Part shown: one piece after another, positions 1 to 64,000 of the stretch
How the letters are laid out: each line of letters opens with the position of its first letter
How positions within the stretch are numbered: position 1 is the first letter of the stretch
Notes under the pieces: model-generated
Told to the model about the DNA's origin: nothing
The model's database searches: none
Seen by the model: only the letters and a program-made list of their open reading frames with translations
From: Eledone cirrhosa
Lineage: Eukaryota
Direction of reading: 5' to 3'
DNA length: 64,000 bases
NCBI GenBank assembly: GCA_964016885.1
Contig: OZ024741.1
Span: 378,386,001-378,450,000, forward strand
Position numbers and translations under genes: made by a program

Positions 1-280
1 TGGTTGTTGCTGTGATGATGTATAAGACGAATATCGATTTCATGGTTGCAGCTTGATATTCAGGAATACACTTTTAACAAATCACAATGTTCAGATAACA
101 ATGTAAAAGCCAGAGAACTGCACAAGATACTCCAAACTGCAATCTAATCAAAACATTCAGAAAATTATTAATATTGACTAAGCTTGAGGGAGTTTATATT
201 ATAGATCCAATTCTAAAGTTTGTGCGAAGATGCTTCATATCTGAAAAACACATTTCACTATAAATGACGATAATAATAAT
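1..280 (+). mobile_element. Possible 3' tail of an R4/Dong-type non-LTR element ending in (AAT)n
   Basis: Highly decayed; weak resemblance to the C-terminal 'GTAxILR' region of the R4 fragments elsewhere in the window, followed by an (AAT)n tail. Confidence 0.25.
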
Positions 281-287
281 AATATAT

Positions 288-535
288 ATATATAAAACTG
301 AGGATATCTGTTTGTGTGTGTGTGTGCGTTTGAATCCCTAAAACTCGAGAAGCACCCGACCGACTGTTTTCAAACTTTACACATGTAATACTATGTTTCA
401 GGGAGTGTTCTGAGCAAAGAAATGTCAACATTTCAATGCCTTAGGGACTGCATTAGGCGATTTAGCGATCTCTCTCTATAATGCTTAGTCTTTCTATTTT
501 TACATAGATACATACATATAACGTCGCGCCCTTAT
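288..535 (+). mobile_element. Non-autonomous Helitron/HINE-like repeat, copy 1
   Basis: TATATAAAA start, (GT)n tract, then AACTCGAGAA..CCGA..TTTCAAACTTT.ACATGT motif typical of non-autonomous rolling-circle elements; closely similar to 1128-1390. Confidence 0.5.
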
Positions 536-1127
536 ATCTGTCTGTATATCTGACTGTCTGCATTACGTCACTTCACACAATTCCCTCTGCGTACAGAACA
601 CGCCCTTATAATATATCTCTGTATGTCTGGCTGTCTGCATTAGGTCACTTCCCCAAATTCCCTCTGGGTGCAGATTTTCCATTTACGGCCCACTGCCTCC
701 GGTTATTATTCTACCCTTGCTCAAGACAAATCTCACACTCATTCCCCAAACAGTTGGTAAGTGCACACAACTTCTTCCTCACATTTTAAGCCACAGTGTT
801 GCTTACTTACATACAACTAAACCCTTACTTCTTTGCCAGCCGTGGTTGTGGCAATTCTAAGCTTAGCTAAGACAGTTATATATTTCACACAACACTAAAA
901 ATGAAAGCCGGTAACTATGTATTAGTCAGTCTCTTCTTCATATCGTGGGCAAAGAAAATCCAACTTTTAATGGAGCGAGTGAAATAAAGTCGATCCTGCT
1001 GCGATTAAAAAATCAGGTTTGCAGGTTATATATTTCATACAGCACTAAAAATTAAAGGCGGTAAAGAAAAACATCGCTATAATAGCTTCAGTTTTCACAG
1101 TGTTGCTTACTTACATGCCTTTACGAG

Positions 1128-1390
1128 AAAACTGAGGATGGCTGACTGAGTGTGTGTGTGTGTGTGCGTGTGTGTGTGTTTGAGAATTTGAATCCTAAGA
1201 CTCGAGAAGCACCCAACCGAATGTTTTCAAACCTTTCACATGTAATACTTATGTTTCAGGGATTGTTCTGAGCAAAAGGAATTTGAAATGTTCAATGCCC
1301 TAGGGCGATTTAGCGACCTCTCTCTATAATTATTACTCTTTCACTTTTTACATAGATACATACATATAACGTCGCGCCTTTATAATATTT
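1128..1390 (+). mobile_element. Non-autonomous Helitron/HINE-like repeat, copy 2
   Basis: Direct repeat of 288-535 (aaaactgaggat..gtgtgt..ctcgagaagcacc..acatagatacatacatataacgtcgcgcc). Confidence 0.5.
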
Positions 1391-1590
1391 TCTTTACATA
1401 TTGGCCAGCCATGAGTTTTTTCCACGATTAGGTCTATTGGGGGCCCGCGTTTTGTTTCAGGGAGTGTTATGCTCATAAACAATTCAACTTTTTGATCTCC
1501 TAGGGCCCGCATTACGTAAAAGACTGCGTTTTTTCAGATTTTGGGGGGTATTTGAGGAGTTACGTCAGACAGATTTTCTTGAAATTGTAA

Positions 1591-4560
1591 CTATGTATTA
1601 GTCAGTCTTTCAACAAACTTCATAGAAGATAGCGCTTGCCTTTGCACCCTGATTTTCCTCTTCAAGTGAGACTTGAACAAGTTAATTAGTGATTCGCCGA
1701 AGAGGAAAGTATCTGTCTTTAACCATTTTAACCTTGTCCACCACACAATATCTTTCGCCATGGCCACCAGGCAGATGAAAACCGCCTTCCCTTCCTCCTT
1801 GAAGGAAGACGGCGAGACCATCTGCACAATGGACTCAGTCGATAACCGAATCAGTCCTGAACGCCACAGCAACTGTTCGACATACTTCCACAAGTCAGCA
1901 ATGCTCGGACACTGAACGAGTGCGTGCACGACTGTTTCGTCGCTCTGCGAGCATCTCGCACAGGCTCGGCTGACGGCACTTCCGTGCCTGTAGAGCTTAT
2001 CTCGAACCGGCAACGCTCCCCGGTAGCACTGCTGGCCAGGGATTTTTGGAAGTTATCCATAGGCCCTGGGCTGAAAGTTTTCCGGAAGAGAGCAAACAGT
2101 TGATCTTCTTCGACGCCCAGGATCTCTCCGAGAACGTCGTCGCTCTTCCCCTCCAATAGTTCTGTATAGAACGCCGAGGTGGAAGTTCCACCGATGCTGG
2201 TGCCCAGCTGGCAGAGGGCAGTGAGCGCCTGGAGACATTCCAGTTTCCAAGCGCTATCCCTCGGTACTTTCCTGACCCAGGACTGCAGCTCCGTCAAGGA
2301 GACGATCTGTGGGAAAACGTGTCTGGCAAACGGCGACCACACCTGTTCACCATCAAGGAAGCACCAGATATGTCACAGCCTCAGCGCATGTTTGCTCATC
2401 ATCAGCCATGGCATGCCCAGTCCCCCACACAACGGGTGTTGACAGCAGATAGATCGTCTGACCATGGAAGCGCGTCCCTTCCACAAAAAGCGGAAGAGGA
2501 GGCGTTCCATTCTGGTGAGAGTTGGGCCGGGGCAAGGGACGACGGGGAGGCGGTAGCAGATGACGGATGCATTGTACGCATTCGGCACCTCCGCCCAGCC
2601 TTTCAGGGACAGCTTCCTCTCAGCCCATTTCTGGGTGGGGAAGGCCACCTTGCTCGTCACCTCACTCCAGTTTTTCTCCATCTGTAGGTCCCATCCGAAC
2701 CAGACCCCGAGCAATTTGAACGGTCCGTCCGACCAAAGCCCCACGATGCTACCGCACGGCATGGACTTGCCTCTCCAGGTGCCGTGCAGCAACCCCACCG
2801 ACTTTTCTTGGTGTATCATTGCTCTTGTTACCGCTTCGTATATCTTGAGAGTGGTGCCGAGCATCTGGACATGTCCCGATGGTCGACCCTATCGAATGCT
2901 TTGGATTGATCCAAGTTGATCAGGGCCCCAGCTTTGCCAGGTTCCTTAACCACACTCTCTATGATGTATCGCATGAGGTGGAGGTTTTCGTGTATGGATC
3001 TGTCCGGAATGGCGCATGTATGTGCCTTTCCCACCAGACCCTTGACGACAAACGCCACCCTTGTTGCTAACACATTGGCCAGAATCTTGAACTCTGCGTT
3101 TAGCAGGGTTATGTGCCTGAAGTTATCGATAACATCTCCCTTGTTCGGGTCTTTTTTCAGCAGCGCCACCGGTCCCCGGCTCACAGAACTGGAAATGCTC
3201 CCGTCCTGCTGCCAGTCGCAGTAGACGCCTGCCAAGAAGTCACTGAACATAAATGCATACAGCTCGTATGGCAGACCATCGTGACCTGGCGATTTACCCC
3301 TCGTGCAATTATCAATTGCTTCCCGTATTTCACCGGCTGTTATTGGCGTTTCGCAACACTGTGCTGCGGTCGTCGATGCCGAGGCAGTCCGTCGATGTAT
3401 GCACTGATGTTAATACCCGATCCGTCCCGCCGCTGCTCCCGAACAATGCAGCAAAGTGCTGCTGAAAAGCTTCACGCATCAGTTCTGGTTACCATGTGTC
3501 TTGCGACCGCCATCTCCTCTGTGATCGTGAATGTTTCTACGTTGCGAGTTATTTTTACAGAAGAGATGGTCTCTTTTTCAGTGGCGTCATTGTTGCCAAC
3601 GCTACTGCTGCTACTGGTCTTGTTGTTGGTGGTGCCTTTGTCGTTGTTGCAACTGCTACAAACTGTGTTGTTGGTTTTGCTACTGCTGCCGCCGCTACTA
3701 CTACCACGGGTGTTATTTTTTAATACTGCCGCTGCTGCTGCTATCTCCCTTGCTGTTATATGTATCAGCAGCAGCCACTTCAAGACTGTCATTGGGTGAG
3801 GGAGAAAGAGTGACATTCGCGTGACTTTTACTATTTGGTGAAGAAGACGAAAAGGAAAGAGAGACTGTTGCCAGTTTATTTGATGTCAAATGTATCAAAT
3901 GTATCAGTAGTAGCCGCTTCCCGACTGTTACTTGATGGAGGAGAGAGGGGAGTGGAATTCGCGTGACTAAGGGACGTTGAAGAAGACAAAAAGGAAAGCG
4001 AGACACCACGCCGACAGCTGCACGAAGAAAAAGAATTTTGAGATGGATATTTGCCGCTGCTGCTGCTGCTATCTCCCTTGTTGTTATATATATCAGCAAC
4101 AGCCGCTTCAAGACTGCCATTGGGTGAAAAAGAAAGATAGGCATTCCTCAGACTTTTACTATTTGGTGAAGATGAAGAAAAGGAAAGAGAGTCTGTTGCT
4201 AGTTTCTTTGATGTCAAATGTATCAAATGTATCAGTAGTAGCGCTTCACAACTGTTACTTGATGGAGGAAAGAGGGGAGTGACATTCGCTTGACTATGGG
4301 ACGGTGAAGAAGACAAAAAGGAAAGCGAGACTCCACGCCGACAGCTGCACGAAGAAAAAGAAGGTTGAGAAGGATATCTTGCTGAAAGGGTAATATTTTA
4401 GTGAATACACGGTATGGAATTGGATTTTTTGAATGACGCCATTTTTCTTTTTGGCGGGGCGTATTTGCTAGATGCAAAGTTAAAATTGGGATTTAGCCCA
4501 GAAGTGCTAAAGACCGATTAATTTCGACCACTTCAAAAGAAGTGGGGTCTGTTTACACAC
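1591..4560 (-). mobile_element. Tx1/L1-clade LINE, internally deleted and frameshifted
   Basis: ORF fragments FRHITLLNAEFKILA, INLDQSKAFDRVDH, KLLGVWFG, GGLGMP, CARC..ETVVHALVQC; at ~3475 the RT joins directly to a Ser/Asn-rich ORF1 N-terminal region. Confidence 0.9.
3728..4380. repeat. Tandem duplication of a ~325 bp unit in the LINE 5'/ORF1 region
   Basis: gccgctgctgctgctatctccctt...gaagaaaaagaa..ttgaga.ggatat occurs at 3728-4051 and 4053-4380. Confidence 0.9.
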
Positions 4561-4744
4561 AACACACATTTTCCCTGCGATGTGTACACTTCCACGATGG
4601 GACGTATTTGCTTAATGCAAAGTTCTAATGGTTTCTGATTTAGGCACAAGGCCATTAATTTGGGAAGATGTAACTCTCTGCCACAAAGCAGTGTGTCTGC
4701 TCTCTACCAATTGTGCCAATCCACCGCTCTAATAATAATAATAA

Positions 4745-4910
4745 TTGTTTCTACTTTTGGCACAAGGCCAGCAATTATACCAGTGTATTACTGGTGCGCT
4801 ATTTTATCGATCCCATAAGGATGAATGGCAAAGTTAACTTCGGCGGAATTTGAACTCAGACCGTAAAGGAGCTGTGACACTATGCTGTAAACATAGCGTC
4901 GAATCCTCTA
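4745..4910 (-). mobile_element. Nin-domain SINE copy
   Basis: Reverse complement of gagttcaaattccgccgaagttaactttgccattcatccttatgggatcgataaaat...ggccttgtgccaaaagtagaaacaattattatt; same family as 16957 and 24103. Confidence 0.8.
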
Positions 4911-4934
4911 CCGTGACTGCCGCCCTAATGGAGA

Positions 4935-5458
4935 AAGTGTATGTATGGAATATTACCAGTCTGTGTACACCTGTAACTCAGAAAGAATATACGAGATGTC
5001 ATTACAACATTGGATGTTTAGTCCATTGGTTACTTTGTGGCAAATATGCTCTTGACAGAGCAGAAAATCGGTATGAACATAACCCTGTGGGCATTATCGA
5101 AATTATTATGGAAAGATCCCGTGGTACTCTGTGGTAGAATGCGACCATGGAACTGGACATAGGAGACCAGGTAGTGTACTCATTGGGAAAGAAAGGAAAC
5201 TGTTGGCTCATATATATAGCTTCTCCAGCTGATAACAAGGTATGTAATAAAGAAGGAAAAATGCGATAGATATGACAGGTTAGCTTGGGAGATTAAGCAC
5301 TTGATGTCATTTAAAAAAATCTGGTGCTAATACAAATAGCAGTCTTGTGTACAGTGACTAGAGATCTTGAGATGTGTATCAAACAAATAGGGACTGCAAT
5401 AAGGACGGGATACTTATAAAAACAGCATTGTTTGGAGCAGCTCGAATACGCCGGAAGG

Positions 5459-5462
<4 letters not shown>
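4935..5462 (+). mobile_element. R4/Dong-type (RLE) non-LTR retrotransposon, 3' fragment
   Basis: KEYTRCHYNIG..VHWLLC...YEHNP (RHD/RHN and WYEHxP motifs) and terminal KTALFGAARIRRKVL; homologous to 22485-23051. Confidence 0.75.
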
Positions 5463-5509
<47 letters not shown>

Positions 5510-5512
<3 letters not shown>

Positions 5513-6560
5513 GAGAGGGGGGTGAAAAAGAGGAGGAGATGAGAGTAAATAATGGAGGGGGGGAGTATAATAAGGAAGGATGAGATAGGAGGAGATGCGT
5601 GATAGAGAGAGAGAGATAGATTTGATAACTGAGAAAAATATATTATTTTACATAGAGAGGTTAAAAAACCGTTGGAAGATAATATATAAATTAAAAGAAT
5701 TTGAAAATTAACGAAGAGAAAAATTTAAGAATAATGTTAAATTAAGGTTTGTATATTGAAGGGTTTAATAATAGGTGCGATGAAAATAAATTGTTAATAT
5801 GTATTAAGAATAATATTTAAGGGTTTAATAATATGTGCGATGGAAAGAAATTGTTGATATGTATTATTAAAAATATAAAAATATAACAATAGTAATGTAA
5901 TTAAGGATATATTGTGAAAAGAAGTAGAAGAGTGGATGAATGGATGAATATGTGTAATATGTATAAGTTAGATGAGCATAAAAGGGAGAAAACATAATGA
6001 ATTGAGGATTAATAATCTAACGTCCAAAAAATGTTTGTTTACGAAGGATTTTTCAAGGTGATATTATAGAGTATTTAAAAGAGTAAGGATATATTGTGGT
6101 GAGTAATAATGAGAATTGAGAAGTATCTAGGAAGAAAAGGTCCAGATTAGAGGTTAGAAATTAAAAGAAAAAAGAAAAAAAGAAAAAAAAAGAAAGAAAG
6201 GGAAGTGATAATTAGGAGTGATATAGAATGAGTAACTAGTATTATATAATGTATAATAAATAACATTAAAATAAGGTAGAAAGATGGGTATATTTTTAAA
6301 GAAATATATATGTATATATATATATATGTGCCTTTGAGAAAAGGATTTTAAAATGGTAAAGTATTAGATATTAGCTGTATACTTTATGGAATGTTCTGTG
6401 GAATGTATGCAAGCAGAGAGAAAACAAGTTAGTGCGTCTATTTATTGTAGAATCTAAATTAGATATAATCGTAAATGTCTCACATAAACAGAGATTACAT
6501 GTCTTGGATAGAGAAGCATTCAATATGAAGAAGCAGAACAAACGTTCCTCCAAGAGATGT
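5510..6560 (-). mobile_element. Penelope-like (Naiad-type) element, decayed C-terminus plus probable 3' UTR
   Basis: ORF 6371-6553 TCNLCLCETFTIISNLDSTINRRTNLFSLCLH aligns with FCKLCNLEIYYIITHKKKLLNNRIERTLFCRH of the intact 773-aa ORF; UTR extent is inferred. Confidence 0.6.
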
Positions 6561-6629
6561 TATAGTTAATATTTTTGTCTTTCAAGGACCATATGAGTTC
6601 TGAGAGTGCCCTGTTGGTTCTTTTTTTAC

Positions 6630-6919
6630 CCCAATATCACACATCAATCTAAAACTACTTTTCATATGTTGATTTAAAACTGCACTATTCACAAGTGTTT
6701 TTTTAACCTTCATATCATGTCTCCCTATTTTATCTGACGAAAACGCAAATGTCATCGCATGATGATATTTGTTTTTGAAATGCGCATAATAAAATACATG
6801 GGACTCTTTTAGCCATCTTTTGATCTTATATATTATTTATACTCCAGTCCTACAAACTGTAGAGTACTACTTATTCGATATCTGCTTTGCTTTATTGTAC
6901 TACAATAAAACTCACCTCC

Positions 6920-6922
<3 letters not shown>
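6630..6922 (+). repeat. Hammerhead-bearing repeat (PLE terminal-repeat-like), copy 1
   Basis: Homologous to 29118-29380 and to the inverted copy at 28903-29103; ends at (TA)n. Confidence 0.85.
6728..6794 (+). ncRNA. Type I hammerhead ribozyme
   Basis: TTTTAT-CTGACGA-stem II (GCAAATGTCATC/GATGATATTTGT)-GAAA-TGCGCA-TA-ATAAAA. Confidence 0.85.
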
Positions 6923-6969
<47 letters not shown>

Positions 6970-7084
6970 CAAATATTTATAAATTTATAAATAAATATTT
7001 GCTCTACGGTTCTTATATATCCGATATATATTTATCGTTATCGAGCCCTCTTTGGATTTTAGTCTTCACATTTATTATTATTAC

Positions 7085-7149
<65 letters not shown>

Positions 7150-7285
7150 GTGTGTGTGTGTGTTAAATGGCAGCTATGATGCTTCCATAGGCGGTATGCC
7201 AGTTGAGCACTCTATGCTCTTACAGAGCAGAGTATGATATAATATAAAACGAAAAATCAGTGATGCATCTGGACTCAAATTATTG

Positions 7286-7454
7286 TGTGTTACAATTGTT
7301 TCGCCAGCAGACAGCTTGAGACACGATCATTGTATGCATCTGCCTGATTCCAGAACTGTAGGTTCTTCGGACACTGGCAATAAATTCGGAACAAATTTGT
7401 TCCGAAATTATGATCGTGTCTCGAGCTGTCTGCCGGCGAAACAATTGTAAACAC
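7286..7454. repeat. Inverted repeat with ~45 bp arms
   Basis: gtgttacaattgtttcgccagcagacagcttgagacacgatcat / atgatcgtgtctcgagctgtctgccggcgaaacaattgtaaacac. Confidence 0.9.
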
Positions 7455-7689
7455 TGACTTCAAAATATATTGTTCGAATATAATCAATATTTAATTCTTT
7501 TTCATACATTTTGTATGAAAAAGAATTAAACGTAAAATTGTTTGTGGTAGTGTCTTTCAAGGTTACAGTAGAATTCAGAAATGGGATGTTAATTTAAAAG
7601 TGGTATTTACCTTTAAGAAAATAAGTTACAAGGAGAGTAAATGAAGAGAAAATAAAATATAATTAAATAAAATTAAGAGAGTGGGGGGT

Positions 7690-7945
7690 TTTAAACATTT
7701 TGCACTATCATGTTGTGTTCTGGGATATGGAACATTTTTTCTTGGACCATTTCTATATGTGAATGTTTCAATGTTCGCCATATTTGGTCAAGAGGGCAGA
7801 GAGTAGAGAGAAAAAAAGAACAGATAAGAAAAGCGTGAGCATTAAGAATGGGATAGAATAGAGAAGAAAGTGAAGAATTTAAGAATGTTTTGAAGTCTAT
7901 TGAATTCTTCGTGGGTTTTGTGAAAAGTTCTAATGCCACAGGTTA
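7690..7945 (-). mobile_element. Possible decayed Penelope-like endonuclease C-terminal fragment
   Basis: Frameshifted QIWRTLK...KWSKKK...CKM resembles KAWTLR...KWEKL...CKLC of the intact ORF. Confidence 0.3.
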
Positions 7946-10900
7946 AATGTACTAGATAGGACGTAGTAAATTATAGATATTGGGGACGGCACTTCGTTCT
8001 AATCTACTTAAAATTTAGCGAAGGTTTTCAAATCCTTATGTTTGCAATTAAATACCCGTGAATTTAGTAGGCCCTTTCTGGTCACTATTTCAACCACTAC
8101 TGCCAGATATAATTCAGAAGTGCACCTTCCGTTCCTGTATGGAGGTGTCAAAACATATCTCATCACCAACCATTGTAGTGCGTGTTCAATATTGGTACAT
8201 TTGACGACCCAGATCTTTTACGCAATAGCCGTGGATCTAGCAAAACTGGTGTATCTGAATGTGTGGGTGCGCACATATCCTTTCTTCTTGAATATAATCG
8301 AAATGGCAACGACATACTTAGATATTCCCAGTTTCGGTTTTGTCCACAATTTGGAAAAGGATTTCACGTGTCTGTATCATAGTTGTACGATCATAGTTGT
8401 ACGTGATTTTCTCATAATTTAGAACAAATTGCAATAGAAGTTTAACAAATAAAATTATAGAAATATTTTTCTGAATGCATTTATAGGGCCGTAGTATTTA
8501 GCCGAAACTGTTAAGTACATGATTCTTCAACCCCGTTTCAGTTGTAATATGATATTTTCAATATTAGCAATTTCTCAAGACGATCGTCTGATACATTAGG
8601 AAGTTATGGTTGTACGTTCTTGAAATCAAACGATCCAAACCATCTCAAAATGATCTCAAATAATAAATAATGTAAAACAATGCAGGCAATGCAAGTATAA
8701 TATAAATATAGCTAATAGGGTTATCACTTAGAAATTCGAAACAGAGTTCTCAAACTTCAGCTAAAATCGTATAAAATCTGTTTGTCTGAACAATATGTTC
8801 CAAAGGCGTTTACTGATTTGATATTTATTTCGTTGTTTTCTTTCAGAATAACTGATGATATTAACTTCTAATTACGTTATAATACTTTTATTATTACGTA
8901 TGGGTACTTTGGGAGGAACTATCTCTGACTTTCTATGTAACTTGATACTGTCTCAACATATTGTTTGCATTTCTACTACATAAAGGGATTAAGTTTGGTA
9001 GGACCTTTGCTATTGAAAGTAAAACGTCACGTACTTGGCAATGGTAATAGATAGGGATATTCAAGAAAAGCAATAGGAAGCTTTCAGCACGTGCTGTTTC
9101 TTTTTAACATTGTATATTGGTTCATGAATATTAATGCGCCAAATGCAAGACAACAACTTCTTCACATATCGCTATGGAATTACAAAATAGAAAGAAATGC
9201 CACACCAACACATGTCAAGCGTGATCTGGCATTCCCATTGTGAATATAATATTCTGATAGACGATGAAAATTGTATTGGTTCCATTCTACGTTTACATGG
9301 TGTTCGGCAACGGAAATTATATTTGTACACACAAGAATAGTACCAAAACTGATAGAATCTTCTGCGTAATTGGTAATGGGAATTGTGATAATAATTCCAT
9401 TAGCTAGTTACGATTTTCTCCAAAGAACATATAATTCGATTTCTCACGAATAGAAATGGAAGTAAATGTAAGTGTGAAGGTGCCATGTTGTGTTTACGTT
9501 TAGACACTATATGATTATAATGATTTCTTCAAACAAATTTGGTTTTGGTATATCGGAGGATAGTGAACGAATCTTACTGTAACTCAGTCCCACACGCCTA
9601 GACTTTCCAGCTTTAATATTTGTTTAACCTCTAGCCCTAAAGTGTTCTGAAGCCTCATGATATTCTGATCCAGAGGTCTCTCTAAACCAAGCTATGTCAT
9701 TTGATAGAGAAGAGTAAGCAAATTTATTTTGACTCCCGTTTTATTTCTGCCACTTTCAACATACCAGACATGATACTAAATGTTATTTAAAATCTTTAGC
9801 CTTCATTAATTTCATCCTCTGTATCTCTATTCTTCCCTTTGACAAGCAATACAATTGTGTTGAGTGTTGGATTTATCACTTATGTTTTTATTTTATGTCA
9901 CACACTAGATGTTATTAACCATTTATAGATTGGTAAAACACGTTGGCGTTTACGTAACGCGAGCAAATATTTGGACCAATGATAGGTTTAGATATTTCTG
10001 GATTTTGGTCTGAGAAAATACACTGTACTTTTGTGGCTGTTCTTTCGAAATTAAACTGACCATAACTTTTTAAAAAAATATAATCACAGTGTGCATCTAT
10101 GCTATAAAACGTAATGAGATTCTACCTATACGTATCAATGAATCGTTTATAGATCCAAGTGTTCCCAACAAAAAATCAAAGCCCAGTGATATCCGAAGCA
10201 ATCAGTACCGATTGGGCACAAGTGTAGTGTTTGTGGACTGGCAGAACTGTGGTGGCCATATAGACACAGATATGTAACATATCTAATTCCTATAGATTGG
10301 AGTAATCGTATGGACCATATATCTTCTAGTAATTCTCTATTTACTCTATATCTCGTTATACAATTAAAAATCCTTTCTAAATTGACGCAAGACCAACATT
10401 TACACAACCAACAGTAAACATCATTTATAGGATGACAACCTTCATATCTATTTCAACAAGGAATAATCTACCCTATGCAGACAATATATATTCTGCCATC
10501 TATTAAACATTGGACAAGGCCGTATGAACTATGTTACATTACATTTATTTATGGAAAATAACATTTGCTTTATTTAACTGCTAGATTAGTCTGTGGATTT
10601 ACAATCTTTACACAAAATGTTAAGGTTACCAGTTGCTACATTTTTCAAAGTGAAAATGACCGAGGCAAAATACTATTGACATAGTGCTATGCCTGTTTAT
10701 TAGGGAGATACCTAGGTTTTCTACTTTGTTGTTTCTGCTGTCAATAATCGTCAAGCAAATGCCTCTGGTTCATCTTTGTATTGTCAGTTTAATTGATATT
10801 GTTTGGGGGCTACAATTATATAGACATTTCCACGTAGGAAAAAGCAAATATTTCTGCAGATTTCCTTTTAAATTTCTATTCCATCGCAAAAAAGTTCCGG

Positions 10901-11359
10901 GGACAACATGGATAAACCTTTTTATTTGTTTTCTCCCTTAATGATGGTTGGGAACATGTGTTCGGGGGAACATTTATATCATCTTGCTCAGAAAAATATA
11001 CATCATAACAGTAGATATGCTATACAATAAATATCTTTTTGGCTAACTTTACGATATATTTAATCTATTCCCTATGACTAGTATCTGTAGACGAGGCACC
11101 CCTATAATCTTCAATTGTGTGCCAGAAATTTACCGTTTAAGTAAATTCTTATTCTAGCCCCATCTCTTATTTTTTCAGATTTGGATATTTTCAGAGGTTT
11201 TTTACTCGATTGTTTCAACCTCGTTTATTGTAACGGAACCGTTCAAATATAACTCCTTAAATGGTTTCCTTTTAATATTTCAGTGTCTATGTAAATATTA
11301 ATTCTCCGTTATAGTCGTTGATGATATGCAATAATTTATACACTCAAAATATCTATCAT

Positions 11360-11495
11360 TAGATTCACCGAGGTTAACTTTCCTTTTTATCATTACGGTG
11401 TCGATAAAATAAAGTATCAGTGGGGTCGATTTAATCGACGTTCCGCTCCCTCCTCAATAGGACATTGCTGTCCTTCTTCCTGAATCAGAAGCCGT
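11360..11495 (+). mobile_element. Nin-domain SINE fragment
   Basis: ccgaggttaactttcctttttatcattacggtgtcgataaaataaagtatcag..ggggtcgatttaatcgac. Confidence 0.7.
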
Positions 11496-13733
11496 TATAT
11501 TTACTGCCACTAAAAGTGGAAGTCACAAACATATATGCGCAACAATCTTCCACGACTTCACCTTGAAAATACTGAACCTCGCAAAAGAAACGAATAACGT
11601 GCTTCCAATTTCACTAAAGTCTGATTTTGTTTAGGTGATTTGTAAATAATCAATTCCGTGATATACTAAAACAAAACGAAATAAATAAATGTATTAATAC
11701 GAGAAAATATAACAAGCAAACAAGCTGAGGTCGTCTTTATCTTCAGTGATGAATGATAACTTCAGTGTAATCTTAAAAAGAAAAATAGTATTAAAAAATT
11801 GTAAATATTTAAAAAAAAAAGGTTGTGGTCTATAGTTTGGAAATCATTACATAATTATATAATGGCGAGCATGTATTTGTTTTGCAAGAATTATTTTCGT
11901 CAATCAAACATAAAATTGATTGCTCTCTAAGTTATTTATACACAGAAGCGAAAACCAAACAAAACCATGAGGGTATTTTCATATTTTTAACAATATTGTT
12001 ACAACTTGACTCTCCACAAATTTAACAATTATGTAATTATATAATTTCATATTATGTTTTTCCGAATTGACAAAATGATATACAATTAAGTGTTGACATA
12101 TGAGACGTTAGGGGCTTCAGAATGTGCCTTGTTATAGAACGATGGACACCTAAGTCTAGCACTGCTGAAACAGAAATGAGATAACTAAATATGATAAATA
12201 AATGCAATAAGGCATTTGTAAAAGCATTGTTTTGCACCCTATCACAATTGAATACAACATTTTTAGCTTACTCAAAACGAAAATAAATATATTTAGTAAG
12301 AATTGTTGATTAATTTCCTTACTGTATTTTACAACTTTATTTTTATGGACAGCGGTTGAAGATAATATCTGGGATATTTCAATCAAGAATAGAAAGATAT
12401 TTCCTGAACACTTTGAGGTATTTGGCGACATTACATTCTAACGCAACATATTATGATAGATATTCCACAAATATGGCAATACAACTCATGTATAGTTAAA
12501 CAATAGATTGCTATAAAATAAAATATTGAAGAGCAGCTACATTATCTCTACATAACTTATTACCAGAAACTTCACATTATATTGCCTGTGGCAGAATAAT
12601 TCACTTTCCAAACACCTTCGTCTCGCAGACATAAAAGTTACTTCAAAAAATGCTGTTGATGTTGCTTCAATTGCAGTGTGTTATTATTGTTCCTCATACA
12701 GTTGTTGTTTAATAAAAATTGTACCCCAGTGTGCCTAAGTGTAAATAAAAACATTACAGCATTGTTCATATTTTCGTCTAGTTAATTCCGGCTGTATCAT
12801 AAATTGTGCCTCTTTGTATTATAGATAATTGATGAAAACTTTCATTGATATTTCAAACAGGTTGACATATTGTTTTTTTTTAATGACTCGTTATGATTGC
12901 CTTGCTATTCCATCAAGCTGACAATATTCACTGAAGTGTCTCGTATCATATAAGTCTTAATAGTTGTATATAATCATGACGTTTGAAAAAGTTTTTCAAA
13001 TATTATGTGGGTATATTCTTGAATAAATTTGACAGAGAAATATAAAGGTGAATTTATAAAGAAATTAACATCGAAAGATATTTAGCAAAGAGGAAAATAT
13101 CACCAGTATGTCAGTTCAGTTTTGAAAGAATAAACCAAATATAAATTAATGTAAGACAGTTCATGTCATACAAAACATGAAAGCACCATTTATAAACGTT
13201 GACTAAAAGATATGTATAGTCTTCACAATTTTCAATTGAATATAGACAGTTAATTCAACAACATTGAAATGAATTAAAACATTTAAACAATAATAATATT
13301 GAGAAAATCAAGATTTGAGCTATTTTATCTAAACTTAGGTGGTCAACCTGTGTACAAAAATGATTATCATCTCTTGAACATTCTCGAATTTGGAGAGCTT
13401 TGGACGCAACTAATCACACGTTTCGATCTTGAAAGTAGGAAATTGAAATAAAACCTTAAATATATATAACAAGCTTGCAGAGAAACGAATCTAAATACAG
13501 TATGTCGTATCCTCCAGCCATCTTCTAATATTGCTTTTAGACTAGCTGAAAAATAAAATGTTTTTGAAGGTGTGGATACAAATATTCTGGTATTTTGGCA
13601 GTACCATATTTACCATATATTTGCAGACGATTCTCAAACACTTTGAACTAATGCCTGCTATATTCTTATCTGTAAATGACCACACAACTATGGAATTGAA
13701 ATAAATGCATTGACCTATATCATCGACTTCTGA

Positions 13734-16500
13734 TCGTGCCTTGTCTTAAGCCTTTTCTGACAGCACTGGAGCGTTTGCCTTTCGCTCTTCGGATAAGAGA
13801 CGTACTCCGGTGGTTAGGCGGTCCAACTGCTGTCAACACCAAATATGCAGAGGACTGGGCATGCTGTGGCTGATGATAATATTCAAATCCCAAGTTTGTG
13901 TTCTGTATGGTCGACCTAGATAAGATGTGCAGATTATGAGCTGTTTACTGTAAGCTGTACATCGCGATTCCGGCACGTAAGGCTAACAGGGACTGGGCCA
14001 GCAATTTAGTTAAGCGAAGGTTTACCGTGGGGTCGACAAGAAAAGTTGGTGGAGGCCTCTCAAAATAAAGAGTAATGTTATTTCGATAGGTTTTAGCAAA
14101 ACAGGGTTGAAGAAAAATAGAAAGGAGGGATAGCTGATAGGTAAATTAGACGAGGTAAATTGAAGCAACTGAGGTGTTAGCGGTGAGGATGGCATTAGAT
14201 CATTTGTTCAATGTGATAGAAGAAGGCTGCATTTTCAGAGCAAAATCGCGAGCTCTGAGAAACGAGGGAAACTAAGCTGTTCTATGGGGCCCGCGTGGTA
14301 GAGGCAAAGCGTGGTAGCAAAACCACAATTCGGTCTTTGACGGACCGAGACGAACAAAGCAAAGTGATTCCAGACGGATAGAGTGAGGCATTTCGCCAGC
14401 ATTGTCCTCAGTTGTTAGGAGGGAGTGGCGGGTCGGAGACGGTAGTGGACATCAGACCCTACCTCGACAGATTACCGCATCCCTCGACGACCAACGCTGA
14501 GCACTTCGAAAATCCTATAACTTCGGCCGAAATTCGGGACGCCCTAGTCAGCTGCACGTGGCGCAATTCACGCGGTTTGATTGGTCTGCCCTATGAGGTT
14601 TACACATATATTACAGAATTGTTCTCCGATCTCTACTGCAAATTGCAGCAGAACGGGTGTATTCCCAGTTCGGTGCATAGTGACGCGTAGTGACGCGGAT
14701 GAGGAAAATGAGAACTAGACAGCTACATTAAACAACTCCAGGCCCATAACACAGCTCAAGACAACATTTTAGATTTTGGCCAAGGTGTTAGCGAACAGTT
14801 TGGAGCTTGTCGCCGAAGAATTTGTTGGGGAAACGCAGTCCCGACCAGGACCATATACGACAACCACCACCATATGCGAGACATCATAGAGAGGGTAGGT
14901 TGTAAATTTGGCTTCGCTGGGTCTCGGGTCAATAAGTTCGATCAACGATACCTGGAGGCTGTCCTCTAGGCAGCTGGCTTCGGCCCCGACTTCAGATGCC
15001 GGATCATGCAATTTACTGCGGCCTTCTCTCCACCCTTCTGTACGTATTCAATGTCAAACCTTTACTGTGGTAGCTGGAACTATTGCAGAGAATATCGCTT
15101 GAACCGGGATGCGGAAAGCCTGTGACAGATTATGGATATGACATCAACCTTATGGTGTCGGAGGCTTCGGAAAACGAGGTGGTCGGCACGTTATTGGAGT
15201 GATATGAAATGTTGACGGGAGCGAAACATAACCCTCAAAGGTCGGTGGGCTTGCACCACGGCACCTGGAGAGCAAAGTCCATGCTGTCCAATAACGTCGG
15301 TGGGTGCTGGACGGACGGACGGTAAAGTTGCTCAGGATTTCGTTAGGACCAGACCGTCTGGTGGATAAGAATTGGGACGAGGTGACGACAAGATTAGCCA
15401 GTCTCACGCATAAATAGGCTATGAGGAAGCTGTCGCTGAAAGATCGGACAGAGGTGGTGAATGCGTACATCACGTACGTCATCTACTAACGCCTGACCTT
15501 CGTGTCTTGTCCCCGTTCGTGCCTCGCCAAATTGCAACGGCTCCCTTTCAACTCCTTTTCAATGGGACAGCTTGCGTTGGTGAGGCCGTCAATATGCTGC
15601 CATTACCCTCTACACAGAGGGCTAGCTATGGCGTGGCTAATGTTGTGCAAACATGGGCTGATCTTGCAGCATCTCCAGATATTCGCTCTAAACGGTGAAC
15701 AGGTTTCGTTTTCAGACGGGCCTTCCCGCAACTCATCTCTTTGACTGAGCTGCAGTCCTGGGTCAGGAAGAGAGCATGACTGGGTTAATGGCATCTGGAA
15801 TGTTGCCATCCACTCACTATCCTAAACCAGGTGGACAATGCGGTCAGTGGAGCTCCCACTCTAGAGTTATATAGAGGATTAGTGGTGGGGAATTGCGACC
15901 ACGCACTCGGAGAGGCTCTGCACGGCGATGGATAAATTCCAGAAACCCCTCGCTTTGCAGTGCTACCGGAGGGCATTGCCGGTTCGACATAAACACTTCA
16001 TGCACGGAAGTGCTGTCAGACGGGCCTGCCGGCAGAGCGATCACAGCGTTCTAGACACCCTCGTCCACTGTCCGCGCATTACTGACTTAGGGAGATATGT
16101 TGAACAGCTGTTGTCGCGTGTAGAACGGATCCGCCTTTTCAAGTTTCACTAGTAAAGTGAGATGAGGCTGGAGAGAGAAAAGGTGTCCTCTGTACATATG
16201 CTGAATGGTGGGTGAATGTGGCGGGAACGGCCCTTGCGAATGGACCTACTCGGACCAGGTGCCTGTATTGTCATGGATTTGAGGAGGTGAGGAGTGCCCT
16301 TTCTTGCTGCCCTCGAAGGGTTGAGGGTTTATTCCCCTATTATTGGTTAACTGTGTTGTTAGTATTTTTCTTGTTTATTGTTATTTTTTTCATATCTTGT
16401 ACTCGACTTTTCTGTGAAGACCCAACTGTCTCCGTTTATTGTATTGACCCTTATATGCAAGCCCTTGTGGCCAATACATGAAACAGATATTATTATTATT
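13734..16500 (+). mobile_element. Tx1/L1-clade LINE, 5'-truncated, heavily decayed and rearranged
   Basis: GLPYEVY, ILAKVLA, FQKPLALQCYRRALPVR motifs; 3' end gcccttgtggccaatacatgaaac then (ATT)n; 13734-13880 is an out-of-order piece of the post-RT region. Confidence 0.88.
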
Positions 16501-16507
16501 ATTATTG

Positions 16508-19500
16508 GTCTGTTCGGACGTCTTTTTGCTATCTCCATGTAAGTCGCTTTATTTACCTGTTATAATTATTTGTTGTTTAATTGCTCTTGTTGTATAAGGG
16601 TTATAAGCCCTTGGTCTTCGCCCCGTGTAGGGGAATATATAATATGTGAACAATATTTGAAAAATATTTGAACAATATTTGAACATTTTACTTTAAAAAA
16701 AAAAAAAAAAAAAAAAACATGGCTGAGTCCCCCCAACAATATGTCTGCTGTGATGTGACAACGGCGTAAATGTTGAGAGGAGGGTTACAAACATTGATAC
16801 AACAAACACCACCACAAACAACGTGAACAAAGATAACAAAACTGAGAACACTAATTTTAAAAAAAAATGACCACACCAACTCCAACGATAACAGCGACAA
16901 CCAAAATACAGACAAATAAAAGAAATGACAACACTGAAAATATAAGTAATAGCAATTGGCATTATCGGTAGAGGGTCAGACGCCATGCTTTGTAGCACAG
17001 TTACGTCCCTTTACGAACTGAGTTCAAATCCCGCCGAGGTTAACTTTGCCTTTCATCCTTACGGGGTCGATAAAATAAAGTACTAGTAATGCACTGGGTA
17101 ATTGCTGGCCTTGTGCCAAAAGTAGAAACAATCATATAGATTTGTCACAAACACACATGGATTTCCCTCCATTACCAACGTCTACAGGTGTTAAAGCCGC
17201 CATCCCCACCACCACAATGTCAAAAAGAACAAACAACACAACTGACACCACCACCACCACAACTGAATCTAAAAATAATAATAACAAACATTACAATAAC
17301 TACAACAACAACAAGAGCAACAATAAGAATAAGAACATCAACACCAGTGCAAAACCAAATGTGTTTGCTAAAGCGGCAAACAAAAATGAAATGGATGAAG
17401 TAAGCCAGGAAGAATTGAATGAAGCCAAGCGAATGGTAGAAAAATATGGTTACAGTGTCATCCCCCACCCCGCCCATATAATACCATGGAGCATCGGCGC
17501 CTATGCATCGTGTCGTATCGGACTGTAATTATTAAAAGGCGCCGAGAGGAACAGGCATCCGAGTCCCAGATACAAAAAGCTTTGGGACATGTGTGGGCTC
17601 GGAAAACCCACATCAGACTTGGTCAAAAATATGCAATCGTCGACATGTTCTTTGGCACACTACAGTAAGCCAGAGAGCACTCCATGGCCGCATTAAAAAG
17701 TGACCAGTTCACACTAGTCCCAAGCTATTGTGGTCAGAGGCTGGTAATATCAGGGTCACCCAGGTTCCGCCAGCCATTGAAATTCCCTTGCTAATGGTTG
17801 CCGTCCTCGCCGACATCGAGGCCAACACTAAAGTAATTGAGGTGATAAAAGTAAATCAGGAGAACTGGTCCGGATCTGGGATGCAGCTCCTAATCCAAGC
17901 GGACCAAAAACATACAGGAAATTCCAGAGGTGATATACCTCAATGACGGCAGCCACCTCACCGTAACCGTTGATGGTAGAAGGCCTAGGTCTGTTGTTTG
18001 TGGAGAAGGAACCCACCTAAAGGCTTTCTTCCCTCAGGCTAAAAGGTTGAGGCCATCTCTCCTACCCACTCCAGTGACTCAACCATCAAAACCAGCAGCA
18101 GAAATGGCAGCAACAAGTGAAGCAAAACCAACACCACCACCACCAACTACCCCAGAATTAGCACCAGCGCCTCCACCATACACCAAACCACAGCCAAAAC
18201 CAACGCCTGGGGAGGATTTTCCACTCCCCTACCTATCGCAACTGGAGACAAATTGTAACGACGAGGAGGATTGGGAAACTATATTTGGAAAAAAGAAAAA
18301 AAAAGATACCAAACAAAAGAAAATCCCTCTGCCTTCGCCCTCCAAAAACAAAATGCAGGGCGAAACAAACAACCAAACTAACAAAAAAGTTAAGACAGCT
18401 ATGTCACCACCCACACCAGCACCATAAGCCCCATAACCACAAACACCAACACCATCACCATCATTAACCCCAACACCACCATCACCAGCACGACAAGAAT
18501 CACAAACAAGCGAAACAGAAACAAACCCACAACAAACATCTTTTTCCACTCCTTTTCAACATGACCTTACTCAGAATAGGCACCATAAATGCGCGTGACC
18601 CGGGGTCGTTAAGGAAGCAGGGCCACATGCTCAACGCCTTCAAGTCACTAAACATAGATGTGGTGGCCATCATCGAGACCAGAATATCCGAAGCACGAGC
18701 CTTCGCACCGATCTTCGGCGGATACGATGTATACGCATCTACCAGCCGTCCAGGATCGGAGTGAGTTGCTGTGCTTTTTCGGAGAATTTGGATCTCGCCA
18801 TACGGGTCATTATCCTGGACCCAGAAAGAAAGTCGGTGGAGCTAGACGTGACCGGCTGCGAAGGTAATGCTTCCGGCTGGTAGCCGTCTCGTCTACGACC
18901 CAACAGGAGCAGGACAGCCTGATTTCTTCAAACGTCTATAGAACTTTCTTGGAACGTCCCGCTCTTTCGTGTTAGTGGGCGACTGGGACGGTATCTTAGA
19001 TGCACTCTGGGATTATGTGGGGCTAGTAGACAGGGCAAGAGGGTGTGAAAGCCTCAACAAACTGCTCAGACGTTTTGAAATGTCTAACAGGTATAGACTG
19101 GATTATCCGAATGTGCCAATTTGGACATGGGCAAACCACATCGGGTTATCCAGATCGTATTTAGATAAGGTATACTGTAGGGAAACAGATAAGGCTAGTG
19201 TAAGTTGTCCACAATTTAAAGTAGTTGACTACACGGACCACAAATTCGTGAGCTGTGAAGTTGACTTAGCTAGACTCTATAGGCAAGGGCCCGGCTACTG
19301 GAAGCTAAACGCGTCGTTTTCGGCGCGCAAAGCATACAGAGATCGGATTGGCGAATTAGTTAAGCGTGCGTTGACGGGTGCGATCGTCAACAAGAGTTCG
19401 TGGCTTACCCTGAAAAGGCCTACTAGAGTAGAATCGATAAGGTTTAGCAAAGGAGTAGTAATGTAGGAAAATTGAGTAGAGGGAGAGTTAGTTAGAACGC

Positions 19501-22172
19501 TAGAGGAGGCGTTTAGGGCAGGCATTGCAACCGACGTGATTGCGGCGAGATTGGCACTCGACCAATTCTTCAACGCAAAGCATGAAGGCTGCGTTGTCAG
19601 AGCTAGAGCGTGTGCTCCAAGATACGAGGGTCAGAAAGACGTTCAATGGGCCCGGGTGGCGGAGGCGCGACGTGGAAACAGGTCCACAATTCGGTCTTCG
19701 CCTGATCAAAACGGGCGCATGTTGCTCGAAACCGAGCAGATGTGTGCGGCTTTTCAACAGCAGTTTGCTCAATTATTCGGAAGCGGCGGTGGGCCGGATC
19801 AGAGTATAAACTTCGGTGCATACCTGGACGGACTGCCGCGGCTGTTAACGACCGCAGAGAGTGCTGCAAAAAGCCGATGACTGCACGAGGGGTAAATCGC
19901 CAGCTTTGGATGGTCTGCCCTACGCGCTTTATGCGTATGTACCTAACTTCTTTAGCGACCTCTTGGCAGATGTCTATTGCAAATGGCAGCAGAACGGGAG
20001 CATTCCCGGTTTTGTGAGTCGAGGAGCGGTGGCGCTGCTGAGAAAAGATCCGAACAAGGGGGACGTTATAGACAACTTCAGGTCCATAGATCTGCTAAAC
20101 GCAGAGTTTAAGACTTTGGCCAAGGTGTTAGAAAATAGATTGGCGCTACCGTCGGTGATCTGGTGGGAGAGGCGGAGATATGCGCCATTCCAGACAGATC
20201 CATCCACGACAACCACCATCTTATGCGATACATTATAGAGAGATAGAGAGGTTGGTTAAGGAACCTGCCTCGGGTGGGGCCCTGATCAACTTGGATCAAT
20301 CTAAAGCATTTGATAAGGTCAACCATCTGTACCTGGCTGCGGTCCAAGCGGCAGCCAGCTTCGGGCTTGTTTTTAGGGGCTGGTTCGCTACGACGCAGAG
20401 CGATATCTGCTCGATTTTGATTGTAAATGGTCAGCTGCGCAGCTTTTCAACATCATACGCTCGATGCGCCAGGGTTGCCGCCTCTCGTCTCTCTTTTACG
20501 TACTGGCCCTCGAGACGTTACTGCACGAATTGGAGACGGCGAGGAGGGTCCCACGCGAACTGGGATTCAGGAGATCCCTGTCAGCCTACGCTGACGACGT
20601 CACCGTGGTGGTGTCGAGCACCAAACACGTCCAGATGCTAGGCACCGCTCTCAAGAAATACGAAGCGGTGACAGGAGCAAAGATACATAAGGAAAAGTCC
20701 ATTCCGTCCGACAGCGTCATGGGGCGCTGGACGGAAGGACCGGTTTAATTGCTCGGGGTCTGGTTCGGTCCGGAGCTCAAGGTGAAGAAAGACTGGAGCA
20801 AAGTGACGCGCTGGGTGGCCTCTCTCACCCAGAAATGGGCCGAGAGGAGGCTGTCTGTGAAAGGTCGGGCGGAGGTGGCGAATGCATTTATTGCGTCCGT
20901 CATCTGCTACCGCCTGACCATTGTACATTGCCCACGCCCAGCTCTGACCAAAATGGAGCTCCTTCTCTTCCGCTTTCTGTGGAAGGGGCGTGCTCCCATG
21001 GTCAGACGATCCATTTGCTGTCAACAGCCGTGCGTGGAAGTCTAGGCATGCCGTGGCTGATGATGCGCGAAAATGCGCTGAGGCTGCGACATCTCTGGTG
21101 CTTCCTTGGCGGTGAACAGGTGTGGCCACCGTTCGTCAGACGTGCTTTTGCCCAGCTCGTCTCCTTGACGGAGCTGCAGTCCTGGATCAGGAAAAGACCG
21201 AGGGATAGCGCTTGGAAGCTGGAATGTCTCCAATCGCTCACCGCCCTCTATCAGCCGGGTATTAGTATCAATGGAACATCCATCTCTGCGTTCTATAGAA
21301 GACTAATGGTGGGCAAGAGCGACGATGTTCTCGGGGAGACCCTGGGCGTCGAAGACGATCAGCTGTTCGCTCTCTTCAAGAGAACTTTCAGATCGGGGTC
21401 TATGGACAACTTCCAGAAATCACTGGCCTGGCACTGCTACCGAGACCGTTGGCGGTTCGGGAGAAGCTCTACAGGCCAGCAGGTGCTGTCAGCCGAGCTT
21501 GTCCGAGATGAGCGCAGGGCGACGCAACCGTCATGCACGCACTCTTTCAGGATTGCTGACTTGTAGAGCTATGTCGAACAGCTGCTGTCGCGTGTAGGAC
21601 GGATCTAGTTATTGACTGTCTATCGTGCAGATAGCCCCGCCATCCTCCTTTAAAAAGGAAGGACAGGCAGTTTTCATCTGCCAGGTTGCAATGGCCAATC
21701 AGATTGTGTCGTGGTCAATGTTGAAAGGGTTGAAGACGAATACTTTCCTCTTCGACCAATCCTTGATTAACCTTTTCAAGTTTCACTTGAAGAGGAAAAT
21801 CAGGGTGGCGAGGCAAGTGCTGTCTTCTAGTAAGTTGAAAGGTGGATGAAAGTGGCGAGTCTGGTCCGATGAACGCGTCCGCTATGAGTATACGCCTTTA
21901 GACTGAGGAGTGGGAAAAGTGAGAGAGGGTACTTTCCCTGGTGGTCAGGGTGACCGTGGTCTCTTTTGTGTGATTTTCGCCACGAGTGACCCTAGGAGGT
22001 TTCCCGCTTGTGGGGGAATTTGTTTTGTTTGAATTGTTTTGATTTCTAGCCCGATTTTGTTATAACCTGTTTACACGACCAAAACCCAGTCTGTATCGTC
22101 CTGTACTATTCTGTGCCGTCTCTAATGTTTTTCTTCGTGTTCGCCCTTGTAGTCAATAAAGAAACCATTATT
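16508..22172 (+). mobile_element. Near full-length decayed Tx1/L1-clade LINE (ORF1 from ~16719; ORF2 18561 to ~21900)
   Basis: ORF1 DGRRPRSVVCGEGTHLK (degenerate CCHC); APE motifs IGTINAR, IIETR, VGDWD, SYLD, TDH, YWKLN; RT motifs DQSKAFD, RQGC, AYADD; 3' AATAAA and (ATT)n; multiple stops and frameshifts. Confidence 0.92.
16957..17132 (+). mobile_element. Nin-domain SINE inserted in LINE ORF1
   Basis: A-box-like TGGCATTATCGG, B-box GAGTTCAAATCC, core GCCTTTCATCCTTACGGGGTCGATAAAATAAAGTAC. Confidence 0.85.
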
Positions 22173-22175
22173 ATT

Positions 22176-23065
22176 GTTCTTTGAGTCTCAGTCATTCATG
22201 GTATTTAACTGGAAAGTGTGTTGAAATGAATATGAAACCGTTACTTGCAACCTCAGATATCCAGGACGTATCGGATGGTTCTTGCTGTACCCAGAAAGCA
22301 TGCCTTTTAAAATGTTCCAAAAAGCGGGGCTGGACTAATCTTCTCTAACCATCATTGGAAACCTTTTGAGATGGTACCTAGTGCGCCTATGGCAATCGGG
22401 ACGACCTTTATTTCTACGCAGTTCTAAATCCTTTTTAACTCCGACTTTAAATCCTGGTATCGGTTAATATTCTCCCTCTCCTTTTTATGGCATTGTCGTG
22501 TCAAATGGGCAGACTACATCTACAATCAGGCACGATCTTTTTTCCTTGTCCAAAACCACCAAGTCAGTCCTATTGTGTTCTAATTTATTGTCCGGCTGTA
22601 TCCTAAAATCCCATATCACCTTCACTTGATCGTTTTCTATCACCGACTCTGGTTTATGCTCATACCACGTCCCAGATTGTAGTAACTTGTTTACTTTGAA
22701 TAGATGCCAGTTGATCACCCTGCCTATCACATCATGTCTCCAGCCTTTATAGTGAGTCTGGGCTAGGTGTTTACACTCGGATACAATGTGAGCCACGGTC
22801 TCCTCTCTCTCTCCACAGATCCTGCACAGTGGGCTAGCCTCCTTCTTGTCAATATGGTGTTTAGACCACTTCGTTCTGAGGGCTTGCGCTTGCGTGGCCA
22901 TTAGCATTCTTTCTGTAGCTTGTTTAAGGTCTCCTCTTTTTAACCAGTTCCATGTCTGTGGATCTCTAAATTCCGTTTTCTTAAAGAAGGTGTTATGAAG
23001 GGATGTTTCATGGAGGTTGCTCTTCCTCCTTGTTATTTCATCCTTGGACATCCCCTGGTCTCTTG
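22176..23065 (-). mobile_element. R4/Dong-type RLE non-LTR retrotransposon, 3' fragment
   Basis: ORF 22485-23051: AQALRT, CRICGEREETVAHIVSEC (CCHC), RHD, IWDFRI..HNRTDLVV..IVDVVCPFD (PD-(D/E)xK-type nuclease); (AAT)n tail. Confidence 0.9.
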
Positions 23066-23099
23066 TCTTCTACTTCAGTACAATATTCAGCATTGGCTC

Positions 23100-24075
23100 C
23101 CTACTGTCAATCACATAATTATTTTGCCGTGATATTGTGATCACATGGGATGCTCATGTCAATCAATAAACATACCTTGCTTTGTTGGTCTTTTACAATA
23201 ATATCTGGTCCATAAGGTTTTATGGTCCGGTCAGTATGTACATGAAAGTCTCAAATAATTGTTACTTTTTCTCCTTCAGTTACAGCCTCAGGGTGATGAT
23301 TTTACCACTGACAGCAACTTTGATTTCATAAGCTAACATATAAGCCAATGTCTATATTGGTCAACTATGCCATGTCAATATTTGTACTCAACTGGGTCTA
23401 AAACTTTACATCCAGAAACTAGGTGGACCACTCTTTCAAACTCAATGTTTTAGAATCGGCACTTTAGATTTACTCCAGTTCTCATTACATTGTCCAGGTG
23501 ATTCCGTTTCAGTAAGCTTTGATCTTCGGCAGCTAAGATGAAGCCTTTGCTCTCTCTTTTTAGCGCTGAACTACGTAGACACTGACGGTTGTGCCTTTGG
23601 TCAACATCAGCGTGTTTACTAGGGACCACATATTAATTGTTTTCTTCTCTTTTGCTTTTGCCATTAATTGTATCTGCTTAGCAGTATTAATTGCAACAAC
23701 TTCCTCAATGTGTCCAACCTGGGCATCAAGCATAAGATCAGTAGTATATATTTTGCTCTTCTTCAAATAAGAATGAAGCTTCTTACTTCTCTCATGTTTT
23801 GTATCATACATACGTTTGTTGTTTCAAAATATTTGGCCAGTCCAATAGTTGTGGTCTTGTAAGTAAATTCAAATTGGATCAGGTCACGGCTTCCTTCAGT
23901 TCCAAGAAAGTAAAGACGATCCACATCTGCTTTCGGGTAGTGCACCCTATTACTAAATAATAACGTACAGATTTTGGTGTCGATTCTTTTAATTTCACTC
24001 ATACTCCAGTTCAACACACCGAAGCTATATGTAACAACTGGAACTGCAAAGAATTTAAGGCTAACACCTTATTAT
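23100..24075 (-). mobile_element. Second R4/Dong-type fragment, decayed
   Basis: LNWSMSEIKRIDTKI...HYPKADVDRLY..EGSRDL (post-RT HPKADVDRLY..GGRGL motif). Confidence 0.8.
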
Positions 24076-24102
24076 CACTATTATTGTTATCGGGGTCGTT
24101 GA

Positions 24103-24281
24103 TTGGCAGTATCGGTAGAGGGTCGGACACCATGCTTTAACGCATAGCGTTACGGCCTTTGCCATTCTGAGTTCACATCCCCCGAGGTTAACTTTGCCTT
24201 TCATCCTTACGGGGTCGATAAAATAAAGTACCGGAAATACACTGGTTTATTGCTGTCATTGTGCCAAAAGTAGAAACAATT
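24103..24281 (+). mobile_element. Nin-domain SINE copy
   Basis: Nearly colinear with 16957-17132. Confidence 0.85.
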
Positions 24282-24294
24282 AGTATTTTTGTTG

Positions 24295-24370
24295 CTACTG
24301 TGCACTTCTTTCCGTGTATTGTCTCCTACAAGTCGGCTCTTGTGGGCAATAAATGAAATCATTATTATTT
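24295..24370 (+). mobile_element. Solo 3' tip of a Tx1-type LINE
   Basis: ggctcttgtgggcaataaatgaaatcattattatt matches the LINE 3' ends at ~16460 and ~22143. Confidence 0.55.
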
Positions 24371-25239
24371 ACCAGTAATACACTGGATATTAACTGGCCT
24401 TTTGCCTAACGTAGAAACAATTATTATTATTGTTGTTGTTGTTTTACTATTACTGCTACCCCTAACTTTCTGTGTTTGTTTAAAATAAGTATATTTTCAG
24501 CCAACAACAGCCCAGCTATGTTGTAGGACATAATCCACTTGTCAATAGCCACTCATTTGATAATGTGCATATGAATTGTCACCCCACCCCCCATATTCTT
24601 ATCTGTGCTGATTTATCTCCAGCCAGCTTAATCTTTAGATCCTCTAGTATTTCTTACTTCTAATCTTCAGCATCTTACATTATTCATTCTTCTTCCCTTT
24701 TTCGCTATTGCACTTCATATGCTTTCCATCTATAATACTTTCATATTCTCCCTACCCCTCCATTTATTCCTCGCTTTCTATTCCTTCATTGCTTTACTTT
24801 TAATCTTGGCACGCCTTCTATATACTTGCATATTTGAAAACTTCCTTATTGTAGTTTGAAAATTAGATGTCTATATATAAACTTTTGAGTAATTGGATTC
24901 GATTTAATTTGATTAAACAATCGAAAATAGGGACCATAGACCGATTATATAATGCACGCAAAGAAAACCGTGTCGTTGTTATGTAATAAATGATGATCTC
25001 ATTCTTCTGAAATGTGGTGTTTTCGAAAATGTTTGTGAATTTCCATATATGAACTGTAAATTGTTACATTAGGAAACTTATAGTTGAAATGCCAGAGGAT
25101 TTGCCAAACGAAATAATTTGATTGTCGAGTAAAACACTATTGTAAGAGGCTTCAATTCCATGTTACATAATCACTCTAAAATAACTAACAGATTCTGAAT
25201 AGTACTAAAACTCTCTCTCTCCATCTCTCTCTCACTCTC

Positions 25240-25342
<103 letters not shown>

Positions 25343-25348
25343 GTATAT

Positions 25349-25397
<49 letters not shown>

Positions 25398-25402
25398 GTG
25401 CA

Positions 25403-25482
25403 ATTTATACCAATTTATCCAAACGTATGCAACTTCTATTGTCCGACTGCTGATATACACACACACACACGCACATAAATAA

Positions 25483-25564
<82 letters not shown>

Positions 25565-25622
25565 GTATACAGCAGCAGTCGGACAATGGAAGTTGCATGC
25601 GATAGTTTAAATTGGTATAAAT
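25403..25622. repeat. Inverted repeat flanking a (CA)n/(TA)n microsatellite
   Basis: atttataccaattta..atgcaacttctattgtccgactgctg / cagcagtcggacaatggaagttgcat..taaattggtataaat. Confidence 0.85.
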
Positions 25623-25864
25623 CACAGCGTTGAGGAAATGATAGGATGTGGAAGTAACATAAGTTGTTTTGTGGTGAAAAACAGAAAAGCGTTAAACAAA
25701 TTCAAGACGTCGTAGCATACATAAGATTATATAGGGACTGCCAAATACGAAATTAATTATATTTATTCGCATATAAACTTTTTTTCAGTGTTCAAAGCAT
25801 TCTAATTGCAATGTTAAACAAGTCTAAAACAGTCATTTGTTCACAAATAGAAAATAATGAATTA

Positions 25865-26115
25865 CAGAAAGAATGATAGAGAAAGTGAGAGAGAGAGAAT
25901 GCGAGAGAGGGAGGGAGAGGGAGAATGGGAGATAATGAGAGAGAGAAAGAGAGAAAGAGAGTGTGAGAGTGAGAGTCAGAGAGAAAACGAGAGAGAACGA
26001 AAGAGAGAATGAGAGAGAGATAAAGATAGAGGGAATAAAAGAGAGAGGGAGAGAGAGAGAGAGAGAGAGAGGGAGAGGGTTGAGATATCAAGAGAAAACA
26101 ATTGAGAGAAGGAAA
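25865..26115. repeat. Degenerate (GA)n purine tract
   Basis: Visible directly; explains the spurious SL- and RE-rich ORFs. Confidence 0.9.
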
Positions 26116-26679
26116 AAACTGATGCCTCTTACAAAGCAGAATAGTAACAGAAAAAGCGAAATGTTTTTTCTGATACAGTAGTGGAAACTATATTACTGTG
26201 ATGGGAATGACGCATAACGCCAGAATGACAGATACGCAGGAAGTGGAATGGCCAAGTTGGGGAAAGGAAAGAGGGACATAAAAAGAGGGTGTTTGTGTGT
26301 GGATGTGGGTCTGAGTGGATGTGTATGTGTGTGTGGAATAAGTAGAGATGAATAGAAAATGTTACAGACGTAAATGAAAGTGAGGTATTGTGAAAAAAAA
26401 ACAAAACACAAACAGTAATAAGAAATGATCATTGGTAATACAGAAATAAAAAAAAAAAAGCATGAGAGGAAAAACATTAAGTATCATTTGGATGGTTTTA
26501 GAGACGAAGGAAAAAATATCCTTATAGTATCAAAAATGATGTTGCTGCAAATATTTTCTTTGAAGTGAATTTTTATTTTCGTTCCCCGTTGAATACAGAA
26601 TTTCAAAATAAATTCAAAAGAATATATATATGTATATATATATATATATATTTATTTTAATTTCAAAGATATATATATA

Positions 26680-26761
<82 letters not shown>

Positions 26762-27100
26762 CATATATATATATATATATATATACATATATACTTATAT
26801 ATATATATATATATATAATGTGAAGACAGAATTATTGTTCAGAACATATACTTTTTTGTCATGAAAAGAAAAGCGTTGAAGCAAGATTTGTTGAAAGAAT
26901 CAATGGAAGTTTAGAAGGATTTTTACGCGTTATTATTAACATATTTTTTTTTTTGTGGGGGTTTATTTTCCTTCTGTTGTCAGTTTAGAATTTAACATTG
27001 TATATTTCATTCATCTAACAACATAATTCCAACAAATATTGGAATCAAGGAAAACATATTCATGTATGTATATGTGCACACATACACACACTTACACACG

Positions 27101-27131
<31 letters not shown>

Positions 27132-27168
27132 GATTGTGTGTGTGAGTGTGTGTATAACATATAATATA

Positions 27169-27800
27169 TACGAGAGTAAGTCAACAATTATCCGCACATT
27201 CACCATAAGTTTAGGTTTGTTGCACTTGCCTGTGCTATTGCGATCTTATATGTGGTAATATTGTCATAACGTTATCGAAGTGTGAGCTTCATCTTGCCTG
27301 TTTTGTTGCTGCTTTCACAGTGTGAACATAGCAGCACCGCTTGCATTGTGCACCATGGAGCAGTAAAGAGCAGTGATCCGTTGTTTTTCTCAGATCGGAA
27401 TATGTGTCAGGTGATTAAATTCATTGGAGCCATTTGCGAAAAACCGTTGACAGTGCGCTACAACGTAGAATTGTGTAAGGGCCTATCGAGTATCCTGAAT
27501 TGACCCGCACAAGCGTGACTCAAGAATAAGGAACATGACGCCCCTCAACATCTGCCACTGACTAGAAGACTTAGCACGCTCGGGAACACGCAAATTATCA
27601 TCGATGAATATTCATGTTCTCGACAGATTAGTGATGGTTTTGCCTATTAAGTCGTCAACGACGAGATGCGTGCCAAGAGAGTTTACCACAGAAAACAAGA
27701 GCAAACGTCCTGAGGTCTGCCAATTTTGTCTTTGCCACTACAACAATGAAGGCTAGAATTTTGGAATAGCATAGTCATAAAAAATTCAACATAGGTCCAT
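27169..27800 (+). mobile_element. Mariner transposon 5' relic
   Basis: TIR-like TACGAGAGTAAGTCAACAATTATCCGCAC after TA; decayed translation CTMEQ*RAVIRCF and RTSVTQE*GT*RPSTS, matching the mariner HTH N-terminus. Confidence 0.75.
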
Positions 27801-27858
27801 GACGCGCAAGCGTATTGGCGCGATCTAGATCAAACATCGATCATATATATATATATAA

Positions 27859-27968
<110 letters not shown>

Positions 27969-28809
27969 CTATACGTCTGTATACAAATATGTATGTACGT
28001 ATACATGCTTATATTTAAGTAACAGACGTACTAAGAGTGAGAAATGAAATTTCATTTCATTTTTTCCGTTTATCTTTTCGGTGCGCCCGGGCGATTAACT
28101 CGCTCGATATGCAAACTAGGCTGCTCAGCTGTGAATATTTATAAGGAAAGTATATACTTTCAGACGATCAATCATCTGGCAGGAAGGTATACGATGCTAT
28201 ACGAACTGTCTCATGGTCGGGTCGTTGGCGACTAAACTGTGAAACCCCACCAAGATTTCTTGGTGAGGAGGGTGACTTTGGACATCCTGCAGGACTAAAA
28301 ACAAAACCTGTCAAATGAGCTCTTACGAGTCAATGGCCATCCAAAATCACCGGGAGAGATGACCCCTTAGCCTTTGTCAAGGCAGAATTCTAGGAGAAGG
28401 AAAACTCTGATATAACACCTGCAACTCTGATGGTATCCAATGATGTTGACTTGTTCTTCTTTTTGGTAAATATCATCTTGGTTAAGAGTGAGAGACTGGC
28501 TTTGTGCAGTGCCTTTGCTCACTATAAAAGCTTCACGGCACAGGCATTGCTTTATATCTGGAGATCTCTGTGCACTTGTCGTCACATGGTACCATGGGCC
28601 CAGCACTATGTGTCAATAATTGTCACAAGTGTAGTGTTTGTACCAGAGTTTTCAAGTCGCTGGCTGGACTAAAAAGTCACACTCGTTCAGTGCATCGGTA
28701 GGAGTTCTCCTACATGGATATAAAATAGTGGCCGTACTCGAAAACGAGTTGGCAGCCACCATATATATATATATATGTGTATATATATATATATATGTGT
28801 ATATGTGTG

Positions 28810-28850
<41 letters not shown>

Positions 28851-28863
28851 GTGTATATGTGTG

Positions 28864-28909
<46 letters not shown>

Positions 28910-28939
28910 AACAAAAGATGGTTAAAAGAGTTCCATGTA

Positions 28940-29006
28940 TTTTATTATGCGCATTTCAAAAACAAACATCATCATGCAATAATATTTGTGTTTTCATCAG
29001 ATAAAA
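28940..29006 (-). ncRNA. Type I hammerhead ribozyme (inverted copy)
   Basis: Reverse complement of the motif at 29185-29251. Confidence 0.85.
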
Positions 29007-29184
29007 CAGGAGGACATGATATGAAGGTTAAAAAACACTTGTGGTTAGTTCAGTTTTAAATCAACATATGAGAAGTGGTTTTAGATTGGTGTGTGATATT
29101 GGGAAAGATATTTTATTTCTCATATGTTGATTTAAAACTGAACTATCCACAAGTGTTTTTTAACCTTCATATCATGTCCTCCTG

Positions 29185-29251
29185 TTTTATCTGATGAAAA
29201 CACAAATATTATTGCATGATGATGTTTGTTTTTGAAATGCGCATAATAAAA
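29185..29251 (+). ncRNA. Type I hammerhead ribozyme
   Basis: TTTTAT-CTGATGA-stem II (ACAAATATTATT/GATGATGTTTGT)-GAAA-TGCGCA-TA-ATAAAA. Confidence 0.85.
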
Positions 29252-29379
29252 TACATGGAACTCTTTTAACCATCTTTTGTTCTTATATATTATGTATACT
29301 CCAGTCCTACAAACTGTAGAGTGCTTCTTATCCGATATCTGCATTGCTTTATTGTACTACAATAAAACTCACCTCCTAC

Positions 29380-29442
<63 letters not shown>

Positions 29443-30006
29443 AGTATATATATATATATGTGTATATGTGTGTATGTGTATATATATATATATATGTGTG
29501 TGTGTGTATATATATATATATATGTATGTGTGTGTTGGGGGGTGTGGTGTGTGAGTTTGTGTGTTTGTGAATGTGTCTGTTGACATTTGGAATATAGCTT
29601 AAGAGAAACTTGAATATAATGGTATGATAGGCACTCAATATTTTGAACTGGTCTATAGAATTATCTAGGCCTTTCTCTAAGTAGAACCTTAAATAATTAG
29701 CTTTTAAAGCATTTTCCTTTTCTTTAAATCCATCAACCATGACTGACCTCCAATGATCTTATAGACACTTGAAATATAGGCAATGTTAGCTTAAGAGAAA
29801 CTTAAAAATAAGGAGTGGCACCCCATTCTGAACTTCTTTATAGAATTCTTTCTGCTTTGTTACCTAAATATAAATTATAGCTTTAAAGAATTTGCTTTTA
29901 ATGAATTCCCTTTTCTATCAAGCAATGACCTCTACCCATCACACTTACTACTCTCTCCTACCACCTGAAGAGGCCTATAAATGCCATATTTATTTTTTGA
30001 TATCCC

Positions 30007-30055
30007 GATTCCTGATGATTTCTAAAGAATGAAACAGTTTTAGTCCTGTAGAATC
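30007..30055 (+). ncRNA. Type I hammerhead ribozyme
   Basis: GATTC-CTGATGA-T-TTC-TAAA-GAA-T-GAAA-CAG-ttttagtc-CTG-TA-GAATC: all three stems pair, GUA cleavage triplet. Confidence 0.8.
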
Positions 30056-30142
30056 TCATCTATATTAAAACTTGTATACTCTGCTATGTATTGAGTACCT
30101 TACTTACTCTGGTTATCTCCGATTCAACCCAGAATTATGTAG

Positions 30143-30180
<38 letters not shown>

Positions 30181-33100
30181 TGCACTTTTCTAAAAATATG
30201 CAATACACAAACCCCCAACATCAACAGTTTTTCAAGAGATGGCAACACGAATGGACCTGTTATTTTTCCAATTCTACCCCCCCCCCCCCTTCAATCACTC
30301 TAATTTCTCATTCTTTCTTTTCATGAAGTACTAGCTTACTACCTTCCGAAATATCAAGACCCTCTTCCTGTTATTTCAAGCTTAACCTAATATATTCTTT
30401 CCATATACTGTACCGATTGTGTTGCTATTTGTGTTGTTATTTACCTTTTCCATATATATATATATATACATATAAAAATGTGTGAGTGTGTGTGTGTGTA
30501 TCTATATATATCCGTCTAGAGGTAACCTTATAGGAATCATCCACCCCCACTAACGGTCACCGTAGAAGGATAAATGCTCAGTATTTCGAAGTACGTGCAC
30601 GCTAATGCTTTCGTGTTTAACCCAAGGAACGCCAATAAGGATATAATATTCTAACTTACATAGAAATATACAAAAGGTGGAGTTGAATTATAATGGGGAA
30701 AGAGAGAAAACTGTGCATGTTTTGTTTAGTACGAGAAACATTTAGAGTGTATTACATAGATTGTATGTACAAAACAACTGTACTGCTTTATCCATAAACT
30801 GGAATGCTTTATGACGGGTGGTTGTTTAATAGCGAGCCGTGCTTCTCGACTGAGAAGCTGCATCAAAATCCATGTAATTTACACATACTCAGTATTTACT
30901 GATGAGTCAGATATGACTGTCGTCACGGATAAATGTTAAATTAAACCCCCTTTTTATTTGACACACTGTTCTGGGGGTTAAAATTGTTTGATTTAGGTGT
31001 ATGCGTGTGTACGTAAAGGTGCGTGTGTATTTGTGTCATATTGTGAGAATAAAGAAACATTATATAACATACATCTAGATACACCTCTATACGTGTGTCA
31101 ACGTAATGCTATACTTGATTTAGTGTGATTGAGCAAATTCTGTTTTCATAAATGTAATGCAACTAGTCGTGTGCAAGGCTCAAATAAAACACCCTAATAT
31201 TGTCAGTTAATGTAAATAAACACGCCTTGACAACTATTCAGTTAGAACGTACTGATGAGTACTGCCCTGATCTTCATGGAATTCCTCGGATACTTGTACG
31301 AAGGCAGCATGGAGTTCCTACGTTTGATGATAATTTTCTTGAGCCCCACATAATGAGAATATTACTTCAGTTTTAGATTAGTCTACTCTGATCCCCCATT
31401 GATATTCCGCTAGTACCCTCTTTGGCAGATGTTGCTGTCACTATATATCAATATGTCAAATTTTGTTCTGGTAAATACTGGGCAAAAGCAATCTTATGCA
31501 GTTATCACAGTCACTGTCGTCACACGTCCTCTTGTAGATGCTTTGTCTGATGCGATAATCTAAAACTCGTTAAGTAGCTTATCAAAATGTGGTAGAAATA
31601 TGACTCTTGTCTTATGAAGTTAAGCATGCCATTTATTGTCACAGTATATTTTCATACACTTCGTTTCCTCATGTATAGCGAAATAAATTTTCAAAATGAA
31701 TTTTTAAATCATTGGAATCATAGCTATTTTTTTTGTGACATTTCTTTCTTGCTGGTAATGATTGTTGTATTGGTAAATACATGTGTAAAATGTTTCTATT
31801 CTGAGGGACAGATTTTAATGTGATACAGTTATATGGCAATTTACAAAAATATTTTTCTGTGTGTATTGTTATGAAATCTACCATATTTATTGTTATAATT
31901 AGCCCAATAGATTATTTTTGAAATGTTATTTTATCATACGAGTGGCGATGAAATAATCTTCTCTTCGAAATATAAGAGCATATTTCTGCTCTAACGTTTC
32001 ATCCTACTAAAATCATTAAATGTTTCGCTTTCATAATAATGACGTTTTGGGAAAATCAAAAGAAATACAATGACACTATTTATGAACAAAATATTAGACA
32101 CACTTTCGTACGAACTCCCCAAAGTCTAAGGTTTGCAATGTTGTTTTATTGGTTGAAAGAAGAAATAAATAATATAATACCAAATTGCTGCAATGTGTTA
32201 CATTGGTCTTTGTTGATATGGTCTGACTTTTCTATGACAGATTTTTTCATGTTCAGAGCGAAATTGCATTTCTTGCACAGCTTATGATGAAATCTACTTA
32301 GCACTTACGAACTATAAAAAACACTCAGCTTCGGCGATGGTGATTGTACTACGTTTATGGCTACTGCACACAAACATGTTGTTAGCCTTAAATATAATAT
32401 GTGAAGTGTGTTGAAACAAATATTTTATATGGAGGCTACTGGCAATGCTTTCATTGGAATGTTTATGGAGGTACATACATTATTGCGGCAAAAGGAAGAA
32501 AACGTTGGGGCAATATTGAGTTTAGTAATATTTAGTATGTATTTTCCTTTTCCCATAAGGAATATTTATGTTTCCCTTTGTGAAATTTCAGGGAATTATA
32601 AAGGTTGCTGAATTATGTTTAAAATATTTCAAAACTGTTGAGAATTTTCAAAATACGATATATACCAACAGGCAGTAGGTATTTAATAGAAACTCGTCTT
32701 ATTAGGATGTAAATTAATAAGCAATGTTAAGGTATTACGAGAAATGAAGGAACGGGTGACAATATCATCTCTCAGAATAAATCTCGGTGTACTTACGATG
32801 AAGCGATTATGAGCCAACTTGAAAAACGTCTACATTTTGCAGATCTGCAAAACTAATTAAACTGATGCATGGTGCAAATAAGACTTCAATAAATGCAGTA
32901 TATTCAGCTTCAATATGAGCAATACTACGACATCAACCTTCGCATTGATTACTAAAGGATGTATTTGGGTCCTATATAGATAGAACAATTCTCGAAATGT
33001 ATTGCAGTCACGCACTGATGTCGAATTATCTGCTGAAGCGTCTGCAACCTATTGGGAGGATTAAGATAGACACACAAACTTTGCGTATCACGAGACCCCA

Positions 33101-33264
33101 ATTATGGTTTAGAAGGGCACATATGTTAACATTTGGTTAGTCGGACCTGAAAATCCTTACTGGTAAGGAGCAGAAATATGTTAAAGAACCCCCTATACTA
33201 CCGGCTAGACATAGTCAGTGTTCAAACATAGATCCTTCCTCGAGAAGTCACAGGCGATTTTCAT

Positions 33265-33410
33265 TTAGGTAAGACAGAGTCATGTATTCTACTGACCGAT
33301 TTCAAAGCATATGTTAGCACCGGTAATGTATTATGGAAAGAAGTATTTGGAAGGAACGATGATTCTGATCTAAATGCGAACGGGATGAACTAATTGGACC
33401 TCTGTGGTAG
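33265..33410 (+). mobile_element. RTE-type LINE endonuclease fragment
   Basis: Translates ESCILLTDFKAYVSTGNVLWKEVFGRNDDSDLNANGMN*LDLC, matching ILLGDFNAHVG...W..VIG.....NENG..LLDFC. Confidence 0.7.
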
Positions 33411-33594
33411 GGGTGTTAGGGAGGGAAGTTTTTGTTCGAGACCTCTGAAGATCCTCCCAATTGGAGTGACGACCTCAGCATTGTGGGGAAGATTGAAACA
33501 TGTTCCGTGGTGTGAGTGGTCGTGGTGAATGCTAGATCCACTAAATTAGCCTCGATAATAGGAAATGTCCTCGTTGAAGCATGTGTGATTTCAG

Positions 33595-33978
33595 GTCATC
33601 ATCATTATTGAAGCTTTTACCATTCAAAGAATTTTGCAAACTTCTACATAAATGGTAATCATATGGTGCAGGATCAGGAATATATGGTGGATGTGACATC
33701 ACTTCCCAACAAAGTCCCAATAAAGTGTTTACGTGTTAGCAAAATGTGAGGGGTCTAGTGTTGTCACTAGATTTGCCAATTCTGGCCGTTTTTCTTTGAT
33801 TGCTTCCTCCAGTTTCATTAGTTATTGACAGTAAACATCTGAATTGACTGTTTGGTTACTTGGAAGTAGCTCAACATAATCAACACCTTTGTAATCCCAC
33901 CACATGGACAGCAAGACCTTTTTTGATGCAATTCTGCTTTCGCTGTGGTTTGTGGCGGTTCATTACGTGTGGACCATC
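33595..33978 (-). pseudogene. Mariner transposase relic (catalytic region)
   Basis: KAELHQKKVLLSMWWDYKGVDYVELLPSNQTVNSDVYCQ*LMKLEEAIKEKRPEL..WEVMSHPPY.PDPAPYDYHL.RSLQNSLNGK (YSPDLAPxD motif). Confidence 0.9.
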
Positions 33979-33999
33979 GAAAACGAGTTGGCAGCCACC

Positions 34000-34032
<33 letters not shown>

Positions 34033-34076
34033 TCCTGTAAAGTCGAGCAACCCACACAGCAAACGCAACCACAACA

Positions 34077-36398
34077 ATGGAAAAACACTACCTGGATATG
34101 TCACTCAAAAACATACCAACCCAAGGTAGAAAGGAATATTTATTGAGCATGATTCAAAAAACTAATGAATTCATTCGACGTGTCAGGTGGAAAACGCTCC
34201 ACTATGATAGAAGCCGTATGAACTCAACATTAGAAAGTGGTGTAAACAACAAATTCGGTTTTAGGACTTGTAAAAACCCACCCACCAACCCACTATTAGA
34301 TGCATTTGAGCAGGACCTTATGAACTTAATCCTTAAAATTAAATTCAAAGGACGCAACACCAACAGCAAATTACAGAAAGATATAAAAAAACTACTGGAC
34401 GACCTTAAAAACACCAAAGGAATTGTAGTAAAAGCGGACAAAACATCAAACCTGTACACTATGGATTGCACTACATACAACAACTTCATTCGAAAAGAAT
34501 TACATAAAAAATATAGAAAAACGAGTGAAGTAACCCTTAAGCACATCAATGATGAGGCATGCGAAATAGTGAAAAATCTCGGAATCGAAGATAGGACAGG
34601 ACCACTCTTACCGGCGGTACCCACCTTCAATCTTAAGGACCACAAGGTAAACTTTGATAATGACCCTAAAATAAGATTAATCTGCCCCTCTAAATCAGAT
34701 ATAGGTAAAATAAGCAAATATATCTTAGATAGAATCATCCCCCAAATTAAGGCTAAGGTTAACATTAAACTCTGGGGGAAGACCCAAGAAGCAATAAGAT
34801 GGTTTAATAGCATTAGCAATAAGAATAAATCTAAGTTTATCCAGTTTGATATCGATGAATATTACTCATCGATATCACCTGAAACTTTGAATAGAGCCAT
34901 TAAGTTTGCTAAGGATAACTCTGACCTTACAAACGATGAAATTAAGATTATATTAGAAGCTAGGAAAACTATAGTCAAATTTGAGAACAGTTATTGGGTA
35001 CGTAAAGATAGACCCTCTAACTTTGACATAACAATGGGCTCTAACGATTCGGCGGAAATAACTGATATTGTGGGGTTATTTATCGCCTTTAGACTCCATG
35101 AAAAATTCAGCAATCTCCACGGCGGAATATACCGCGACGATGTTCTCCTCCTAGCTAAAAACCTTAATAACCAAAAACTAGAAAAACTACGCAAAGATAT
35201 AAGAAAACTACTACTCGAAATAGGACTAACTATAACATATGAATACAACCTTAAAGTAGTTAACTTCCTGGATGTCACACTCAATTTAAACTCTGGTTTG
35301 ATTAAACCGTTTCATAAATTGAATGAAAATCTCAAATACGTAAATGTTGGGTCTAACCACCCCATCTCTATAATTAAATCTATCCCTAAAAATATTTCCC
35401 TTAGAATCTCGGGTCTATCTTCTAACATACAAGTATTTAAGGAACACGCCGAGTACTACGATAACGCCCTTAGTAAAGCAGGCTACCTCAACAAAATAGA
35501 GTACATAGATGGGAACAATCAAAACACCCAAAATAAATCCCACATAGGTAGATATAATAACACAACACCAAACCACACTTACTACCATAGTATGCACACC
35601 AGTAAACCAACAAACAAAACTAATAGAAAGCGATGCAAAGAGTACTTATGGTATAACCCCGAATACAATAGCTCCATTAGTACAAATTTACCGGTACTCT
35701 TCTTTAAAATAATTAAAAGACATTTTCCCACATCACACAAATACCACAAAATCCTAAACCCTACCACTATAAGACTGTCATACTCTACAGCGTTAAACCT
35801 TGAACAACACATAAAAAAGATCAATACTGGAAGGTTAAACGAAAACACTAAGAACTTAAGTACAAAGAACCCCAAAAAAACAGTAGACAATACACTACAG
35901 AACATAAATAAACCACACCTAAGTTCGTCCGCAATACTACTCCAGAGAAAACCCAACGTACACAACTGTAACTGCACCTATCCTGACAACTGCCCCCTCG
36001 GCAATAACTGCCTGGAAAAAAATATTATTTATAAGTGTACCATTAAATCCGGAGGCAACGAGTGGTATTACGTGGGATCAACGGCAACATCGTTTAAATC
36101 TCGATTGTATAGGCATTCTTACTCAATAAAACACCAGAGCCAAAGAAATGTAACAACTTTAGCAGAAAAAGCTTGGACGCTCAGGGATAGCAATCAAAAG
36201 TTTACCCTAAAATGGGAAAAATTAGCTAAAACCCAAAGCTTTTCCAGGAGCCAAAATTTCTGCAAATTGTGTAATCTTGAGATTTATTACATAATCACAC
36301 ACAAGAAGAAACTGCTGAATAACAGAATTGAACGAACATTATTCTGCCGTCACAGAACTAAAACCCTTCTTTCCCACTACAGGCCGAATATTACATAA
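34077..36398 (+). CDS. PLE reverse transcriptase / GIY-YIG endonuclease, 773 aa
   Basis: ADKT, KDHK, QFDIDEYYSSI, TMGS, GIYRDD, NFLDV; linker CNCTYPDNCP (CxCx5C); endonuclease IIYKC...YYVGST..FKSRL..H; CKLC; no internal stop. Confidence 0.93.
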   Translation: MEKHYLDMSLKNIPTQGRKEYLLSMIQKTNEFIRRVRWKTLHYDRSRMNSTLESGVNNKFGFRTCKNPPTNPLLDAFEQDLMNLILKIKFKGRNTNSKLQKDIKKLLDDLKNTKGIVVKADKTSNLYTMDCTTYNNFIRKELHKKYRKTSEVTLKHINDEACEIVKNLGIEDRTGPLLPAVPTFNLKDHKVNFDNDPKIRLICPSKSDIGKISKYILDRIIPQIKAKVNIKLWGKTQEAIRWFNSISNKNKSKFIQFDIDEYYSSISPETLNRAIKFAKDNSDLTNDEIKIILEARKTIVKFENSYWVRKDRPSNFDITMGSNDSAEITDIVGLFIAFRLHEKFSNLHGGIYRDDVLLLAKNLNNQKLEKLRKDIRKLLLEIGLTITYEYNLKVVNFLDVTLNLNSGLIKPFHKLNENLKYVNVGSNHPISIIKSIPKNISLRISGLSSNIQVFKEHAEYYDNALSKAGYLNKIEYIDGNNQNTQNKSHIGRYNNTTPNHTYYHSMHTSKPTNKTNRKRCKEYLWYNPEYNSSISTNLPVLFFKIIKRHFPTSHKYHKILNPTTIRLSYSTALNLEQHIKKINTGRLNENTKNLSTKNPKKTVDNTLQNINKPHLSSSAILLQRKPNVHNCNCTYPDNCPLGNNCLEKNIIYKCTIKSGGNEWYYVGSTATSFKSRLYRHSYSIKHQSQRNVTTLAEKAWTLRDSNQKFTLKWEKLAKTQSFSRSQNFCKLCNLEIYYIITHKKKLLNNRIERTLFCRHRTKTLLSHYRPNIT

Positions 36399-37330
36399 AA
36401 GAGGGACATCCCCCAACTATATAAACCTTAATCTAGTTAGAAAAATATAAAAACAATCTCTTCTCAACATATATTAATAACCTTAAATTACCATACTAAT
36501 AATGAAAAGATATGCTGATGAGAATAGGTACAAATATGCGATAATGAATGTGTCTAAAAACGTCCATAAGTATGTATATATATGTGAAAATGTATATAAA
36601 TAAGTAAATATATATATATGTTTGATGTGTATAGTTAGACGTAAGTGTATTCATGTATTAAAGTGCTTATATATATATATATATATGTGTGTATGTGTAT
36701 ATGTGTGTGTGTGGGTATATGTATATATATATATATATATATGTGTATGTATATATGTATATATATATGTGTATGTATGTATGTGTATGTGGATGTGTAT
36801 GTATGCGTACGTGTGTACACATGGACTAGAGTATGTATGTATATATGTGTGTGTCTATACGTGTGTATATATAAAGATAAGTTGAGTATGAAAATGTATA
36901 CACATGAGCGCGTATGTATGTACATGAATACATGTGTGTATATATATGTGTATGCATGTATATATGTAAGTATGAATATGTGAATTGTGAGTATATGTAT
37001 TTTGTAGAGGTGTGCAAATATATTTGTGTGTGAATGCGTGGGTGAAAGAATACGTACACTTGAAAGAAAAATTTAAGTCTGAATGTTAAGTGCAAAAACA
37101 AAAAACCAACCACGCATATCTTTACTATCTCTAATCCTTCTATAGATTTAGAAAAATAACCAATAATATATTCCATAAAAAATGTCAAAACAACAGATGG
37201 GAATCTAATTACTCACTGCCACCAAGAATTCTCACTGCTATCGAAAAACCACTCCTTCAACTATTCTTCTAACAACTTCACCCCTCCCTCCTAATATTCT
37301 CTATAAAAACTAAATAGGTCCTCAGTAATA

Positions 37331-37447
37331 TTATTCTGATGAAATGACAGTAAATAATAACATTGAAATATTGAATGTCTGCATAACTAAAAGTTTGTAG
37401 ATAGCTGTTTTAGGTTATGTAACTGTTATAGAAACACGTGTCAATAA
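37331..37447 (+). ncRNA. Type I hammerhead ribozyme with long stem II
   Basis: TTATT-CTGATGA-A-ATGACAGT..~70 nt..ACTGTTAT-A-GAAA-CACGTG-TC-AATAA. Confidence 0.82.
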
Positions 37448-37499
37448 ATTCCTTTCAACTAAACTGTATCCATTCAAATCTTTCTATATATATATATAT

Positions 37500-38565
37500 A
37501 TATATAAATGAAATGAATAGAAAACGCTGCAGCGAAAAGCGAACACCATTCCATAGTATATAAGTGACTATAGCGTCAAGATGGGAATAATAGTGCCAGA
37601 AAGGGAATTCTAAAGGGAATTCTAAAGCTGGCCAGTCCAACATCATGCGTGATCACGAAAAAACGCACATGAGGAAAAAATGGCTATTGACGTCAGAATG
37701 AGACGAAAGTTTGTTTACAAGAAACAACAGTTAAAAACATTCCGAAAAACACTCTACAGTAAGGAGTTCAGCAAAATGCAATATTATGGCAGTTTTTTAT
37801 AAATAAAAACCGGGATTAGTCACAAATAATTTAAGCACTCGAGGAAAAATCCGAGTATAAATATATAAATGAAAGGTATAGAAAACACTGCAGCGAAAAG
37901 CAAACAGCATTCCATAGTATATAAGTGACTATAGCGTCAAAATGGGAATAATAGTTAACGTAAGATGTGGGAAAATAATTTAAACTCATCTCAAAGAGAA
38001 TCAGGATATAAATTCATCCACAGAATTCAGTGAAATCCAGGGAAAATCAATAGAGTCTTAACTTATGATAAAATAAAGTTCAAAATACCTATCCTTCAAT
38101 TTGGAAAAACTTCAAATGCTCTGTATAGTCGTAAGACTATTTCATGAAAACTTTCAACGGAGATGGTCACGGTTGGAATTCATCATCAGCAGAGCTCAAT
38201 TCGATAACCAGGATTATCACAGATTAATATGCCAAAAAGGGAATTCTAAAGCTTATCAGTCCAACATCATGCGTGATCACGAAAAAACGCACATGAGGAA
38301 AAAATGGCTATTGACGTCAGAATGAGACGAAAGTTTGTTTACAAGAAACAACAGTCAAAAACATTCCGAAAAAAACTCTACAGTAAGGAGTTCAGCAAAA
38401 TGCAATATTATCGCAGTGTTTTATAAATAGAAACCGGCATTAGTCAAAAATAATTTAAGCACTCGAGGAAAAATCCGAGTATAAATATATCAATGTAAGG
38501 TATAGAAAACACTGCAGCGAAAAGCGTCAAAATGGGAATAATAGTTAACGTAAGATGTGGGAAAT
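37500..38565. repeat. Local direct duplications
   Basis: 37595-37975 is repeated at 38230-38565; block tagaaaac.ctgcagcgaaaagc..gcgtcaa.atgggaataatag occurs three times (~37518, ~37879, ~38503). Confidence 0.9.
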
Positions 38566-38579
38566 ATATATATATATAT

Positions 38580-38626
38580 ATAAGTATGTACACGTACATA
38601 CATATATGTATACAGACGTACAGTAG

Positions 38627-38670
<44 letters not shown>

Positions 38671-39103
38671 CATGCACACATATATATATGTACGTCTGTG
38701 TTCACCGAACATTTATTATAATGCTCGGTGTGTTTGTATCAAACATCCCGAATTAAGCCGTACAGTGTTTAGCAACCATCGTTGCTCTTTTGTTCAACAC
38801 TGACAAAGGAACGATGTACTAGTTTCAATCTCCTGGCAGGAAGGTATACGGTGCTGACGATAGTTAATAAGCTTGAAACTAGTACATCGTTCCTTTGTCA
38901 GTGTTGAACAAAAGAGCAACCATGGTAGCTAAACACTGTACGGCTTAATTTGGGTTGTTTGTTTACAAACACAGCGAGCATTACAATAAATGTTCGGTAA
39001 ATCCATACGGACACACATATTTATATATATGAGCATGTATGTATATATATATACATACTACTGTACGTCTGTATACATATATGTATGTACGTATACATTC
39101 TTA
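38580..39103. repeat. Long inverted repeat (~240 bp arms) with a hammerhead at the junction
   Basis: 38580-38828 is the reverse complement of 38873-39103; 39060-39165 also recurs at 27970-28072. Confidence 0.9.
38848..38890 (+). ncRNA. Minimal type I hammerhead ribozyme
   Basis: ACGGTG-CTGACGA-T-AGTT-aata-AGCT-T-GAAA-CTAG-TA-CATCGT. Confidence 0.82.
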
Positions 39104-39399
39104 TATTTAAGTAACAGCCGTACTAAGAGTGAGAAATGAAATTTCGTTTCATTTTTTTCCGTTTATATATATATATATAGTGGTAGAACACTGGAAGGTA
39201 ATATCCGTAGTGGTAGAGCACTCTGTCCATGGGACGTGTTAGGTAGAAGTGGTTACACAAAAGTTATTTAACCATACAGGAGGATGAGCTGCGGCTCCGC
39301 TCAGGTGAAACAATTCCTGTCGGTATGGTGAACAAACTGTTCTGTAACTACTTCTATATATATCTATCTATCTATCTATCTATCTATTATTACATACAT

Positions 39400-42300
39400 T
39401 AATCTAGCTGTCGTCTGTTCTACAGCGTAGTCGTAATTCACTTTGCGCAGAAGTTTTGTTCCAATTTATTGTGGAAATTTTGTAAGTTACATTTTAATTT
39501 TGATACTATTGTGTAGCTTGACCCCCCGTCTGAACTGTCAGGCGGTGGGTCAGCTCATCTTCGCAACCTCCCAGGGGTGAAAGACCTGTTTTTAAAAATT
39601 TTGTGGCATAAAATGTCAATCGTCTAGCAGAAATTTTAAACGAAGCTAACGAAAATAGAGGTGGGGGACAGCGGTAAGAGTTGTAAGCTCGCACGCTTTA
39701 GTCCCCCCCCCCCCTCCTTCCCAACTAACCTCATAGAGAAGGAAAGAAAAAATAAAATAAAAACAGACGAATGTGCGGAGAAAAATGACGAAAACACAAA
39801 TCTGGAGATTATGTCCAACAACAACAACGATTTGAAAGAATTGCATGACAATATTAATACCACAAACAAAGAAACAACAAACACAAAAATAACATTTGAA
39901 AACAACATCATAACAGAAAGCAAACCAGACGACAAAGTCAACACCAATAATATTTCATTTGCACAAACAACAAAGAAATCTTTAACATATATACCTGAAA
40001 ATATTTCAGATGTGGCACAAAGAATAAAAAACGCCAAACAATACATAACTCAAGGGGAAAATGGAATCTTATCGGTAAAAATGCCCCAAGAACTCACCAA
40101 AGATATTGAAAGTCGGACGGTTGTTTTCCGCACCATCACCAACATCTGATAAAACCTCAACAACCAACACAAGCAGAAATTAAAGCAGTACTTACAGAAG
40201 TACTTAATGAAGCCACTGTCATAAGAAGAGACAGGCTGTATGGAAGCCTAGCGATCATTATGAAGAACGAATCAGCGGCAAAAAAATATGCTTTGTTGCC
40301 GATTTGTTAGACAAATTTTACCTTTTATCCATCTTATATGGGTAAAAGAACTGAGTGCATATGGCTGGATGCGATGATGCCAGATGTGGACTACTGCTGG
40401 CTCATAGCTGGCTTCATCGATCCAGCGAATGACAACGTGATTTCCATTGGGAAAACCACAGGCAATGCGTTCAGTGGAACATGTATAGAACTTGTAGTGC
40501 AAATGATGCCTGAACGCATTGCCCAAATACCCGACAGAATCCTATTAGAGGGCCACGGGTATATAAACATTAGCGTGGATGGGAGAAGGCCGTCCTGCCA
40601 TATCTGTGCAGGCATAGGGCACCTGAAGGCGGCTTGTCCCCAACTCAACAAGAAGAAAACCCTGCTACCAACACCAGCTCCACCACCACCACCACGACAA
40701 CAGATAAACAAAACAACAAAACTCAGTCCCACCCAACCCGTCCCTCAGTAAAACTACACCACCACCACAACACAAACAGACACAACACATTACCCAAAAA
40801 CAAAACACAGTCCCACCCAACCCCTCACTCAATAAAACAACACAACCACCGCAGCCACAACACACAACACAGTCTAACATAGTGACATCCATCTCCCCCA
40901 CAAAGAAAACCAACACGGAAACATTACCAGCAAACATACCTCTTCCCTCCAACACTGAAGATAACCCAACGAATTCGGAGGAAGAAACGGAGTCCATCAG
41001 ACAGATCAAAAGGAAAAAAAGAAAACATGTGCAAAACACACAAGGCCAAACAACCCCTACCCAAATGTCAACACAATCCAACAAAACACAAAACACCCCT
41101 CCAGCAACAAACAAAACCAAACCTGCCCTCCCCTCTTCGAAACACTCACACCATCCGAAAAAAAGACATTACACTATACTTACATCAACAGAAACAATAA
41201 TAAATTAAATGAACTCATAAACAATAACCCTTCGGTTTGTACCGAAGGGGTAAACTTTGTTTCTTCAGAAAACTACCCACATTTAAAATTAATAAAGATC
41301 CCAATGAACCTCTACCGAAAACTAAAAAAGGATTTTAAGGAGGACGTAGGACCACCCTCTGTCAAACCCATAAACCGCGTCCTCCTAAAAAGCTTTCCCC
41401 CTCCCCTTCCCCTCCCAACACAATTCCAAACACCCCAACCCCACCACACACTGACGATCCCACACCACCACAATACACCCCTTCACCCCACACACCCGAC
41501 CCCATGGAAGTCGTGCGACCCGAACCCCGGGAAGCAGAAGGGTAAGTCTCTACACTCTCCTTTGGCTTTGCCGCCCACATGGATGTGTCAAGAGTAGGAT
41601 GTTTCAATGCACGTGGCCTGGGCTCAACTTGGAAGCAAGCAAAGCTTCTAAATGACCTCAGGTCACGTGGTATAAATGTAATGGTTATTTGTGAGACTTG
41701 GATCAGCGTCGTGCAGCAGCTGACCCCTACCTTCGATGACTTTGAGGTGCACGCATCTCTCTGTCAACCTGGAGGTGGGGGTGGGGTTGTCGTACTGCTG
41801 GAAAAACACCTGGGTCTTGCCGTATAGGTTGTTCACTCGGACCCGGAAGGTCGTTTGTTGGTGCTAGACGTTGGCAGTAGTGGAGGTGCGGCCTTGAGAC
41901 TGGTCGCCGTCTAATCCTTTTTCGACGCTGAACGACCCGACTTCTTCCAACGCCTGGAGACTTTTCTGGGAACGTCGCGTTCCCTGCTTCTAGCGGGGGA
42001 CTGGAATGACATCCTAGATGCACGTTGGGACTATGCAGGAGCATGTCCTAATAGATCGGGGGTGCAACAGCCTCAAGGGGTTACTCGACCGTTTTAAATT
42101 GGTCGATAGATATCGACTAGATTTTCCAACTGTGCCAACCTGGACTTGGACGAACCATGGTTGTCAATGTAGATCGTACTTAGATCGATTCTTAGTTAGA
42201 AGTAAGGATAGGGACATATTAAGCTGTCCAGAAATGCTCACGGTTGGCTATACAGATCACAAATTAGTGACATGCGTAGTCAACCTTGAGAGAACACATA

Positions 42301-45233
42301 GACAGGGTCCCGGTTACTGGAAACTTAATTCGTCTTTACCGGCAAAAGAGGCTTACAGAGACCGAATTAGCAGATTAGTTAAGGAGAGGTTGATGGGTGC
42401 AATCGTCAACAACCGATGGTGGGCATCTCTCAAAAGAGAGATTAGAACAGAATCAATAAGTTATAGCAAGATGTTAGCTTCCGATAGGAATAGGAACGAG
42501 AAAGAATTAACAGGTAAATTAGAAGAGGCAATCAAGAGCGAAGATGTGGCCAGAGTGCTGGCATCGAGGACGGCCTTGAGCCAGTTTTTCGATGCAAAGC
42601 ACGAAGGCTGCGTCATTCGAAGTAAAATACGTGCTCTAGGTAATGAGGGGGCCAAAGCCGTTGGCTGGGCCCTAGTGACAGAAGCTAAGAGTGGAAATCG
42701 ATCCACTATCTGGTCTTTGCAAGACGAGGATGGGCGGGTGATCCGGGAGCCTAAGCAGATTTGCGAGACCTTTCAAAGGCACTTTTCCCGATTGTTCGGG
42801 GGAGGCGGGGGTCCGGGCGGGGACGTGGATTTCGGTCCATACCTCGACGGCCTGCCGCGTCTATAGAGCGAAGAGGCAGAATCCTGCGAGGGACCAATCT
42901 CGGTTGATGAGATCGGGGATGCGCTGAGCCAATGCAGCAAACGCAAATCTCCAGGTCTCGATGGAATACCTTACGAACTTTATTTGGCAATGCCGGTCTT
43001 CTTCTCCGAACTCATCGAAGCAGTCTACTGCAATTGGCAGCAGAACGGGAGAATTCCTTGTTCTGTAGCCAAGGGCGTAGTCTCGCTGGTGAGCAAGGAC
43101 GAGAACAAGGGGGATAGTATAAATAATTTTCGGCCCATAACCCTGCTAAACACAGAGTTAAAGATTTTGGCCAAGGTGTTAGCAAAGAGGTTGGCGCTTG
43201 TCGTGGGTAGCCTGGTGGGAGATGCGCAGACATGTGCTATCCCATAGAGGTACATTCACGACAACCTCCACCTCATGCAATACATCATAGAGATGGTTGG
43301 CAACAAACCAGGCTTCGGTGGGACCCTGATCAATTTGGATCAGTCTAAGGCGTTCGATAGGGTCGACCATGGTTACCTGGATGCGGTGCTAGCGGCGGCT
43401 GGGTTCGGCCCTGTTTTCAGAGGCTGGATCACTGCCTTACATAGCAACCACAACTGTTCTAGGATCAAGGTGAACGGCTACCTTTCGAAGCCGTTCGAAA
43501 TCACACGATCCATTCGACAGGGGTGCCCTCTCTCCTCCCTTCTCTACGTATTGACTCTCGAGCCTTTACTGAGGAAGTTGGAGTTGTTGCAGGGTATCCC
43601 CCTGGAACCAGGATTGAGCAAAGCGGTGTCGGCCTACGCCGATGACGTAACAGTAATGGTATCGACCGAACCGGAGATCGAGGCGATCGGTACCTTACTG
43701 GAGGAATACGAAAGGTTGTCAGGAGCGAAACTGAACCCGGAAAAATCCATCGGGCTGTAACTCGGAACGTGGAGAGGCAGACCGATGCCTTCCGACGGTG
43801 TCGTCGGACACTGGACGGAGGGCCCGGTGAAGTTGCTTGGGGTCTGGTTTGGACCGGACCTCCAGGTGGAAAAGAACTGGGGCGAGGTTACGAGCGAGGG
43901 TGTTTGCACTGACCCAGAAATGGGACAAGTGTAAGCTGTCCGTGAAAGGTCGGGCGGAGGTGGCGAACATTTACATAACGTCCGTCACCTACTACCGCCT
44001 GACTGTCGTACCTTGCCCTAAGGAAACACTCACCACCATGGAACGCATGCTCTTTCAATTTCTTTGGAAAAAGCGCCCTCCTATGGTGAGAAGATCCATC
44101 TGCTGCCAACAACCTTCGAAAGGGTGGCTGGGGATGCCGTGGTTGATGATGCGTAGGCACGCATTAAGGCTACGGAACCTACAGGTATTCCTCACTGGTC
44201 AACCGGTGTGGGCTCCGTTCGTGAGACGAGCCTTTCCGAGACTCGTCTCGTTCACCGAGCTGCAGTCCTAGGGTCAAGCAAAGATCCGGAAAACTGGGTG
44301 ACTGGCACACTGAGTGTGCCCAGGCGCTCAGGGCTCTCTGGCAAGCGGACCCGGCCATCGGTGGAGAATCCACCTCGTCATTCTATACAGGGCTGGTGGC
44401 TAGCAGGGGCGATGACACCCTTGGAGAGTCGCTGGTTTTGGTAGACGACAAACTGGCCAGCCTGTTCGGTAGGACTTTCGGCCCGGGACCAATGGACAAC
44501 TTCCAGAAGTCACTGGTTTGGCAGTGCTACCGGGGGGGGGGCTCTACCCGTTCGAGAAAAGCTCTACAGACACGGGCGCCCGGGCAGGGATCCCTCGAAA
44601 AATATTTGCCCTAGATGCGTGCGTCACGAAGAAACCGTTGCGCACGCATTAGTGCAATGTCCGGGCGTGGCTGATCTGTGGGGCTACGCCGAACGACTGC
44701 TGTCGCGGCTGGCGCCGATTCGATTGACCGCCGAGTCCGTGATGACAATCAAACCGCCTACCCTTTTCACAAAAGAAGCAAATGCGGTTTTTCTGTGCGT
44801 AATAGCCATGTTGAAAGAGGTTATTTGGTGGGCACGATTGAAAGGTCTGAGGTCAGGCAACTTCCTCTCTGGCCATAGTCTGGTCTACTTCTTCCGATAT
44901 CACTTCGGAAGAAGGATAAGAATGGAGAGAGAGGTGCTTGGCCACAGGCAGTTTTATGAAAGGTGGGTGATAGTGGCGAGAATGGCTCGTGTAAATGGGC
45001 CTTCTCTGTATAGCATCCTGTAGGTAAAGAAGTGAAGGAGAGGGGAGCACCTTCTCAATGTGCTCCCCGGGCAAAGGATTGCACACTTTTTCGTGTGCAA
45101 CCCCCATCACGACCCCTCCCTTTTGAGGTTGTTTTCGATTATTTTCATTTTATACCCTTTTTACTCGGTTTTATGTAAACTCCCCCTTTGTATTTGTCCC
45201 TTCTTTTTATGCCTTTAAGGTAAATAAAGAAAT
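39400..45233 (+). mobile_element. Full-length decayed Tx1/L1-clade LINE (ORF1 ~39610-41545; ORF2 41579-45023)
   Basis: ORF1 CHICAGIGHLKAAC (CCHC); ORF2 GCFNARGL, ICETW, SYLDRF, TDHK, YWKLN, FRPITLLN, DQSKAFDRVDH, RQGCPLS, AYADD, CPRC..HALVQC; AATAAA near the end; preceded by (TATC)n. Confidence 0.95.
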
Positions 45234-45252
45234 ATATCTATATATACATATG

Positions 45253-45286
<34 letters not shown>

Positions 45287-46205
45287 TCTATCTATCTATC
45301 TATCTCTCTCTATATATATGTGTGTTTGTGTGTGTGTTTGTGTATGCGTGTGTGTTTGTGTATGTATCTGAGTGTGCGTATGTGTGTGTGTGTGTGTGTG
45401 TGTCAATAAATGCTTGAAGGCGTTTGTGAGGTTGCTTATGAGATGTGGAGTTTGGATGTCTGTATTTTTTGCATATGCGGTAAGTCTCTGTGCGTCACTT
45501 CCTGTGTTGGAATACGTATAAGCAAATGAGGCATCATTCTGGTTTTGCTCAAAATATTTGTGTTGACGCAATTTAATTTGAATGCATCTGTTTACGGAAG
45601 GAGTGAAATTCTTAGATATATTTCGGGTCAAGACGACGTCGGGAGAACAATAAAACATATTGGAGATCGCACTTTTAAATAGCATTTGTAATATGATTAT
45701 TATAATAATATTACGACAATAATTCAATGTAATGATTAAAGATGATATATACGAAAGCCCACATTCATGTGTTGACTGAAACTTCCACTGGCTAACTAGG
45801 AAGAATTGATGTTGTAGCTTTCAAATTGTGCATGCATTAATTACAACTTTCCTTATGAATAACTGCACTGCTTCTTACATGAGAATATGTTGGAAAATAT
45901 ATCACATTTGGTTAATCCAGGGGAGTATCTTGGGAAGCCTACGATCTTTCAGCCTGTGATTTTTCCAGCCGACACCTAGACAGAAAAATACAAAATCATA
46001 TACAGGCAAATATCTGAACAGAAAGCAGCATATAGACCAACGAACCCGGTTGTATGTTAACACCCCATACATAGATATGTATGTAGTAGCTACTGAACAC
46101 ACCCATGATTTTCTCCAATTATTCCGTTTCTTTCTCTTCTCTCTCATTGATCTCTCTAATACTTTTTTTCTTATACATTTCTATCTACTAACGGAGTAAA
46201 ATCTC

Positions 46206-46312
46206 AAATGTTTTCATACTATTCTTCATAGATCAAGCTTCAATATCGTCTAATTTTACTGTGATGTTTTATTTTGGTGGGGTCCGTTGATTTCCGTATA
46301 TACATACACACC

Positions 46313-46389
<77 letters not shown>

Positions 46390-46479
46390 GGAAATCAACG
46401 GACCCCAGTAAAATAAAACATCACAGTAAAATTAGAGGATATTGAAGCTTGATCTATGTAGGATAGTATAAAAACATTT
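46206..46479. repeat. Inverted repeat (~95 bp arms) flanking a (CA)n(TA)n tract
   Basis: catagatcaagcttcaatatc..ggggtccgttgatttccgta / tacggaaatcaacggacccc..gatattgaagcttgatctatg. Confidence 0.92.
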
Positions 46480-46679
46480 CAGCTCGTGATGGACATGGTT
46501 ATACGGAACAAGAAGGACAACCGCATGATGCGCAGGAACGGTCATTTCACCCAGGCAATACAAAACTGCGTGCGAGATGTGTAAGTGAGATAACTGCGAA
46601 AGTTCCAAAGTTCCTAGTTGATAAGAAAATTAGGATGTTATTGTTGTTCAATCCGGGACTTTATAGTTATGTAAGAGGT

Positions 46680-48770
46680 GTTTCCAGACATGTGGACAAC
46701 GTCTAAAGAAGTCATACATTGTGTTTAGGCAATCACTATTGCGTAATCTCTTTAGAATATTTATCCGTTAACCAATACGTAGTGCACAAGACGGATTTGC
46801 CCTTGCGCATGGCTTGGACTTAGTGATAGCTTTCCATTGGATGGAGTAGACTATACTTGCGTCCTTGAGGGACTATACGGGGCTCACGAGTTTCGGGGAT
46901 TATCGTTTGCCCGGGCACCTAAAAGTCGACCGATGGTTCAGGAAGCGTTCCTTAAATCGGCGCTCCGCCATGCCCACATAAGATTTGTCCTGTGGTTGAT
47001 TTGGTCGGTTGGAAGTGACCACATCTTCAAAAACTACGGTGGGTGTGTTGCATTGCTGGTGAAGGGGCAAACCTTTAGGCTTTCGGCAAGAGCTCCCCTG
47101 GAGGGGGTATTGCCCTTATGGTTGTTGGTGATGTGGGCATTCATATTCTTAGCGCAGGATTACCCTAGTTTTACTTTGTGTGTGTTAAAGATGGAGCGGT
47201 TTTTTGTGACGTATGGGAAAGTATCCGTCTAAGTGGGCTAAACATGTTTTCCTACATTAGTTTTAACGTTTGGTGAGAAGGGAGGAGAGAACCAGATAGT
47301 TTGTCTATTGTTACGCTTTCTTTTATTACTGCTGTTGTTGTTAGTGGGAGAGTAAGTGATAGGTTGCGAGAAGGCGCTGTTAGCTAACGCAGTGTTATAG
47401 TAGGGTGCCGTTCTGTCAAAGATAGCCATATTAGAAGAGAGGTTAGACATTCTAGTACATATATTATTTACGAAGTTTCTAAAAACAGTGAGAGGGTGGT
47501 ATGGGTCCTTTTTTAATGTAATTGAGGTTTTCGTTAAGCTTAAGGAAGGGTCTGTAGGTGTGTGGGCGAAGGCCTAAATTAATATCTGAGAAATCTATGC
47601 CAGAGAGGTTGATAGCTACTGTTATCCTAAGACCTAACTCATTGAAGATGGAAGTTAAGTCTTTTTTAAACCTGTCGAGGTCGTGACCAATTTTATGGCT
47701 CGATAAGGTCAGTCCATCGTCGCGGTATATTCCCGTGTGGAAGTCCGGGAATCTAGCACGTAATATGTCTAAAATGAATAGTCCAACCAAGTCACATACA
47801 TCAGCATTGTCAAACGATCCCATGAAGACGTCGAATAGTTATGAAGTGGTTGACTTCTTTGCCCTGGCTACTCCGTTGTTGAAGAGGAAGGTTTTCCGGC
47901 AGTGATCAATGGTTTCCATATCTTAAAAATGGACGGTAGTGCAAGTGGTAGCAAAGTCCATCGCTTTGTTTAACAGGATCTCTGAGATCGGCGGGTAAAA
48001 ATCTACACTGTCGAATTACGTGATCTTCCTTTTTGGGGATTTGAAGGAGTTAAATCATTTAATGACGGAATCGCTGTTTTCCCACTGGGACAGGTTGGAC
48101 TTGGTCCTAATGGTCTTAACTATGTTTCTAAGTATAGCCTTACTGACTAGTCCGATATCCGTTCGTGCCGGCTTTAGTAGTCTGCACGTAGGACTAGAAG
48201 TAAAGTCTACCTTGTGATCTTTCAGGGTGAGGAACGCATCCCGCTTAGTTAAGCATTTTAGCTTCTTATCTATCTTAAGGGCGACGGAGAGGTCTTTGGC
48301 TTCTGTGTTGATGTCGTGGTAGGCCATAGCGTTAGCCTTATTATATTTAAAGGTAATAGCATTATGGGCCAAATGGCTGTAAGTAGTGTTGTCGACATCG
48401 TAAACATTATTGGTTTTGTTTGAGAGAAGGAAAGTGTTATTGGAATACCTACATTTCTTATTATCGTTTCTAAGTTAGTTAGAAAGGTGTTAGGGTGTTT
48501 GCGAAAGGAATCTTTAGCGACTAAGTCAGGAAGGTCCGCCTCGAAAGGAGCGAGTTCAGTTCACTTAGGAGGGTAGGTTCTCGATTTCAGGTTGAAGGTG
48601 TTACTGGTGCCTGTAATTTTGCCGTCAAAAGGAAGGGCTCACCACCTTAATCGTCTGACGACATCTTCCACTTTTTGTAGGAGAAGCTTTTGGTAAAAAT
48701 AGTTGGAGGGAGTGGGAATATTCTTCAGGGAGTATTCCAGTTCGTATAAATCCAGGATTATTTCACATTC
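46680..48770 (-). pseudogene. Decayed Penelope-like (Naiad-type) RT/GIY-YIG ORF
   Basis: EYSLKNIPTP, LTLKDHK..CRLLKPARTDIG, MGSFDNADVCDLVGLF..GIYRDDGL, IWFSPPFS..VKTNVG, YVGMAERRFKERFLNH; colinear with the 34077 ORF. Confidence 0.9.
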
Positions 48771-48832
48771 CTCTGTGTAGAGGATTTATTAAGAAGTTTA
48801 TCACACACACAAACACGCACATATATACACAC

Positions 48833-48876
<44 letters not shown>

Positions 48877-48936
48877 GTGTGTCTATGTGTCGGTGCGCGT
48901 GCGTGTATCTATATACATATATTATTTATGTACGCA

Positions 48937-48981
<45 letters not shown>

Positions 48982-48987
48982 ATATAT

Positions 48988-49100
48988 ATATTGTTATACT
49001 TTGGGAGGGTCATGTTGTCAATAAGAAACACACGCACCAATTGATTCACTTCAATTTATTATATTATTGGCAACATGACCCTCCCAAAGTATATCAATAT
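48988..49100. repeat. Small inverted repeat (~37 bp arms)
   Basis: atattgttatactttgggagggtcatgttgtcaata / tattggcaacatgaccctcccaaagtatatcaatat. Confidence 0.9.
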
Positions 49101-49156
49101 CGGTTTCAACACACGATTTCAGATAAAGAATCTTGCTAAACAAATTCAGAAACGAA

Positions 49157-49231
<75 letters not shown>

Positions 49232-49241
49232 AACAAGTAAG

Positions 49242-49335
49242 ACCCCGACGGCTGAGCTCAAGCCGTTTCGACGGCTAATTCTGTACTGAATGAAAATGCA
49301 TTCTGGTATTTAAATAGCCGAACTTATCAAGGGAT
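49242..49335 (-). ncRNA. Type I hammerhead ribozyme, U3:A8 core variant
   Basis: Minus strand: ATCCC-TTGATAA-G-tt-CGGCTA...TAGCCG-t-C-GAAA-CGGCT-tgagctc-AGCCG-TC-GGGGT. Confidence 0.78.
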
Positions 49336-50734
49336 AATTCCATATATGGTCAAAGAAATAATCACCAGGATTGGTCACATCACAAGTTAGTAGTAAATCT
49401 GTGAGGTCAAGTTGGTGGGCGAAGGGGTAGCTAAACCTGCCGGTAGGAGAAAATGCGAGAGGGAGTGGAGTAGACCCATTCATGCGTTGGTAGTGCCAGC
49501 TACAGCTGGGTGTGAGGTCAACGAGGATACGGGGGAGGGGGGAGGGGGGAGGTCGAAACGGTAAGTAGAACAATGAAAGGTAAAACTATAAGAGGTACTG
49601 AGAGACAAAAAAAAAAAGCAAAATCTGGTTACGAAGACATAAGTCACTCGCTATTGCTAGGCTAAAGAAATACATAAATAAATAAATAAACAAATAAGTG
49701 AATAAAAGAATAGATAAATAAATTAAAAAAAAAAAATATATATATATATATATAATGTAGAATAAAAAAAAAAAAAAAAATAATAATAATAGAAATAAAC
49801 TAGATGGGACGGAAATAAAGGGCCCCTTAATCGAGGTATAAGTGCGAGTATCGTACGGTGACGGGTCAACAAAGGGGGGGGGGGGGGGGGGCAGAATACT
49901 AAAGAGACTACCACGAAAATAATAAAGGTTCTACCCCAATCACAGGGCCAGCAACCACCCAGTGCAAGAAAGTAAACTAGTACGAGAATATAATTCAGGG
50001 TCCCGCCAAAAAAAATACTAGTGCTAACTCTAAGGGTACCGCCACGAAACAAAAAGTCTTATACAAGCTACATGAAAGATCGTACGAAGTAAAAGTAAAG
50101 AACGGAAAATTAATACAGGACCCCCCCCCCCCCCCCCCAAAAAAAAAATAAAGGGAAAAAGAAGAAAGAAATACTGGATAAACGAGAAATTAAGGCAAAG
50201 ATACCACTAAGAAATATAGAAGGCACGGAAAAAATGAACAGCGGTCGGAGAAGGGGGCGAGTATCCGAAGTCTAACACCTCTGCTATAAAAAGCGGAGTC
50301 AGCCAAATCTATCATAGAATAGGGGAGGGGGTGGAGGTACTGAAGCTACACTGAAGCTACAGAGGCTAGTCAGTAGGAATGGGATGGTAAGATGACGGAC
50401 GCCTACTAACACCCCAAAAAATATTTTTTTATTTTCTTATTTTATTAGCCTCTTAATTTTCTCCTAGACTAATAGGTGTATTGGAGCCTGTAAGCTTTAT
50501 GCACTCATTGAGGGATTTTCTGAGATGCTTCTACGGGACCCCAAGTCTCTTGGTTTAATGTTGATGCGTGAATTATATATTTTTGTCTAATTTTTAAACT
50601 TCAATCCCTGACCCCGACAACTAATATAAAAGAGCCCCCCTTAAAGCGGAGTTGCTGATGTATACAACAATTTCAAACTGCTAGCCTTGAGTCCTACGTT
50701 GATGTAAACAATGATCTTGCAATCACATGTTATA

Positions 50735-50781
50735 TGCCTTGATAAGTCCCACCATGGGGTCGGACGAAACGGCTGTCGGCA
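50735..50781 (+). ncRNA. Minimal type I hammerhead ribozyme, U3:A8 core variant
   Basis: TGCC-TTGATAA-GTCC-caccatggggtc-GGAC-GAAA-C-ggct-G-TC-GGCA, followed by AATAAA. Confidence 0.78.
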
Positions 50782-50871
50782 ATAAACTTGTTATAATGTC
50801 ATAATAGTTCCTTTGTTCTTTTTCACTAATATTTCTACTCTGCGTATACGCATAGAGCTTAACTAGCTACC

Positions 50872-50934
50872 GTCACATATTTGGTAAGTCAGGCGTGATC
50901 ATCGCGTTTCACATACGTCCTACCATACATCTTA

Positions 50935-50976
<42 letters not shown>

Positions 50977-51039
50977 TAAGATGTATGGTAGGACGTATGT
51001 GAATCGCGATGATCACGCCTGACTTACCAAATATGTGAC
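50872..51039. repeat. Near-perfect inverted repeat (~66 bp arms) centred on (TA)n
   Basis: gtcacatatttggtaagtcaggcgtgatcatcgcg..catcttactt-(TA)n-aagtaagatg..cgcgatgatcacgcctgacttaccaaatatgtgac. Confidence 0.95.
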
Positions 51040-51040
51040 T

Positions 51041-51117
<77 letters not shown>

Positions 51118-51164
51118 TATAAATAGATACATAGATACATAGATAGATAGATATATAGATAGAT

Positions 51165-51273
<109 letters not shown>

Positions 51274-54200
51274 TGTTTCTTTATTAGCCACAGGGGCACA
51301 GTAGAACGGAACAAATACAAAGGGGGAACTTTACATACATTAAAAACGTGTAAAATGTTATCACAAATGCAATTTAAAAAATTAGTCGATTTTCCCCAAT
51401 AAGGGGAGACAGTTTATATGGGTAACACATACCCCCGAAAAAATGTGAAACCCTCATCTCCAGGAGTACGAAGAGTTTGTACTCCTTTCCTTTCCTTCTC
51501 CTTTTCCTCAACCTACAGGCTGATATAGAGAGAAGGCCCATTCACTCGGGCCATTCTCGCCACTTTCACCCAACTTTCATAAAACTTGCTGGGGTACAGC
51601 ACCTCTCTCTCCATCCTGATTCTTCTTCCAAAGTGGTATTTGAAAAAAAGAATCAGTTGTTGGCCGGAGAGAAAGGTGTCTGACCTCAGCCATTTCAACC
51701 TTGTCCACCATACAAACTTTTTCGCCATAGCTATTGCACAAAGGAAAACCGCCTCTCCTTCGTTTTTGAAGGAGGGTGGCGGTTTGATCATGACAATGGA
51801 CTCGGTGGTCAACCGGATTGGTCCCACTCGTGACAATAGTCGGTCTACATAGTTCCACAGGTCAGTGACGCCCGGGCAGTGTATGAATGCGTGCGCGACG
51901 GTTTCTTCGTTACGCACGCACCTCGGACAGATCTTTTTTGCAGGATCCCTGCCCAGGCGCCCATGTCTGTAGAGCTTTCTCGAACTGGTAGAGCTCCTCG
52001 GTAGCACTGCCAGGCCAGGGACTTTTGGAAGTTGTCCATCGGTCCCGGGCGGAAGGTCCTACCGAACAGACTGGCCAGTTCATCTTCCTCTACGCCTAGA
52101 GTTTCACCGAGCGCGTCGTCGAATTTGCTGCAGATCAACCCTCTATAGAATGACGAAGTGGAGTCTCCACTGATCGCCGGGTCCGCCTGCCAGAGGGCTG
52201 TGAGCGCCTGACCACATTCGATGTGCCAGTCGCCTATTTTCCTCGGTCTTTGCTTGACCCAGGACTGCAGCTCGGTCAGCGAGACGAGTCGTGGGAGGCT
52301 CACCTCACGAACGGAGCCCACACCGGTTGTCCGGTGAGGAATACGTAGAGATGCAGCAGCCTGAGCGCGTGTTTGCGCATCGTCAACCACTGAATCCCCA
52401 GCCTTCCGCTCGAAGGGTGTTGGCAGCAGATGGATCTTCTCACCAAAGGAGTCCGCCTCTTCCAAATGAATTGGAAGAGCGCGCGCTCCATTTTGGCGAG
52501 CGTTTTGGCTGGATAAGGGACGACGCTCAAGCGGTAGTAGATGGAGCCGCTATAAAAGTGTTCGCCACCTACGCTCGACCTTTCAAGGATAGTTTGCACT
52601 CGGCCCACTTCTGGGTGAGTGCAAACACCTTGGCCGTCACTTCGTTCCAGTTCTTCTCCACCTGGAGGTCCGGACCAAACCAGACCCCGAGCAGCTTTAC
52701 CGGTCCTTCCGTCCAGCGTCCGACGACGCCATCGGAAGGCATCGGTTTGCCTCTCCACGATCCGAGTTGCAAACCGATGGACTTGTCCCGGTTCAGTTTC
52801 GCTCCTGTGAAACTTTTGTATTCCCTCAGTAAGGTGCCGACTTCCTCGATTTGCAAGGCGCTCGACACCATTACTGTCACGTCGTCGGCGTAGGCCGACG
52901 CCGCTTTCAGCAGTCCCGGTTCCAGAGGGATGCCCTGCAATAGCTCCAACTTCCACAGTAGTAGCTCGAGAGTCAGTACGTACAGAAGGGAGGAGAGAGG
53001 GCATCCCTGTCGAATGGATCGCGTAATATAGAACGGCTCCGAGAGGTAGCCGTTCACCTTGACCCTTGAACAGATGTTGCTGTTGTGCATTGCAGCAATC
53101 CAGCCCCTGAACACGGGTCCGAAGCCTGCCGCCTCGAGCACCGCATCCAGGTAACGATGGTCAACCCTATCGAAAGCCTTAGACTGATCCAAGTTGATCA
53201 AGGCCCCACCAAAGCCGGGTTTACACCCTACCCTATCTATGATGTATCGCATGAGGTGGAGGTTGTCGTGTATGGACCTGGTCGGGATTGCGCATGTCTG
53301 CGCTTCTTCCAGCAGGTTCTCGACGACAAGCGCCAGCCTCTTTGCCAACACCTTGGCCAAAATCTGTAACTCTGTGTTTAGCAGAGTTATGGCCCGGAAG
53401 TTGCCTATGTCAACCCCTTATTCTCGTCCTTCCTGACTAATGTGACCACGCCCCCGGTTACAGAACTGGGAATTCTCCCGTTCTGTTGCCAGTTGCAATA
53501 GACCGCTTCCAGGAGACCGGAGAATAAGTCCGTTATTGCTACGTAACATTCGTAGGGTAGACCGTCAAGACCTGGAAATTTGCATTTGGCGCATTGGCAC
53601 AGCGCGTCCCCTATCTCAGCGGCTGAAATCGGCTTTTCGCAGAACTTTGCCTCGCTGTCCGAGAGTCGCGATAGGCCGTCGAGGTATGGACCGAAATCCA
53701 TAGTCCCTCCCGGCGCGCCGGCCCGCCCGAACAGTTGAGCAACGTGCCGCTGAAAGGCCGCACACATCTGCTTCGGCTCACGTATCACGCGTCCGTTTTG
53801 GTCCTTCAAAGTCCGAATCATGGACTTGTTGCCACTTTTTTCCACCGTCACTCTGGCCCAGCTAATAGCTTTGGCTCCCTCGTTTCCCAGAGCACATATT
53901 TTGCTTCTGCCAACGCAGACCTCGTGCTTTGCGTCGAAGAACTGGTCCAAGGCTGTTCTTGTTGCTAGCACACTGGCTACGTTGCCACTTATAATTGCCT
54001 CTTCTACTTTATCTACCATTTCTTCTCGGTTCTATTTCTATCTAACGCTAATTCTTTACTAAAAACTAACGAGTCTAATCTAACTTCCCTCTTGAAAGTG
54101 GACCACCATCTGTTGCTGACAATGGCCCCTGTCAAGTGCTGTTTAAATAAAGTGCTAATCCGTCTACCGGGTCCTTGTCTGTGGGTTCTATCAATGTTGG

Positions 54201-57005
54201 CCATGCAGGTCACTAGTTTGTGATCTGAATAGGCAACCATGAACATTTGTGGACAGCTTAACATGTCCCTATCCTTATTTCTAACTAGACCCCTATCTAG
54301 ATACGATCTAGATGTTCCGCAGTTGTTAGTCCACGTCCACAGTTGCACAGTCGGAAAATCTAGTCGATATCTATCGGTCAAATCGGTCGATTAACTGTTT
54401 GAGGCTGTTACACCCCCCTTTATCGGGAGATGCTCCCACATAGTCCCAACGTGCATCTAGGATTCCATTCCAGTCCCCCACTAAAAGCAAGGACCGGGAC
54501 GTTCCCAGAAAAGTCTCTAGACGTTTGAAGAAGTCTGGCCGTGGTGTCCCGGATGGAGCATATGCAGCCACCAGCCTGAAGGTTCCACCTTCACTACCGT
54601 TAACGTCTAGGACCACCAATCGACCCTCCGGGTCCAGATGTACCGTCTGTGTTACGAGTCCCAGGTGTTTCCGCAGCAAAACAGCAACTCCGCCCCCACC
54701 CACCCCCGGTTGACAGAGTGATGCGTAGATCTCAAAGTCGTCGAAGATGGGGGCCAGCTCTCGCTCGCTGTGGATCCTGGACGCGCAAATGGCTACCACA
54801 TCCATACTGTGCGACCTGGGGTCGTTTAAGAGTTTTCCCTGTTTCCAGGGCATCCCCAGGCCGCGTACATTCACACATCCAACTCTTATATTGGCCATGT
54901 TGGTGCTGAAAAGTTAAAACAGGAAAAGAGATCACTCACCCTTCGTCTGCTGGGGACCAGACTGCACGATTTCCATGGGGGTGTTGGAGGGGTCGTCTGG
55001 TTGGGTGGTGGTTTCCGGTGGGGTGGGGACGGGGATGTTTGGTGGGGTGGGGTCTGGTGGGATGGGGGTGCCTGGAGTGGGGAGACATTTGAGAAGGAAG
55101 CGGTTAAGTGGTTTCACGCAGGAATTCCCCATATCCTTTTCAAATATTTCTTTTAGGGACCTATAAGTTTGTATAGGGACCCTAATCAGTTTTAGGTTCA
55201 GTTTTTTGTTATTTTTAATAGAGTGGACTAAAGCTTTCCCTACGGTTTTCACCGAAGGGTCGTTCGTGATGGTCTCCATTAGTGTTTTGTTTTCAGTGTT
55301 TATGTAAGTGTAATTGTAATTTTCTTGTGTTGTGTTTGTTTTTGTCTGTAGTTCTTGTGTGTGCTTTCGTTTTGTTGTAGGTATTTTGTTTTCAGGAGGT
55401 GGGGGTTTTGTTTGTGATGTATTTTGTTGTTTGTGTTGGTGGTTGTATGTTTGTGGTAGTGTTTGCTGGTTGTTTGCTTTTGTGATGTCTTTTCTTTCTT
55501 TTCGAGCGATGGGGTTCTCCCTCGTCTTCACTGGGTGATGGTGAGATAGCCTCATCTGTTGTATCGTCTGTGTGACTGGGGCGGGGTATGTCTTGGGGAG
55601 CTGTTGTATCTGTATGTGATTTTGCAGTGGTTTTAGGTGGATTAGGGTTGGGTGGGATTGTGTTTGGTGTGGTTATTTTTGTGTGTTGGTGTCGTTGTTG
55701 TTGTGGTGGTGTTGGTGGTTGTGTTGTTTTGATGGGTGTCGGCAGAAGAGCCTTTTTTTTACTCATTAATTTAGGACAGGAAGCTCTCAGGTGACCCCTG
55801 CTAAAGCAATGGTAACATGAAGGCCACCTACCCTCAATCGAAAAGTTTATGTAGGTGAGTCCGTCCAAGAGTACACGTTGTGAGATCATAGCTATACGCT
55901 CTGGGCTCATTTGCACCAGAACTTCAATGCTAGTCCCATTGAATACATCTCTGGGGGACTTTCCTACTGACCCTAATCTGTCTTCATCAAAATTGATGAA
56001 GCCGCACAGTATCCACCATATGTTCACCTTTGGTGTGACACTCGTGATTTTAATCTTTTGTGTCCTGTTTCCCATGTATGTAGGGAAAATGGTATAGAGG
56101 TTGGATACAATTGGCGACACAGAGTAATTTTGGGCCATCAATTGATCCTTCATGAATACCGAAATACTCACAAAAAGTTTGCTTCTTTGAATGAATGCAA
56201 TACCATTCATTGAATTTTTGAAAACCAGTACAATTTCTTTCTGTGACAATTGGACTGGTTTTCGGTTAGAATTGGGAACTGTCCTAAAAACTATCGTTCT
56301 GAGAGCAGTTTCCTTCCGAATTTCTACCGGAGCATTGATGCTGAAAGCACCATTTTTTTCGAAAGTGACATATCTCCTAGCGTCCTTTAAAAGTTGTTCG
56401 GCATTTGATATGTCGAGATATGTCAGTTCTTTTTTGAACTGTCTGTGCAAACGAGATTTTGGTTTCTTTGTGGAATTATCCGTGTTGGGGGTGTTGTCAT
56501 TATTGTTGTTATTGTTGTTGTTATTCTTGTTGTCACTGATGTTGATATTACTCGTATTTTCCTTGGTGTTGTTGTTGTCTTTTATGCTGCTGTTATTGGT
56601 GTTGTCTTTATTTTTTTCTTTGTTGTTGTTGTCATTGTTGTTTTTATCATCATTATTGGGGTTGTTGTTATTTTGTTGTCATTGAACTGTTTGGTGTCAT
56701 TTGTGTTGTTTGGATATGAATTTGTTTTTACATTTTCATTTCGCCTTTCCATCTCCAGCACCATTATCGTCGAACGCAGCGTTCATAACGTAATCAAACT
56801 TCTTACAATATTTTTCCAAAATTCGCTGGAGAAAAAATTTTTCAAACGAATATTTCGCACCTGTAGGGGCGAAAATGAGTTGACACAACACCTGAAGTTC
56901 CAGATGGTGGGTCAAGTTACACAATAATATTAAATTTAACTAAAAACTCACGTTTTTTTCTTACATAAATTAACGGAAACTTCTCCGCGAAGTTACACAC
57001 ATCTG
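51274..57005 (-). mobile_element. Full-length decayed Tx1/L1-clade LINE (ORF1 ~56850-54932; ORF2 54898-51513)
   Basis: ORF1 CYHCFSRGHLRASC; ORF2 GCVNVRGL, VGDWN, SYLD, SDHK, DQSKAFDRVDH, RQGCPLS, AYADD, CPRC..HAFIHC; AATAAA then (CT)n/(TA)n. Confidence 0.95.
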
Positions 57006-57077
57006 GTAAAGAGATAGATAGATAGATAGATGTATAGATAGATGGAAAGATTGTTGAATAGATCGTTAGAGAAATAT

Positions 57078-60000
57078 ATAACTTTCTTTCTATTTGCCAC
57101 CAGGGCATCAAAAAGTGGGATAAGTAGAATGGGGGGAGTTTACATAAAAAGGCGTCCTCAATAAGGAGGAGGCAATAACAAGATATAAAAATAAAATAAA
57201 ATATAACAAAAATACATTTAATAATAAAACCCTCAATAGGGAGGGGGCGCCTGGGGGGGGATCGTACAACACCCCCCCGAAAAAAGTGTGCAATCCTTCA
57301 CCTCAGGAGCAAAGAAATGGGGTGCTCCCTTGATCTTTCATCTTCCTCACCTATAGTCTGATGTAGAGTGAAGGCCCATTCACACGGGCCATTCTCGCCA
57401 CTTTCACCCATCTTTCAAAAAAACGGCTGGGGTGCAGCACCTCTCTCTCTATCCTGATCCTTCTTCCGAAATGATATCGGAAGAAACGGAACAGTTGTTG
57501 GCCAGATAGAAAGGTGTCTGACCTCAGTCCTTTCAGACGCGTCCACCATACAACTTCTTTCGCCATGGCTATTACGAACAGAAACACCGCCTCTCCTTCG
57601 TTTTTGAAGAGGGGAGGCGGCTTGATGGTTACAATAGACTCGGAAGTTAACCGGATCGGACCCACCCTTGACAGCAGTTGTTCGACATAGCCCCACATAT
57701 CGGCAATGCCCGAGCAGTGTACCAATGCTTGTGCAACGGTTTCCTCGTCGCACACGCATCTGGGACAGATCTTTTTCGAGGCGTCCCTCTGTAGAGACTT
57801 TCTCGAACGGGCATTGCCCCTCGGTAGCATTGTTTTGCCAGGGACCTCTGGAAGTTATCCATGGGTCTCGGGCTGAATATCCTACCGAACAGGTTGGCCT
57901 GTTCGTCTTCCTCCATGCCTAGGGCCTCTCCGAGGGCGTCGTTGCACCTGCTAACCACCAGCCTTCTATAGAATGACGAGGTGGATTATCCACTGACAGA
58001 CGGGTCCGCCTGCCAGAGAGCCGTGAGCGCTTGGGCACACACGGTGTGCCAGGCGCCCAGTTTTCTCGGTCTTTTCTTGACCCATGATTGCAGCTCGGAG
58101 AGCGAGAATAGTCTGGGAAAGGCTCGCCTCACAAACGGGGCCCACACCGCTTGACCGGTGAGGAATACCTGTAGGTGCCGTAGCCTTAATGCGTGTTTAT
58201 GTATCATTAGCCACGGCATCCCCAGCCCTCCTTTCGAAGGGCGTTGACAGCAGATGGATCTCCTCACCATAGGAGCCCGTTTCTTCCAAAGGAATTGGAA
58301 GAGTGCGCGCTCCATTTTAGCGAGTTTCCCTTGGGGAAGGCATAATGGTCAGGCGGTAGTAGATGACGGACGCTATATAAGTATTCGCCACCTCCGCCCG
58401 ACCTTTCAGGGACAGTTTGCACTCGGCCCACTTCTGGGTCAGTGCAAACACTCTGTTCGTTACCTCACCCCAGTTCTTCTCCACCTGGAGGTCTGGTCCG
58501 AACCAGAACCCGAGCAACTTCACCGGGCCCTCCGTCCAGCGCCCGATGACGCCATCGGAGGGCATCGATCTGCCTCTCCATGTGCCGAGTTGCAGACCGA
58601 TCGATTTTTCCCGGTTCAGCTGAGCCCCTGTAACCCTTTCGTACTCCTCCAGTAAGGTGCCGATCGCCCCGATTTCCGAGGCCATCGACACCATCACTGT
58701 TAGGTAATCACCGTAGGCCGACACAGCTTTCCGCAATCCCGGTTCCAACAGGATGCCCTGCAACAACTCCAACTTCTGCAGCAGTGGCTCTAGAGTCATT
58801 ACATACAGAAGGGAGGTGAGAGGGCACCCTTGTCGGATTGACCGCGCGATTTCTAACGGCTCCGAGAGGTAGCCGTTCACCTTGACCCTAGAGCAGATGT
58901 GGCTGCTGTGAATGGCATTGATACAGCCCCTGAAAAGGGGTCCAAATCTTGCCGCCGCTAGCACCGCATCCAGGTAACCATGGTCGATCCTATCGAATTT
59001 CCTTAGATTTATCCAAGTTGATCAGGGCCATACCAAAGACGGGTTCGTTCCCAATCCTCACTATGATGTATCGCATAAGGTGGAAGTTGTCGTGGATGGA
59101 CCTGGACGGCATAGCACATGTATATGCATCTCCCACCAGGTTGCCCATGACAAGCGCCAACCTCTTTGCTAGCACCTTGGCCAAAATCTGTAACTTTGTA
59201 TTTAGCAGAGCTATGGGCCTGAAATTATTTATATCGTCCCCCTTGTTCTCGTCCTTTCTCACTAGCGTGACTACGCCCTTGGTCACAGCACAGGGAATTC
59301 TCCCGTTCTGTTGCCAGTTGCAGTAGACGGCCTCGAGGAGATCGGGGAACAAGTCCGGCATAGCTAGATATAGTTCGTATGGAAGACCATTGAGACCCGG
59401 GGATTTGCGTTTGCCGCATTGGTTCAGCACGTCGTCTATCTCAGCGGCTGAAATCGGCTCCTCGCAGGACTTCACCTCCCTGTTTGAGAGACGCGGCTGG
59501 CCGTCGAGGTATGGACCGAAGTCCACTTCCCCAACCGGCTCCCCGCCGCTTCCGAACAATCTGCGAAAGTGCTTTTGAAAAGCCTCGCACATCTGCTTAG
59601 GTTCAAGGATCACCCGTCCATCCTGGTCTCGCAAAGACCAGATAGTGGATCTACTCCCTCTTTTGGCTTCTGTCACGTGGGCCCAGCTAACAGCTTTGGT
59701 CCCCTCGTTTTCCAGAGCACGTATTTTGCTACGGACGATGCAGCCTTCGTGTTTCGCGTCGAAGACCTGGCCCAGGGCCGTTCTCGACGCTAGCACTCTG
59801 GCCACGTCGTCGCTTCTAATTGCCTCTACTACACTATCTACCAACTCCCTTTGCTTCCTATTTCTATTTGAGGCTAACTCCTTACTAAATTATATAGAGA
59901 CTACTCTAATCTCTCTTTTGAGAGATCCCACCACCTGCTGTTGACGATGGCGCCCGTCAATCGCTCCTTAACTAAAGTGCTAATCCGGTCCCTGTAAGCC

Positions 60001-62785
60001 TTACTTGCCTGTAAGGACAAGTTGAGCTTCCAGTAACCGATTCCCTGTCTATGCGTTCTGTCAAGGTTGAACATGCAGGTCACTAACTTGTGGTCTGAAT
60101 AGCCAACCATGCGCATTTTTGGACAACTTAAAAAAGTCCGTATCCTTATTTCTAACTAAGAACCTATCTAGGTACGACCTAGATGATCCGCTACAGTTTG
60201 CCCAAATCCAGGTTGGCGCAGTCGGAAAATCTAATCGATATCTATCGGCCAGGTCAAATCGCCCAATTAACCCTTTGGGGCTATGACACCCCTCTCTATC
60301 GGGACAGACCCCTACATAATCCCAACGTGCATCTAGGATACCATTCCAGTCCCCCACTAATAGCAAGGAACTAGAAAAGTCTCCAGACGATGGAAGAAGT
60401 CCGGCCGCAAAGACCCGAAAGGACCGTAGACGGCTACCAACCGCAACGCTCCGCCTTCACCACTGCCAAGGTCCAGAAACACTAGTCGACCCACCGGGGC
60501 CAAATGTACCGTCTGTGTTGCGAGACCCAGCTGTTTTTGCAGCAGAACAACAACCCCACCCCAGCTCCGGGCTGACAGAGATATGCGTGCATCTCAAAGT
60601 CATCAAAGGTGAGGGTCAACTGTCGCACGTTGCTGATCCGGGCCTCGCAAATAACCATCACATCTATAAGTTGTGACCTGAGGTCATTTAGAAGCATTGC
60701 TTGCTTCCAAGTTGAACCCAGGCCACGCGCATTTAGACAGCATTCTCTTAGCATTGCCATGTTGGTGGTGAAGAGAAAAGGCACTTACCTCTCTGCGTCC
60801 CGGGTATCGGGCTGCACAATTTCCATGAGGGTGGGGGAAGGGTTGTTGGGTGGGGTGCTGTTTTGTGGAAGTGTAGGGGCATCAGTGGATTGTGTGGTTG
60901 GGGTGTTTGGAGTTGTGTGGGTGTTTGTGGAGGGGGTGGGGAAGTGTTTTAGGAGGACACGGTTAAAGGGCTCGACGCAGGGGGGGGGGAGGTCACGTTC
61001 TCTTTAAAGTTGTTTTTTAGTGTTTTATATGTGTCCTCTGGGGCCTTAATCATTTTGAGGTGGGGGAAATCCCCTGCCTGGCTGATTTAGCCCTTGGGTT
61101 TTCACTAAATTGTTGTTGTACACAATGTTTAGCACTTTTTTATTTCTTGTGTTTATGTATGTGTATGCATGTTTTTGTTTTTGTGTGGTGTTTTTTGTTT
61201 GCTGTTGTTGTGTACTCTTTTGTGTTGGTGTCTTTGTTATGTTTTGGGGAGGGGTTGTTTTCATTTGTGTGTCTGAGGTGTGTTTTCTTTTTTTACTTCT
61301 GATTGTGTGGAAGTGCTACTCCTCGTCGGACGACGAACGAGGGTCATCTTCCGCGTTGGAGGGGAGGGGTAGGTTTTCGGGTTGTGTTTTCGGTGCGGGT
61401 GTTTTGGAAATATTTTTTTTTTAGTGGGGGGCATGGGTTGGACATTGTTTTGTTTTGGTTTGAGCTGTGGTTGTTGTTTTTGTAGTGGTGGTTGTGGTGA
61501 TTGTGTTGGTTGTGCAGTTGTTGGTGGTGTGGGTAAGATTGGGGTTTTCTTATTAAGTTGAGGACAGACAGCCCTCAGGTGACCTCTGGCTCCACAGAGG
61601 TAACACGAGGGCTGCCTACCCTGAACGGTAATGTTGATAAAAGTTTGATCATCCAGGATGACGCGTCCAGGAATCCGGGCGATTCTTTCGGGCCTCATTT
61701 GAACTACAAGTTCGAGGCTCGTTCCACTGAACGCGTCACCCGATGCCTTTCCCATGGATATTAGTGTGTCATCGTCTAGGTTCAGGAAACCTGTCAATAA
61801 CCACCATATGTCCATAATCGGAAGGATGGTGTGAATTTTTATTTTGTGTGTCCTTCTACCCATCTACGTAGGGTAGAAGGTGTATGCGGTGGATGTAATT
61901 GGTTTTATGGAGAGTTTCACTGCTGTGTCCCTGTCCTTCATGTGTATGGATAGACTCCCGTAGAGTCAATCCTTCTGAATGAATATGATGTATTTCAGGA
62001 CATCTTTTAAAACCAGCTCTATCTCACTCTGTGATGGTTGAGCTGGTTTTTTGCTTTTGTCTGAGACTGTCCTAAACATGACAGTGTTTAGGAGTCTGTT
62101 GCTTTTTTAGTTCCGGGGGGAGTGGATCGAAAATGATCCAATATCCCCGTACATTATTTATTTTTTGGCATCTGCCAGTAGCTCCTTCGCTTTGCTTATA
62201 TCTACTGGCAGATAGTCGAGGGTTTTTCTTGGCGTCTGGGCGAAGCAGACCTTTTCCTTGTTTGTGTTGATGTTGTAGTTGATGGTGTTGTTGTTATCGC
62301 TGTTGTTGTTATCACAGTTATTGGCCTTGTTGTTGTTGTTATTGCTATTGTTGTTAGTGTTGTTTTCGTTCGTAGCATTGTTGTTGTAGTTGCTGGTGCC
62401 GCTGGTTGTTTGGTTTGTTGCCATGGCAACGTCAAGTTGTCGGTCAGCAGGTGGAGAAAATCCTTCCTCTGGCTGACCTTTGTCTTTGACATCTGCTACT
62501 ATGACCGTGGCAGGGGGAAGCTGTAAGCATATCTTCCTCTTTCCTCCTTCGAATTCTGGTGAAGATGCTTCAGCCATTTAAAAAAAATGTTAGCTTTTCA
62601 AAAAAAAACTTTTTGTTAACTATTTCGACTAAAGGCGTAGAATATTTTGAGAGACTGACCAGATCAAAATTTGACCTGGCAGTCCCTCTACAAAATGGTA
62701 CAAAAATGAAAGTTTACAGTCAAGAATTTCTATAGAAATTTAAGCAGAACTTACTCAGCAAGTTTCACGCGTGTGTCCATCCCAG
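57078..62785 (-). mobile_element. Full-length decayed Tx1/L1-clade LINE (ORF1 62577 to ~60785; ORF2 60760-57351), head-to-tail with the 51274 copy
   Basis: ORF1 CYLCGARGHLRAVC; ORF2 CLNARGL, VGDWN, SYLDRF, SDHK, YWKLN, FRPIALLN, RQGCPL, AYGDY (mutated YADD), CPRC..; preceded by (TATC)n. Confidence 0.95.
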
Positions 62786-64000
62786 TGATAGATAGATAGA
62801 GAAATATAGACAACTAGAAAGAGATATATGCGTGGGGAGAAAAAGTAATCGTGTTTTAATTAAGAAAGGTTTGGATTAAGATAGGCTCAATATATGCATA
62901 TAGACAAATATATAGTATAACTTTCTCAACGTTAGCTTCATTTTTGTCCCTAGTAAAGCAACCAACATTAAGCTTGCTCCGTTGCTAATCCCGCCATGAT
63001 AGCAGTTTCCACCCATAAGACAGTATTGATTATTTACATATATAAATGAGAAAATACCGAAATCATTATACCTATATACATCTATAATGCTTAGATTTGT
63101 ACATTACGTATCATTAAATTCCCTGGTTTGCTTAGCATATCTTTTATTATAAATGTTATATTTGTATGATCATCTAATAAGTGTATACTGCAAACTCAAA
63201 ACAAATTCAAATTTGTAATATGGATGTTCTTTTCAATAAAATCCATGGGAATATATATAAGGAATTGTCTCTTTCAATCTACTTGGAAAGAGGAAACTGG
63301 TTTGTCTGACAGGTTATATGAATGGTTTTGTAATATTTTTCTCTGTGCTTATTTGTTATTAATTCTATATATTTAGGTTCTTTTTTATTCCTGATTCTAA
63401 ACCGAATATCACAATACATCTTGCTGATATTATAGTTTCTCTCGTTTATATCAGAAAGTTATTGAATAAAATATTCTAATACACATAGAACTTGCTAACT
63501 ATCCGACAACGTTTTATATTTCATAAGAAACCTTAGTAACTAGGTGTGAGTGTCGAGTCGAACGACTGCCATAAAATATGTTATTAAATATACAATAATG
63601 ATCCATCTGGGTTGCACCAACAACATTTTTTCTCAAAGCAAATAGCAAACGATTCATTCCTACATGCATGTAAGTATGTATGTATATCCTGTGTATTTAA
63701 ATGATGGTGAGTGGAACTTGGAAGTTGAATTAGATTTCGCTGTATGTTTTATACTACAGAATCTAAGAACAGGGCTTTTAAACCCTGAAAGGATAAATAG
63801 GCATCGGCACTGGCGGGTGTCGAAACCCCATCTCCTGTTTGTAGGATAAGTCTGCTAGCATTTACAATATCATGCCAACTTATTTCTTTCCGTTATATTT
63901 AGAAGCTATAATTTAATTGCGATACGTAAACAAAACACGTGTATTTCAAAGACGGTGAGCTGAATCTAAAAATTGAATTAAAAGTTTCACCGTTCAGGAA

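Follow-up and report, generated by a model that had tools for sequence, protein, structure and literature searches.

The window, i.e., the whole 64-kb stretch of DNA that was analysed, contains a segment of about 1.7 kb that lies between two (TA)n microsatellites and carries two outward-facing hammerhead motifs. In this segment we located 3' fragments of two repeat families (A and B), putatively assigned to the Hydra clade of Penelope-like elements (PLEs), and a fragment of a third, retrozyme-like family (R). The features are as follows.

49157–49229, no strand: (TA)n target microsatellite, left border
49230–50350, minus: 5'-truncated 3' UTR/pseudo-LTR of family A, a putative Hydra-clade PLE; last 1121 nt of a 3604-nt unit, with the short (tail-less) 3' end
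49242–49335, minus: type I hammerhead motif of family A; U3 (49330):A8 (49325), 6-bp stem III, cleavage predicted 3' of C17 (49247)
50340–50361, no strand: 11-nt direct duplication and ~3-nt microhomology at the A/R junction
50359–50430, minus: internal fragment (~65 nt) of family R, a retrozyme-like repeat, without a hammerhead; overlaps B by T-rich microhomology
50422–50936, plus: 5'-truncated 3' pseudo-LTR of family B, a putative Hydra-clade PLE; last 515 nt of a 5209-nt unit, with the long (tailed) 3' end
50735–50781, plus: minimal type I hammerhead motif of family B; U3 (50739):A8 (50744), palindromic stem III, cleavage predicted 3' of C17 (50777)
50937–50974, no strand: (TA)19 target microsatellite, right border
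50975–51039, minus: 65-nt 3'-terminal fragment of family B, opposed to the main B copy across (TA)n

An earlier, sequence-only reading had described this interval as (TA)n-bounded and free of ORFs. (TA)n was present on both sides, with the right border at 50936/50937 and not at 50870, and no long ORF was found within the interval because both pieces are 3' UTR. Microhomology occurred at both internal junctions (A/R and R/B) and the 11-nt duplication at one, with (TA)n at neither. The family R fragment is oriented in the same sense as A. The short 3' end of the window's B copy would fall at ~50832, and the 65-nt family B fragment beyond the right border is probably a separate tiny insertion.

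To establish whether the segment moves as a unit, the check proposed in the sequence-only reading, 49230–50936 was searched against its own genome (3.0 Gb; 59 matches, 40 of 6071 candidates scored). Among the 59 matches listed, the query was spanned in full by its own locus only, and 28 further matches covered approximately query positions 1–1121 (the A half) at 91–94%. The right half (50422–50936) returned 39 further full-length 515-nt matches at 97–98% (40 of 1934 candidates scored). Exact matches to the B 39-mer and the A 19-mer numbered 206 and 311 in the genome, respectively, with none for the reversed controls. The halves are therefore dispersed separately, each linked to its own RT ORF. 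This makes it very improbable that the whole 1.6–1.7 kb is a non-autonomous retrozyme-like element bracketed by two ribozymes, as had been suggested from its non-coding and (TA)n-bounded nature and its two hammerheads, and as the retrozyme-like fragment inside it might also suggest. No second place spanned both halves, the segment being single-copy among the scored matches, and this was the only locus with A and B motifs ≤20 kb apart on contigs C1 and C2 to 384.7 Mb (100 A and 59 B sites). Moreover, the motifs lie on opposite strands, so no single RNA would be cut by both.

Family R itself comprised 557–559-bp units, 2–3 in tandem, that are non-coding (longest stop-free frame, 49 aa). Its canonical type I hammerhead, one per unit, was matched in 11 of the 14 loci scanned, the search having been performed with the junction fragment (40 of 913 candidates scored). 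Neither Rfam nor the type I descriptor described below picked up this hammerhead, in which stem II is long and GAAA is preceded by an additional A. Tandem family R units in PLE-like inverted arrangements were observed at L077:504–2264 and L234–L236. Non-LTR retrozymes were reportedly the subject of work by Cervera and de la Pena in 2020. With its ~558-bp non-coding tandem units and a type I hammerhead in each, family R resembles them and appears retrozyme-like under the definition given in the cited passage of bioRxiv 10.64898/2026.07.22.740005. The whole 1.7-kb segment differs, as it is neither tandem nor multi-copy and lacks same-strand hammerheads in each unit.

RT ORFs with a C-terminal GIY-YIG domain were found upstream of other A and B copies. 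For family B, locus L068 carried an 877-aa frame between two direct B copies (unit of 5209 nt), and stop-free 877-aa frames occurred at three loci. For family A, the ORF of the 3604-nt tandem unit stops near 2325 and the window copy begins near 2500, so the latter is pure 3' UTR. The A ORF has the same RT and C-terminal GIY-YIG arrangement as B but was frameshifted in most copies examined, and the two proteins shared ~48% identity in the RT. The B frame contained YRDD at 367, VVY at 755 and YVG at 770, with one Cys between the latter two, and SDKT was present in B (135) and in A (locus L125). The linker read CNCRRKDKC in B and CNCPDRSSC in A (both CxCX5C); CxxC and CxH motifs were present near the C-terminus (CSLC and CPH in B, CNLC and CKH in A) and CCHH was absent from both. 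B and a further family, C, had R-W-R in place of RWK, a conservative difference. A homologue search gave 660 matches among 8000 scored candidates, of which 120 were listed at 35–44% identity, and the top homologue carried PF01541. Pfam recognised neither the B protein nor the C-terminal part of A, and matched the N-terminal part of A to RVT_1 at E 0.12 only.

Compared by eye with the motifs in PMC8557442, families A and B fit the Hydra clade of PLEs; the assignment is based on motifs and not on a tree with reference Hydra proteins because Pfam was weak or silent. The traits shared with this clade, as described in the cited parts of Craig et al. 2021 (PMC8557442), included a single ORF with RT followed by a C-terminal GIY-YIG domain, DKT, the CxCX5C linker, CxxC/CxH without CCHH, (TA)n targeting, a hammerhead near the 3' end, and a tandem and inverted (5') pseudo-LTR structure with an optional tail. 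In the same source, the entry for the Hydra-clade element Penelope-13_HM gives one sense and one inverted hammerhead. Differences concerned unit length (3.6 and 5.2 kb here versus typically <3 kb), tail length (81–86 and 104 nt here versus 30–40), R-W-R versus RWK and, at the expected place of the hammerhead, a U3:A8 core in place of the canonical C3:G8. All 26 Hydra rows in File S2 of that study have CTGA-N-GA cores, although canonical descriptors were used there and variants could have escaped. Two other clades were considered and rejected: Naiad, which has an N-terminal endonuclease, CxC and DKA (here the endonuclease is C-terminal and the motif DKT), and Nematis, since the motifs match Hydra instead. 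An apparent regular association of the A pseudo-LTR with a second RT ORF was likewise dismissed, the shared downstream sequence being the 81–86-nt tail followed by (TA)n. A 714-aa RT and GIY-YIG ORF of another PLE type (L064:3456–5597, minus; RVT_1 E 2.9e−15) was observed as a neighbour 360 bp from an A copy.

Both hammerheads, outward-facing and each with UUGAUAA and GUC, were seen by direct reading and with a type I descriptor that permitted either C3:G8 or U3:A8. The minus motif consists of stem I (AUCCC/GGGGU), the UUGAUAA core, a long stem II, GAAA, a 6-bp stem III and GUC. The plus motif consists of stem I (UGCC/GGCA), UUGAUAA, stem II closed by GUCC/GGAC, the palindromic ACGGCUGU stem/loop III and GUC. 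Each has the three helices and conserved positions of a type I hammerhead (core 3–9, 12–14, 15.1–16.1, H17, with 3:8 paired). Run over the 64-kb window, the descriptor found five motifs, two with U3:A8 and three with a canonical core, in comparison to a mean of 0.08 matches (maximum 1) in 50 local dinucleotide shuffles; both folds are thus present, far above chance expectation. The minus motif escaped a stricter descriptor because its stem II has an internal loop. Rfam returned no match over the window at the gathering threshold and, at E ≤ 1 on five loci, detected neither U3:A8 motif and only one unrelated canonical hammerhead.

The sequence-only reading had complete three-stem folds for both motifs, which for a monomer holds for one of them. 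Only the minus (family A) motif can build stem III as a monomer, and its MFE structure was the three-stem hammerhead (z −1.8, by itself an unremarkable fold). The plus (family B) motif is of the dimer type, its stem III needing a dimer (computed self-duplex, −9.7 kcal/mol). An alternative hairpin burying GAAA is possible in the A motif, which has two CGGCU and two AGCCG segments (within 49242–49335), and was 1.7–2.4 kcal/mol weaker than the hammerhead fold.

These results support, with a probability of roughly 0.92, a reading of the 1.7 kb as two 5'-truncated 3' ends from two PLE families (A on the minus and B on the plus strand), placed head to head in (TA)n, each with a pseudo-LTR hammerhead motif predicted to self-cleave in which U3:A8 replaces C3:G8. 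Back-to-back 3' ends of Penelope-like elements had been offered before as an option for a single family; the 3' ends are as suggested and the families are two.

We further investigated the conservation of the U3:A8 core. Among copies retrieved by whole-segment BLAST, UUGAUAA was kept in 26/28 A and 29/29 B copies. U3 and A8 were both present in 118/120 B and 58/59 A loci in a wider tally, which is biased as many loci were fetched with the motif. A canonical-core version of the B 39-mer had no match in the genome, and subfamilies that differ at N7 and loop II retained U3:A8. The B motif was also covered by a few Logan contigs, whose runs carry the labels of two other organisms; N7 varied in one of these, and U3 and A8 had no listed change. 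U3:A8 is fixed in both families. A loose U3:A8 pattern gave 1,056 matches versus 796 for its reversed control and this count was therefore not used. The 3:8 pairing is kept as U3:A8, in agreement with the proposal that C3U and G8A are compensatory, and the natural variant has already been published, PLEs included.

Fixation in both families does not amount to one ribozyme lineage, as had been supposed, since by element descent the two U3:A8 families do not form a clade. An RT-core tree was built from 25 rows, 11 of this genome and 14 external. In it, B joined sister families with C3:G8 hammerheads (100/99) and the A group joined family C (99/97), the single locus of which has C3:G8 with an altered U4. 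A constraint holding B with three A-group rows was rejected (p-AU 3e−58); this covered one row without a core read (A3) and left out a fourth, long-branch A-group row whose core was unread. The rejection implies two origins of U3:A8 or else an exchange. Sister families B' and B'' (60–63% whole-ORF identity to B) carry the C3:G8 hammerhead at the matching position, and in one B sister family the start of stem II was identical to that of B. CCUUGAUAAGU and CGAAACGGCU occur in both A and B, with different letters at these places in B's sisters. The A and B motifs agree over 11 nt surrounding the core and over 10 nt reaching into stem III, which their own sister families lack. Some of these shared changes are presumably simple moves to optimal hammerhead letters, so exchange between A and B is raised only as a possibility.

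Could U3:A8 simply mark a decayed, non-functional hammerhead? Minor-letter frequencies in the hammerhead and the rest of the UTR were 0.019 and 0.018 in A, and 0.0066 and 0.0059 in B. Within families, the hammerhead is therefore no better conserved than the remaining UTR, which is expected for dead copies and gives no sign of selection. Metazoan PLE hammerheads are also described as weak in vitro in the cited passages of PMC4209133. Against decay, hundreds of copies and several subfamilies are fixed for the double change, with variation only at tolerant positions; stem I shows a compensatory change relative to a sister family (TGCC/GGCA in B versus TGCT/AGCA); and U3:A8 ribozymes active in vitro are on record in the part of PMC3088659 cited here. 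On balance we consider decay improbable.

The outward geometry was examined by tallying neighbours within 6 kb among the first 100 listed sites per motif. For A there were 26 outward, 0 inward and 4 tandem neighbours, and for B 16 outward, 0 inward and 1 tandem, so that the 200 listed sites yielded 42 outward pairs of one family but none facing inward. Outward-facing hammerheads are the normal geometry of these elements and correspond to the inverted, 5'-truncated copy known from the literature. Two kinds of 3' end occur in each family, one short and one tailed, with tails of 81–86 nt (A) and 104 nt (B). Where both ends were pattern-matched, one short and one tailed end occurred together in 20/20 B and 15/16 A same-family outward pairs. 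This rule agrees with two RT start sites, as shown in vitro for an Anolis PLE in the cited passages of PMC11167929. There, hammerhead cleavage was assisted by protein and insertion in vitro did not require it, so that the function assignable to the hammerheads here is limited.

From published PLE biology, a plausible sequence of events is that the GIY-YIG domain nicks both strands of (TA)n, and the RT would then prime one cDNA per strand at two sites near the RNA 3' end, giving short and tailed ends. Joining of the truncated cDNAs 5' to 5' through microhomology would leave the hammerheads back to back. Where copies are active, the hammerheads likely process read-through RNAs of tandem units into single-unit lengths, with B acting as a dimer via its palindrome and A perhaps as a monomer. 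The motifs of this locus would be inert passengers unless transcribed.

We surveyed 77 apparently unpaired sites (40 B and 37 A) for other cross-family pairs; owing to subfamily differences, ~28 were untraceable to a true 5' end. The remaining sites included three clean cross-family outward pairs (L158, L171 and L215) and two doubtful ones (L191 and L207). The window (A short, B tailed) and L158 obeyed the one-tail rule, which was broken by L171 (short and short) and L215 (long and long).

Two origins of the A–R–B fusion have to be weighed against this background. A single integration, in which one strand was primed on A RNA with a subsequent jump to R and the other strand on B RNA, has in our view an even chance of being correct. 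It is consistent with the short-plus-tailed ends of the window, of the same-family pairs and of L158, although the tail rule would be satisfied by chance half the time. It is also consistent with internal junctions that show just microhomology and the 11-nt duplication without (TA)n, and with private substitutions that were alike in the two arms (A 18/865, B 7/461; p = 0.53, a test of age with low power). However, L171 and L215 imply that other routes exist. These two pairs favour the alternative of independent A, R and B insertions in one (TA)n nest, fused by microhomology-mediated deletion with a small templated duplication, which is credible at somewhat under even odds. PLE fragments lie nested in (TA)n in this region, PLE microhomology deletions have been published (PMC3846280, in the passages cited), and family B is younger overall (median private substitutions 0.4% versus 0.8%). 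Nevertheless, later deletion requires two clean junctions without residual (TA)n, in a window whose ends obey the one-tail rule and whose arms are similarly diverged. We thus assign much the same probability to one integration with jumps between templates and to a later deletion at microhomologies. A broader proposal, that one Penelope complex primes two strands on RNAs of different families and jumps to retrozyme RNA to give three-family chimeras, and that the same jumping moved U3:A8 features between the unrelated A and B, is tentative and we consider it rather doubtful.

Several other elements occur in the window. Tiny inverted-repeat insertions in (TA)n, resembling the 60-nt head-to-head micro-copies of family A, lie at 48991–49100 and 46203–46482. 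A second outward-facing hammerhead pair, from a single family with canonical C3:G8, is found at 28938–29008 (minus) and 29183–29253 (plus), and a related canonical motif at 6726–6796 (plus). Two more decayed Hydra-type PLE ORFs (34077–36389, plus; 46687–48758, minus) have RT-core identities of 52% and 37% to B, respectively, and neither was assigned a hammerhead. In addition, three LINE copies, ~80% alike, are located at ~41500–45030 (plus), ~51500–56700 (minus) and ~57350–61900 (minus); judged from ORF translations, these have a zinc-knuckle-like ORF1 and an AP-endonuclease/RT ORF2.

Published systems already include hammerheads in PLE pseudo-LTRs, inverted pairs and the U3:A8 variant. The cited passages of Cervera & de la Pena 2014 (PMC4209133) report U3-A8 minimal hammerheads in Schistosoma mansoni Cercyon PLEs (~1,300 matches), opposite-strand dual motifs 100–700 bp apart in PLEs, and dimer-type hammerheads. 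The core covariation and its position in PLE pseudo-LTRs are the same as here. The families are different, the family A motif combines a long stem II with a 6-bp stem III that can form in a monomer, and the opposite-strand motifs described here come from two families. The same natural 3/8 covariation (U3/A8), cited as active in vitro, appears in Perreault et al. 2011 (PMC3088659), in passages not tied to the A or B elements. A literature search, in which subscription journals were thinly covered, returned neither U3:A8 in Hydra elements nor cross-family inverted pairs. Overall, the explanation is an ordinary one, new Hydra-type PLE families with a known hammerhead variant. What is modestly new is the presence of U3:A8 in Hydra-clade elements, in two lineages with C3:G8 sister families, and the three-family chimeric insertion, cross-family chimeras being uncommon.

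Hundreds of hammerheads in this genome escape descriptor and Rfam searches. The C3:G8 and U3:A8 sister families represent a natural pair for studying the fixation of a two-step compensatory change in a catalytic core. Finally, if cross-family pairs of short and tailed ends are common, double-ended PLE insertion would use two separate RNA templates and could carry retrozyme RNA. Such two-template insertion, if true, bears on the mechanism of PLE integration.
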